In this document: in pieces, positions 1 to 38,663 of the stretch | Numbering within the stretch: position 1 is the stretch's first letter | Layout: every line of letters starts with the position of its first letter | DNA from: Candidatus Woesearchaeota archaeon | GTDB lineage: Archaea > Nanobdellota > Nanobdellia > Pacearchaeales > GW2011-AR1 | NCBI GenBank assembly: GCA_964395405.1 | Contig: CAYNAV010000003.1 | Coordinates: forward strand, 1 to 38,663 | Direction: 5' to 3' | DNA length: 38,663 nucleotides | Notes under the pieces: model-generated | The model's database searches: none | What the model was told of the DNA's origin: nothing | What the model saw: only the letters and a program-made list of their open reading frames with translations | Made by a program: the position numbers and the translations under genes

Positions 1-22
1 CAAAGCTTATAACGTCCACCCA

Positions 23-56
23 TGAATATCACAAAATACCCATACGCCCCAACCGG
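23..56. repeat. 34-bp direct repeat, copy A (identical to 7204..7237): last 12 nt of tRNA-Asp plus 22 nt of its 3' flank; att-like scar
   Basis: tgaatatcacaaaatacccatacgccccaaccgg is read at both places, 34/34 identical. Similarity continues imperfectly about 6 nt to the left. Sequence from 57 onward is not tRNA-like. Confidence 0.8.
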
Positions 57-89
57 CGTGAGGACCATTGAGGTCAAATTTAGGGCGGA

Positions 90-224
90 CTAATCAATAA
101 CTTCAATTGTAACTTCTGCTAAAGTTCCAGGCTTAAGTTTATCTTTTAATAAGGTAGGAATTATTATAACCGCTTGTTTGCCATGTTTGGCTATTCTTTT
201 TGTTATTGTGAACTGTTTATTCAT
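90..224 (-). CDS. small SpoVT/AbrB-like (swapped-hairpin) DNA-binding protein, 44 aa
   Basis: Below the ORF-track cutoff. ATG at 224-222, TAG at 92-90. Protein MNKQFTITKRIAKHGKQAVIIIPTLLKDKLKPGTLAEVTIEVID. The G-x3-V-x-IP...L-x-x-G pattern is typical of AbrB/MazE/VapB-type proteins. Confidence 0.4.
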   Translation of the reverse strand: MNKQFTITKRIAKHGKQAVIIIPTLLKDKLKPGTLAEVTIEVID

Positions 225-255
225 CTTAAAAAATTAAAATTAAAAGTTTAATCCA

Positions 256-624
256 TTACTTAGGCTTATATCTATGAACATCACTTGCTATTGAGTTATA
301 ATTTACTTCCCAATATTTTCTTATTGCAGAAAGCTCTTCCCTTCTAGAATCATCTCTCTCTGATTCAAGCACCGCGTCTATCACAGAAAGTCCAGGATTT
401 TTTCCTATCAGGGGATGTCCTGGAATCACACGATCTGCTACTCCTGATTTAAGTGCTTTATGCATTCCTACAGATTGCTTTACACAAGTTAATAAATATC
501 CAAGACCATTCTCATTAAGTTCGAGATCTCCAGGCATTTTTGTAGACTCTTTTACACCATGACCTGCGAGATATGCAAGGCCTTCCTCTGCAATTTCCCT
601 TCTTGTTTTACTTTCTTCAACCAT
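256..624 (-). CDS. hypothetical protein (122 aa from ATG 624; the track ORF starts at GTG 636)
   Basis: GGAGGTG SD (complement of 634-640) lies about 9 nt upstream of ATG 624, 2 nt after the stop of the preceding gene. No recognisable motif. Confidence 0.6.
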   Translation of the reverse strand: MVEESKTRREIAEEGLAYLAGHGVKESTKMPGDLELNENGLGYLLTCVKQSVGMHKALKSGVADRVIPGHPLIGKNPGLSVIDAVLESERDDSRREELSAIRKYWEVNYNSIASDVHRYKPK

Positions 625-625
625 T

Positions 626-1015
626 CTATTCTTCACCTCCTTTCAAGATTTTTTCTAAATCTTCTGGCAAACATCCTTTTTCAAGGCAGTGTGTTGCTCC
701 GTGTTGATATCCCAATTTTCTTGCTTCTTCATTTTCGCTCGTATGCAGAATCCTAATTTTTGCATAATCTCTTGTTTCTTCTAGTACTTTGTATCCTTCT
801 CTTGGAATATCTGGCCCCCATCTTAAGTCTATAACCAAAGCATCATAATTTCCAGTTCTTGCCATCTCAACAAACCTTCGAGGATTGTCTGTAAAATCAT
901 AATCTGCTAATCTTCCATAACTATACACAAAATTTTTATGGCAATGATCCCCTGGATTTCCGATTTGGTCATCTCCTACTAGAACTCTTGGTTTTGATTG
1001 CTCTTCAGTTGCCAT
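626..1015 (-). CDS. divergent CheY-like receiver domain protein
   Basis: VLVGDD (beta1 acidic pair), YDALVIDLRW (phospho-acceptor Asp position), ILHTS (beta4 Thr/Ser), ATHCLEKG (beta5 Lys). There is an insertion after the DD pair and no output domain. Confidence 0.55.
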   Translation of the reverse strand: MATEEQSKPRVLVGDDQIGNPGDHCHKNFVYSYGRLADYDFTDNPRRFVEMARTGNYDALVIDLRWGPDIPREGYKVLEETRDYAKIRILHTSENEEARKLGYQHGATHCLEKGCLPEDLEKILKGGEE

Positions 1016-1016
1016 C

Positions 1017-1676
1017 TTATCTATTAATCTTCTCCCAGGAATATCCTATTTTAATAAGCTCTTTTATTACTGGAACTTCTAATCTTGCTCTTTCTAACAT
1101 TGAACCAAGCAATTCTTTTTTATGATCTCCCCAAGTTATACTTCCCATGTGTGTTTCGTATTCATCAATATCAAAACGACCATTACCGAGTTGTTCATAA
1201 TAGCCATTTAATCTTCCTATAAGAATTCCTGCTCGTCTGCATGCTTCTTCTCCATCTTTTGCCATTTGAACATATTCCTCAAATCTTTGCTCAGTCCATG
1301 CCTTAATGAAGTTATGACTAAAATTATTTGTAGACATGCTTGTCATCTCCTCTGGAGTTTCTATTCCTTCTTTTTTTAATAAATATCTCGCCGCCCGACT
1401 TGCCCAAATATCTTTAGCTATACCTCTAAGATAGGGTGCATTCTTTGGCATTTCATTAAATACTCTGTCAGACACTTCTCCAGCAACTTGAGAGTCATGT
1501 TCATTTCCAGCATAATATAATCTTAATTGTCTTTCAACTGCAGATACAGCCGCTGGCAATCCCTGAACATAATCTTTACCATATTGTGTGGATATTTTTT
1601 CTCTAACTATTCGACTAATATTATCTCCTTGAAATTCAGGAAGTCGAGCTATTTCTTCAAGATTTATTTCTACCAT
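1017..1676 (-). CDS. hypothetical protein (219 aa from ATG 1676)
   Basis: ATG 1676 lies 1 nt after the stop of the upstream ATPase gene. The track start 1727 would overlap it by 50 nt. No motif recognised. Confidence 0.55.
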   Translation of the reverse strand: MVEINLEEIARLPEFQGDNISRIVREKISTQYGKDYVQGLPAAVSAVERQLRLYYAGNEHDSQVAGEVSDRVFNEMPKNAPYLRGIAKDIWASRAARYLLKKEGIETPEEMTSMSTNNFSHNFIKAWTEQRFEEYVQMAKDGEEACRRAGILIGRLNGYYEQLGNGRFDIDEYETHMGSITWGDHKKELLGSMLERARLEVPVIKELIKIGYSWEKINR

Positions 1677-1677
1677 C

Positions 1678-2208
1678 TTAATTTTTACTCCTAATTTCAT
1701 TGAGAATAAATTTAACTCTCTCTTCAACAGAAACTGCTGGAACTCTTACAACCTTATACCCTGCATTTTCATATGCCTGTCCTATGCAACCATGGATTCT
1801 TGAAGCAGCCTCTGAATCTTCAACCCTTGCAGAATCTGTTTTATAATCTTTAAGAGGATCAAGTAAGAATACTCCTGAATATCTATTCTCATTTATTGCT
1901 GTGTTCAATTCTCTTGGTACTTTTAGGTTATCTGCAAGATAATATCCTGCTCCATCTGCTAAACCTCTGTCTAAAAATACAGGTTTTCCATTTACTTTTC
2001 CTTCAAGCTCAAGTTGTCTCTTCATGACTGCTTGTTGGAATGAATCTCGGTCTATCCAAGGCAAAATCTTTCCATCAGTTCCTTGCTGTTCCTCAATTAC
2101 TAGTCTTGCAACTTCAGGGAGAGTCTGGTATCCCTTTTCCTGAAGAGCTGCAATCAGAGTACTTTTACCTACGCAAGGTCCGCCAGTAATCACATATTTG
2201 TTTGCCAT
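1678..2208 (-). CDS. P-loop NTPase, AAA_28/COG3911-like predicted ATPase
   Basis: MANKYVITGGPCVGKSTLIAALQEKGYQTLPEVAR contains a Walker A motif and the layout of NadR-like small ATPases. ATG 2208 sits right after the stop of the upstream gene, with GGGAGG upstream. Confidence 0.7.
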   Translation of the reverse strand: MANKYVITGGPCVGKSTLIAALQEKGYQTLPEVARLVIEEQQGTDGKILPWIDRDSFQQAVMKRQLELEGKVNGKPVFLDRGLADGAGYYLADNLKVPRELNTAINENRYSGVFLLDPLKDYKTDSARVEDSEAASRIHGCIGQAYENAGYKVVRVPAVSVEERVKFILNEIRSKN

Positions 2209-2209
2209 C

Positions 2210-2653
2210 TTAGTCCTCGCCTCCCAAGGCACTCCTTATTAATCCTGCTAGTAAGTAAGGATCTCTTATCTTTGGGACTGCATAAGACACATACCCTGTA
2301 TCAAATCTTGCAGGGTCTCCACCAGTATGCCCTATTACTTTGATTCCAGGTAGTTTCTCGCAAGCATATTTTGCTATAGTATTTCCATTGTCTCTTAACC
2401 CAGCCTCAATTGCAAGACTTCCTGTCCCAGGCATATCAAGGTCAGTTATAATCAAATCCAATGATTTGTGTCCAAGCTTTCTTGCAGATACATTCAAGTC
2501 AATTATAGCCATAGCATGATCAACTCCCTCAGCAAAATCCACGTCTAGATGAGACAATCCTGGTACCCTTAGCCTTTCCATCCCATAGAAAGCATCTGAA
2601 AGTCTTTTCAGGTCATTCCTATCATCATCTACAAATAATATTTTTTTTGTCAT
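2210..2653 (-). CDS. stand-alone response-regulator receiver domain protein
   Basis: KILFVDDD, LIITDLDMPG, VIGHTGG, AVPK: a canonical receiver motif set with no output domain. Confidence 0.75.
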   Translation of the reverse strand: MTKKILFVDDDRNDLKRLSDAFYGMERLRVPGLSHLDVDFAEGVDHAMAIIDLNVSARKLGHKSLDLIITDLDMPGTGSLAIEAGLRDNGNTIAKYACEKLPGIKVIGHTGGDPARFDTGYVSYAVPKIRDPYLLAGLIRSALGGED

Positions 2654-2740
2654 TTTGTTTTTTCTCTTGATTTATTTTGTTTAAGCAGTTATTGTGTAAC
2701 TACTTATTAATAGTCATAAGATAAAGGGTTATATAAAGAT

Positions 2741-2764
2741 TAAGCCCCCCATAAGGGGGACTTA
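2741..2764. terminator. palindromic element copy 1 (TAAGC-CCCCC-ATAA-GGGGG-ACTTA), hairpin flanked by A-run/T-run
   Basis: Lies 43 nt downstream of the ABC operon stop (2807). The core cccccataaggggg is identical to the one at 6338..6351. Symmetric A/T-rich flanks could terminate in both directions. Confidence 0.4.
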
Positions 2765-2806
2765 TTTAACAGAATAAAAATGAATTACCAAAATAAAAAC
2801 AGAGAA

Positions 2807-3562
2807 TTATTTATCAAATTCTTCAAATATCTCTTCTTCTAATCTCAAAAATTCAGAACTAAACTTAACTCGCGGTCTTTGAATGTTTATATCAATAATC
2901 TTTCTAATACTTCCTGGACTAGAAGACATTATTGCGACCCTATCTGCCAAAGCAACTGCTTCAGAAACATTATGAGTGACGAACACAATGGTTTTTTTCT
3001 CTTCTTGCCATATACGAATAAGTTCTTCCTGTAGCTTATCCCTAGTAATAGGATCTAAAGCCCCAAAAGGTTCATCCATAAAAATAATATCTGGATTGAC
3101 TGCCAAGGTTCTTGCAAGCTGAACTCTTTGTTTCATTCCTCCAGATAATTCTGAGGGATGTTTATCTTCAAATCCCAATAAACCAACAAGCCGGATATAC
3201 TTCATTGCAATACTCTTTCTTTGATTCTCTTCAATTCCTTGTATTTCAAGACCATAAGCAACATTATCTATTACACTTCTCCAAGCAAATAATGCATTAT
3301 CCTGAAACATTGTTACATATTTGGGATTAGGTTCTAGCACTTCCTGCCCATTAATAAGCACTTTCCCATTAGTCGGCCTTTCAAAACCAGCCATAACATT
3401 AAGGAGTGTAGATTTTCCACAGCCACTAGGCCCCAAAATACAAAAAAATTCTCCTTGTTTTACTGTAAAATTAACAATATCTAATGCATAAACTTCTTGA
3501 CCCTTTATCTTTTTATTAAAACATTTATTCACATTTTCTACAGATATTTTTATCTTTTCCAT
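2807..3562 (-). CDS. ABC transporter ATP-binding protein, NitT/TauT (nitrate/sulfonate/taurine) family-like
   Basis: Walker A GPSGCGKST, signature LSGGMKQR, Walker B IIFMDEPFGALD, H-loop VTHN. Confidence 0.9.
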   Translation of the reverse strand: MEKIKISVENVNKCFNKKIKGQEVYALDIVNFTVKQGEFFCILGPSGCGKSTLLNVMAGFERPTNGKVLINGQEVLEPNPKYVTMFQDNALFAWRSVIDNVAYGLEIQGIEENQRKSIAMKYIRLVGLLGFEDKHPSELSGGMKQRVQLARTLAVNPDIIFMDEPFGALDPITRDKLQEELIRIWQEEKKTIVFVTHNVSEAVALADRVAIMSSSPGSIRKIIDINIQRPRVKFSSEFLRLEEEIFEEFDK

Positions 3563-5250
3563 TATAAAATCTCCTTATAAGACCATTTAGCCTTAACTTT
3601 ATCTTCAAAATAACCCAATATCCTATCCAAAGCAAACCCTATTAAACCAATTATAATCATTCCTGAAATTATTAAATCAGTTCTCAAAAAATTTCTTGCA
3701 TCTAAAATCATATACCCTAACCCCGAATGCATGCCTACCATTTCTGCGGCTACAATTATAACCCAAGAAATTCCTAAAGAAATTCTTATACCTACCATAA
3801 TATAGGGAAATGAAGCAGGGAGAATTATTTTAGTAATCATATTTTTTCCTTTTGTTCCAAAATTTCTTGCTGCCTTAATGAGATTAACATCGATATTTTT
3901 TACAGCTGATTGAGAAGCAAGCATTATTGGGAAAAAAGCGGTTATGAATATAATGAATATTGCAGGCTTATTCCCAATTCCAAACCAAAATATCGCCAAT
4001 GGAATCCAAGCTATTGGTGAAATCGGCTTAATTATTTGTATTAGGGGCTCAAAAGCAAATCTGGATTTTTTGTAGGTTCCCAAAAGCAAACCAATTGGAA
4101 TTCCAAATATAACTGCCAGAATAAACCCAACAAAAACTCGATATAAGCTAGTAAATATATTCACAAAAAGAACGCCACTCCGAGCTATTTCTACGGTTCC
4201 TCTTAAAACCTCAATCGGCGAAGGAAATAATGATGAAGATATTAACTTCCATGAAGCAAACTGCCAAATTAGAAGAATAGAAATAAATACCATTAGAGGA
4301 TAAATTATTTTTTCTCTTAAAATTTTCCTTCTCTGTCGAATACCTTGATTTACGGTTATTTTTTCATATGATTTTTTAGCGAAACTAGAGTCAACAAATT
4401 TAGAGATATCAATCTTCTTTTTAAGAAGATTCATTTTGTCAACCATATAATTCTGTATCTCATCGAATTCTTTTTCAAGAGGAAGTAAATCCCACGAACT
4501 CACTCTTCTTTTCTTTTCATTTAAAACTTCATAAAGAACAGACGGAGGTTGACTTAAAAACTCAGAACCAATCTTGCTTGCTTCTGTAGGTTTTTCATAC
4601 ATAAAAGTCCCCGAATTTACTAAACTATCCACCAATTCCTGAATAGCCGCTGTATTTTTTAATAAATTCTCTTTTAAAACCAAAATACAATCTATATGAT
4701 GTTTCTTTATATCTTTAGATAATATTTGAACTTTTCCAACATGTTCATATTCTGCCTGTGCCCCAAAAGGCTCAGAACCAAAATAACCAATAATTTTTCC
4801 CTGTGTAAGATTTTTAACAAAATCCGGAGGAGCTAACTCAACAGTTTTTATATCTTTAAAATAATTTATCCCATTATCTGACAGATATTTATGCAAAAGA
4901 AGACTATGTGTTGAGAGATCATCTGGAATTCCTATAACTCCTCCCTTTATATCTTTTAAAGAATGAATTTTGTTACTAACCACTAATCCCAGCCCCTCCC
5001 GATGCCCTAGGAGTACTGTTTTCAATGAAGATCCTGAAGACTTTAATGAAATTGCGTACGGAGCCATAATAAAACCTCCATCAATTTTATCCTTCTCTAA
5101 AGCATCAGCAAGCTCAGGCCACGAATGGAATTTTATTGGTTCAAGATGTATACTCCGGAACTTGGACCCATCTCTTTTAGCAGATATTCCAAGAATTAAA
5201 TGATCAATTATCGGTAGATAACCAATTCTCAACCTTAACCTCTCTTTCAT
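3562..5250 (-). CDS. fusion protein: N-terminal NMT1/SsuA-like substrate-binding domain + C-terminal ABC permease (TauC/SsuC-like)
   Basis: Residues ~1-300 resemble the neighbouring SBP (GYLPIIDHL.., GSEPF). Residues ~320-562 are a 6-TM BPD-type permease (..AARNFG..ILPASFPYI..). There is a 1-nt overlap with the ATPase gene. Confidence 0.75.
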   Translation of the reverse strand: MKERLRLRIGYLPIIDHLILGISAKRDGSKFRSIHLEPIKFHSWPELADALEKDKIDGGFIMAPYAISLKSSGSSLKTVLLGHREGLGLVVSNKIHSLKDIKGGVIGIPDDLSTHSLLLHKYLSDNGINYFKDIKTVELAPPDFVKNLTQGKIIGYFGSEPFGAQAEYEHVGKVQILSKDIKKHHIDCILVLKENLLKNTAAIQELVDSLVNSGTFMYEKPTEASKIGSEFLSQPPSVLYEVLNEKKRRVSSWDLLPLEKEFDEIQNYMVDKMNLLKKKIDISKFVDSSFAKKSYEKITVNQGIRQRRKILREKIIYPLMVFISILLIWQFASWKLISSSLFPSPIEVLRGTVEIARSGVLFVNIFTSLYRVFVGFILAVIFGIPIGLLLGTYKKSRFAFEPLIQIIKPISPIAWIPLAIFWFGIGNKPAIFIIFITAFFPIMLASQSAVKNIDVNLIKAARNFGTKGKNMITKIILPASFPYIMVGIRISLGISWVIIVAAEMVGMHSGLGYMILDARNFLRTDLIISGMIIIGLIGFALDRILGYFEDKVKAKWSYKEIL

Positions 5251-5251
5251 A

Positions 5252-6244
5252 TTAATTAATAGTTAAGCCCAAGTCTTTATAAGCTTTATCTGCAAATTTT
5301 GTATTAACAAATGCAGTCATATTAATCGAAGATTTTATAGCACCAATACTGAGCATATAATCCTGTAATTTTGAATATTCATCTGCCTTAGGATAAAGAT
5401 TATCATAGGTACTTATTGCTTTTGCATCTTCAAGCAATGCTGGAGCGATATTCATCATATAAGGCGAAGTGATATTTGCAGCTTCTTTTGGATTATCTTC
5501 AATCCATTGTCCTGCTTGGATTATCGTGGTAACATAATCTTGTACTGCTTCTGGATGCTGATCAATCATTTGCTGATTGAATACAACAACACAATCTAAT
5601 CCATTTAATCCTTCAATCTCCATCTCATCCCAATTCTTGAAAATCTTTCCAATATTCTTTGAAATTGCTAATTCCGGAAATGGTTCAGAACCAATAAACC
5701 CATCAATTCCTCCAGCCGCCATGGTAGAAACAAAATCCGGAGGAGCAACATCTAATAATCGAATATCAGTAGAAACATTAAACCCATTCTCAGTTAAGTA
5801 ATGATATAGCATAAAATAATGAGATGAAAAATGAGAAGGAACTGCGATGGTCTTTCCTCTTAATTGCTGAACCTCCGTAATTTCTTCTTTTGTTACCAAA
5901 GCAATATCTCCCCGGTGAGATAATACAACTGTTTGCCCCTTAAATCCATTAGTAACCATCTTTATTCCAAGAGTATTCAAAATATGTGCCCCATCAATTT
6001 GTCCAGAAGCGAGTGCCTCAGAAAGAGCAGCCCAGTCAGTAAATTTAACAAGTTCAATATTAGTATCTGCAAACATGTGTCTTGCATCTGCAACCATTAT
6101 GGGTAAATGGTCTGTTAATGGTAAGTATCCCACTTTAAGAGTTACCTTTTCAGAATCGTTTGTAGAATGTGTTGAATAAACATAGATTCCAATTATAAGT
6201 ATAATCACCGCAATGATCACAATAACTAAATTTTTAGTTTTCAT
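5252..6244 (-). CDS. membrane-anchored ABC substrate-binding protein, NMT1/SsuA/TauA-like
   Basis: N-terminal TM anchor (LVIVIIAVIILIIGIYV), then VGYLPLTDHLP, GSEPF, and APPDF shared with the fused SBP domain. Confidence 0.7.
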   Translation of the reverse strand: MKTKNLVIVIIAVIILIIGIYVYSTHSTNDSEKVTLKVGYLPLTDHLPIMVADARHMFADTNIELVKFTDWAALSEALASGQIDGAHILNTLGIKMVTNGFKGQTVVLSHRGDIALVTKEEITEVQQLRGKTIAVPSHFSSHYFMLYHYLTENGFNVSTDIRLLDVAPPDFVSTMAAGGIDGFIGSEPFPELAISKNIGKIFKNWDEMEIEGLNGLDCVVVFNQQMIDQHPEAVQDYVTTIIQAGQWIEDNPKEAANITSPYMMNIAPALLEDAKAISTYDNLYPKADEYSKLQDYMLSIGAIKSSINMTAFVNTKFADKAYKDLGLTIN

Positions 6245-6327
6245 TAATGCCTCTCTTTAAAACAAAAAAGAGTCAAATAGTTTAAATATGTTTCTATCAT
6301 AAAAAATTTTATAATATCTTATTTATA

Positions 6328-6359
6328 AAATAAAGCACCCCCATAAGGGGGCTTTATTT
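6328..6359. promoter_or_regulatory. palindromic element copy 2 (AAATAAAGC-A-CCCCC-ATAA-GGGGG-CTTTATTT) in the divergent ABC/TrmB intergenic region
   Basis: 13-bp arms with one bulged A. Same 14-nt core as 2745..2759. Sits between the SBP start (6244) and the TrmB TATA-like box. Confidence 0.4.
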
Positions 6360-6366
6360 AGAAAGG

Positions 6367-6375
6367 TTTTTATAC
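6367..6375 (+). promoter_or_regulatory. TATA-like box (tttttatac) for the TrmB gene, leaderless-type spacing
   Basis: About 21 nt between the box and ATG 6396, with no SD in between. The same geometry is seen at 8804..8813, 12678..12687, 35613..35620 and 38589..38596. Confidence 0.4.
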
Positions 6376-6395
6376 TAAAAAATCATTGACAACTC

Positions 6396-7142
6396 ATGCA
6401 ACTAGACATCCTTAGAAATATAGGCCTCACAGACTCCGAAATAAAAGTATATATGGCCCTTCTTGAAATCGGAAGCTCTTCAAAAGGGCCTATAGTGGAT
6501 AAGTCTGGTGTTGCATCTTCAAAAGTCTATGAACTCTTAGAAAAACTTGTTCAAAAAGGCCTTGTCTCATCTGTTGTCAAATCAAATGTTAAATATTTTG
6601 AAGCCGCTTCTCCTAAGAGATTATTGGATTATGTAAAAGAAAGAGAAGACAAACTAAAAGAACAACAGAAAGAGCTTGAGAAACTCATTCCAGATTTAGA
6701 ATTAAAAAGAGAAATGAAAAATCTTGGATCAGAAACGCAAGTATTCAAGGGTCTTAAAGGCGCAAAAACAAGTTTTGATGATATTTTGAATAATCTAAAA
6801 AAAGGAGATGAATATTATGTTCTGGGTATATCTAAATTTGAACCTGAATTTGAAAGATTTGTTGTGAATTTTCACAGATTAAGAGCTGAAAAAGGCATTA
6901 AATGTAAGATTATTGTAAATGAATTGACTAAGGATATTGGGAAACAGCTGGACAAAATAAAACTCACGCAAGTAAAATATGCAAAAAAAGAGCTTTTCAC
7001 ACCGGTTGTATTCATTGTCTATGGTAACAAAACACTAATCTCAATAAGTCTTGATAATGTCTTTATTCAGGTAGACTCAAAAAATCTTGCTGATGGATTA
7101 AAGACTTATTTTGAATATCTCTGGAAACTCGCTAAAAAATAA
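6396..7142 (+). CDS. TrmB-family transcriptional regulator
   Basis: N-terminus LGLTDSEIKVYMALLEIGSSSKGPIVDKSGVASSKVYELLEKLVQKGLVS..KYFEA is the classic TrmB wHTH, followed by a coiled coil and a C-terminal effector-type domain. Confidence 0.8.
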   Translation: MQLDILRNIGLTDSEIKVYMALLEIGSSSKGPIVDKSGVASSKVYELLEKLVQKGLVSSVVKSNVKYFEAASPKRLLDYVKEREDKLKEQQKELEKLIPDLELKREMKNLGSETQVFKGLKGAKTSFDDILNNLKKGDEYYVLGISKFEPEFERFVVNFHRLRAEKGIKCKIIVNELTKDIGKQLDKIKLTQVKYAKKELFTPVVFIVYGNKTLISISLDNVFIQVDSKNLADGLKTYFEYLWKLAKK

Positions 7143-7166
7143 TTCTGTCACAGCCTTGTGACAGAA
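7143..7166 (+). terminator. perfect 10-bp stem / 4-nt loop hairpin directly after the TrmB stop
   Basis: ttctgtcaca-gcct-tgtgacagaa. There is no following T-run, so function as a terminator is uncertain. Confidence 0.35.
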
Positions 7167-7203
7167 GAAAAATTAAGAAATCAGCAAATAAAAAAGACGC
7201 CCT

Positions 7204-7237
7204 TGAATATCACAAAATACCCATACGCCCCAACCGG
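7204..7237. repeat. 34-bp direct repeat, copy B (tRNA-Asp nt 61-72 plus 22 nt 3' flank)
   Basis: Identical to 23..56. Confidence 0.8.
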
Positions 7238-7297
7238 GGATTGAACCCGGATCCCGGCCGCGACAGGGCCGTGTACTAACCACTATACTATTGAGGC
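7226..7297 (-). tRNA. tRNA-Asp: tRNA-Asp (anticodon GUC), 72 nt, no encoded CCA
   Basis: Reverse complement is GCCTCAA TA GTAT AGTGGTTA GTAC A CGGCC CTGTCGC GGCCG GGAT CCGGG TTCAATC CCCGG TTGGGGC G. The acceptor stem is 7 bp with one G-U. D, anticodon and T stems all pair. The anticodon loop C-T-GTC-G-C gives GUC. Discriminator is G. Confidence 0.9.
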
Positions 7298-7298
7298 A
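7281..7298. repeat. attL-type 18-bp direct repeat (tRNA-Asp nt 1-17 plus 1 nt), identical to 38614..38631
   Basis: cactatactattgaggca at both sites, 18/18. Flanking bases differ on both sides. Confidence 0.8.
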
Positions 7299-7305
7299 CT
7301 AATTT

Positions 7306-7331
7306 TGTTAACTTTTAGTAGTGTTAACTTT
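7306..7331. repeat. two direct copies of tgttaacttt (7306..7315, 7322..7331), 16-bp period, just inside attL
   Basis: Read directly. Each copy contains the GTTAAC palindrome. A near-inverted copy aaagtttac lies at 38594..38602 next to attR. Possible arm-type integrase sites or part of the new tRNA upstream region. Confidence 0.3.
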
Positions 7332-7582
7332 CCTTAATCTCTTAAGGATAACTATACTTATTTTTTCAATTTATAAACTTTATTGAAAGCAATTTCACCA
7401 ACAAGCTCAATATCCAATTAATCCTCAATAATGGCGCTACGCTCTTTAATCAGGTTTTATAAGATGCCCTTCTGGAACCCTCCTTTTAAGCTTTTCATGA
7501 TGATTAAAGGATTAGTAAGGTTAAATATTTTACGGAAAAAACTCACAAATGTTTTGTTTAATAAAATGAACTAATCATCTTC

Positions 7583-8404
7583 TTATTTCTTTGATTTTCT
7601 TTGATTCAAATCCCCCATAAACTGTGGCATAAGCCAATCTAAAAACTCTGTGAAATGATTTATATTTACAATAAACACGCTTTTAATTGTCCTTTCATCA
7701 TTCGCATTTGGCAAACCAAGAAATTCGGGATAATTATAAATTAAGGCATTTACTTCTTCTAACGAATTATAATTTATCAAGTTGCTATTTTTATCTATCT
7801 GGGAGGATTCATAGTCTAAGAAAAATATCCTCGCATTTGTTAGGACAATAGGCACATAAAAAGAATATGGTTTCAAGATTGTTTTGTTCCATCTCCATGC
7901 TTTTGTTTGAACCAATACCCTCTGAACTGCCCGATGAATTGGGTCTTCTTGCCTTGTGGAAGTTTTAACAAATTCCTTTCCTTTATTTTCAGGAATTAAT
8001 GTCCCATCGGGATTTATCATCATTGCCATAGGTTCTGAATAACACGCTTTCCACCTATCTTCTTCAAAAGACCTTATGGAAATTTTATTTCCTATCTCAT
8101 AAATGTAATTTACATTATTTGAACCCACTAAAGATTTTGGAAAAATCCAAGCAAAATCTGTTTTTTTGCATTCAATAATCAAATCTTTATCTCCTTGCTC
8201 AAAAGCCAAATCAATTTCAACCCTATCATCAAATCGTTCATTATATCCTTCAGGAATGAAATTCTTTCTTAATTGAAACATTCCACTTCTTTGTTCTAAA
8301 ATTCTATATGCTTTCTCTTCTAAGAAAAAACCTTTTTTATTTATAGTATTTATTAACATTGATTTATCTTCCTCTGAAAGAACTAATTCTTTATTTTCAC
8401 TCAT
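7583..8404 (-). CDS. PD-(D/E)XK restriction-endonuclease-fold protein with unknown C-terminal domain
   Basis: GFFLEEKAYRIL (helix Glu), VEIDLAF (Asp), LIIECKK (E-x-K). ATG 8404 forms an ATGA overlap with the upstream gene stop, with GGAGGG about 8 nt upstream. The track start 8410 is TTG. Confidence 0.6.
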   Translation of the reverse strand: MSENKELVLSEEDKSMLINTINKKGFFLEEKAYRILEQRSGMFQLRKNFIPEGYNERFDDRVEIDLAFEQGDKDLIIECKKTDFAWIFPKSLVGSNNVNYIYEIGNKISIRSFEEDRWKACYSEPMAMMINPDGTLIPENKGKEFVKTSTRQEDPIHRAVQRVLVQTKAWRWNKTILKPYSFYVPIVLTNARIFFLDYESSQIDKNSNLINYNSLEEVNALIYNYPEFLGLPNANDERTIKSVFIVNINHFTEFLDWLMPQFMGDLNQRKSKK

Positions 8405-8784
8405 TCCCAACCCTCCTCAAAATCATCAGGAAACTCTTCTTCCATATCATCATCACTCAACCCTTCCTCTCCATAATGAATAAATCCATCGGGTTCAAAT
8501 CCAAACTTGTGAAAGTTATTATTGACTTTCAAATAATTCCAATCATTTGAAACAGAAGTATCTAAATTATCTAGGGCTATGTGAAACAACCATTCTGAAA
8601 CTGCCTCATTCCCACCAAATTTTTTAAAAACAAATTCTCTTAACTCATTGGAATAATAGTGGTTCTTGCTTCTATGATTAACACTTCTATCGTCCTCATT
8701 GTCATCAATCCACCTATGAAGTTCTTGGTAGGTTTTTTCTGTTCTTTTTTTGCTTATCGCACAATGAACTTTATTTGATGGCAT
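8401..8784 (-). CDS. hypothetical His-rich protein with highly acidic C-terminus (127 aa from ATG 8784)
   Basis: The tttttataat box (complement of 8804..8813) lies 19 nt upstream of ATG 8784. The N-terminal 38 codons of the track ORF look non-coding. ELHRWID..NHRSKNHY, C-terminus DDDMEEEFPDDFEEGWE. Confidence 0.5.
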   Translation of the reverse strand: MPSNKVHCAISKKRTEKTYQELHRWIDDNEDDRSVNHRSKNHYYSNELREFVFKKFGGNEAVSEWLFHIALDNLDTSVSNDWNYLKVNNNFHKFGFEPDGFIHYGEEGLSDDDMEEEFPDDFEEGWE

Positions 8785-9122
8785 AAAACCTTTATAGATT
8801 AAGATTATAAAAATGTTTAGAAAAAACACCCCGTTACCCAGAACAGAATAAAAGTGTTCATTTACACATAGAATTTGCCGTTTAGTAATCCCAATCACTA
8901 TGGATTTTTGAATGGTGACTCCTACTTGTAACTCTCAGATAAATTAACTCTCTTAACGACGAGAGTACCATAATATTTAAATACCTCTCAGTATAGTATA
9001 CTCTATGAAAAAAAGTGGTTTTGCTCGTGACATTTCTCTACATATCAGTAGTATCTTAGACAGCATAACTTTAAAAGTGTATAATACTCTAATTAAACAT
9101 TCTAAACTTTTAGGTTAAAAAA

Positions 9123-9413
9123 ATGCAAGAACAAATAAATAACTTCGGCGATTTTGGGCAATTCATAAAACAAAAACATAATGAGATCTTGGCTCTAGCT
9201 GGAAAATGTGCTCAAGAGATCGGAATAGATGTTGCTCAAAAAGAAAATGCTTTAATGGATTTTGAGATCCTTTTAGGAGTTGACTTGGATGAAGAAGTTA
9301 GTAAAGAGTTAAGTAAAGAATCAAAAGTTTTAAGATTAGAATCATGGAAAGAATTAAGTAAAAAACATAAAAATAACTTTAATAAGATGATGGAAGAGTT
9401 AGACAGTTTTTAA
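9123..9413 (+). CDS. hypothetical acidic helical protein
   Basis: ORF with ATG start. It converges on the PIN gene with a 4-nt 3' overlap. No motif recognised. Confidence 0.45.
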   Translation: MQEQINNFGDFGQFIKQKHNEILALAGKCAQEIGIDVAQKENALMDFEILLGVDLDEEVSKELSKESKVLRLESWKELSKKHKNNFNKMMEELDSF

Positions 9414-9976
9414 CGTTTTGAAAATCTTTTATCTTTTCTCAATTTGTCTCGGAGTAATTTATCAAAAGAAGGAAGACCTGACCCGTCCATTCCCAAATGT
9501 TGGGCTCCAATCCTAAAAGCCTCATCTGTAGAATAAATTTTATTAATACCCCATTTTTTAAAAGCTAAAAGAATAACACTATCAGGTGAATGACAGTCTA
9601 AATAATCTTTACCTTCCTCTTTAAGCTTTTTATTCACTTCTTCCTCAAAAGATCTTGATTCCTGTTCAGAAACAAAACAATTTTTAGGGTATATCAATCT
9701 TACATTATTTTTCTTGAAAAATTCTTTTGCTTTTATTTTTGCTTTTTCCTTACTTAGATTTTCCCTTTTCTTTAGATACCGAACAAACTCATAGAGACAA
9801 ATAACATGTGAAAAAATCAAATCATTGAAGTTAAATATTCTTGAAGCTTCTCGCCCCAAAAGATAGGGTTGATCATATAATCTACGAAGAATATTGGTAT
9901 CTATTCCAACCTTCCTTCTTCCATTGAAGCATACTGAGCGAGTTATTGTAAACCCTTTTTTGAATTTATTTTTCAT
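9410..9976 (-). CDS. PIN-domain nuclease (VapC-like) with insertion
   Basis: VGIDTNIL (Asp 1), ICLYEF (Glu), SPDSVILLAF (Asp 3), YSTDEAF (Asp 4): the four acidic PIN positions in the expected order. Confidence 0.6.
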   Translation of the reverse strand: MKNKFKKGFTITRSVCFNGRRKVGIDTNILRRLYDQPYLLGREASRIFNFNDLIFSHVICLYEFVRYLKKRENLSKEKAKIKAKEFFKKNNVRLIYPKNCFVSEQESRSFEEEVNKKLKEEGKDYLDCHSPDSVILLAFKKWGINKIYSTDEAFRIGAQHLGMDGSGLPSFDKLLRDKLRKDKRFSKR

Positions 9977-10048
9977 TTTTAAAGCCTTAATGCTCTAGGC
10001 AAAATACACCGAGAATAAGTTTTGCTTACAACTCTGATGTTTAATTTA

Positions 10049-10070
10049 GTCTCTTTGAGCTCAAAGAGAC
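10049..10070. promoter_or_regulatory. perfect 22-bp palindrome gtctctttgagctcaaagagac upstream of the PIN gene
   Basis: Read directly. A third half-site, gtctctt, is at 10094..10100. Lies 73 nt upstream of the PIN start and about 110 nt downstream of the stop of 10183..11028. Confidence 0.5.
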
Positions 10071-10182
10071 AAGAAAAAGTTTAACAATTCCTTGTCTCTT
10101 CTATGATTTCTTAAAGCTCCTCAAGTATATAAACTTTCATATGCCTTTAAGTAAATAAGACTGTCAAAGTAAGCGACAGCAT

Positions 10183-11028
10183 CTAAAAGTCGGGATTATT
10201 TGAAGGTTTGACCTCTTTTTTGGTCATTCCGTTAGAGTCTACTTCAACCTCATATTCCTTGATTATAGGTATTGGGTTTTTGAAGAAAGTATCTGAGTGA
10301 TAATTAAGTGTTAGCATTATCCTAAATTTCTTCTTTTTATTAGAGGTGTGTTGTTCTTTGACCACATCATAGTTAAGATTAAATCTCTTTTCTAAGTAAT
10401 CTCTAAGTCTTTCAGCATACCTACTTTTTGAAGATAAGTAATGTTTATCAAACTCTGGAGAAGAGAAGGAATCTATAATCTTCCTTTTGATTCTTCCTTC
10501 GGATATATCTTTATCTTTTATCTGGGTAGTTAACTTAATACCCCTAGCTGGATAATTTCCTAGATTTTCAATTTCTACACATAGTATTTTGTTTAAGCTA
10601 AAATCTAGTTCTGTAAGTCTTGAAAGACCTATTGACTGCTTATAGGTGATTACATTGATAATTGTTGCTATGGCTAGGATAATGGTAAATAAAGCTATAA
10701 TTGTATTGTTGTCTGCTTTCATGTTTGTATAAGGAATATTCCCGCCACTAAGCCATGTAAACACCATAACGATTATTAAGAATACTAAGCCAAGCGTGAG
10801 TATAATTTTTCCGATATCTGGAGACCATTCAGGTGAAATGAATGCAAAGATCATCACGTATATTGAGATTATTATCAGTCCAAAAGAAGATAATGGGGGG
10901 ATATTAAAAAGACTAAATAGGACTAAGATAAGTAGAAGTAATAAGAATAATATCATTTTTTTAAAAGTGGTATTAGATCTTGAATAGATCCCAAAAACAC
11001 GCTTCAAATAATAGATCGTTTTATTCAT
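10183..11028 (-). CDS. membrane protein (about 4 N-terminal TM helices) with soluble C-terminal domain
   Basis: Hydrophobic segments LFLLLLLILVLFSLF, LIIISIYVMIFAFI, ILTLGLVFLIIVMVF, IIALFTIILAIATII. No enzymatic motif. Confidence 0.55.
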   Translation of the reverse strand: MNKTIYYLKRVFGIYSRSNTTFKKMILFLLLLLILVLFSLFNIPPLSSFGLIIISIYVMIFAFISPEWSPDIGKIILTLGLVFLIIVMVFTWLSGGNIPYTNMKADNNTIIALFTIILAIATIINVITYKQSIGLSRLTELDFSLNKILCVEIENLGNYPARGIKLTTQIKDKDISEGRIKRKIIDSFSSPEFDKHYLSSKSRYAERLRDYLEKRFNLNYDVVKEQHTSNKKKKFRIMLTLNYHSDTFFKNPIPIIKEYEVEVDSNGMTKKEVKPSNNPDF

Positions 11029-11180
11029 TGGTTTTATAATAATATTATATATTTAAAATCTGCTAAAACTGTCCACACTGTCTGATAAAAAAACTCCAAG
11101 TAATATTCCAAAGATTACCCTTATAGGGGTTTTATTTCTCATTTTTAAAAGCATTTATTTATTTTTATTCCTCTGTTAGT

Positions 11181-11528
11181 TTAATGATTACTCCAATAAT
11201 TATGCGTTTTATTTAATTCCTTACCAAAGAAGATTAACCTATCCTCTTTACCATCCCAAACTTCCAAGTCACAAGCAAGTTTAAAAAAACCATCTCCTGG
11301 CATTCGCGTATCGTCTTTATGAACTACAACAACTGAAAGTAAAGGTCTCCCATTGTCAAATTCAAATTGTGTTATTTCTCCAATTAGTTCAAATAATTTA
11401 TTTCTATCCTCTGAGTTTTCAAAAGGAAGATTAAACTCATTTGCTAGGTCACTATAATATATAATCCCCTTTTCGCCTTTTCTCTTTTTTGCAACTTCTT
11501 TTAGAAATTTATAAATTTCTCTATTCAT
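11181..11528 (-). CDS. hypothetical small protein, last gene of the CARF operon
   Basis: Starts 1 nt after the stop of the upstream gene. YSDLANEF...LIGEIT..GRPLLSVVVVHKD..MPGDGFF vaguely recalls MGMT/ATL-type wHTH domains. This is unverified. Confidence 0.5.
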   Translation of the reverse strand: MNREIYKFLKEVAKKRKGEKGIIYYSDLANEFNLPFENSEDRNKLFELIGEITQFEFDNGRPLLSVVVVHKDDTRMPGDGFFKLACDLEVWDGKEDRLIFFGKELNKTHNYWSNH

Positions 11529-11529
11529 T

Positions 11530-11937
11530 TTATTTTAAAAAATCCCATCGGTCTTTATATTTAATATTTCGTTGGAATGAATACCAGCAACTATTTTTTC
11601 TTTTTGATACATCTACATTCTTTGAAACAATTTTACTTGGAACAATGTAAAAATCAGGATTTTTATTTTCTTTTAAATTTACAAAAACATAAATCAAATT
11701 ATTTGAAGAAACATTTTTTGATTCTTCATTTAAAAGCCAGAAAGAAGGATTGCCCCAAGAAGCTTTAACCTGAATATTAAATGTTTTTTTAAAATCCGGA
11801 GTAGATGCCATAATATCCACATGAGGGGCATTTCTTGAAGTGACTGTAACAATATACCCCTTTGCGGAGAGTTCAGTTGCCACTGCATAAACGCCAGTCA
11901 TCCCCGTTACAAATCTTCCACGATCAGATTTTACCAT
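11530..11937 (-). CDS. small Hjc-like PD-(D/E)XK-fold protein (D...Q-x-K variant)
   Basis: GMTGVYAVATELSAKGYIV..VDIMAS..FNIQVKAS follows the archaeal Holliday-junction-resolvase-like layout. The first helix Glu is not evident. ATG 11937 shares one base with the TGA of the CARF gene. Confidence 0.55.
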   Translation of the reverse strand: MVKSDRGRFVTGMTGVYAVATELSAKGYIVTVTSRNAPHVDIMASTPDFKKTFNIQVKASWGNPSFWLLNEESKNVSSNNLIYVFVNLKENKNPDFYIVPSKIVSKNVDVSKRKNSCWYSFQRNIKYKDRWDFLK

Positions 11938-12542
11938 CACAACCTCGCAATCTTCCCGGCATCAGTAAGTTCGATACCTTTTTCAGTAGAAATTAAGTCC
12001 ATTTCTTTTAATTCGTCAATAGCCCTATAAAGCATAGCTGTGGAAAGTTCAATCTTGTCAGCCAATTCCACGATACTTTCATATTTATTTTTCCCAATTT
12101 CTACTAATATCTTTTTCTGGCTCTCAGTTAACCTAAAGCTTAACCTAGGCAAATAAACGATTGAGCTGTTCTTATCCTCTTCAGGGTTATATGCAATCTT
12201 CTTAACTCTCTCGTGGCGCGCATAGGCTGCGAATAATAAGCCCATTGCCTGTGTTTTTCTTCCAGAGGTAAGATTTAGGTAAATATCATCTTCATTTGGC
12301 TGCAGGTCTATAATTTCTACGCATTTCTTAGCTATTTCAACTATGTTATAAAGGTCAATCTTTACAATTTTGACATCAATAACCTTTCCTAATGAATCCT
12401 GTATAAGCTTTACGGATGCTTCCTGGATCTTGTCTGAATCTTTGCTCGTTAAAAGAATAAGCCTTTCAGGGCCTAGCCTAGTTGATGCTAATAAAACCGG
12501 CTCTGGATGATAGACTGTTGCAATAAGAACTTTTTTCCCCAT
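11937..12542 (-). CDS. Csa3-like CARF domain + C-terminal wHTH regulator
   Basis: About 200 aa with a Rossmann-like N-terminus (KVLIATV..). NLTSGRK fits the CARF signature [DN]-x-[ST]-x3-[RK]. C-terminus LTESQKKILVEIGKNKYESIVELADKIELSTAMLYRAIDELKEMDLIS is a wHTH. Confidence 0.65.
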   Translation of the reverse strand: MGKKVLIATVYHPEPVLLASTRLGPERLILLTSKDSDKIQEASVKLIQDSLGKVIDVKIVKIDLYNIVEIAKKCVEIIDLQPNEDDIYLNLTSGRKTQAMGLLFAAYARHERVKKIAYNPEEDKNSSIVYLPRLSFRLTESQKKILVEIGKNKYESIVELADKIELSTAMLYRAIDELKEMDLISTEKGIELTDAGKIARL

Positions 12543-12677
12543 TTCTTTGTTTTTAATTTGTGTTTCCTCTAGAGTAAGAGAAGATTTTCATTTATATAAG
12601 TTTCCATAGGAAATAGAACTGTAGATTATTTATATATCTTTCTACATATATGTATATTATTATACTTTAAAATAGAA

Positions 12678-12687
12678 ATATTTAAAA
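12678..12687 (+). promoter_or_regulatory. TATA-like box (atatttaaaa) for the long plus-strand gene block
   Basis: 22 nt upstream of ATG 12710 with no SD. The divergent region also holds palindromes tttccataggaaa and tacatatatgta. Confidence 0.35.
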
Positions 12688-12709
12688 AGAGTATTTTTCT
12701 AATAAATTA

Positions 12710-12913
12710 ATGAAGACTTTGAAATTTTCAAAAATAACAAAAGCAATAGACCGAGGATTAGTCTCCAAGTTTGGAGAAGCTCTATATGGTGCAGAAGAAG
12801 TAGAATCTATTTCAATCAAGGTTGATTTTAAGGATGGAAGTGTAATTGGTTTTAAGCGTTCTGAGGATGACGATAGACATGAAAGGAGAATGGAAAAATT
12901 TGACCATGACTAG
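12710..12913 (+). CDS. hypothetical small protein (67 aa)
   Basis: First ORF after the TATA-like box. Overlaps the next gene by 8 nt. Confidence 0.45.
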   Translation: MKTLKFSKITKAIDRGLVSKFGEALYGAEEVESISIKVDFKDGSVIGFKRSEDDDRHERRMEKFDHD

Positions 12914-13427
12914 TAAAGAAATTCTAAAAAGTGTAATAGTGTTTGATAGCATTCTTAGTCTTGAGAAGGGACTAGGTACGGTATTGCATCTAAAGAGTTT
13001 AATTAATTTTCTTAAAGATGATGTTAAAAGATATAATGAAAAGATGAGTATAAAAGAGATTAAAGAAATTTTAGATGTTTTATTGACCTCAGGAATTTTG
13101 ATTACCCGGGAAAAAGGATACATTGAAAGAGCTAGGGTATATAAGGAATCTCAAGAAAATAAAAAGGGTAACATTTCTAGGGAAGTAGCCAATGCCATTT
13201 CTAATTCAATTAGTTCAGGGGATTTAACTATCACAAATCAAGATGGAGAAGAAACAAAAGACGAGTCTCTATGCGATGTTTGTGGAAAAGATATTGGTAT
13301 CTGTCTAAATGCCTATTCTTATCACATTATTGTTTCTGATGATAAAATGGTCTTAGAAGAAAAGTTGTTCTGTACAAAAAAGTGCTGGGAGAAATATTTG
13401 TTAAAAGAAGCTAAAAAAGTAAAATGA
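12906..13427 (+). CDS. putative wHTH + TRASH-like zinc-finger protein (173 aa from ATG 12906)
   Basis: C-terminus CDVCG...x29...FCTKKCWEKY (C-x2-C ... C-x3-C). The N-terminus is helical. Confidence 0.5.
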   Translation: MTSKEILKSVIVFDSILSLEKGLGTVLHLKSLINFLKDDVKRYNEKMSIKEIKEILDVLLTSGILITREKGYIERARVYKESQENKKGNISREVANAISNSISSGDLTITNQDGEETKDESLCDVCGKDIGICLNAYSYHIIVSDDKMVLEEKLFCTKKCWEKYLLKEAKKVK

Positions 13428-13609
13428 AAAAACAAACAACTAAATTCAAATGTGATAATTGTGGAAAAGTTAAACATAGAGATTCAAATGTTAAGTTAAT
13501 CAATTCTTATGCTAATTGGACTACTGATTATTGTTCATGGGATTGCTTTATGGAATATGCTAAATCTTATCTTAGGGCTATTGGATATCAAGTGAGGAAG
13601 AAGAAATGA
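13424..13609 (+). CDS. small TRASH-like zinc-finger protein
   Basis: FKCDNCGK...x23...YCSWDCFMEY (C-x2-C-x23-C-x3-C). ATGA overlap with the upstream gene. Confidence 0.5.
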   Translation: MKKQTTKFKCDNCGKVKHRDSNVKLINSYANWTTDYCSWDCFMEYAKSYLRAIGYQVRKKK

Positions 13610-13767
13610 AAAAAGAACAAGAGCTTCAGGCCCAGGTAGCAGGATTAACCGTTAAAATCGAAAACTTAGAAATTAAATTAAAGGAAAAAGAAGAAATAGT
13701 AAAATCTCTTGTTCGGGAAAATAAGGAGTTTAAGGCTGGGATTATAAGATTTGTGATGGAGAATTAA
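13606..13767 (+). CDS. small coiled-coil protein (53 aa), below track cutoff
   Basis: ATG 13606 overlaps the upstream stop. TAA 13765-13767 abuts ATG 13768. Protein MKKEQELQAQVAGLTVKIENLEIKLKEKEEIVKSLVRENKEFKAGIIRFVMEN. Confidence 0.4.
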   Translation: MKKEQELQAQVAGLTVKIENLEIKLKEKEEIVKSLVRENKEFKAGIIRFVMEN

Positions 13768-14157
13768 ATGAAAGAAAAAGAATTAATAATAAAAATAGAA
13801 TTGGCAAAAGCTTGGATGAATTTTGCTTATTTACTTTTTTTCATCGGGGTTTTTCTTTTTGTTAATTCATATTTCTTATTTGAAATGTCTTACAGTATGG
13901 ATTCTGCATCAATAAAAGGCGTAAGTAATGTATTTATTTATGACTCTCAGCACTCAACAAATTTCACAGATAAATGGCAAGAATTAGCCGGACCATTAAT
14001 CAAAAGTTCAAGGGATTTTAAGACCTATGGATTTCTTTTTACTTACTGCGCATTATTCATGCCGATTGTTAGCTTAATATTTTGGTTGATAGGTTATCAC
14101 AAGATAAAAGCATTGAGCAATCCAAACAAAGATAAATGGTGGAGAAGGTTTTTATAG
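13768..14157 (+). CDS. membrane protein (2-3 TM)
   Basis: Hydrophobic helices FAYLLFFIGVFLFVNSYFLF and YGFLFTYCALFMPIVSLIFWLIGY. Confidence 0.5.
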   Translation: MKEKELIIKIELAKAWMNFAYLLFFIGVFLFVNSYFLFEMSYSMDSASIKGVSNVFIYDSQHSTNFTDKWQELAGPLIKSSRDFKTYGFLFTYCALFMPIVSLIFWLIGYHKIKALSNPNKDKWWRRFL

Positions 14158-14885
14158 TTTGCCGGTGTGGGGTTAATATGGATAGAGAAGCTATAAAGAA
14201 GATTTCTAGTGAGATTGATAAAATTGGAGAAGATCTCGTTAAATGCAATAATAATTGCGAAGGCGTTTGTGGTGGAAATGAAGAAGATAAGAAAAAAGGG
14301 ATTATGCCCCGATGCTTATATTTTGAAGAGAGACATGGCGAAGGAGGGATTATTGTTGTTGGAATGAATCCAGGGGTCGCAGATGAGAAGTATGAGAAAA
14401 ATGAGTTTTTAGATAAGGAAAAGCGTAATTACCCATGTTATAAAAGTTTTTTTGAGAAGAAAATGCTTAGAGTTGATGGCAAAAATTATTATAATCCTGT
14501 TAGGAAGGTAGTTGATAAGCTGGGTTTTAATGGATCTATTCTTTGGACTGAGATTGTAAAATGTCAATGTGCGGAAAAGAAAAAAAATCTTACTAAAGAG
14601 ACTAAGATAATTTGCGCCAATAATTTTCTCAAAAAGGAAGTTAAAACAACCCCTTCAGATTGGCAAATAATTACAATTGGCAATCCTGCATATGACCTTT
14701 GTTCAAAATTGTTTTCAAAAAGGAAAATTATAGGTATTTATCACAATTCGGGACAAGCAAGAAGATATTGGAAGAAATTTTTGAAGAAGTTTAATGAAAC
14801 AACGAAAGATGAAATAAGAGAATACTTAAAATTAAAATTAAATAATTCTAAGGCATTTCACCTTAGAATGTTGGAGGGAATTTAA
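14136..14885 (+). CDS. uracil-DNA-glycosylase-superfamily-like protein with SMUG1/MUG-type GMNPG motif (alternative start ATG 14178)
   Basis: IIVVGMNPG (motif 1 of UDG families 2/3), LWTEIVKCQC, IIGIYHNSGQAR in the place of motif 2. Cys-rich N-terminus CNNNCEGVCGG. Confidence 0.5.
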   Translation: MVEKVFIVCRCGVNMDREAIKKISSEIDKIGEDLVKCNNNCEGVCGGNEEDKKKGIMPRCLYFEERHGEGGIIVVGMNPGVADEKYEKNEFLDKEKRNYPCYKSFFEKKMLRVDGKNYYNPVRKVVDKLGFNGSILWTEIVKCQCAEKKKNLTKETKIICANNFLKKEVKTTPSDWQIITIGNPAYDLCSKLFSKRKIIGIYHNSGQARRYWKKFLKKFNETTKDEIREYLKLKLNNSKAFHLRMLEGI

Positions 14886-14886
14886 C

Positions 14887-16401
14887 ATGGCAAGAAGTAT
14901 CCAAACAACCAAATACATGCCCATTCTTTCAAAATCAAAGTATCTAACGGGTTTGCAATGCCTAAAATCCCTTTGGGTTTCCGTTCATGCAAAAGAAAGA
15001 ATTCCAGAAACTGACGAATCCCAGCAACATATTTTTGACGAAGGACAGATTATAGGAGAGTACGCTAAGAAGTTATTCCCAAGGGGTATAGATATTCCAG
15101 ATGAAGATCTTACAAAGAATCTCAAGAAAACAAAAGAGCTTATTCAGAGTAAGCCAAGGAAAATACTGTTTGAAGCTGCTTTTTCACCAGAAGGAGAAAG
15201 AGTCTATTCAAGAGCAGATATCTTAAAACCAGTCAAAGGAAATAAATGGGATATCATTGAGGTAAAAAGTTCTACTCAAGTCAAGAATGTAAATGTCTCG
15301 GATGTAGCTTTCCAAAAATATTGTTATGAAAAAGCAGGCCTCATAATAAACAAGTGCTTTATTTTACATATAAACAATGAATATGTAAGAAAAGGAAAAA
15401 TCAATATAAAAAAGTTGTTTGTAAAAGAGGATATAACTGAGAAAGTTGAAGAAGAAATCCAGAATGTTCAAGAAAACTTAAAGATTATGTTTGAAGTCGT
15501 TGATTCTTCTGAACCAGAAATGAAAATTGGAAGTTGTTGCAATTCTCCTTATGAATGTGCATTAAAGCCTGAATGTTGGAAGTCTTTGCCAGAGCATAAT
15601 GTATTTGACTTATACTATGGTGGGAAGAAGTCAGTTAAGCTTTTGGAAGAGGGAATTGTTTCTATAAGGGATATTCCAGAAGGCTATGAATTAACAGATA
15701 AGCAGAAAATTCAGCATTATTGTATTAAGAGTGAAGAGCCTCATGTGAATAAAGGGAATATAAAGAAGTTTATTGATTCTTTGCAATATCCTCTTTATTT
15801 TTTAGATTTTGAAACATTCCAGACAACAATTCCAATTTATAACCACCAGAGCCCATATCAACAGGTCCCTTTTCAGTTTTCATTGCATGTAATTGAAAAG
15901 AAAGATAAGGAGCCAAAACATTATTCTTTTTTAGCTGAAGGCAGTAAAGACCCAAGAAAGGAATTCTTAAAACAGCTTAAAAAAGCAATTGGGAAAAAGG
16001 GAAGCATAATTGTTTATAATCAATGCTTTGAACAAGGAGTTTTGGAAAAGTTAGCAAAAGTCTTTCCAAAGCAAAAAGAGACTATTGCTGAGATAACCGA
16101 CAGGATGGTTGACCTTCTTTCTCCTTTCAGAAGCTTTGATTATTACGACCATAAACAACAAGGCTCTGCATCAATTAAGAATGTCTTGCCTGCTTTAACT
16201 GGCAAAAGTTACGAAGGAATGGATATAGCTAATGGGGCAAATGCGAGTTTGCAATTCTTTTATGCTGCCCATGGCTTGAATGGGAAAAAGGCGACAGATG
16301 CAGAGATTAAGAAGATAAGGGCAGATTTATTAAAGTACTGCCATCTTGATACTATGGCTATGATTTGGATATTGAATAAACTGGGGGAGGCAATTAAGTA
16401 A
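14887..16401 (+). CDS. DUF2779-like dual nuclease: Cas4/RecB-like PD-(D/E)XK domain with 1+3 Cys pattern + C-terminal DEDDy-type 3'-5' exonuclease-like domain
   Basis: LSKSKYLTGLQCLKSLW. ADIL..WDIIEVKSS (D..E-x-K). CCNSPYECALKPEC. FLDFET (Exo I-like), VYNQCFE (Exo II-like), YCHLD (Y-x3-D, Exo III-like). GGAGGG SD upstream. The start lies 1 nt after the upstream stop. Confidence 0.65.
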   Translation: MARSIQTTKYMPILSKSKYLTGLQCLKSLWVSVHAKERIPETDESQQHIFDEGQIIGEYAKKLFPRGIDIPDEDLTKNLKKTKELIQSKPRKILFEAAFSPEGERVYSRADILKPVKGNKWDIIEVKSSTQVKNVNVSDVAFQKYCYEKAGLIINKCFILHINNEYVRKGKINIKKLFVKEDITEKVEEEIQNVQENLKIMFEVVDSSEPEMKIGSCCNSPYECALKPECWKSLPEHNVFDLYYGGKKSVKLLEEGIVSIRDIPEGYELTDKQKIQHYCIKSEEPHVNKGNIKKFIDSLQYPLYFLDFETFQTTIPIYNHQSPYQQVPFQFSLHVIEKKDKEPKHYSFLAEGSKDPRKEFLKQLKKAIGKKGSIIVYNQCFEQGVLEKLAKVFPKQKETIAEITDRMVDLLSPFRSFDYYDHKQQGSASIKNVLPALTGKSYEGMDIANGANASLQFFYAAHGLNGKKATDAEIKKIRADLLKYCHLDTMAMIWILNKLGEAIK

Positions 16402-16432
16402 GGTTTTTATACAACCTTAGATTCATAAAAAA

Positions 16433-18277
16433 ATGGAATCTCAGAAGATAATAGATGCAAATGACAGAAGTGTTAGAGAAATCCTAGATAAAGTCAAATA
16501 CCATATAGATGTATTTCAAAGAGAATATAAGTGGGGAGTAAGGCAGATTGAACAATTAATTGATGATATCACTAGTAGATTTCTTGCAGATTATCAAAAT
16601 GCCCATACTAGAGAAGATGTGGAAAAATATGGCAAATATTATTTAGGCTCTATTGTTATCTGTTCAAAAGATGGAAAGAGATCTATAATCGATGGGCAAC
16701 AAAGACTTACTTCTTTAACTCTTTTACTTATTTACTTAAATAATTTACAAAAAGATAGAGAAGATAGTGTACCTATAAAAGATTTAATCTTCTCTGAAAA
16801 ATTTGCTAAAAAATCATTTAATTTGCAAGTAGATGACAGAGAAGAGTGTATTAGCTCATTGTATACCCGGGGGGATTATGATGCTTCAGATAAAAATGAG
16901 TCTGTCAAAAATATTGTTGAGAGATATAGAGATATCGTAGACCTTTTCCCAGAAGAGCTGAAAGGAGACGCTTTACCTTATTTTCTTGATTGGTTAACTG
17001 AAAATGTAATTTTTGTAGAAATATCTACTTTTTCGGATGAAGATGCTTATACTATTTTTGAAACGATGAATGATCGTGGGTTAAATCTTACTTCCGCAGA
17101 GATGTTAAAGGGATATTTAATTTCAAATCTAGATTCGCAAGAAGACAAATTAGAGCTTAATGAATTATGGAAAAAAAGAATATTGCAACTTAAAGAAATA
17201 GATAAAGAAGAAGACTTAGAGTTTTTTAAATCATGGTTAAGGGCCAAATATGCAGAAAGCATTAGACAAGGAAAAAGAGGGTCTGAGAATGAGGATTTTG
17301 AAAAAATAGGTACTAGATTTCATAGCTGGGTGAGAGATAATAAGGAAAAAATCGGATTAAAAAATAAAATGGATTTTTATAAATTCATAAAACAAGACTT
17401 TGATTTTTATATTAAACTTTATTTAAAAATTAATTCTGCCGCAGAAAACCCCCAAAAAAATTTAGAGAGTATTTACTATATCTACCAAAGAGGGTTCACA
17501 TTATATCCTCCCATATTAATGGCTCCAATCAAAATTTCAGATGATGAAGAAACAATTAATAAAAAATTGGCATTAGTCTCTAAGTTTTTGGAAATGTTCA
17601 TTGTTTTTAGATCCATCAACTTTAGGACCTTAGGTTACAGTGCAATTAGATATACAATGTTTAGTCTAGTTAAGGAAATAAGGAATGTCAATATCAAACA
17701 ACTTGCAGAGATTTTAAAAAAGAAAGCATCGGAATTTGAACAAAATCTGGAAGGTATGAAGAATTTAAGATTAAATGGGCAGAATAAACGATTTATCCAC
17801 TTTTTATTAGCTAGGATAACCAAATACATAGAAGATAATTGTAGCATCCCTAGTAACTTTCAAGCTTATATTGACCCAGAATTAAAAAAGCCATTTGAAG
17901 TAGAACATATCTGGTCAGACATTTTTGAGGAACATAAAGAGGAATTTGATCAAAGAGATGATTGGGAAGAGTATCGAAATAAGATAGGAGCATTAATTCT
18001 TTTACCCCGGGGTTTCAATCAAAGTTATGGCAAGCTACCTTATAGTAAAAAACTTCCACATTATTTTGGACAAAACATTTTAGCCAAAACCCTAAATGAG
18101 CAATGTTATAATAAAAACCCGACATTTTTGCAGTTTATCAAGAATTCAAAATTGCCATTCAAGCCATATACAAACTTTAAGAAAAAGGAGATAATTGAAA
18201 GAACAGAATTATACCAAAGAATATGCGAAAAGATATATGATATAAATGAATTTGATAAAATCGCCGGTAATAATTAA
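16433..18277 (+). CDS. GmrSD-family type IV (modification-dependent) restriction enzyme, DUF262 + DUF1524
   Basis: N-terminal IIDGQQRLTSL (DGQQR ParB-like NTPase motif). C-terminal EVEHIWS...NKIGALILLPRGFNQS (His-Me/HNH-like DUF1524). Confidence 0.85.
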   Translation: MESQKIIDANDRSVREILDKVKYHIDVFQREYKWGVRQIEQLIDDITSRFLADYQNAHTREDVEKYGKYYLGSIVICSKDGKRSIIDGQQRLTSLTLLLIYLNNLQKDREDSVPIKDLIFSEKFAKKSFNLQVDDREECISSLYTRGDYDASDKNESVKNIVERYRDIVDLFPEELKGDALPYFLDWLTENVIFVEISTFSDEDAYTIFETMNDRGLNLTSAEMLKGYLISNLDSQEDKLELNELWKKRILQLKEIDKEEDLEFFKSWLRAKYAESIRQGKRGSENEDFEKIGTRFHSWVRDNKEKIGLKNKMDFYKFIKQDFDFYIKLYLKINSAAENPQKNLESIYYIYQRGFTLYPPILMAPIKISDDEETINKKLALVSKFLEMFIVFRSINFRTLGYSAIRYTMFSLVKEIRNVNIKQLAEILKKKASEFEQNLEGMKNLRLNGQNKRFIHFLLARITKYIEDNCSIPSNFQAYIDPELKKPFEVEHIWSDIFEEHKEEFDQRDDWEEYRNKIGALILLPRGFNQSYGKLPYSKKLPHYFGQNILAKTLNEQCYNKNPTFLQFIKNSKLPFKPYTNFKKKEIIERTELYQRICEKIYDINEFDKIAGNN

Positions 18278-18291
18278 AAAGGAGAAAAATT

Positions 18292-19749
18292 ATGTTTGAG
18301 CAAATATTCAAAAATATTGATGACATCCTCTGGAAAGAGGCAGGCTGCGGAAGTGAATTGGATTATGTTGAACAGACCTCTTGGGTTTTATTCCTAAAAT
18401 ATCTTGATGATCTTGAAAAAAAGAAAAGAACTGAGGCAGAGTTGGATGGAAAAGAGTATAAAGAAATTCTTGCTCCAGAATTTAGATGGGATGTTTGGGC
18501 AGTTCCAAAGGATAAAGAAGGAAAACTTGATTACCATAAAGCACTCAGCGGAGATGATTTGAAAGATTTTGTTGACTTAAAACTATTCCCTTATTTAAAA
18601 AAATTTAAAGTTGACGCAGAACATGCAGATACTATTCAATACAAGATTGGAGAGATTTTTAGTGAGATTAAGAATAAAATCCAGAGTGGATACAACTTAA
18701 GAGAGATAATTAATCTTATAGACCAATTGAAGTTTCGTTCTAGCTCTGAAAAACATGAGATGTCGCACCTCTATGAGTCTAAAATCCAGAACATGGGAAA
18801 TGCTGGAAGAAATGGTGGAGAATATTACACCCCACGACCATTAATTAAAACAATTGTTAAAGTTGTAGATCCTAAAATAGGGGATAAGGTTTATGATGGT
18901 GCAGTGGGTTCTGCTGGTTTCTTATGCGAAGCGTTTGAATATCTAAAAGAAAATAATAAAAACCGTTCCACAAAACAAGATGAGCTTTTACAAACAAAGA
19001 CTTTTTATGGAAAAGAAAAGAAATCGCTGGCTTATATTATTGGAATTATGAATATGATTTTTCATGGAATTGAAGCTCCAAATATCCTTCATACTAATAC
19101 ATTGGCAGAAAATCTTTCAGATATACAGGAAAAAGATAGATATAGTATTGTTTTAGCAAATCCACCTTTTGGTGGAAAGGAAAGAGAAGAAGTTCAGCAA
19201 AATTTTCCAATTAAGACAGGGGAGACAGCATTTTTGTTTCTGCAACATTTTATTAAGATATTAAAGGCAGGCGGAAAAGCAGGTATTGTTATTAAGAATA
19301 CATTTTTATCTAACTCCGATAATGCTTCTGTTTCATTAAGGAAGCACTTGCTTGAAAGTTGTAATTTACATACGATATTGGACTTGCCTGGAGGAACTTT
19401 TACAGGTGCAGGAGTAAAAACAGTTATTTTATTTTTTGATAAGGGAACATCAACAAAGAAGGTATGGTACTATTCGCTTAATTTAGATAGAAACTTAGGT
19501 AAAACTAATCCCTTAAGTGAAAATGATTTGGCTGAATTTATTAAACTCCAAAAGACAAAGGCTGATTCTAAAAATTCTTGGACTATAGATATTGCAGACA
19601 TAAATCCAGATACCTTTGACTTATCTGTAAAAAACCCTAATAAGAAAGAAGAAGCACAATTAAGAAAACCAAAAGAGATCTTAGAAGAAATGAAAAGATT
19701 AGATAAAGAAAGCGAGCAAATTCTTAACTCAATTAAGGAGATAGTTTAG
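18292..19749 (+). CDS. hsdM: type I restriction-modification system, N6-adenine DNA methyltransferase subunit
   Basis: GEYYTPRPLIKTIV, VYDGAVGSAGFL (AdoMet motif I), LANPPFGG (NPPF motif IV). GGAG SD upstream. Confidence 0.9.
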   Translation: MFEQIFKNIDDILWKEAGCGSELDYVEQTSWVLFLKYLDDLEKKKRTEAELDGKEYKEILAPEFRWDVWAVPKDKEGKLDYHKALSGDDLKDFVDLKLFPYLKKFKVDAEHADTIQYKIGEIFSEIKNKIQSGYNLREIINLIDQLKFRSSSEKHEMSHLYESKIQNMGNAGRNGGEYYTPRPLIKTIVKVVDPKIGDKVYDGAVGSAGFLCEAFEYLKENNKNRSTKQDELLQTKTFYGKEKKSLAYIIGIMNMIFHGIEAPNILHTNTLAENLSDIQEKDRYSIVLANPPFGGKEREEVQQNFPIKTGETAFLFLQHFIKILKAGGKAGIVIKNTFLSNSDNASVSLRKHLLESCNLHTILDLPGGTFTGAGVKTVILFFDKGTSTKKVWYYSLNLDRNLGKTNPLSENDLAEFIKLQKTKADSKNSWTIDIADINPDTFDLSVKNPNKKEEAQLRKPKEILEEMKRLDKESEQILNSIKEIV

Positions 19750-19751
19750 AG

Positions 19752-20279
19752 ATGGCAGATATAGATCCGATAAAGGCAATTTTAGGACTTGTTTCTGTAT
19801 TTTTCTCTGTTCTTCTTGTTATTTTTCTTTTTTCGTACACTAATGATACCTTGATTAAAGACAAATGTCAGCCCTACCAACAGCAAATTGACCAGAATCA
19901 GATTACAATAACTTCTCTAAACCTAACAGTAAACCAAACCAATAAACTTCTGCAAGAATGCAAGGATAACTATCTAGAATTGATTAAACAAAATATTACT
20001 AAAAAAGACATAGAAGAAATAAAAGGATACTACAACATTACTCAAATCCAAATAGGAGAACTTAATCAAAAATTTGAACAGATAAATACTAATTATCTAA
20101 AGATTTATAATACAATCATAAATAAATATGACATATCATTTGCATTAAATATAGTATTCAGCATAGAAATATTGAGCTTTTTATTTTTAAAGAATGAATT
20201 TGCCTTGATAGTTATAAATTGGTTTAAAAGAAAGAAAAAAGGGTCTGAAACAAATAAAATTCCGATAAAAACAATATGA
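19752..20279 (+). CDS. bitopic/2-TM coiled-coil membrane protein embedded in the type I R-M operon
   Basis: N-terminal TM AILGLVSVFFSVLLVIFLF, an N/Q-rich coiled coil, C-terminal TM FALNIVFSIEILSFLFL. Starts 2 nt after the hsdM stop. Confidence 0.6.
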   Translation: MADIDPIKAILGLVSVFFSVLLVIFLFSYTNDTLIKDKCQPYQQQIDQNQITITSLNLTVNQTNKLLQECKDNYLELIKQNITKKDIEEIKGYYNITQIQIGELNQKFEQINTNYLKIYNTIINKYDISFALNIVFSIEILSFLFLKNEFALIVINWFKRKKKGSETNKIPIKTI

Positions 20280-20908
20280 AAACTAAAGAAAAGAAAATTA
20301 AGAGGTTGGGGGAAAATCTTCATTTGTTTTGGAGCTCTTATCAGCATATGCATGATGTTAGGGAGAGAAAGGCAAAGGGCATGATAGACTTTCTATTGAT
20401 AATTTCTACATTTTTGCCAATTCTTTCAGTTACCCTTTTCACAACTAGCTTATTTAATAATCCTTTAATTTTATTTCCACTAATCCCTCAATTTTTATCT
20501 ATTGTAATTTTATTAAAATATTTTGTCGTTGGAAATCCCTCGGTTCATTGGTTTAAATTAGATAAGAACTTCTTGGCAGGTTTAGATAATGGCAATTTTG
20601 AGACCGAGCTGATAGCTTCTTTGAAACAATTAGAAAATATGACTTTTATTTCTATGAATGAAGAGGGAAAACTGATAAGATATTCTAGAAATTTAATTCT
20701 ATTTTCTTTATTCGCTTTGGCTTTATCAATGATATTTATTTTATTTAATGGAAGTCTTTATTTATACTTTATTTCTCTTATTTTAATTTCTATTTCTGGC
20801 TATATTTTTTTAGTATACTACAAACGAACTCCAGACTTTTCGAAATTAGATGAAGACTTTAACAACTCAAAAAAACTACTCGAGGACTGGATTAAAAATG
20901 AAAAGTAA
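20276..20908 (+). CDS. 4-TM membrane protein embedded in the type I R-M operon
   Basis: ATGA overlap with the upstream gene. Amphipathic lead-in ..RERKAKGMIDF, then two TM hairpins (res ~38-85 and ~139-182) separated by a ~50-aa soluble loop. Confidence 0.6.
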   Translation: MKTKEKKIKRLGENLHLFWSSYQHMHDVRERKAKGMIDFLLIISTFLPILSVTLFTTSLFNNPLILFPLIPQFLSIVILLKYFVVGNPSVHWFKLDKNFLAGLDNGNFETELIASLKQLENMTFISMNEEGKLIRYSRNLILFSLFALALSMIFILFNGSLYLYFISLILISISGYIFLVYYKRTPDFSKLDEDFNNSKKLLEDWIKNEK

Positions 20909-22034
20909 TTGGGTAATCAAGAAGCTAGGGGAAGTTTGTGACAAGGCATCTTCTAATGTTTCTCAAAATCAGTTAGATAATGAAAGCGGGAAATATTCCA
21001 TTTTTGGTGCAAGTGGATTAATAAAAAATGTTAGCTTTTATCATCGAGATAAGCCTTATATATCCATAATTAAAGATGGTGCAGGCATTGGAAGATTGAC
21101 ATTACAACCAGCGTATTCATCAGTTATTGGAACTCTACAATATTTAATCCCGAAGAAAGAAATTGACATTAGCTATCTTTATTATTTTTTACAAAGAATT
21201 GATTTTAATAAACATCGAAATGGTGCGACTATTCCTCATATTTATTTTAAGGATTATTCAGAAGAAGAAATAGGCGTCCCTCCACTTGCCACACAAAAAC
21301 TTATCGTTTTCATCCTAGACAAATCCTTTAAAAAAATAGCCAAAGCAAAAGAAAACGCTGAAAAAAACTTAAAAAACGCCAAAGAGCTTTTTGATAGTCA
21401 TTTACAAAGCGTTTTTGAGAATAAAGGCAAAGGATGGGAAGAAAGAATGCTTAAAGAAATAGGTATTACACAAACGGGGACAACACCCAAAACTATAGAC
21501 AAAAAAAATTACGGAGATTTCATTCCGTTTATAACACCTGCTGACATTGATATCTCTGGTAACGGTGAAATACAATATGACAGCAAGGGGTTGAGCGAGC
21601 AAGGTTTAGATAATGGCAGAAAAATGTTAGCGGGTTCAATCTTGATGGTTTGCATCGGTGCTACTATTGGGAAAGTCGGATTTATTGACCGTGATGTTTC
21701 TTGTAATCAACAAATAAACTCATTGACAGTCAAGAAAGAATTTTCCTCAAAATTTATTTATTACGCATTAAGCACAAAATCTTTTTTTGAACAAGTAATG
21801 CATAATGCTGCTCAGGCAACTTTACCAATTATCAATAAAGGAAAGTGGGAAACACTCATAATTAGTTTTCCAAAATCCCTCCAAGAACAACAATCCATAG
21901 TCTCCAAGCTCGACGCCCTTTCAGCAGAAACCAAGAAACTAGAAGCAATTTATCAACAAAAATTAAAGGATTTAGAAGAACTGAAAAAATCAATTTTACA
22001 AAAAGCTTTTAACGGAGAGTTAGTTAAAGAATAA
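20898..22034 (+). CDS. hsdS: type I R-M specificity subunit (two target-recognition domains)
   Basis: MKSNWVIKKLGEVCD start is typical of TRD1. Central and C-terminal conserved helices (ATQKLIVFILDKSF..., EQQSIVSKLDALSAETKKLEAIYQQKLKDLEELKKSILQKAFNGEL). The track start 20850 is also possible. Confidence 0.85.
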   Translation: MKSNWVIKKLGEVCDKASSNVSQNQLDNESGKYSIFGASGLIKNVSFYHRDKPYISIIKDGAGIGRLTLQPAYSSVIGTLQYLIPKKEIDISYLYYFLQRIDFNKHRNGATIPHIYFKDYSEEEIGVPPLATQKLIVFILDKSFKKIAKAKENAEKNLKNAKELFDSHLQSVFENKGKGWEERMLKEIGITQTGTTPKTIDKKNYGDFIPFITPADIDISGNGEIQYDSKGLSEQGLDNGRKMLAGSILMVCIGATIGKVGFIDRDVSCNQQINSLTVKKEFSSKFIYYALSTKSFFEQVMHNAAQATLPIINKGKWETLIISFPKSLQEQQSIVSKLDALSAETKKLEAIYQQKLKDLEELKKSILQKAFNGELVKE

Positions 22035-22035
22035 C

Positions 22036-24348
22036 ATGAGCGAACAAGACACAAGAGCAGAGTTAATTGAACCAAAACTTAAAGAAAGTGGTTGGGGAAT
22101 TATTGAAAATACTAAAATTAGAAGGGAGTATCCCATAACTGCTGGAAGAATACAGATTGGTGGAAATAGAGCAAAACCCCTATTCGCAGATTTTGTTTTA
22201 GAGTTTAATGGAAGAAAACTTGCAGTTATTGAAGCTAAAAAAAGTTCTTTGAATGTTACGGAAGGTAGAGCCCAGGCAGTAGAATATGCTAAAAAACTAC
22301 AAATTGAGTTTACTTTTACAACCAACGGGAAAGAGATCTATCAAATAGATATGGAAACTGGGAAAGAAGCATTAGTCAAAAGTTTTCCAACCCCAGAAGA
22401 GATTTGGAATAAGACCTTTAGAGTTCAAAATGAATGGAAAGATAAATTTAATGCGATTCAATTCGGAGGAAAAAATAAGCCAAGATTTTATCAAGAAATT
22501 GCAATAAATAGAACCTTAGATGCTATTGCAGAAGATAAAAATAGACTATTATTAACTCTTGCTACGGGAACTGGAAAAACAGCTATTGCTTTTGAAATTG
22601 CTTGGAAACTCTTTTATTCAAAATGGAATCTAAGGAAAGATGGCTCTAGGCATCCCCGGGTTTTATTTTTAACAGATAGAAATAATTTAGCAAATCAGGC
22701 ATTTAATGAGTTCTCACCTTTTCCAGAAGACGCGTTAGTCAGGATTAAACCAAAAGAAATAAACAAAAAAGGTAAAGTTCCAACAAATGGAAGCATTTTC
22801 TTTACAATTTTTCAAACTTTCATGTGTGGAAAAGATAATAGCCCTTATTTTGGACAGTATCCTAAAGATTTTTTTGATCTTATTATAATCGATGAATGCC
22901 ATAGGGGAGGAGCAAATGATGAAGGTAATTGGAGGGGGATATTAGAATATTTCTCCCCAGCAGTCCAACTTGGTTTAACAGCAACACCTAAAAGGAGAGA
23001 GAATGCAGATACTTACAAGTATTTTGGAAATCCATTATATACCTATTCACTAAAAGAAGGAATTGAAGATGGATTCTTGACGCCATTTAAAGTTAGAAGA
23101 TTTAAGACCACCTTAGACGAATATGTATATACATCTGATGATGATGTTGTTGAGGGTGAAGTGGAGGTGGGAAAAATCTATCAAGAAACAGATTTTAATA
23201 AAATAATTGAAATAAAGGAAAGAGAAGCGAAAAGAGTAAAACTCTTTATGGGCGAAATAAATCAGAATGAAAAAACAATTGTTTTTTGTGCAACCCAAGA
23301 CCATGCTTTAGTTGTTAGAGACCTTATAAACCAATATAAGAAAAGCAAGGATGTAAATTATTGCGTCAGAGTAGCTGCAAATGATGGGGCTCTTGGAGAT
23401 CAATACCTCGAAGAATTTAGAGATAATGAAAAAACAATTCCTACAATTTTAACAACATCACAAAAACTTTCAACAGGGGTTGATGCAAGAAATATAAGAA
23501 ATATTATTTTAATGAGACCTGTAAAGCAAATAATTGAGTTTAAACAAATCGTAGGTAGGGGAACTAGATTATTTGATGAAAAGGAATTTTTCACAATTTA
23601 TGATTTTGTTGATGCTTACAGAAATTTTAATGATCCCGAATGGGACGGAGAACCTTTAGAACCTGTTTTAACAGAAAAAATAGCAAAACCAATGAAAATA
23701 AAAGAAAAAGGAGATGAATACCCAGAAAGTTATGAAGAAGAGTTAGAGGGAAAGAAAAAGAAAATAAAGATTAAGCTCGCAGATGGAAAAGAAAGAGAAA
23801 TCCAGCATATTAGCACAACGTATTTCATCAGCAAAAATGGAAAACCGATTTCATCAACTGAATTCTTACAAAATTTATTTGGTGACTTACCTAAATTATT
23901 TAAAAATGAACAAAAATTAAGAGATATTTGGAGTAGTCCAATAACAAGAAAATCATTTTTGCTAAAACTTGAAGAAGCCGGATATGGCGTAGAAGTACTA
24001 AAAGAAGCTCAAAAAATTATTGTGGGTGCTGAGAAGAGTGATTTATTTGATGTTTTGGAGTATATTGCCTCTGCAAAAAAGCCAATTTCACGAGAAGAAA
24101 GAGTTGCAAAATCCCAAAATAAGATATTTGAAGATCTAGACATCAATCAAAAGGAATTTTTAGATTTTGTTTTGACCAAATATGTGGAGTCTGGAGTTGA
24201 AGAATTAGATTTAGAGAAATTATCACCCCTATTGAGATTAAAGTATCAAGAAGTTGAAGATGCTACTGACTTGCTTGGCGGAGTTAAAAAAATAAGAGAA
24301 ACATTTATTGGATTTCAAAAACATTTATATGCTGCTAAAAAAACTTAA
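22036..24348 (+). CDS. hsdR: type I R-M restriction subunit (nuclease + SF2 helicase/translocase, EcoEI-R-type C-terminus)
   Basis: MSEQDTRAELIEPKL, ADFVL..LAVIEAKK (D..E-x-K), LATGTGKT (motif I), IIIDECHRG (DEAH-type motif II), LGLTATP (III), QIVGRGTR (VI). C-terminal FLDFVLTKYVESG..L helical domain. Confidence 0.9.
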   Translation: MSEQDTRAELIEPKLKESGWGIIENTKIRREYPITAGRIQIGGNRAKPLFADFVLEFNGRKLAVIEAKKSSLNVTEGRAQAVEYAKKLQIEFTFTTNGKEIYQIDMETGKEALVKSFPTPEEIWNKTFRVQNEWKDKFNAIQFGGKNKPRFYQEIAINRTLDAIAEDKNRLLLTLATGTGKTAIAFEIAWKLFYSKWNLRKDGSRHPRVLFLTDRNNLANQAFNEFSPFPEDALVRIKPKEINKKGKVPTNGSIFFTIFQTFMCGKDNSPYFGQYPKDFFDLIIIDECHRGGANDEGNWRGILEYFSPAVQLGLTATPKRRENADTYKYFGNPLYTYSLKEGIEDGFLTPFKVRRFKTTLDEYVYTSDDDVVEGEVEVGKIYQETDFNKIIEIKEREAKRVKLFMGEINQNEKTIVFCATQDHALVVRDLINQYKKSKDVNYCVRVAANDGALGDQYLEEFRDNEKTIPTILTTSQKLSTGVDARNIRNIILMRPVKQIIEFKQIVGRGTRLFDEKEFFTIYDFVDAYRNFNDPEWDGEPLEPVLTEKIAKPMKIKEKGDEYPESYEEELEGKKKKIKIKLADGKEREIQHISTTYFISKNGKPISSTEFLQNLFGDLPKLFKNEQKLRDIWSSPITRKSFLLKLEEAGYGVEVLKEAQKIIVGAEKSDLFDVLEYIASAKKPISREERVAKSQNKIFEDLDINQKEFLDFVLTKYVESGVEELDLEKLSPLLRLKYQEVEDATDLLGGVKKIRETFIGFQKHLYAAKKT

Positions 24349-24503
24349 AATCCCTGTGATTCAGCTGCTTTAACTATCCCAACCAATTCCAGAAAATCCC
24401 AACAAAAAATACAAGTTTAACAATAATAAAAGAGTTTATCAATAAAATATAATTTATCCTTTTACTTCCTTCAATCTTTTTATCATATTTGCAGAAGAAG
24501 TAT

Positions 24504-24674
24504 CTAATTCCTCACAAGTTTAATCAAACCAATAAGAACCATAATACCAAAGAAAATACTATCTAAACCCCGCAAACTAAAGAATAACCAAATCGCTTGA
24601 ATAAAGAATACTCCAAGTAAAATTCCTAAGATTATCATTATTGGAGTTTCATTTTTTAGCTTTTCTTCCCTCAT
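24504..24674 (-). CDS. small 2-TM membrane protein (56 aa from ATG 24674)
   Basis: PIMIILGILLGVFFIQAIWLFF and IFFGIMVLIGLI. Overlaps the upstream gene end. Confidence 0.35.
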   Translation of the reverse strand: MREEKLKNETPIMIILGILLGVFFIQAIWLFFSLRGLDSIFFGIMVLIGLIKLVRN

Positions 24675-25173
24675 CAAACCACCTTTTTTCAATGTCTCTT
24701 AACCTTTCGTTCTTTCTTTTGCATCTCTTAATAATCTCTAAATAAATAATATAATTCTCTCTTGCTTTTTTCTTAGTTCCATAATTCTTATTTAAATTCC
24801 TTCCCTCTGCTTCCTTTATTGCCCGCAACCAACAATATCGGTCCATAATTGCATAGTTATCAGGATATGCAAAATGTAATATTGCAGAAGCAATAGGAAC
24901 CTCAACCCCTTCTAATTCACATAATAATCTTAATGCCTCCTTTATTTCCTTAGGATCCTTTATTTCTTCTGGATTTTCACACTTTGCTATTTCAATTGCT
25001 TTTTGCGTTTTTTCTTTTATTAATTTTTCATCAGTTTCCGCAGGCACTTGTGCTTTAAAATTTCTAATTCTCAGAAACTCCACCAAATCCAAAACTCCCC
25101 TACAGTCCTTACCTTTCATCATTTCTTCAAGTTTGTAATATTCTTCTTCAAGTTTCTCTTTAGATTTCGGCAT
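24649..25173 (-). CDS. hypothetical protein; one segment resembles OGG-fold / HhH-glycosylase-like proteins
   Basis: VPIASAILHFAYPDNYAIMDRYCW resembles the ...ASKILHF..P..FPI.D motif I associate with 8-oxoguanine-glycosylase OGG-fold annotations. This is a weak, memory-based call. Confidence 0.4.
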   Translation of the reverse strand: MPKSKEKLEEEYYKLEEMMKGKDCRGVLDLVEFLRIRNFKAQVPAETDEKLIKEKTQKAIEIAKCENPEEIKDPKEIKEALRLLCELEGVEVPIASAILHFAYPDNYAIMDRYCWLRAIKEAEGRNLNKNYGTKKKARENYIIYLEIIKRCKRKNERLRDIEKRWFDEGRKAKK

Positions 25174-25212
25174 AAAAGAACTAGTAAATCCAACTATAAA
25201 AGTCTTTAGAAA

Positions 25213-25710
25213 TTAACTATTTAATTTTTGTTTTTTCTCGGTATAATTATGAGAGTTGCATTTAGGACAACTTTTTAGTCGATCTAATTCCTTTTCTAAT
25301 TCAAGTACATTTCTTTTACTTTGCTCCGCAGAGCCTACGGAAGACCAATCTCCAACAAGCATCCCCCATCCCGCAATCTTTAGTGCACCCTTAGACTTTT
25401 TTATTTCCCCTTGTAATTCTGCCTCTCTCTCGTTTAAAGAATGCCAAACCTTACCGCAAACACTACATTTTCTTTTAAATTCTATTCTTTCATACTCCTT
25501 TTTCTCTTTCTTAAACTCTTTTTTTGGTTCTTCCTTTTCTTTTCCCTTCCATTTTTTAATCATTATAGTCCCTAAAATTATAAAAAACACCCCGGTTACC
25601 TCTGCTAAAATAGAGTTAATAAACTCCTTTTCAGCAAAGCCTTCAAAGCCGGCTAAAATTAAAAGAATCCCTAACAGGACCAATAGTATGTATTTGGTTC
25701 TTTTTTTCAT
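25213..25710 (-). CDS. membrane-anchored zinc-ribbon protein (165 aa from ATG 25710)
   Basis: Two N-terminal TM helices, a K/E-rich linker, then CSVCGK...x60...CPKCNSHNY. Confidence 0.5.
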   Translation of the reverse strand: MKKRTKYILLVLLGILLILAGFEGFAEKEFINSILAEVTGVFFIILGTIMIKKWKGKEKEEPKKEFKKEKKEYERIEFKRKCSVCGKVWHSLNEREAELQGEIKKSKGALKIAGWGMLVGDWSSVGSAEQSKRNVLELEKELDRLKSCPKCNSHNYTEKKQKLNS

Positions 25711-25747
25711 ATTAATTATTGTCAAACCAATTATTTAAATTTGTCTT

Positions 25748-26128
25748 TTAACTAAACGGATCTACCAATTTCCAAATGCCAAATCCAATAACTGCAACAA
25801 TAATCCAATAAATATAACCTTCTACAAATTTGTTAATCAAAGGTAATTGAATTAGTGTTGTAAAATAAGCATCCATAAGGTCATTAACATTATGCCAATA
25901 TGAAAGTAACCATAAAAATCCAGCAGGCCACGCTAAATATATTTTTCTACCACATTGTACACAAAACTTTTTACCCTGTTTCTTAGAGATATCACAACAA
26001 CTTTCATCATTTGAGCCATAAGAGGAATTATTTCTTCTCACAAGATAAATAGTAAACTCCGCCCAAAAATATGGGAAGGATATAACACTTACCACCCAAT
26101 TATAAGTCAACCAACTTTTCAAGATCAA
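25748..26128 (-). CDS. membrane protein with CxxC pair (non-ATG start: TTG 26128 or GTG 26095)
   Basis: FCVQCGRK between TM segments. No ATG near the 5' end. Confidence 0.4.
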   Translation of the reverse strand: MILKSWLTYNWVVSVISFPYFWAEFTIYLVRRNNSSYGSNDESCCDISKKQGKKFCVQCGRKIYLAWPAGFLWLLSYWHNVNDLMDAYFTTLIQLPLINKFVEGYIYWIIVAVIGFGIWKLVDPFS

Positions 26129-26891
26129 TACTTTCTTGTAAGAATTTTAAGAACTCCTCAGTCTGAAATTTTAAATTAAATACTCTTTCAAGCATAATAG
26201 GGTAAGCAGAGATCATAGTAGTCTTATCGTCTATCCTTCCTTCAGTATTTCCAGTTATAACAAAATTTATAATCATTTTATATAATTTTTCAAATTTTAT
26301 TGAACTTTTTTCATTTTTGATGATAAGATGGGGGTTAAATAAACGCTTCAGAGCTTCTTCAGACTTTGTCCGATTTAACAGTCCACTTTCGCTTTCCTTA
26401 AGATATTTAGCAACTTCCTTTTTAGACCTGCCTCCATCTGACATAGTTATTACTCTCTTAAGTCTTTCAGAAAAGTTATCCTTTAGCTTAGCAGAAGATA
26501 AACATTCGTATAAGCTCAAGGAACAAAGTAACTCATCCACTTTTAATAATACATCCTTCCTATTATTTAGAGTATCACCAAATCTTAACATAATCTTGTC
26601 AAGAGATCTCTTTATTTTGGAGGTTTCCTTTGTAAAATAATAATAACTTCCCCGAGTATTTGTTTCCCATTTCTTCTTATGAAATAACTCCATAGATTTT
26701 TTGTTTAAATCGCACTTTGGAAGAGTGATAATAAGCCCGAATTTTTTTAAATTAGAAAAATAATTCTTGGAAAGATTTTTTTCATCCTTCTTAGCCATAG
26801 AACTTATCTCTTTTAATGTAAGAAACTTATCTGAAGAGATACATCTATAAAAAATTTTAAGATATCTGGAATATAATATTTCTTCTTTCAT
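26100..26891 (-). CDS. hypothetical protein, probable N-terminal wHTH
   Basis: ATG start. FLTLKEISSMAKKDEKNLSKNYFSNLKKFGLI. First gene of the minus operon 26891->24504. Confidence 0.5.
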   Translation of the reverse strand: MKEEILYSRYLKIFYRCISSDKFLTLKEISSMAKKDEKNLSKNYFSNLKKFGLIITLPKCDLNKKSMELFHKKKWETNTRGSYYYFTKETSKIKRSLDKIMLRFGDTLNNRKDVLLKVDELLCSLSLYECLSSAKLKDNFSERLKRVITMSDGGRSKKEVAKYLKESESGLLNRTKSEEALKRLFNPHLIIKNEKSSIKFEKLYKMIINFVITGNTEGRIDDKTTMISAYPIMLERVFNLKFQTEEFLKFLQESIDLEKLVDL

Positions 26892-26912
26892 TTTTAAACT
26901 AATGGAGATGTT

Positions 26913-26938
26913 TTTTATCCTAATTTTAATGGATAAAA
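26913..26938. promoter_or_regulatory. inverted repeat ttttatcc-N10-ggataaaa in the divergent promoter region
   Basis: 8-bp perfect arms between the minus operon start (26891) and the RHH gene start (26969). Candidate RHH operator. Confidence 0.4.
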
Positions 26939-26968
26939 GACTTTTAATACTTTTTATCTTATTTTGTT

Positions 26969-27130
26969 ATGAAAACAATTATAATTCAATATGAAAACAG
27001 GGGGATTATTGACAAGCTGATTAAAAAAGCAGTAGAAATAGACCTAAGCTCTAAAGCCAGTCTTGCAAGAAGAGCAATCTGCTTTTACTGCAAAAAAATT
27101 GTCAATGAACATAACGATGAAAACCCCTAA
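26969..27130 (+). CDS. ribbon-helix-helix (CopG-like) protein, 53 aa, below track cutoff
   Basis: MKTIIIQYENRGIIDKLIKKAVEIDLSSKASLARRAICFYCKK: beta-strand, helix, helix pattern. Confidence 0.45.
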   Translation: MKTIIIQYENRGIIDKLIKKAVEIDLSSKASLARRAICFYCKKIVNEHNDENP

Positions 27131-27216
27131 TTCAAAATCAGACAGAGAACTTCACCACCTTCTAGAGTCTATTTATCAGAAGATTTTACTTAGAATTAAA
27201 ACATTGGAGGGATCAA

Positions 27217-27390
27217 ATGTGCAAGACAAACAAAATCACTTTCAGAATTGAAACAAGAGAAAAAGATAAATTACACAAATTAATGAATCTTGGGAATTAT
27301 AATAGTTTTTCTTCCTTAATGCGAGCTTTAATTTTAGAAGCACAAAAAAGAGGGTTCCAATCAAGTTTAAAGGATGAAAAAAATGGATAA
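27217..27390 (+). CDS. ribbon-helix-helix (CopG-like) protein, 57 aa, below track cutoff
   Basis: GGAGG 7 nt upstream. MCKTNKITFRIETREKDKLHKLMNLGNYNSFSSLMRALILEAQKRG. Confidence 0.5.
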   Translation: MCKTNKITFRIETREKDKLHKLMNLGNYNSFSSLMRALILEAQKRGFQSSLKDEKNG

Positions 27391-27550
27391 CCCAATATTT
27401 CTACATATCAAAGAATTATTTTTAAATGGTTTTTCTAGAGTAGAATTAATTAAAGCAGGATACAATTATAGGCTAGTTGATCTGGCAATTAAAGAATTAA
27501 CTATTGGAATTCAATTAAATAAACAGGAGCTAAAGCCAATAATAGCTTAA
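27383..27550 (+). CDS. hypothetical small protein, 55 aa
   Basis: ATG overlaps the upstream stop by 8 nt. MDNPIFLHIKELFLNGFSRVELIKAGYNYRLVDLAIKEL. Confidence 0.3.
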   Translation: MDNPIFLHIKELFLNGFSRVELIKAGYNYRLVDLAIKELTIGIQLNKQELKPIIA

Positions 27551-27558
27551 TTTTTTAA

Positions 27559-27744
27559 ATGAATTTATCTATCTATCTATCTAAGCGTGTTCAAATAATT
27601 CTTAATACAAGATTTACTTATGTCGGTACAGTTATTGATTGTGACAAAAATTCCATAACTTTAGTTGATAAAACTAATTCTAGGGTTTGTTTAAAAGAAA
27701 GCTCTATTGACTTAATAAAAGAGGTTGGTGGAAATGGAAACTGA
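27559..27744 (+). CDS. small beta-rich protein (Sm/KOW-like pattern), contains (TATC)4 microsatellite at 27566..27583
   Basis: VQIILNTRFTYVGTVIDCDKNSITLVDKTNSRVCLKESSIDLIKEV. Confidence 0.4.
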   Translation: MNLSIYLSKRVQIILNTRFTYVGTVIDCDKNSITLVDKTNSRVCLKESSIDLIKEVGGNGN

Positions 27745-29590
27745 AGAAAAAATTTATCAATCATATAAGGGAACTATTGAAAGAAATGTTAATGCTGTTG
27801 GAGGTTGTAAAGATTTTATAGCATTTGGAATCCCTAAAAAATTTTGGAGTAGGATTATCAAAGAATTAAAACTTCCAAAAGAAAACTTTTATGATTTTAA
27901 TAAAATTCAAAAAGAAATGAATGATAAAAAGAGAGTTGAAAATAAACTAAAAGAAATGGATAAATTTATCTTAGATGATTCAAAACTACCTCAAAGACTA
28001 GACCATGCAGTTGGGAAAATTAGAATAGGGGGGAAACAATTTAGATATCATGGGGCAAGGATAAATGAATTGGTTATTAAAAAACAAAAAGGAAGATTAA
28101 TTCAAACAACTGAATTAAATCCTGCATTAATTCTTGAAACTGGGAAGATTTTAACAGAAAATAATAAACCTGCAGATGTTGATTTTGCTTTTGATTCAAT
28201 TATGACCCTAAAAAGAAATAGGTGGAGTTTGGATTCTATTAAAAAATTCTGTGTTGAAGATTTTAATCCAGAAGATTACACTTTTGAAAAGGTATTTAAC
28301 TGCTTTAAAAAATTCTATGATAACTCTATGGTTTTTGAGGAGGATTGGTATTCTTTACTCGCTTTAAGAGATATGAAATCTTATTTCTGGGATTTAGTTG
28401 ATAAATTTTTGATATTCAAACATGAAGGGATTAGTGGAACAGCAAAAAGTAAAGGCATGAGAATTGGGGCAAATCTTTCTTTTAATGGAAAGAAGTTTTT
28501 ATGCCCAACACCTGCAAACTTTTTCAGATATAGACATCATAACAAAGCAACTTTATTCATTGAGGAGGTAGAAAGACTTTTTGATGATTCAAAAAAGAAG
28601 AATACTGCAGATTCTGAACTAGTAGAATATCTTAATGGGAGTTATGAAAAAGGAAATACAGTTCCAAGACAGAATGATAAAAACATCAATCAAACAGATG
28701 AGTTTGACCCAGCGGGAGATTTGAGTGCGGGTTCTATCGCCCCATTCAAAGGGGCATTAGAAAAAAGAAGTGTTGCTCTTCACATGATTAAGGCACCAAA
28801 AAAAGACAAGAGGGGAAATATAGAAATACCAACAGAAAGCGACCCAGAGTTCTCAGAAGCAAGAAATAAGATGTATATCTGTAGCCTTTTAAATTATAAA
28901 CAATTTGAAAGAGCCCTTTTAGAAGTTGAAAATAACTATGGTTTGGCTAATAGACAATGGATTCTAGCTAAGCCTTTAATTACGTTGGCTAAATGTATTA
29001 ACCCTGAATTAGAAATCAAAACAGGGAAATTTTTAAGTAGATTGTTTGAAGTGCGGGATGATTCTTTTGATGAAGAAAGTTGGGAGGTATTAATGGCTAA
29101 GTCTTTACTAAAGATTTATAGTAAATATTCTGGAGAAACTTTTTTATCTGTTGAAGCAATTAAGAATAAATTTGTTTCAGAACTGAACAGCCATGGCTCA
29201 AATCCTTACAATATATCAAATACAAAGGCGGGAATTTTAATACGTGAACTGGGATTTACTCGTTTCAAATCTAATCCTACGGGCAATCAAAGAGGTTACA
29301 AAATGAGCTTTTTTGATGTATCAGGATTATTGATAAGGCAAGAAATCTTTAAGATTGAAAATATATTAAAAATAGTGTCAGAAGTGTCAGAGTGTAAGTA
29401 TTCCGAAGATAAAATAAATAAATGGTATACTGACACTTACCTGACACCTGACACTACTAACAACAAAACACCTGACACTCTGACAGACAGGACACTTGTT
29501 TCAGGAGTAGATATTAGTTTTACAAAAGAAGAACTAGAAGCTACTGGACTGAGTGGAGAAGAATTAAAAGAGGTTATAGCAGATGAATAA
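27734..29590 (+). CDS. large element protein, putative replication-associated NTPase (divergent P-loop); 618 aa from ATG 27734
   Basis: GAGGT/GGTGG lies upstream of ATG 27734; the track start 27725 is TTG. HEGISGTAKSKG (Walker A-like, Ala for Gly), ATLFIEEVERLF (Walker B-like). Size and position after RHH genes fit plasmid or virus Rep proteins. The function call is weak. Confidence 0.4.
   Translation: METEEKIYQSYKGTIERNVNAVGGCKDFIAFGIPKKFWSRIIKELKLPKENFYDFNKIQKEMNDKKRVENKLKEMDKFILDDSKLPQRLDHAVGKIRIGGKQFRYHGARINELVIKKQKGRLIQTTELNPALILETGKILTENNKPADVDFAFDSIMTLKRNRWSLDSIKKFCVEDFNPEDYTFEKVFNCFKKFYDNSMVFEEDWYSLLALRDMKSYFWDLVDKFLIFKHEGISGTAKSKGMRIGANLSFNGKKFLCPTPANFFRYRHHNKATLFIEEVERLFDDSKKKNTADSELVEYLNGSYEKGNTVPRQNDKNINQTDEFDPAGDLSAGSIAPFKGALEKRSVALHMIKAPKKDKRGNIEIPTESDPEFSEARNKMYICSLLNYKQFERALLEVENNYGLANRQWILAKPLITLAKCINPELEIKTGKFLSRLFEVRDDSFDEESWEVLMAKSLLKIYSKYSGETFLSVEAIKNKFVSELNSHGSNPYNISNTKAGILIRELGFTRFKSNPTGNQRGYKMSFFDVSGLLIRQEIFKIENILKIVSEVSECKYSEDKINKWYTDTYLTPDTTNNKTPDTLTDRTLVSGVDISFTKEELEATGLSGEELKEVIADE
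29374..29496. repeat. iteron-like cluster: AGTGTCAG x2 (+1 degenerate), then ~32 nt AT-rich spacer, then CTGACAC x4 (+2 degenerate) in inverted orientation
   Basis: gtgtcag at 29375-81 and 29384-90, agtgtaag at 29391-98. ctgacac at 29430-36, 29441-47, 29448-54 and 29472-78; ctgacag at 29480-86; ggacact at 29490-96. All lie inside the 3' end of the Rep-like ORF. Confidence 0.7.
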
Positions 29591-29852
29591 ATCAGACTTG
29601 CATCTTTTAGAGGTTCTAATGCCCCTAGAAGATTTTAGGCTTATTCAGGTATTAAAAAATAAAAATAAGGTCTTACAAGATCAGTTAAGGGCAATTGGGC
29701 TTATAATAATTCAAAGTATGAGGGCTTTTAAAATTAAACATAATGAACCAGGAGATAATTATTTTGTGAGGACATATACTGCCCAAATTCCAAGTATCAC
29801 AGAAACTGCAATTACACCATATGCAATCTTTAACAGTAAACTAGCAGGATAA
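29583..29852 (+). CDS. doubtful small ORF (ATGA-coupled to the Rep-like gene)
   Basis: The start overlaps the upstream stop. The 3' 94 nt overlap the convergent ORF 29759..29944, so at most one of the two is full length. Confidence 0.3.
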   Translation: MNKSDLHLLEVLMPLEDFRLIQVLKNKNKVLQDQLRAIGLIIIQSMRAFKIKHNEPGDNYFVRTYTAQIPSITETAITPYAIFNSKLAG

Positions 29853-29944
29853 GGATAATAAGACATTACATAACCTATTCCTAAAGATAAAAATACAAAT
29901 GTAGTTATCAAAAACCATCTCATCCATTTATCTTGTTTGCTCAT
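29759..29944 (-). CDS. small 2-TM membrane protein (doubtful)
   Basis: WFLITTFVFLSLGIGYVM and IAYGVIAVSVILGIWAVYVL. ATG start. Confidence 0.35.
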   Translation of the reverse strand: MSKQDKWMRWFLITTFVFLSLGIGYVMSYYPYPASLLLKIAYGVIAVSVILGIWAVYVLTK

Positions 29945-30474
29945 GTAAACCTGAAGATGATTGTGTTTTTAATCTTTGCTATTAAAATCAAAAAAATCAA
30001 AAACTCTTTTATTTTATTGTGAACATTAGTTTTAATTTATGAACAAAAGACTATTTTATGGGTTGTGTCTCATCCGCTTTAAAAAACATTAAGTCCTAGA
30101 GATTTTTTTATCATATCATAAAAATGGTTTTTTTGATAAACAAGAATAATAAGTCAATAACACTGCAATAAGATAATAAACAGGTGAATTTGCCCATACG
30201 CATTATGAAACATGAGAAGTTAAAAAAGTATTTTATTTGTTGTTTATTCTTTTGTTCTTTCCACAAAACCCCTTATCATAGACGGATTATACTATTATTT
30301 TAAAAAAGAAGAGTCCTCTTTTTTCTTATAATCTTCTAATTATCATCTATAGCTAGGTAAAAAGTTGAGCCTTGAGAGGTTTATCGAGGATTAAACTTCA
30401 AACTTCTATTATCAGGCTTTATCTATTTACTGTACCACTGATATTTTTTTAAACTCTTAGATTATTCTTTTATC

Positions 30475-30999
30475 ATGAAATTTAATGAAGAACTAGAGAA
30501 GGCTTGGAATCCATATAACTCCATGATGCTTAAATCCAGGTTTAAAATCCTATGCTCACAAGCTTATTCAAGATTCCCAAAAAGAGTAAAGAAAAAAATT
30601 TTTAGATATCACCTTCTAATTTGTGACTATATGTATCATTCAAAATATCCTGATAGAGATATTGTAGGGATGCCCTATGGATTTTATCATGAAGGGAAAG
30701 GCTTAATTGATATTGTTCCAGAAGAAGCTAATAAGTTAAGTGACAATGCTTTTATAGGTTTTATAGCTCATGAAACCGCTCATTTTTATGCAGACAAAAC
30801 CATTAAGTTAATTAAGAAATTAAAATCTTGGTTTTATAAAATAAAATTTAATTCGCTTTCAGAAGACCGTCAAAAGTTTTATAGAAACCCTGAAGAATTA
30901 CATGCAGATATTTTAGCAGTTAAGTGGGGGTTTATCAAAGAAATCAATACTATCAATCAAGAAAGAATTGTAAAGGCAGACCAGATTATAATTAATTAA
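30475..30999 (+). CDS. putative zinc metallopeptidase (HExxH)
   Basis: FIGFIAHETAHFY (H-E-x-x-H) and downstream ELHADILAVKWGF. Confidence 0.5.
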   Translation: MKFNEELEKAWNPYNSMMLKSRFKILCSQAYSRFPKRVKKKIFRYHLLICDYMYHSKYPDRDIVGMPYGFYHEGKGLIDIVPEEANKLSDNAFIGFIAHETAHFYADKTIKLIKKLKSWFYKIKFNSLSEDRQKFYRNPEELHADILAVKWGFIKEINTINQERIVKADQIIIN

Positions 31000-31031
31000 G
31001 GCATATTTAATTAGTTAGCTTATGTAAAAAT

Positions 31032-31361
31032 TCAAAGACCTAGTCTAATTTTAAAAAATAAAGCGATTATAAACGAAGTAAAAAGTATCAATGTATTTTT
31101 AATCATATATCTATCAAACTCCTGTTGTGATTTGCTAAGACACCATACTCTTTTAACATTCTTGACTATTAGAATGACGCCAGAAAAAGATGCGAAAAAT
31201 AAGATTGCATAAAGTAATGCTATAAGAAAAGGGATTGTAGGACTAGAGTTTTCTTGTAGAATTATCGGCGCAATATAATCCAAAAATAGACTATCTGCAT
31301 TCGGTATTGAAAAGGTAAATCCAAAAACTACTGCCACTATTTCACTTTGAGTATTGTTCAT
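31032..31361 (-). CDS. membrane protein (109 aa from ATG 31361; track start is TTG 31397)
   Basis: Three hydrophobic helices. No other motif. Confidence 0.4.
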   Translation of the reverse strand: MNNTQSEIVAVVFGFTFSIPNADSLFLDYIAPIILQENSSPTIPFLIALLYAILFFASFSGVILIVKNVKRVWCLSKSQQEFDRYMIKNTLILFTSFIIALFFKIRLGL

Positions 31362-31509
31362 TTTATTTAAACAAGTTAGGATAATTTTCTTTTGCAATCA
31401 TTTTTTATAGGTGCATACTCTAAATTTAATACGATTAACACTCTCCTCAGAGATTTGTCCTCCTGTTTTAGCACTTAATTTCCATAGAAAAAATAATCCT
31501 GCAAAGTTT

Positions 31510-33099
31510 TTAATAGTTTCTATCTTTCTGACTCACTAGTTCCTTTGGTTTATTTATATTCTCAAACTTCAAAATCCACCTTCTAACAGAATCCTTAGAT
31601 GTTCCAAGCTTCTTTGCAATATCTATAAGAGTTAAACCCTCTTTTTTCATACCATAAGCTCGCTCAATATCCTTTAATCTTTGCTCTTGCTTTAATTCTT
31701 GCTTTTTCTTCTTCATCTCTTCTGGCTCAATTCCCTTTCTTTCTTCCTTCGCCTTTTTCTTCTCTTCAACCCTTTTCCTTTCAAGCTCCTCCAACCTTCT
31801 GGCTTTCTCTTTGAATTTCTCTTCTTCTTCAGAGAATATTCTATTCATTATGCCTATAATTTCTGAATATTTCTTCATTTTTTCAGGGTAGTGTTTTTTG
31901 AACATTTCTTCAAATTTATATTCAGGTTCAGCATGCATCCAGCTTGGAAAGAAAAAATGCCACCAGTCTACGTCTTCATTTCCAATTTGAAGCCATACTC
32001 CCTGGGCTGGAGGATTTGCAAGCTCCTGTCTTCTATCTTTATTATAGCCTAAAATCTTACTAATTTTATCTATATCATTGAGATTCAACTTTCCTAGAAG
32101 CGTTATACTATGACTGTCTCTGATATTCTGGTCTGTGTCATTCCACGACTGAGAGCTTAAAACACTTGCAATTCCTCCCTTTCCCATACTTCTCATTGTT
32201 GAAAGAGCCTCCTTAATTGCCTCACTTAAAAACTTTTGATAGCCTACTGCCTTATCTGGACATAGCTTTCTTATTTCTGGAATAACTATAAGGATAGGGT
32301 GTTTGGCATATTCCTTATTTTCTAGAATCTTATTTAAAACCGCCAGAATCACAAATTCTTTCATTTTAGGATCTTTTATGTACTTGGTACTAAAATAATG
32401 GATATTTTTGTTATCTGCTAAAATCTCCTTGAAATTAATATTAAAAGGGCATGACTCCTTTGTAAGGAAAAAATCTTTTTTAAATGGCTGAAACAAATTG
32501 CTAATGTCTTGCATTGATTTAGATGTGCCTGCAGTAACACTTAGGAAAAAATTCTGCTGTGAGGGAGAAGTAGATTCATGCTTTTTCTTTCCTTTAATAA
32601 GTTCTTGGATATCATGCAATAAATGATAAATCCCTGCCTCTTTTGAGAGGTTTTGAGATGCCTGTAGAAGTATCTTGATAGTATCACTATCCGCCTGAGT
32701 TTCTGCAAGCATAGAAAAATCTCGCCTACCTAAAGTCTTTATTGGAATGGTGAAAAAATTATAATTGGGTAAGAGTGTATTCGGGATATTGAATGTAAAT
32801 GGATGATAAAGCTTTACACCTACTTTTCTTGGCTGTTTCCCCTCTTTTTTTAGTATATCAAGATGATATTTTTCAATAGGTAAAAACATCGCGTAACCTG
32901 GTTCTTCCTCCCCTTTCCCGCCATCAGACAGATAAATACAGCAGAATCCAGCATCATAGTGAGCATTAACAATCCCCTCTTCACAAAGCGACTTCCCATA
33001 CCCCGTAGTTGCATAAATTCCGAATTGCTCTGGTCTTATCCTATTTCCATCTGTAAGAAATAGCTTGAGGGTTGAATTATGGTACTTTAAAGAAACCAT
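31510..33099 (-). CDS. P-loop ATPase (HerA/FtsK/VirB4-like or packaging-type) with K/E-rich coiled coil and C-terminal HTH
   Basis: GIYATTGYGKS (Walker A), HPILIVIPEIRKL (Walker B-like). C-terminus LTLIDIAKKLGTSKDSVRRWILKF (HTH). ATG 33099 lies 1 nt after the upstream stop. Confidence 0.6.
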   Translation of the reverse strand: MVSLKYHNSTLKLFLTDGNRIRPEQFGIYATTGYGKSLCEEGIVNAHYDAGFCCIYLSDGGKGEEEPGYAMFLPIEKYHLDILKKEGKQPRKVGVKLYHPFTFNIPNTLLPNYNFFTIPIKTLGRRDFSMLAETQADSDTIKILLQASQNLSKEAGIYHLLHDIQELIKGKKKHESTSPSQQNFFLSVTAGTSKSMQDISNLFQPFKKDFFLTKESCPFNINFKEILADNKNIHYFSTKYIKDPKMKEFVILAVLNKILENKEYAKHPILIVIPEIRKLCPDKAVGYQKFLSEAIKEALSTMRSMGKGGIASVLSSQSWNDTDQNIRDSHSITLLGKLNLNDIDKISKILGYNKDRRQELANPPAQGVWLQIGNEDVDWWHFFFPSWMHAEPEYKFEEMFKKHYPEKMKKYSEIIGIMNRIFSEEEEKFKEKARRLEELERKRVEEKKKAKEERKGIEPEEMKKKKQELKQEQRLKDIERAYGMKKEGLTLIDIAKKLGTSKDSVRRWILKFENINKPKELVSQKDRNY

Positions 33100-33100
33100 A

Positions 33101-33472
33101 TTAATCCATAATCTCCCCATACAGAACTCCTAAGACATTCTTCGTCCAATGTTCTCCAGAATTATATCCTAGTTCCTCATTTTGAGTCGCAAGCTCTTTT
33201 ATTGCTTTTGTAATTACTGCAAAATCTTTTTTCATGAAGCTTTGCAGTTTTACATACGCTTCATTATCTTGCTTTCCAATAATCTGTGCATCAATAAGCT
33301 TTCTCCAGAGATAATTTTTCTTCTTTTCTTTTGTGTCATCTAATCCAAGGATAACTAACGATAAATTATAAGCTTTGTAAAACTGCCATATAGACCTTAG
33401 CTCATACTTTCTAAAACCAAATTCCTCACTAAGAGCCATTATTTTTTCTAAGATGTTAGATATAATTTTCAA
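33101..33472 (-). CDS. hypothetical protein (TTG 33472 or ATG 33439)
   Basis: In-operon ORF with no motif. Confidence 0.45.
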   Translation of the reverse strand: MKIISNILEKIMALSEEFGFRKYELRSIWQFYKAYNLSLVILGLDDTKEKKKNYLWRKLIDAQIIGKQDNEAYVKLQSFMKKDFAVITKAIKELATQNEELGYNSGEHWTKNVLGVLYGEIMD

Positions 33473-34014
33473 TTTCCACCTCCAGAGCTTTCTAAAGGCG
33501 AAGTAATCGCTTCTGGAATTCTCCTTCCAATATCTAATTTTTTAAGATTGGTGTGTTCTAGAACCTTCCATGCCTCGCTAGGTATTGTCTGTTTTTGTAA
33601 TGGACTATTTTTTACAAGAAATATTGCAAGACTGTATAGGTCTGGCTTAATCAAAGGTATTCTCCTTGAATATCGCAAAAATTCTCTTACATCCTTATCA
33701 TTGATTTTTGTATAGTCTTTTTTCTCTACCTTATCAAAATATCCTTTTGCCTTGTTCAACCATACATCCAACCTTTTCATCTTTATTTTTACAGACTTCC
33801 AGTTCTCAGCAATCCTATTATAATTTCTGCTATTCGGAGAATTGTCATTCTTTAGCATTTCAACAACATTATCCTCTCCAAAATCCTGAATACAAAGGTC
33901 AACAAATTCCTTAAGATAATAGATATCATTACCCATACTTGAGCCTCCAAATGCTCCCCACTTTCTCAAGTAAATTTGATAGACTAAATGAGGAGAACTT
34001 ATTAAATTTGGCAT
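33469..34014 (-). CDS. hypothetical protein
   Basis: ATG start overlapping the recombinase gene end by 13 nt. No motif. Confidence 0.45.
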   Translation of the reverse strand: MPNLISSPHLVYQIYLRKWGAFGGSSMGNDIYYLKEFVDLCIQDFGEDNVVEMLKNDNSPNSRNYNRIAENWKSVKIKMKRLDVWLNKAKGYFDKVEKKDYTKINDKDVREFLRYSRRIPLIKPDLYSLAIFLVKNSPLQKQTIPSEAWKVLEHTNLKKLDIGRRIPEAITSPLESSGGGN

Positions 34015-34715
34015 TTTTCAAAAACCGCCCTAGAAATTATTTGCTTATGAGACCCTATAAGCTGATCTCTATACTTGATAAATCCACAATAGCTTATATT
34101 TGAAAGCATATATTTTATTGTTGCTGGAATAAAATTAAGTTCTGATGCTATTTCTTTTATTTCTTTTTTTTGCATTCTTAATTCAAAAGCTCTTTTTACT
34201 ATCTTTGCTTCTTTATTTGAAACAATCCATTTCCTTGTTTTCTTTTCAATTTTATAACCAAATGGAGGTCTTGATACAGGCTTTTTTTGTTTTAATCTAG
34301 ACTGATGTTCAACTTCTACTCTCTTTTGAAAAAACTTCCTTTGATATTGATTCATAACCCCTTGCATCTGCCTTATTTCATCTTCTTGCGTCCCATCGCA
34401 ACTTATAACTTTTATCCCCAAGTTATTCATTTCTTCAACAAAAAGTTCTTGATCTATAAGCCTCCTACTCAGTCTTGAGAATTCAAGAATATAGATAAAA
34501 TCGAATAATTTATTTTTTGCATCTTCTTTTAACTTTTTCAATTGCTTTCTCCTCCTAAATGAACCCCCGCTTTTTCCGATATCTGAGTAAACTTCAATAA
34601 CCTCATAGTTTCTTTTTTTAGCTTCTTGCCTGCAAATTTCTTCTTGAGTTCTATTTGAATCTCTAATATTATTTTTTTCTTCTGCAGATGTCCTCGTATA
34701 TATACATGCTTTCAT
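34002..34715 (-). CDS. serine recombinase (resolvase catalytic domain + partial recombinase domain, only 237 aa)
   Basis: CIYTRTSAEE (Y-x-R-x-S nucleophile), SDIGKSGGSFRRR, FSRLSRR, then PPFGYK typical of the large-serine-recombinase 'recombinase' domain. No zinc-ribbon or coiled-coil tail. Confidence 0.8.
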   Translation of the reverse strand: MKACIYTRTSAEEKNNIRDSNRTQEEICRQEAKKRNYEVIEVYSDIGKSGGSFRRRKQLKKLKEDAKNKLFDFIYILEFSRLSRRLIDQELFVEEMNNLGIKVISCDGTQEDEIRQMQGVMNQYQRKFFQKRVEVEHQSRLKQKKPVSRPPFGYKIEKKTRKWIVSNKEAKIVKRAFELRMQKKEIKEIASELNFIPATIKYMLSNISYCGFIKYRDQLIGSHKQIISRAVFEKCQI

Positions 34716-35200
34716 TTTAAAAATCTTTTTTTACCCTCCATCCAAAACCAGTATCTATAAAGTCTAAAATTTTCAAGAAATTTTGCTTTCAGTCCATTAA
34801 GAGAATTGCTTATCTTTAAACTGCAAACTTTTACAGGTGATACACCAAATTGATTTTTTCTTTTACAAAACATCATAAGATAAAACATCCCTTCGTATCC
34901 AAGGACTTCCAACGCAAGTATTTCGATTTCTCTTTTTGTAGATAATCTTTTTGGGATTACATCTACCCTTATAGATTTTTCATATATTTTCTTATGAAGG
35001 GTTGGTTGTAAATGTCTAGGGAACCTTCTAATCCCTTCTTTAGACATAGGTTTTACTTCCCAGAACCATATTTTGACAGGATCTCCTTTTTCCCTCTTAG
35101 AAAAATATGGCTGAAAATTTCCTTTCTTCATTCGGTACTTGTATTTCTTGTCTTTTCTTATCTTTCTTTTCTTTAAATCTTTAGAACCTTTTTTTCTCAT
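34712..35200 (-). CDS. hypothetical protein with strongly basic N-terminus
   Basis: MRKKGSKDLKKRKIRKDKKYKYRMKKG. ATGA-coupled to the recombinase gene. Confidence 0.45.
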   Translation of the reverse strand: MRKKGSKDLKKRKIRKDKKYKYRMKKGNFQPYFSKREKGDPVKIWFWEVKPMSKEGIRRFPRHLQPTLHKKIYEKSIRVDVIPKRLSTKREIEILALEVLGYEGMFYLMMFCKRKNQFGVSPVKVCSLKISNSLNGLKAKFLENFRLYRYWFWMEGKKRFLK

Positions 35201-35337
35201 TTTATATCTTTATTAATTAATTTTAGTTTAATATAACAAAAAAGAGGGTCTTGTTTTTATACATTGTAAGACAATTTTTTGAAGAATTGGGAAATGACAT
35301 AAAATAAATGCTAAAATTTTAGTTAAGCTACATAGAT

Positions 35338-35595
35338 TTAACTTGAAATCTTTTTTAATCCAACTAAAAGATGTAATAATCTTTGCCCCTTTTCTGAGAT
35401 CTCATAATCAACATTTTGATGTCCTTTATTGTGTTTTAAAACAAACTTCCTTTCAACAAGCTCTTTGAGAACAGACTGTAAGGTACTATGACTTACCCGT
35501 GTTTTCTTAAACATAACAGAATATTTTGATTTTCCTCTCCCTAGTAATTTAAGAACTTCAAGAATACAATAAACCTCTTTGTTTTCAAATATCAT
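35338..35595 (-). CDS. small winged-helix transcriptional regulator
   Basis: ILEVLKLLGRGKSKYSVMFKKTRVSHSTLQSVLKELVERKFVLKH...YEISEKGQRLL. Confidence 0.55.
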   Translation of the reverse strand: MIFENKEVYCILEVLKLLGRGKSKYSVMFKKTRVSHSTLQSVLKELVERKFVLKHNKGHQNVDYEISEKGQRLLHLLVGLKKISS

Positions 35596-35642
35596 ATTAA
35601 ACTATACGAATATTTATATATAATCACTACATCGATATAACG

Positions 35643-36644
35643 ATGTTAAAAGCGACATATTTGATTATTGGAATACTGTTTGGAAGTCTACTGTTAAGCT
35701 CAATGGTTTCTGCAAGCGGAGGAGAGATTGGTGTCTGTTTCTATGATGGGGGTGGCAATCCTGTTTGTAAAGGAGTTAATGATCCTTGCTGTACTGGTCT
35801 AACAAATTTTACTATGGATATATCTCTTTCAAACAACTCATTTTACAACCAAACCAAACCAAACCTTTCTATCCAACTGAATACAAAGATAAAACAGCTT
35901 AGTTACATAGATTATACAGACAGAGTCCCAAAAAAAGTTGTTTTGTGTACTGATTGCCAATCTTACGAGAGTAAAAAGATTTTCAAGGAAGGGTTACAAA
36001 AATTAACATTTATAGGAGAAAATTGGATTGGGACATCTAAATATGCGTGGTCTACTCAAGAAATTAATATCACATTTGTAATTGACACTAAAGATCCAAA
36101 GATAAGTAAGATACTGCCTGCAAGTAATAAGTTTACAAATGGGTCTGGTTTTATTGTTAAGTATACTGAAGAAAACCTAAAGAACATTGTTCTCTTTTGT
36201 GAAGGGAAAAATTCAGTAAAAGAAGATTGCCCAAGTGGAAAAAATAGCATTTGTTCACTCGATTTAGATTTAAGTGAATTTGAAGGAAGACTTATAACTT
36301 GCAACTTCACAATTGAAGATTTTGCTGGACACAAGACAAGTAGCAGACCAATAAAAGTTAATGTAGATACACTTCCTCCCGAAATTAACTTCTTTAACTA
36401 TTCAGTTAAGGGAAAGTATTTGTTACTTAATCTAACTCTAAACGAAACAAATCTAGGGGAACTAATTTATCCCCACTACTCAAATTCCCGCCTGATTTGG
36501 AGAGATTTGTGCAGTAATGTAAAAGATGGAAATTGTTTCAAGAAACTATATTTCTCAAAGACAGGGCAATATAACCTAACCATTCGGGCTTTAGACAAAG
36601 CTGGAAATTCTGCCGAACAATCTATAGTTTTTGACATAATCTAA
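35643..36644 (+). CDS. secreted Cys-rich, sequon-rich surface protein with two Ig-like repeats
   Basis: Signal-like N-terminus LIIGILFGSLLLSSMVSASG. At least 10 N-x-S/T sequons. Repeats end in EDFAGHKTSS and LDKAGNSAEQSIVFD (D-x-AGN-type). TTTATATA box 22 nt upstream. Confidence 0.6.
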   Translation: MLKATYLIIGILFGSLLLSSMVSASGGEIGVCFYDGGGNPVCKGVNDPCCTGLTNFTMDISLSNNSFYNQTKPNLSIQLNTKIKQLSYIDYTDRVPKKVVLCTDCQSYESKKIFKEGLQKLTFIGENWIGTSKYAWSTQEINITFVIDTKDPKISKILPASNKFTNGSGFIVKYTEENLKNIVLFCEGKNSVKEDCPSGKNSICSLDLDLSEFEGRLITCNFTIEDFAGHKTSSRPIKVNVDTLPPEINFFNYSVKGKYLLLNLTLNETNLGELIYPHYSNSRLIWRDLCSNVKDGNCFKKLYFSKTGQYNLTIRALDKAGNSAEQSIVFDII

Positions 36645-36662
36645 ATTGAAAAATATTGTAAA

Positions 36663-37451
36663 ATGAGCTTTAAAAAAACATTAGCAAGTATCGTTCTTTC
36701 AGGAGCTATCGCTCTGGGGGTTGGTGGAAAGGCAAAAGCAGATTATTTTGAGAACTTTAGTAGTCCTACCGCTCTTAATGGGTGGGCTACTGGAAATAAT
36801 TCAACATTAGAACAAACTACTTTTGAAGGAGATGGTGTCTTAAAGTTCAGAGCATCGTATGATGGACCATCTGTGCAAATAGAATACAAAGGTAGGCCGT
36901 TTCAACTTAATTGGGATTTTTATATTGAAGGATATGAAAATATGTCTGAAACTGATTGGCCAAACGATTGGGCTCTCCCTTCCTTTGGAATAGTTGGACA
37001 AAATCAACAGATTTTTGGGGGATGGGAACATATTCTAGGAGGATGGGATCAACCACGATTAGATATAATGCATGAGGGGGGAATTAATTCGGCTGTACAA
37101 TCAGGTCTACCAAATTTTATAGGAAAGTGGTTCCACTTTGAGCTTAATTATGACGGGGATAAAGTCGGGATGCAAATTTATAATGGTAAGACCAATAGCC
37201 TACAAGGACCTTTTTCAATTTACTTAAGTTTAGATGCCCCAGATTTAATAAATTTAGATAGATTAAAATTAAGAGGGCATAATTTAGATGAACAATGGAA
37301 TAGCAAAGTTATTGTTGACGGATATCTAGATAATGTATCATTTACAGAAGTTCCAGAACCAACAACCCTTGGACTATTGACTCTAGGAGCTACAGCCCTT
37401 ACACTAAGAAAAAGGGAAAAATTAGACAAATCAATTAGAAGAAAAAAATAA
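36663..37451 (+). CDS. secreted lectin/LamG-like protein with PEP-CTERM-like sorting tail
   Basis: Signal-like N-terminus. C-terminus DNVSFTEVPEPTTLGLLTLGATALTLRKREK = VPEP + hydrophobic helix + basic cluster. Confidence 0.6.
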   Translation: MSFKKTLASIVLSGAIALGVGGKAKADYFENFSSPTALNGWATGNNSTLEQTTFEGDGVLKFRASYDGPSVQIEYKGRPFQLNWDFYIEGYENMSETDWPNDWALPSFGIVGQNQQIFGGWEHILGGWDQPRLDIMHEGGINSAVQSGLPNFIGKWFHFELNYDGDKVGMQIYNGKTNSLQGPFSIYLSLDAPDLINLDRLKLRGHNLDEQWNSKVIVDGYLDNVSFTEVPEPTTLGLLTLGATALTLRKREKLDKSIRRKK

Positions 37452-37484
37452 ACAGGAGGGCTATTTTCTCAGAAATTTCTTAGG

Positions 37485-38567
37485 TTAAAACACTTTTAAA
37501 TTATCAACTAAACCCTTAATTTCATTCTTAAATTTTTTGTCATCAATTTTACCTAATTCTTTTTCAAGTAAAAGCTTCGTTAAACGGCTTAGGTTTTCAA
37601 TCTCTAATTCTAACTTATGTTTCTTTTCTGGGGGCATATCCTCAATTTTGTAAATAGTCTTACTCATTGCTTCCTTAACATCTTTGTTGCTTAAATGAGT
37701 ATAAACATCGCCCATACTCTTGGAATGTCCTAAGAATTTCTGTGCTGTCTTATCTGGTATTCCCGCATTGGTATAAAGTTCTGTTGCTCTGGAATGTCTT
37801 AAAATATAGGGATAAACACTTCTCCCTAAAACCTTTTCAGATATTCGCCCTAACCAAACAGCAGGAAGGCTTTTATCCATTGGTTTGGTGTCATCCTTTG
37901 GTGCGGGAAAAACTAAATCTGTTTTGCTTTGTTCTTTTAACTTCTTCAAATAGAATGTAGCCTCCTTAACATAAACACTTCTTGCCTTATGGGTTTTACT
38001 TGCATAAATGTTTATTTCTGTTATCTCATCCTTATCAATATCAAACTTTATGTTTTTCCAGAGTAATGTTCTTAATTCAATAGGCCTTAATCCAGATTCA
38101 TATAAAGCCATAAAAAAGGCTTTCCAGAATAGTTTAGGCTCTGCTTTCATTATTGCCTCAACATCTTCTTTTTTCAGGAGAGTATCTGCGTTTATCTTTT
38201 CCTCATTAATTCGCATTATCAGTTTAATATCTTCTAAATTGCTAAATCTCTCACTCCAATCTTTAAACTTCCATTTCAAAAACCTTTTAATTGTGAACTT
38301 TAGATCATTTCTTGTTGATTGTGTCTTATTTGAATTGTTTAATAATGCTAAGAAATCTCTTAAGTCTTGCAGGGTGGCTTTATCCAAAGGTTTCTTAATC
38401 AAATACCTAAACTCTGTTAAGCCTCTTTGATTATTGTCCAATCTTCTCTGGGATTTAGAAGTAATTGAAACATACTTAATAAAATCCTGAATCTCTTTTT
38501 GTTCAGGTTTAGGGAGTTTTGAGTATATCTCCTGGACTTCTCCCCTTTTGAATGTTGGGTATTTCAT
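37485..38567 (-). CDS. int: tyrosine recombinase / integrase (360 aa from ATG 38567; track start is GTG 38609)
   Basis: GLRPIELRTL (Arg I), THKARSV (Lys), ILRHSRAT (H-x-x-R), FLGHS (His/Trp position), DVYTHL (Tyr nucleophile). Confidence 0.85.
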   Translation of the reverse strand: MKYPTFKRGEVQEIYSKLPKPEQKEIQDFIKYVSITSKSQRRLDNNQRGLTEFRYLIKKPLDKATLQDLRDFLALLNNSNKTQSTRNDLKFTIKRFLKWKFKDWSERFSNLEDIKLIMRINEEKINADTLLKKEDVEAIMKAEPKLFWKAFFMALYESGLRPIELRTLLWKNIKFDIDKDEITEINIYASKTHKARSVYVKEATFYLKKLKEQSKTDLVFPAPKDDTKPMDKSLPAVWLGRISEKVLGRSVYPYILRHSRATELYTNAGIPDKTAQKFLGHSKSMGDVYTHLSNKDVKEAMSKTIYKIEDMPPEKKHKLELEIENLSRLTKLLLEKELGKIDDKKFKNEIKGLVDNLKVF

Positions 38568-38588
38568 AGAATATAAACCCAATAGCAC

Positions 38589-38596
38589 TATATAAA
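38589..38596 (-). promoter_or_regulatory. TTTATATA box of the integrase gene, between ATG and attR
   Basis: The minus strand reads tttatata, 21 nt upstream of ATG 38567. Confidence 0.4.
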
Positions 38597-38613
38597 GTTT
38601 ACTTATCACCTTA

Positions 38614-38631
38614 CACTATACTATTGAGGCA
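38614..38631. repeat. attR-type 18-bp direct repeat (orphan copy of tRNA-Asp nt 1-17 + 1)
   Basis: cactatactattgaggca, identical to 7281..7298. It is not followed by the rest of a tRNA. Confidence 0.8.
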
Positions 38632-38663
38632 AGGATAACTTAAAGTTCCATGAAACCTATCTT

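Follow-up and report, generated by a model that had tools for sequence, protein, structure and literature searches.

The window, that is, the whole stretch of 38,663 nucleotides analyzed here, contains on its plus strand two adjacent genes, the first of which (14178..14885) encodes a predicted [4Fe-4S] DNA glycosylase of the UDG superfamily (235 aa from the ATG at 14178) and the second (14887-16401) a 504-aa DUF2779 protein that combines a Cas4-like PD-(D/E)XK domain with a DEDDy exonuclease domain. The spacing of 1 nt between the two genes, reported in the first-pass annotation, is correct: position 14885 is the last base of the glycosylase stop codon, and the DUF2779 gene opens with an ATG at 14887, preceded by GGAGGG. 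Directly upstream of the glycosylase gene, the ORF list contains a small hydrophobic ORF of 129 aa (13768..14157, plus strand) for which profile scans detected no significant family and which may share a transcript with the glycosylase gene. A scan for promoters and terminators of the bacterial type produced the same counts as shuffled sequences; the models employed are bacterial and the organism is probably archaeal. The longest ORF of the glycosylase gene starts at 14136 and comprises 249 aa, and this start had been adopted originally. The gene nevertheless probably starts at ATG 14178, which is used by the database gene call P0001, to which the N-termini of the homologs align and just upstream of which lies GGTGTGGGG. 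Therefore, in the cysteine-rich N-terminus described previously, the CRCG portion is probably not translated, whereas Cys37-X3-Cys41 is real and conserved (here and below, glycosylase residues are numbered as in the 249-aa ORF).

The two genes are followed on the same strand by two restriction systems, as the first-pass annotation had it. A gene for a GmrSD-type (type IV, modification-dependent) restriction enzyme (16433..18277; GmrSD_N, E = 8.4e-35; GmrSD_C, E = 1.6e-6; PADLOC HEC-06, E = 7.7e-40) starts 31 nt downstream of the DUF2779 gene and precedes a type I restriction-modification (R-M) operon (18292..24348), also on the plus strand. Based on Pfam matches, this operon consists of hsdM (18292-19749; N6_Mtase/HsdM_N), hsdS (20850-22034; Methylase_S) and hsdR (22036-24348; ResIII/EcoEI_R_C/HSDR_N), with two inner ORFs (19752-20279 and 20276-20908) for which the Pfam scan returned no significant family. 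The pair is thus located in an array with type IV and type I restriction systems, which bears out the suggested defense-island setting. The gaps between the glycosylase, DUF2779, GmrSD and hsdM genes are 1, 31 and 14 nt, respectively, but short intergenic gaps are the rule throughout the window and therefore carry little weight. Genes for a serine recombinase and a tyrosine integrase are also present in the window, as is a direct repeat linked to a tRNA.

All three motifs by which the glycosylase was recognized are present, namely VVGMNPG (residues 74-80), LWTEIVKC (136-143) and YHNSGQAR (202-209). The Pfam UDG profile (PF03167) matches the protein with 22.4 bits (E = 1.4e-4), just below the cut-off of 24.3, and precomputed matches to the same profile exist for 5 of the 6 closest relatives and for about half of the wider family. 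A PDB sequence search with either window protein retrieved nothing significant; the glycosylase family profiles yielded only sub-significant PDB matches, to 1ui0 and, in motif A, to TDG; no NCBIfam model matched the glycosylase, and PADLOC-DB 2.0 gave noise-level matches only (LmuA, E = 0.0024; SIR2, E = 0.0071). The AF2 model of the glycosylase (pLDDT 88) places it in the UDG fold: in Foldseek searches, UDGs were the top matches in both libraries, with the high-probability matches in PDB being UDGs only (the family-4 UDG 1ui0, probability 1.0, and 5gn2, 0.96) and 6 of the top ten matches in BFVD being named as UDG, UDG-like or polymerase-linked proteins, the others being unnamed. Among 91-110 aligned relatives, conservation extends to Cys37, Cys41, Cys143 and Cys160, all four invariant or nearly so, as well as Asn78 of GMNPG, Glu139 of WTE and His203, with motif A (GxNPG) and the motif-B His retained in at least 90% of the sequences. 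In the alignment with the Thermus thermophilus UDG (1ui0), motif A corresponds to GEGPG, WTE to ITN, and Cys143 and Cys160 to the two C-terminal Fe-S cysteines. Within the UDG superfamily, the glycosylase is a divergent protein with a predicted family-4-like [4Fe-4S] scaffold, and the lineage to which it belongs is rare and previously uncharacterized.

The initial assignment of this protein to the SMUG/MUG families (families 2/3) has to be revised given that only motif A fits, whereas the scaffold and the four conserved cysteines resemble the Fe-S family 4. MUG/TDG and SMUG1 share with the window family a motif A with the catalytic Asn (GINPG and GMNPG, respectively) but differ in motif B, which is MPSSAR or HPSPRN in these enzymes (PMC4787834) as opposed to the YHNSGQ of the window protein and the PHP[TS]G of its family consensus, and they do not have in common with family 4 the four cysteines that align with the Fe-S ligands. 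SMUG1 was rejected on the motif YHNSGQAR in place of HPSPRN, GMNPG alone being compatible, and because no SMUG1 chain was found among PDB sequence matches at E up to 10; MUG/TDG was rejected because TDG chains match just 24 residues around motif A (E ~0.5). The best structural and profile match is the family-4 UDG of T. thermophilus, with a TM-score of just 0.45-0.53, which shares the four-cysteine [4Fe-4S] pattern, the '..T-x-IVKC..' strand and the motif-B His. The window protein is not a canonical member of family 4 either: it contains GMNPG and WT(E/D)IVKC instead of GE(A/G)PG and ..TN(I/V)VKC.., and its N-terminal cysteine pair is CX3C rather than CX2C. In motif B, the window protein is atypical even for its own family (HNSGQ versus the consensus HP[ST]G). 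Family-wide, Glu or Asp occupies the position of the uracil-reading Asn of family 4; the same replacement by Glu is found in Brig1, which would point to a cytosine-type target rather than to hmU or dU.

The reading of the second protein as a predicted dual nuclease of the DUF2779 type is supported, with all of the sequence features given for it present. The Cas4-like domain (14887..15636, plus strand; residues 1 to ~250) contains the PD-(D/E)XK core (ADIL, 110-113; IIEVK, 123-127; also QKYCY, 143-147) and the 1+3 cysteine pattern (Cys25 and Cys218/224/230), and the C-terminal DUF2779/RNase H-like DEDDy 3'-5' exonuclease domain (15784..16401, plus strand; residues ~300-504) contains the Exo triad FLDFET (305-310), YNQCFE (377-382) and YCHLD (484-488). 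The PF11074 profile matches over its full model length (1-126) and scores 150 bits, the cut-off being 23.3 (E = 5e-44); RNase_H_2 (PF13482) matches with E = 1.8e-5, and the PADLOC Cas4 model matches residues 92-231 with E = 7.9e-6. Across 64 homologs, Asp111, Glu125, Lys127, Cys25, Cys218 and Cys224 of the nuclease domain and Asp307, Glu309, Glu382 and Tyr484 of the exonuclease domain are invariant, and Gln143, Tyr147, Cys230 and Asp488 are conserved in at least 90%. Foldseek supports both folds, with Cas4 (8d3l_I, E = 3.5e-6), AdnAB, Exo5, MGME1 and SSO0001 as matches for the nuclease domain, and 3'hExo, ERI2 and the exonuclease-containing ASFV polymerase for the exonuclease domain. With more than 7,690 homologs, those aligned sharing 52-73% identity, the window protein is, by its sequence, a typical member of a family whose architecture has already been published (PMC3985635, PMC13621843). 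Indeed, it is identical in architecture to proteins such as MMSYN1_0389 of JCVI-syn3.0, although it keeps four Cas4 cysteines compared with two in the latter; a DUF2779 homolog is quasi-essential in JCVI-syn3.0 (PMC13621843). This quasi-essentiality, the abundance and conservation of the family and the ordinary evolution of solo-cas4 genes fit maintenance as well as defense (PMC13621843, PMC5704561). A CRISPR-associated Cas4 was rejected, with no array-like repeats in the window and no cas1/cas2 in family scans of most window ORFs; the nuclease domain is of the solo Cas4-like type.

Members of the glycosylase family are rare, with 519 clusters among 1.84 billion representatives and 48 loci in 185,579 species genomes, the latter scattered over many bacterial and archaeal phyla. 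In the wider family, no Cas4-like ORF was detected near the glycosylase in 46 loci, and no Pfam family occurs more than once among the 92 flanking genes of these loci. The flanks are often of the housekeeping type, such as YgbB, a tRNA synthetase and UbiD, and PADLOC matches to defense genes are scattered, none of them recurrent; there being no proper control set, no enrichment near defense genes is claimed for the wider family. The absence of a conserved partner and the frequent housekeeping-type surroundings in the wider family speak against defense.

The close subclade, which comprises only 10 distinct loci, most of them on contigs of 1-3 kb and not phylogenetically independent, has a different context. 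Half of these loci (5 of 10, compared with 0 of 46 in the wider family; hand-calculated Fisher p ~7e-5, to be read with the phylogenetic non-independence in mind) encode a Cas4-like nuclease within two genes of the glycosylase. The nucleases are of three different kinds, and the gene order varies: the glycosylase precedes DUF2779 in the window; in L005, DUF2779 is followed by the glycosylase (with a 4-nt overlap), a 61-aa ORF and HsdM; in L003/L069, a Cas4-like protein precedes the glycosylase; in L001/L063, PDDEXK_1 and a 105-aa ORF precede it; and in L066, the glycosylase gene overlaps a downstream PDDEXK_1 gene. This count leaves out two neighbors, a 302-aa protein (DUF5655) in L064 and a 183-aa protein ('PDF..VEIK') in L004, which look PD-(D/E)XK-like by eye, without profile support. 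R-M genes are found near the glycosylase in about half of the subclade (the window, L001, L005, L006 and probably L003), and in L006 the glycosylase gene adjoins HsdM, while the 940 nt upstream of it contain no nuclease.

From the side of DUF2779, R-M genes adjoin the gene in 6 of the 8 loci examined, the window included, so that DUF2779 seems to be linked to R-M systems in general. The glycosylase is missing from 6 of the 8 DUF2779 loci, and none was found near the DUF2779 genes of L056-L062 or L071-L073. In L058, L071 and L056, a solo-Cas4-type PDDEXK_1 accompanies DUF2779 with no glycosylase, L058 showing the arrangement DUF2779, PDDEXK_1, a 61-aa ORF homologous to that of L005, and HsdM; in L059, the DUF2779 homolog is followed by a NUDIX gene and an AlkD-type 'DNA_alkylation' repair gene, with RadC nearby. 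The co-occurrence of the two families elsewhere thus holds for half of the subclade loci in the looser form of a nearby Cas4-like nuclease and fails for the wider glycosylase family and for most DUF2779 loci. Because there is no recurrent neighbor in the 46 wider-family loci and nearly all of the more than 7,690 DUF2779 homologs lack the partner, the glycosylase-nuclease pairing is not general to either family. Each gene also occurs without the other, and hence coupling of the two proteins within the subclade, plausible from the gene arrangements, would be facultative.

Antiviral DNA glycosylases, represented by Brig1-3 and the Dag families, embody a very recently recognized principle of defense. 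To our knowledge, they have so far been found in bacteria only, mostly as single proteins. Brig1, an antiviral alpha-glucosyl-hmC DNA glycosylase, carries a GLNPG motif and an essential Glu147 in the position equivalent to Asn82 of the S. tokodaii UDG (PMC11078745). The window family resembles Brig1 in the UDG fold, in motif A (G[ILM]NPG), in the acidic residue that replaces the base-reading Asn (Glu of WTE), in the defense-island setting and in the rare, patchy distribution, but shows no detectable sequence relationship to it beyond motif A; membership in the Brig1 family was rejected at an hhalign probability of 4.6% over 22 columns around this motif. Furthermore, Brig1 lacks the four-cysteine pattern, is mainly actinobacterial, whereas the window subclade looks DPANN-like, and acts alone. 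Brig2 and Brig3, compared by description only, are likewise UDG-superfamily glycosylases recruited for defense (bioRxiv 10.1101/2025.10.29.685425; 10.64898/2026.02.25.707755); Brig2 homologs are found mostly in Pseudomonadota and Bacillota (10.1101/2025.10.29.685425), and Brig3 works with an operon partner, BapA, that widens its range but is a deglucosylating hydrolase rather than a nuclease (10.64898/2026.02.25.707755). Solo-Cas4 genes of DPANN archaea adjoin R-M systems and, as in the window, occur in small-genome archaea without CRISPR; the study that describes them reports no glycosylase partner, the word being absent from its text (PMC5704561).

From the folds, motifs, rarity and neighborhoods described above, we infer the enzymatic activities, substrate, cooperation and defense role as follows. 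The two genes would be the first cistrons of a tight, co-directional defense array (UDG-like glycosylase, DUF2779, GmrSD and type I R-M) in a low-GC host that is probably a DPANN-type archaeon. The glycosylase, presumably monofunctional, would act on invading DNA by base flipping and excision, its target being a non-canonical base probably derived from cytosine, and would leave abasic sites, as in the case of Brig1 and Brig3. DUF2779, with a predicted Cas4-like 5' nuclease and a DEDDy 3'-5' exonuclease, would be a general companion of restriction systems in these archaea that acts on nicked, abasic or restricted DNA ends, either enlarging or degrading them. Judging from sequence features and gene context, the glycosylase is a probable Brig-like defense enzyme in a DPANN solo-Cas4/R-M island, and the pair may provide base-excision defense against modified viral DNA. 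The complete proposal, a Brig-like defense glycosylase and DUF2779, facultatively coupled within a restriction array, is the explanation we favor, even if its chances fall slightly short of even.

A base-excision repair module appears rather unlikely. In this reading, endogenous lesions (such as deaminated, alkylated or etheno-cytosine-type bases) would be removed by the glycosylase and the resulting 5' and 3' ends trimmed by DUF2779, both enzymes would serve the maintenance of a reduced genome, and the R-M genes would be incidental or the module would repair self-restriction damage. Repair is the primary role of the UDG superfamily, and a repair function would agree with the housekeeping surroundings of the wider glycosylase family, the conservation, abundance and quasi-essentiality of DUF2779 (PMC13621843), the repair genes next to its homolog in L059, and the evolution of solo-cas4 genes like that of ordinary genes, with no arms-race signature (PMC5704561). 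However, with 48 loci in 185,579 species, the glycosylase family is much too sparsely and unevenly distributed for a core repair function, the subclade repeatedly appears in R-M and type IV restriction contexts, chance would not be expected to place DUF2779 next to R-M genes in 6 of 8 loci, and Glu in place of the uracil-reading Asn speaks against ordinary uracil repair.

Just as doubtful is the possibility that two independent island genes are involved, with the glycosylase acting alone like Brig1 and Brig2, DUF2779 and solo-Cas4 nucleases being general accessories or flank markers of R-M islands in DPANN archaea, and the adjacency reflecting a shared hot spot. The known defense glycosylases of the UDG fold do act as single proteins, PDDEXK_1 accompanies DUF2779 without a glycosylase in three loci, and L006 has the glycosylase by HsdM without a nearby nuclease; the comparison of L058 with L005 implies that the glycosylase occupies a swappable cassette slot. 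Against independence, three non-orthologous Cas4-like nucleases adjoin or overlap the glycosylase in both orders, a classic signature of functional linkage, and in L005 and L066 the start codon of one gene overlaps the stop codon of the other.

It is very improbable that a mobile element or virus carries the genes as cargo for its own replication or counter-defense (such as the combination of a UDG-like protein and a recombination exonuclease in phage replication modules), notwithstanding the phage UDG-like proteins, which are the best structural matches in BFVD, the frequency of Cas4-like nucleases in archaeal viruses and mobile elements (PMC5704561) and the recombinase, integrase and direct repeat in the window, because a scan of 2.9 million viral contigs yielded a single distant relative of the glycosylase, on which ground the viral origin was set aside, a PHROGs scan of the ten surrounding ORFs of unknown function found no capsid, terminase, polymerase or primase (three weak matches, mostly to families of unknown function), and the surrounding array, with its type IV and type I restriction systems, is of the host type.

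Should the repair interpretation be right, the family would be an ordinary but unannotated UDG subfamily. If, as in the favored defense reading, the lineage is active, the antiviral-glycosylase principle would extend to DPANN-type archaea, the defense repertoire of which is poorly known, the Fe-S scaffold would join the antiviral UDG folds, and a testable role would be gained for the DUF2779 proteins and for the R-M-adjacent 'solo-Cas4' nucleases of small genomes, both of them orphan groups; the Asn-to-Glu swap provides a concrete, checkable prediction of the substrate class. A more far-reaching and quite unlikely variant is a modular 'base-excision restriction' in small-genome archaea, whereby an Fe-S UDG-like glycosylase would mark a modified, probably cytosine-derived base of invading DNA, and conversion of the abasic sites into degradative breaks would depend on a nuclease of the Cas4 family, with DUF2779, PDDEXK_1 and a minimal Cas4 being interchangeable in this role. 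If true, this would be the first defense pair of a glycosylase and a nuclease, and also the first antiviral glycosylase to be described from archaea.

The two genes lie on the plus strand of the window as an abutting pair, and the motifs quoted for both products in the first-pass annotation were all found in place. The stop codon of the predicted glycosylase gene ends at 14885, and the ATG of the DUF2779 gene (14887-16401; 504 aa), preceded by GGAGGG, is located at 14887, which bears out the adjacency claimed there. In its longest form, the glycosylase ORF spans 14136-14885 (249 aa). Judging from the sequence, the most likely start is ATG 14178, with a product of 235 aa; this codon also opens the gene call P0001 in the database, the N-termini of all glycosylase homologues begin there in the alignment, and GGTGTGGGG is present 4-12 nt upstream. 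With this start, the upstream ORF (13768-14157) is free of overlap with the glycosylase gene. The same strand continues downstream of the pair with GmrSD (16433-18277, after a gap of 31 nt) and a type I restriction-modification (R-M) operon (18292-24348, after a further 14 nt). The GC content of the window is about 31%.

Several other features of the window can be described here. The same-strand gene run that holds the pair is headed by genes for two small proteins that are rich in Cys and whose C-termini resemble zinc fingers (12846-13427 and 13424-13609, plus strand; weak zf-FCS and DUF7576 matches). Between hsdM and hsdS, there are two ORFs (19752-20279 and 20276-20908, plus strand) without a significant family match; extra ORFs occupy this position also in the related DPANN-type loci L058 (230 aa, faint DUF2240 match) and L071 (150 aa and 382 aa). 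A 201-aa protein encoded on the minus strand (11937-12542), which combines an HFX_2341/CARF_Card1/Csa3-like Rossmann domain with a winged HTH, resembles, in its domain matches, a CARF-type sensor-regulator, but the window, in which most ORFs were covered by family scans, showed neither a CRISPR array nor cas genes. The two copies of a 38-nt direct repeat (19-56 and 7200-7237; 97% identity) look like a pair of att sites around approximately 7.2 kb, and the second copy overlaps the 3' end of a tRNA-Asp gene (7225-7298, minus strand). The stretch between the repeats encodes an AAA_28 ATPase, an NMT1-type ABC transporter and a TrmB regulator, and no integrase was recognised within it. The window ends on the right with genes for a serine recombinase (Resolvase and Recombinase domains; 34002-34715, minus strand) and a tyrosine integrase (37485-38609, minus strand), and their presence fits the region being an integrated element or its border.

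Protein 1, the product of the first gene, is predicted from profile and structure comparisons to be a divergent member of the UDG superfamily. The Pfam UDG profile matches it with an E-value of 1.4e-4, slightly under the curated cut-off, and PF03167 is present in many of its relatives. The AlphaFold2 model, built from 110 sequences, has a pLDDT of 88, and its high-probability matches among PDB structures are UDGs only, namely 1ui0, the family-4 enzyme of T. thermophilus (probability 1.0, TM 0.45/0.53), and 5gn2; among viral structures, gp315 of Bacillus phage G ranks first, ahead of several phage proteins named as UDG or UDG-like. Among 91-110 relatives, the conserved residues (numbered in the 249-aa ORF) include Cys37, Cys41, Cys143 and Cys160, as well as Asn78 in G-x-N-P-G, Trp-Thr-Glu 137-139, Lys142 and His203. 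The profile alignment places 'LWTEIVKC' of protein 1 on 'YITNIVKC' of 1ui0, with Cys143 and Cys160 falling on the two C-terminal cysteines of the cluster-binding segment of 1ui0. The same alignment was obtained again with a T. thermophilus UDG sequence whose segment 75-124 matches the PDB output. A family-4-type Fe-S scaffold is predicted for the protein 1 family. Of the SMUG/MUG-like glycosylase proposed in the first-pass annotation, the UDG fold is upheld (Pfam, model and Foldseek) but the SMUG or MUG identity is not.

Motif A of the family is of the Asn type, as in UDG families 2 and 3 (GINPG and GMNPG; PMC4787834). The position of the family-4 Asn is occupied by an acidic residue. In UDGs, this Asn recognises uracil through its O4/N3-H face, and replacement of the Asn by Asp in human UNG results in excision of cytosine; we infer from these two properties that the substrate of protein 1 is of the cytosine type rather than of the uracil or thymine type. 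An acidic residue at the family-4 Asn position is shared with the antiviral glycosylase Brig1 (which contains VVLGLNPG and ILNFELYPW): the position, usually an Asn (N82 in the S. tokodaii UDG), is taken in Brig1 by Glu147, an essential residue (PMC11078745).

Protein 2, earlier read as a Cas4-like nuclease joined to a DEDDy exonuclease, is on the same kinds of evidence assigned as a textbook DUF2779 protein. PF11074 matches it over the full model with 150 bits, RNase_H_2 with an E-value of 1.8e-5, and the PADLOC Cas4 model matches residues 92-231 (E 7.9e-6). For the AlphaFold2 model (pLDDT 93.8), Foldseek retrieved Cas4 (8d3l_I, E 3.5e-6), AdnAB, Exo5, MGME1 and SSO0001 with the N-terminal half, and 3'hExo and ERI2 with the C-terminal half. 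Residues that are invariant or at least 90% conserved among 64 DUF2779 homologues comprise D111, E125, K127, Q143, Y147, C25, C218, C224 and C230 and, in the C-terminal half, D307, E309, E382, Y484 and D488. The fusion has been published (Majorek et al. 2014, PMC3985635), and a quasi-essential protein, MMSYN1_0389, has the same architecture (2026 analysis, PMC13621843).

The abundance of the two families differs greatly. More than 7,690 DUF2779 homologues were found at E-values up to 1e-10; the 63 that were aligned are 52-73% identical to protein 2, and the named top homologues come from Pacearchaeota, Nanoarchaeota and Woesearchaeota. To judge by these homologue names, the host is probably an archaeon of the DPANN type. 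The glycosylase family is rare. A word-indexed search of 5.8 billion proteins yielded six relatives with about 40% identity, a profile run exhaustively against 1.84 billion representatives yielded 519 clusters at E-values up to 1e-3 (nearly all with G[ILM]NPG), and a scan of one genome per species across 185,579 species yielded 48 loci, scattered over Chloroflexota, Patescibacteria, Bacteroidota, Planctomycetota, Thermoplasmatales, Methanosarcinales, Micrarchaeota and Woesearchaeota, among others, and including isolated genomes of Alicyclobacillus, Variovorax and Akkermansia. Among 2.9 million viral contigs, one distant relative was detected. These figures bear on the possibility that the two proteins form a base-excision repair pair: DUF2779 is abundant and conserved, and a homologue is quasi-essential in a minimal cell, but the glycosylase is rare and found in a restriction context, and we consider a repair pair unlikely.

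The close subclade of the glycosylase consists of 10 distinct loci, with 34-42% identity to protein 1. The UDG precedes DUF2779 in the window; in L005, it follows the C-terminus of a DUF2779 protein with a 4-nt overlap and is itself followed by a 61-aa ORF and HsdM. A 218-aa Cas4-like protein (PDDEXK_1 and Cas_Cas4) precedes the UDG in L003/L069, and a 397-aa PDDEXK_1 protein and a 105-aa ORF do so in L001/L063, with a type IIG R-M gene 2.5 kb beyond; in L066, the UDG gene is followed by an overlapping gene for a PDDEXK_1 protein of the L001 type. The UDG precedes HsdM in L006 and follows a Doc/Fic-like gene in L007. In the latter (114-1103), the 329-aa database protein P0006 is a read-through call with three in-frame stops in the standard code; the real start is at about 423, downstream of the Doc/Fic-like gene fragment. 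The copies in L064 (1545-2069) and L065 (1020-1664), with motif B DSQHPPGAN, are truncated at the N-terminus and lack the CX3C segment; the same coding sequence occurs in two different upstream contexts, and these are probably decaying or truncated genes.

Recurrence of the two families as neighbours, suggested as a check in the first-pass annotation, was seen in part: a Cas4-like nuclease lies no more than two genes from the UDG in 5 of the 10 subclade loci versus 0 of 46 wider-family loci (hand-calculated Fisher p ~7e-5), a comparison that is conservative because the subclade contigs are much shorter and optimistic because the subclade loci are not independent. The subclade evidence comes from few loci on short contigs. 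That the nucleases are of three kinds, not orthologous to one another, and stand in either gene order argues for a functional linkage. In the wider family, the 92 genes directly flanking the glycosylase (46 of the 48 genome loci and the short subclade contigs) share no Pfam family, each one found being confined to a single gene. Cas4-like, PDDEXK_1 and DUF2779 ORFs were absent within 8 kb in these genome loci by iterated local search, and PADLOC revealed scattered defence-type neighbours, none of them recurrent.

Among eight loci with close homologues of protein 2, R-M-type genes adjoin DUF2779 in six: the window, L005, L058 (DUF2779, PDDEXK_1, a homologue of the 61-aa ORF of L005, HsdM, HsdS), L061 (DUF2779, SNF2, methyltransferase, Res), L071 (type IIG R-M, PDDEXK_1, HNH, DUF2779, HsdM, HsdS) and L072 (type IIG-like genes, ResIII helicase, DUF2779). 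In the remaining loci, L056 and L059, the genes nearby include AAA_14, RadC, NUDIX, an AlkD-type repair gene and AbiEii. Downstream of the DUF2779 homologue of L059 (3477-5374) come NUDIX, OmdA and a 'DNA_alkylation' repair protein of the AlkD type, and RadC and AbiEii are close by; this is a second case of DUF2779 near a glycosylase, here of an unrelated fold. Of the loci examined, the window and L005 alone contain the UDG. In three of them (L058, 1834-2613; L071, 1920-3092, minus strand; L056, 10233-10592), DUF2779 is accompanied by a second solo-Cas4-type nuclease, of the PDDEXK_1 family that also occurs in L001 and L066, and these two nucleases may be partners of each other. The 61-aa ORF directly 5' of hsdM (L005, 953-1138; L058, 2659-2844; MAVA..RRRAG...EEEH..RL.MLKSLGILK) matches no Pfam family.

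L005 and L058 look like one slot filled with different cassettes. This swap, together with the glycosylase of L006 that has no nuclease in the 940 nt upstream, would fit independent island genes that do not cooperate, a reading that we regard as doubtful. That the pair is cargo for replication or counter-defence of a mobile element is highly improbable, given that, among ten flanking ORFs scanned against PHROGs, none matched a viral structural or replication family.

Our preferred, still tentative, reading is a defence array. The glycosylase would excise from foreign DNA a base that is non-canonical and probably derived from cytosine, similarly to Brig1 and Brig3, and the DUF2779 dual nuclease, which in these archaea generally accompanies R-M systems, would process the resulting or restricted DNA ends; the coupling of the two is likely in the close subclade and would be facultative. 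The architecture of protein 2 and the adjacency of DPANN solo-Cas4 genes to R-M systems (Hudaiberdiev et al. 2017, PMC5704561) are already known, as are antiviral glycosylases of the UDG fold, namely Brig1, Brig2 (bioRxiv 10.1101/2025.10.29.685425) and Brig3-BapA (bioRxiv 10.64898/2026.02.25.707755). In the searchable literature, we found neither this UDG lineage, in which Fe-S cysteines occur together with a motif A of the Asn type and an acidic residue at the base-reading position, nor its recurrent pairing with Cas4-family nucleases.

Follow-up and report, generated by a model that had tools for sequence, protein, structure and literature searches.

Two orphan membrane-protein families, probable partners of DNA restriction, lie within a type I restriction-modification operon of a DPANN archaeon

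The window, that is the whole analysed stretch of 38,663 nucleotides, derives from a tiny symbiotic DPANN archaeon and carries on its plus strand a tightly packed type I restriction-modification (R-M) operon with the order hsdM, X (175 aa), Y (210 aa), hsdS and hsdR, in which X and Y encode membrane proteins. The features are as follows, all on the plus strand:

16433..18277, plus strand: GmrSD-type (DUF262/DUF1524) type IV restriction gene, directly 5' of hsdM (GmrSD_N 8.4e-35, GmrSD_C 1.6e-06)
18292..19749, plus strand: hsdM, type I methyltransferase subunit, 485 aa, TAG stop at 19747-19749 (Pfam N6_Mtase 6.8e-63, HsdM_N 1.8e-09; PADLOC MTase_I 3.2e-164)
19735..19740, plus strand: AAGGAG, Shine-Dalgarno-like, 11 nt 5' of the X ATG and within the hsdM 3' end (putative function, read from the sequence)
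19752..20279, plus strand: X, ORF of 175 aa, orphan family
19795..20154, plus strand: variable block of X (end of TM1 plus predicted ectodomain), for which DNA similarity is undetectable in the operon of locus L030, although the latter is ~85% identical elsewhere
20276..20908, plus strand: Y, ORF of 210 aa, TAA stop at 20906-20908, orphan family coupled to hsdS
20882..20886, plus strand: GAGGA, Shine-Dalgarno-like, 5' of the hsdS start and within the Y 3' end (putative function, as above)
20898..22034, plus strand: hsdS, specificity subunit, 378 aa (Pfam Methylase_S 3.6e-39, in two stretches; PADLOC Specificity_I 8.6e-58)
22036..24348, plus strand: hsdR, restriction/translocase subunit, 770 aa (ResIII 1.8e-38, EcoEI_R_C 9.7e-26, HSDR_N; PADLOC REase_I 1.5e-132)

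HsdM, HsdS and HsdR all score far over their cut-offs and are encoded on one strand with overlaps or gaps of 1–2 nt, which identifies a complete type I system. X starts 2 nt past the hsdM stop, X and Y overlap in an ATGA at 20276-20279, the hsdS ATG at 20898 is placed 11 nt before the Y stop (an 11-nt overlap), and hsdR begins one base past the hsdS stop. The hsdS start at 20898 was preferred over 20850, since the HsdS model fits from position 1 and the start in L030 agrees. A preliminary description of this DNA had given the layout, the coordinates of hsdM, X, Y and hsdS and the ATGA overlap correctly to the base. The public sequencing runs containing this sequence are exclusively lake-water DNA metagenomes, with no RNA-seq runs among them.

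Homologues were found for both membrane proteins, 17 for X besides its own entry (42-50% identity) and 16 for Y (49-92%), all of these relatives residing in DPANN archaeal genomes or unlabelled metagenome contigs. Comparison of the window with its closest relative, L030, yielded a dN/dS of 0.06 for Y, next to 0.025 for hsdM and 0.07 for hsdR. The existence of homologues and the low dN/dS of Y identify X and Y as real genes rather than chance ORFs, and the dN/dS also shows that strong purifying selection acts on Y in its R-M setting. X behaves differently in the same comparison: it is 46% identical between both loci, whereas the flanking Y and HsdM proteins are 92-93% identical (HsdM 93%). In blastn, similarity to L030 ends at position 19794, returns at 20155-20241 and again from 20267. 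Thus, the X ectodomain has been replaced as a mosaic between operons that are otherwise ~85% identical. The second target-recognition domain of HsdS (~21445-21868) is likewise swapped relative to L030 in blastn, and the X ectodomain is exchanged in the manner of such a target-recognition domain.

Hydropathy places two transmembrane (TM) segments in X, at residues ~9-30 and 127-146, on either side of a long helix pair, and the AlphaFold2 model contains long helices at 6-79 and 84-165 (pLDDT 71.7, pTM only 0.28). X is therefore predicted to form an N-in/C-in two-TM hairpin that displays an extracellular antiparallel coiled coil of ~95 aa and ends in a Lys-rich cytoplasmic tail. N-glycosylation sequons are conserved at N61 (11 of 18 sequences), N81 (15 of 18) and N95 (all 18), as are the cysteines Cys39 (17 of 18) and Cys70 (18 of 18). 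For Y, hydropathy and the AlphaFold2 model (pLDDT 74.8, pTM 0.56) agree on TM helices at ~37-57, 62-84, 138-156 and 161-182, which predicts an N-in four-TM protein whose N-terminal helix, central helical segment and C-terminal helix all face the cytoplasm, while exposure to the outside would be minimal, with predicted loops of ~4-5 residues. Invariant residues are W19, S21, Y22, Q23, D27, R29, T45, P48, P68, Q72, W92, K117, E120, S144 and S151, and conservation is highest in the cytoplasmic helix and in TM1-TM2. Six of the invariant positions are polar or proline residues within the membrane (T45, P48, P68, Q72, S144 and S151), which is more than a passive anchor needs. Both topologies derive from hydropathy, charge bias, the conservation of sequons and models of medium confidence. 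Hydropathy and the AlphaFold2 models support the TM/coiled-coil/TM and four-TM architectures initially assigned, from the sequence alone, to X and Y, respectively.

Both proteins are orphan families without a name in the libraries: naming matches were obtained neither in Pfam, NCBIfam, PHROGs and PADLOC nor in PDB or fold searches. When X, Y and up to 58 family members were searched against Pfam, NCBIfam, PHROGs and PADLOC, only scattered sub-threshold membrane noise emerged (NapE, DUF2207_C, MtN3, and DUF2721 in 5 of 58). Profile searches of PDB sequences gave no match for Y and, for X, just coiled-coil noise to ATP synthase b; Foldseek against PDB and BFVD returned best E-values of 1.3 and 0.74 for Y and no match for X. 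Likewise, X and Y match none of the HEC/PDC embedded-defence candidate models of PADLOC-DB. A scan of viral contigs for both families was empty, and neither X nor Y bears a sign of viral origin.

The resemblance of Y to CBASS/Pycsar-type TM effectors, previously noted as an impression, found no support. X and Y share with these effectors (PycTM PF18967, SLATT, S-4TM/Cap14 and Cap15) the small multi-TM format within a defence operon and a charged helix preceding paired TM helices. However, hmmscan with the CBASS/Pycsar/SLATT profiles gave no consistent match for X and Y (E<=0.1), for 16 close Y homologues (E<=1) or for 58 family representatives (E<=0.01), a single DUF4231 match (E 0.0011) being confined to one of the 58. 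The PycTM family PF18967 has no match in the window's genome, and in the fold comparison a SLATT protein ranks 28th with E 2.4, which is not significant. X and Y also differ from these effectors in that they contain no recognisable nucleotide-binding domain, and no cyclase partner, be it a CD-NTase or a pyrimidine cyclase, is encoded among the operon neighbours.

In eight of 17 distinct loci (the window, L030, L001, L004, L003, L031, L033 and L034), Y is located directly 5' of hsdS and overlaps it, and in 11 of the 17 it lies at most two genes from type I-like genes; hsdM is followed by Y in L037 and L041. With hsdS present in 48 of 151 genomes of the order and genome sizes of ~1 Mb, a random gene would, as a rough estimate, be found directly 5' of hsdS well under once in a thousand. 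The Y-hsdS adjacency is kept across the gene orders M-..-Y-S-R, M-..-Y-S with R on the other strand, R-..-Y-S-HEPN-M and R-114aa-Y-S, and full-length hsdR is present 3' of hsdS also in L030, L001, L004 and L003. Between the window and L001, Y is 67% identical, as compared to 35% for HsdM and 34% for HsdR; the corresponding values for L003 are 49%, 31% and 28%. Since the identity of Y is far above that of HsdM and HsdR, no fewer than three divergent type I families (window/L030, L001/L004 and L003) repeat the pairing of Y with hsdS, and in L037 Y adjoins a fourth divergent hsdM. R-M-linked members are found on both sides of the midpoint root of the Y family tree. In L004, the Y ORF opens with a relic of the hsdS 5' end (local DNA alignment score 58, ORF nt 13-110), the first ~70 nt being nearly identical to the 5' end of L001 hsdS and the encoded N-termini matching, which shows that a Y-hsdS cassette recombined into a resident hsdS. 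Plain vertical co-inheritance of Y with the operon was considered and set aside, as the L004 relic and the 67% versus 35% identity of Y and HsdM favour cassette movement; a role of Y as an invariable component of a single R-M lineage is contradicted by the three or more type I families in which it occurs and by its other gene neighbours.

These other neighbours are found at the roughly one third of Y loci without an adjoining hsdS. Two of them (L024 and L025, Y homologues of 36-39% identity) belong to two genera and show Y directly after Dph6 in a conserved housekeeping synteny, ScpA ... Dph6-Y ... HisRS; on the Y tree this Dph6-linked pair is nested among hsdM-linked members. Elsewhere, Y follows a NERD-DUF2075 helicase (L022), accompanies a lone MTase (L036), is split into two ORFs next to MCM (L035) or is flanked by genes without assigned identity (L023 and L042).

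Eleven of the 13 X loci are type I or type I-like operons, in which X is located either between hsdM and hsdS or between hsdS and hsdR, and the R-M-embedded members of the X family span Woesearchaeota, Pacearchaeota, Nanoarchaeia, Forterrea and Aenigmatarchaeota. In addition, X occurs beside a C5 methylase (L007) and near a type III-like methylase (L068), and a weak form of X follows a type III mod-res pair (L071). Apart from the window, L030 alone contains both X and Y, with 77 nt between them in that locus, for which reason an obligate X/Y pair was rejected; both are independent cassettes. It had been proposed at the outset that the two genes are nested in the operon rather than inserted as an independent cassette. 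This is true for translational coupling in the window, but in evolution X and Y are separate, swappable units, of which X even had its ectodomain replaced. Both families are patchy (~1.5% of related genomes). The linkage counts for Y and X, eight of 17 and 11 of 13 loci, respectively, bear out the earlier view that both genes are tied to R-M and are not housekeeping passengers: their homologues are not ordinary membrane proteins devoid of R-M linkage. On the other hand, the type I operons of this order often contain small embedded genes, many of them for membrane proteins, which renders embedding alone weak evidence of partnership. Several unrelated TM families take the slot 5' of hsdS in this order. 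Still, the repeated embedding of X and Y relatives in type I operons suggests that both proteins are probably membrane-level partners of DNA restriction.

What kind of partners these might be can be approached through known systems. In the EcoprrI operon, hsdM-hsdS-prrC-hsdR, PrrC is a latent effector that is held by the R-M complex and freed upon inhibition of restriction. It is a soluble protein that combines an ABC-ATPase with a nuclease cutting tRNA. X and Y are reminiscent of prrC/RloC as accessory genes embedded in a type I operon, a setting to which prrC/RloC are almost exclusive according to a recent survey (bioRxiv 10.1101/2024.01.29.577857), and we propose that Y shares the guard logic. 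Unlike PrrC and RloC, X and Y are integral membrane proteins made up mostly of TM segments or coiled coil, and searches of Pfam, NCBIfam and PADLOC gave no match to an ATPase or a nuclease for either of them. A membrane counterpart is provided by RonA of the Ronin system of E. coli ECOR55, a protein of 61 aa with one predicted TM helix, whose gene is tightly linked to hsdS-hsdM; RonA is toxic alone, silenced by HsdMS and released by Ocr, ArdA and Aop1 (bioRxiv 10.1101/2023.04.06.535777). Both Y and X are small TM genes tightly linked to hsdS/hsdM as well. However, the likeness is one of layout: Y, of 210 aa, combines four TM helices with conserved helices on the cytoplasmic side, and X has 175 aa, two TM segments and a predicted ectodomain. 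Moreover, Ronin is bacterial, lacks hsdR and acts as a decoy (bioRxiv 10.1101/2023.04.06.535777), whereas the operons described here are complete type I systems and matches to X and Y are limited to DPANN archaea and unlabelled contigs. The retention of hsdR in these operons speaks against a Ronin-like reading of Y.

With these precedents, we tentatively favour a reading in which X and Y are two separate membrane families and genuine R-M accessory genes, Y being a guard effector of the Ronin/PrrC type, or else a membrane sensor docked on HsdS, and X acting at the cell surface. The overlap of its gene with the hsdS start would keep Y at a constant ratio to HsdS, and Y would dock on HsdS or the HsdM2S core at the inner face of the membrane. 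As long as the core is intact, Y would be silent; once the core is blocked or titrated, e.g. by a DNA-mimic anti-restriction protein, Y would be freed, oligomerise through its strongly conserved TM1-TM2 hairpin and dissipate the membrane potential, thereby aborting the infection. X, in turn, may present at the cell surface a coiled coil that carries glycans and cysteines, and may act outside the cell, independently of Y, by sensing or obstructing the entry of virus or DNA. The idea of membrane effectors caged by the R-M core, which the preliminary description had put forward for both proteins with PrrC as model, thus gains for Y a better experimental precedent in RonA (bioRxiv 10.1101/2023.04.06.535777); X, predicted to reside mostly outside the cell, is a poor fit to an effector held by a cytoplasmic complex. 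Two further observations weigh against a guard role of Y. First, Y is far more conserved than the HsdS and HsdM proteins that it would bind, which argues against a co-evolving interface. Second, an obligately caged toxin should not stand alone, as Y does at the loci without hsdS.

The latter loci pose no problem if Y is not toxic. A somewhat unlikely alternative is that Y is a non-lethal organiser or sensor that places the restriction enzyme at the membrane where foreign DNA enters, as X and the remaining embedded TM proteins would do by means of their own. This could be achieved by binding of Y to HsdS, or by co-translational insertion of Y that tethers the polycistronic mRNA and leads to translation of hsdS and hsdR at the membrane; alternatively, Y or X could sense perturbation of the envelope and license restriction locally, as KwaA of Kiwa or ZorAB of Zorya. 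Translational coupling of Y to hsdS at every Y-hsdS locus is consistent with this, and the unrelated TM families 5' of hsdS fit generic membrane targeting more easily than many separate toxins. EcoKI reportedly associates with the cytoplasmic membrane. Membrane-embedded sensors coupled to DNA-targeting effectors are exemplified by Kiwa, whose KwaA is a small multi-TM protein (PMC11785009), and by ZorAB of Zorya (PMC11890865). The genetic coupling of membrane components to a DNA-targeting effector is shared with X and Y by analogy only: the KwaA and ZorA/ZorB profiles of PADLOC-DB 2.0 do not match X or Y, KwaB and ZorC/D partners are not found in the operon, and it is a classical type I enzyme that takes the partner's place. 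The rarity of Y (6 strong matches in 401 genomes of the order, as compared to hsdS in about a third) further indicates that most type I systems work without it, and its invariant intramembrane polar and proline residues exceed the needs of an anchor.

It is unlikely that X and Y are self-contained membrane defences, e.g. of a superinfection-exclusion-like type, which have no physical or regulatory link to R-M and use type I operons as permissive hot spots for defence cassettes. RefSeq is expected to hold few DPANN archaea. The survey of Payne et al., which covers RefSeq genomes, reports an over-representation of defence functions among genes embedded in type I operons (bioRxiv 10.1101/2024.01.29.577857), and TgvAB represents unrelated defence genes embedded in such an operon (PMC11411939). 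X and Y resemble these cassettes in that they are additional genes lying among the hsd genes and exchanged from one relative to another, but the characterised examples in the passages considered are soluble nucleases or ATPases (bioRxiv 10.1101/2024.01.29.577857; PMC11411939). The independent assortment of X and Y, the variable operon position of X and its occurrence at C5, type III-like and, weakly, type III mod-res loci all agree with independent cargo; a swapped ectodomain is what one would expect if a surface protein takes part in an arms race, and Y is more conserved than its R-M neighbours. Mere hitch-hiking leaves unexplained, however, why Y overlaps hsdS immediately 5' across gene orders and at least three R-M families, and why Y and hsdS recombine as a block. 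In addition, outside loops of ~4-5 residues make entry-blocking unlikely for Y, while it is plausible for X.

More doubtful still is a role outside defence, that is X and Y as ordinary DPANN envelope or membrane-homeostasis proteins captured repeatedly by mobile R-M operons, or R-M copies as decaying passengers, for although Y has housekeeping-linked homologues and a split copy by MCM, and a known domain was found in neither protein, this is at odds with purifying selection on Y within the R-M operon, with a patchy occurrence typical of accessory rather than core genes, with R-M linkage across distant DPANN lineages and several R-M families, and with the nesting of the Dph6-linked pair among hsdM-linked members.

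A more far-reaching scheme, which we consider improbable as a whole, is that DPANN type I enzymes are membrane-organised, with Y as an inner-face adaptor nucleating HsdS/HsdM2S, and hence HsdR, and X-like surface proteins with exchangeable ectodomains marking or gating sites of DNA entry. Restriction would then be coupled to the entry of foreign DNA from viruses or from the symbiont's host cell, might also turn host DNA into a source of nucleotides for cells unable to make their own, and the unrelated TM families in the same operon slot would be alternative versions of a 'fourth subunit'.

DPANN archaea have genomes of ~1 Mb and rarely carry CRISPR. Even so, about a third of the surveyed genomes of this order keep type I systems, as judged by hsdS in 48 of 151. 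If X and Y are working partners, they would be, to our knowledge, the first archaeal membrane proteins wired to classical restriction, and the guard idea of Ronin and PrrC, or the entry-site defence of Kiwa and Zorya, would reach a further domain of life and would also cover complete type I systems. If they are independent cargo instead, they would still add two new families of candidate defence genes in a lineage in which defence against viruses has hardly been explored. Experimental handles are offered by the fixed slot of Y 5' of hsdS across unrelated type I families and by the X ectodomain, which is exchanged like a specificity domain. The neighbours of the operon include, besides the GmrSD gene, DUF2779 and a UDG-like gene. 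The GmrSD gene lies outside the unit conserved with L030, DNA similarity beginning only at 18292, and it matches the PADLOC candidate model HEC-06.

Re-reading of all coordinates from the sequence bore out exactly the hsdM-X-Y-hsdS layout given in the preliminary description. HsdM, HsdS and HsdR each scored far above threshold in Pfam and PADLOC, and the operon is arranged as follows:

hsdM: ends at 19749, plus strand
X: starts at 19752, plus strand, 175 aa
Y: 20276-20908, plus strand, 210 aa, ATGA overlap with the X stop
hsdS: starts at 20898, plus strand, 11 nt ahead of the Y stop (20908)
hsdR: starts at 22036, plus strand, one base past the hsdS stop

Genes for a GmrSD-type enzyme and a DUF2779 nuclease are located upstream, as is a UDG-like gene. 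The window comprises the entire contig (38.7 kb, G+C 32%), its relatives are DPANN archaea, labelled as Woesearchaeota or Nanoarchaeia, and no type I locus other than its operon is present in the source assembly (1.0 Mb, completeness 89%). A tRNA-Asp gene is located at 7225-7298 (minus strand) and a tyrosine-recombinase (Phage_integrase) gene at 37485-38609 (minus strand), at the far end of the contig; the defence block may reside on an integrated or mobile element.

Both X and Y represent genuine, conserved orphan families. Y has 16 homologues (49-92% identity) and X has 17 besides its own entry (42-50%), while 1.84 billion representative proteins, searched exhaustively with a profile, yielded only 77 relatives of Y, all full-length ones comprising ~200 aa. 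Between the window and L030, its closest relative, dN/dS amounts to 0.06 for Y, much as for hsdM (0.025) and hsdR (0.07). Neither protein gave a usable match in Pfam, NCBIfam, PHROGs or PADLOC, PDB sequence-profile searches returned nothing, and Foldseek found no significant match in PDB and BFVD; the earlier impression that the 4-TM protein resembles CBASS/Pycsar effectors is thus unsupported. Both families were absent from the viral contigs scanned, and every member seen comes from a DPANN genome or an unlabelled metagenome contig, the hosts of X being Woesearchaeota, Pacearchaeota, Nanoarchaeia, Forterrea and Aenigmatarchaeota. One contig (L047, CAZIUU010000006.1) of a MAG labelled 'uncultured Methanosarcinales archaeon' harbours a type I operon of DPANN type that includes X (47% identity), to be explained either by misbinning or by transfer between the symbiont and host lineages.

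For Y, 17 distinct loci were compiled from assemblies, species-representative genomes and metagenome contigs, and their neighbours were annotated:

Just 5' of hsdS, overlapping it: window, L030, L001, L004, L003, L031, L033, L034
Downstream of hsdM: L037, L041
Two genes past a nuclease-methylase fusion and HsdS: L024
Abutting a NERD-DUF2075 helicase: L022
Next to a lone N6/N4 methylase: L036
3' of Dph6, within a housekeeping block (ScpA ... Dph6-Y ... HisRS), 36-39% identity: L024, L025
Adjoining MCM, broken into two ORFs: L035
Neighbours without annotation: L023, L042

The Y-hsdS order is kept across the arrangements M-..-Y-S-R, M-..-Y-S with R on the opposite strand, R-..-Y-S-HEPN-M and R-114aa-Y-S. 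Identity between the window and L001 is 67% for Y, 35% for HsdM and 34% for HsdR, and the corresponding values for L003 are 49%, 31% and 28%. Y is therefore far better conserved than its host R-M genes, and its pairing with hsdS recurs in at least three divergent type I families; a fourth divergent hsdM precedes Y in L037. Local DNA alignment matched nucleotides 13-110 of the L004 Y ORF with the 5' end of hsdS (L004:6001-6110 versus L001:6642-6750, score 58), the first ~70 nt being nearly identical and the N-terminal peptides matching, so that about 25 opening codons of this ORF copy the hsdS 5' end of L001 and L034 almost identically. This relic is a recombination scar, and as such a direct trace of a Y-hsdS block having entered a resident hsdS. 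In a maximum-likelihood tree of Y, R-M-linked members fall on either side of the midpoint root and the Dph6-linked pair is nested beside the hsdM-linked L041 and L037.

Several Y loci showed further features. The distant Y overlaps the stop of Dph6 (diphthamide synthase, PF01902) in a block common to two genera (L024:9065-10362, L025:7862-9264). In L022:8157-12494 and L023:8775-13414 (both minus strand), an exonuclease VII (xseA-like) gene precedes Y, and the NERD-DUF2075 gene abutting it in L022 encodes an SLFN-g3 helicase, with another multi-TM protein following Y. The homologue beside MCM (L035:1139-1780) is split into two ORFs (95 and 117 aa), which probably reflects pseudogenisation or misassembly.

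X was found at 13 distinct strong loci, with R-M neighbours confirmed by Pfam or precomputed Pfam domains:

Within type I or type I-like operons: window, L030, L009, L011, L045, L047, L048, L049, L050 (part of the complete Forterrea genome), L051, L069
Adjoining a C5 methylase: L007
Adjoining DUF3800, 4.7 kb away from a type III-like methylase: L068

Its position is M-X-S or S-X-R, and a protein with weak resemblance to X is encoded after the type III mod-res pair of L071. In X-bearing operons of one type I family, a small YgjP-like (PF01863) gene (95-97 aa) comes straight after the ~965-aa hsdR (L009:10348-10635, L047:9406-9699, L049:9361-9654 and, on the minus strand, L069:3304-3597).

The proposed tie of both genes to R-M systems thus held up, with Y lying directly 5' of hsdS in 8/17 loci and X residing in type I or type I-like operons in 11/13. 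Y is rare, strong matches numbering six in 401 genomes of the order, whereas hsdS is present in 48 of 151, and by a rough estimate the chance of hsdS adjacency per gene in a ~1-Mb genome is well under one in a thousand. In a base-rate survey of 30 hsdS loci from the order of the window, hsdM was the immediate 5' neighbour of hsdS in only a few, and small additional genes, many of them encoding membrane proteins, were usual. Embedding per se is therefore common in the order; distinctive is the family-specific fidelity of X, and above all of Y, to R-M operons. Taken together, comparative genomics confirms, with good support, that X and Y are specifically embedded in such operons.

The view that both genes are nested in the operon rather than forming an independent cassette stood in part: the genes overlap or abut here, but X and Y are separate cassettes that, among the loci collected, are found together in just the window and L030. 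Nor do these two share the ATGA coupling, since a gap of 77 nt separates X and Y in L030. The two operons are ~81-87% identical at the DNA level in a mosaic fashion. Similarity extends from the hsdM start through the first 43 nt of X, is lost over the X ectodomain (19795-20154), returns at the second TM segment of X, in Y and in the first half of hsdS, is missing from the second target-recognition domain of hsdS (about 21445-21868) and is restored in hsdR. The difference in hsdS is, as judged from the alignment, a classical specificity swap. X is 46% identical between flanking proteins of 92-93% identity, which indicates that its ectodomain was exchanged or diversified in the manner of a specificity domain, as would be expected for a surface protein in an arms race.

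X consists of a short acidic N-terminus, TM1, two long helices, a second hydrophobic segment and a KRKKK tail, and its model folds helices 6-79 and 84-165 as a hairpin (pLDDT 71.7, pTM 0.28). The coiled coil is likely extracellular, because the basic tail is placed inside; in support, N-x-S/T sequons (N61 in 11/18, N81 in 15/18, N95 in 18/18; 3.1 per protein versus 1.7 expected from shuffling) and cysteines (C39 in 17/18, C70 in 18/18) are conserved. In the AF2 model of Y (pLDDT 74.8), a Lys/Arg-rich N-terminal helix (10 K+R in the first 36 residues) is predicted to continue straight into TM1 (37-57), followed by an outer loop of 4-5 residues, TM2 (62-84), a helical stretch of ~50 residues (85-137), TM3 (138-156), a 4-residue outer loop, TM4 (161-182) and a C-terminal helix. 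Charge bias, the tiny outer loops and an NGS sequon recurring in the second one (7/16 sequences) suggest that the soluble mass of Y is all cytoplasmic. Invariant positions are concentrated in the juxtamembrane helix (W19, S21, Y22, Q23, D27, R29) and within TM1-TM3 (T45, P48, P68, Q72, S144, S151). Y is locked to hsdS, and X carries an exchangeable, predicted surface domain.

Accessory genes within type I operons, a membrane effector among them, are already known; what is new is the two families themselves, their archaeal setting, the position locked to hsdS and the exchange of the ectodomain. As far as HMMs tell, X and Y share no sequence kinship with the precedent families cited here, RonA being set apart by size and architecture. 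The nearest experimental precedent for Y is Ronin, whose 61-aa TM protein RonA is tightly linked to hsdS-hsdM, lethal alone, silenced by HsdMS and released by Ocr, ArdA or Aop1 (bioRxiv 10.1101/2023.04.06.535777). To account for the R-M linkage shown by gene neighbourhoods, we tentatively propose that Y might dock on HsdS/HsdM2S and act as a guard-type effector or sensor, because RonA, the sole characterised TM protein tied to HsdMS, works in this way, because Y is always translationally coupled, in the Y-hsdS loci, with the subunit nucleating the complex, and because its best-conserved parts, a cytoplasmic helix together with polar and proline residues inside the membrane, would be needless in a passive anchor. 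However, Y is better conserved than any partner to be bound, one third of its loci are devoid of hsdS, and Y-bearing operons retain hsdR, in contrast to Ronin, which lacks it. Membrane-embedded sensors can couple to DNA-targeting effectors, as in Kiwa (PMC11785009) and Zorya (PMC11890865), and it is rather doubtful that Y or X is a non-lethal membrane organiser or sensor. An independent membrane-level defence is unlikely, less so for X than for Y; TgvAB is an independent system within a type I cluster (PMC11411939). Makarova et al. (PMC4158269) proposed that variable membrane-protein clusters adjoining R-M genes in Pyrococci are membrane-associated defence systems. Genes nested in type I operons are enriched for defence functions, with PrrC being nearly exclusive to this context (Payne et al., bioRxiv 10.1101/2024.01.29.577857). 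It is quite improbable that X and Y are membrane proteins without a defence role.

The survey also revealed at least one more single-TM family directly 5' of hsdS (L077:2055-2630, minus strand; L086:404-994, plus strand; L089:1959-2579, minus strand). Its members, without Pfam match, comprise ~160-206 aa, with a single TM helix at the N-terminus and then a 'KDFFIPIFFKPKLKI'-type segment (N-terminus roughly 'WALGISI...KDFFIPIFFKPKLKI') and could represent a third R-M-embedded membrane family. Possibly similar TM-plus-KPK proteins are encoded at L024:7107-7619 and L050:6492-6974 (both plus strand). A soluble ~190-aa family with an N-terminus like 'MKTKEEIIKKFEEFNKEAKEI..SLSFKDKL' likewise recurs immediately 5' of hsdS:

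L074: 2012-2584, minus strand
L095: 386-952, plus strand
L098: 1944-2531, minus strand
L051: 2011-2595, plus strand
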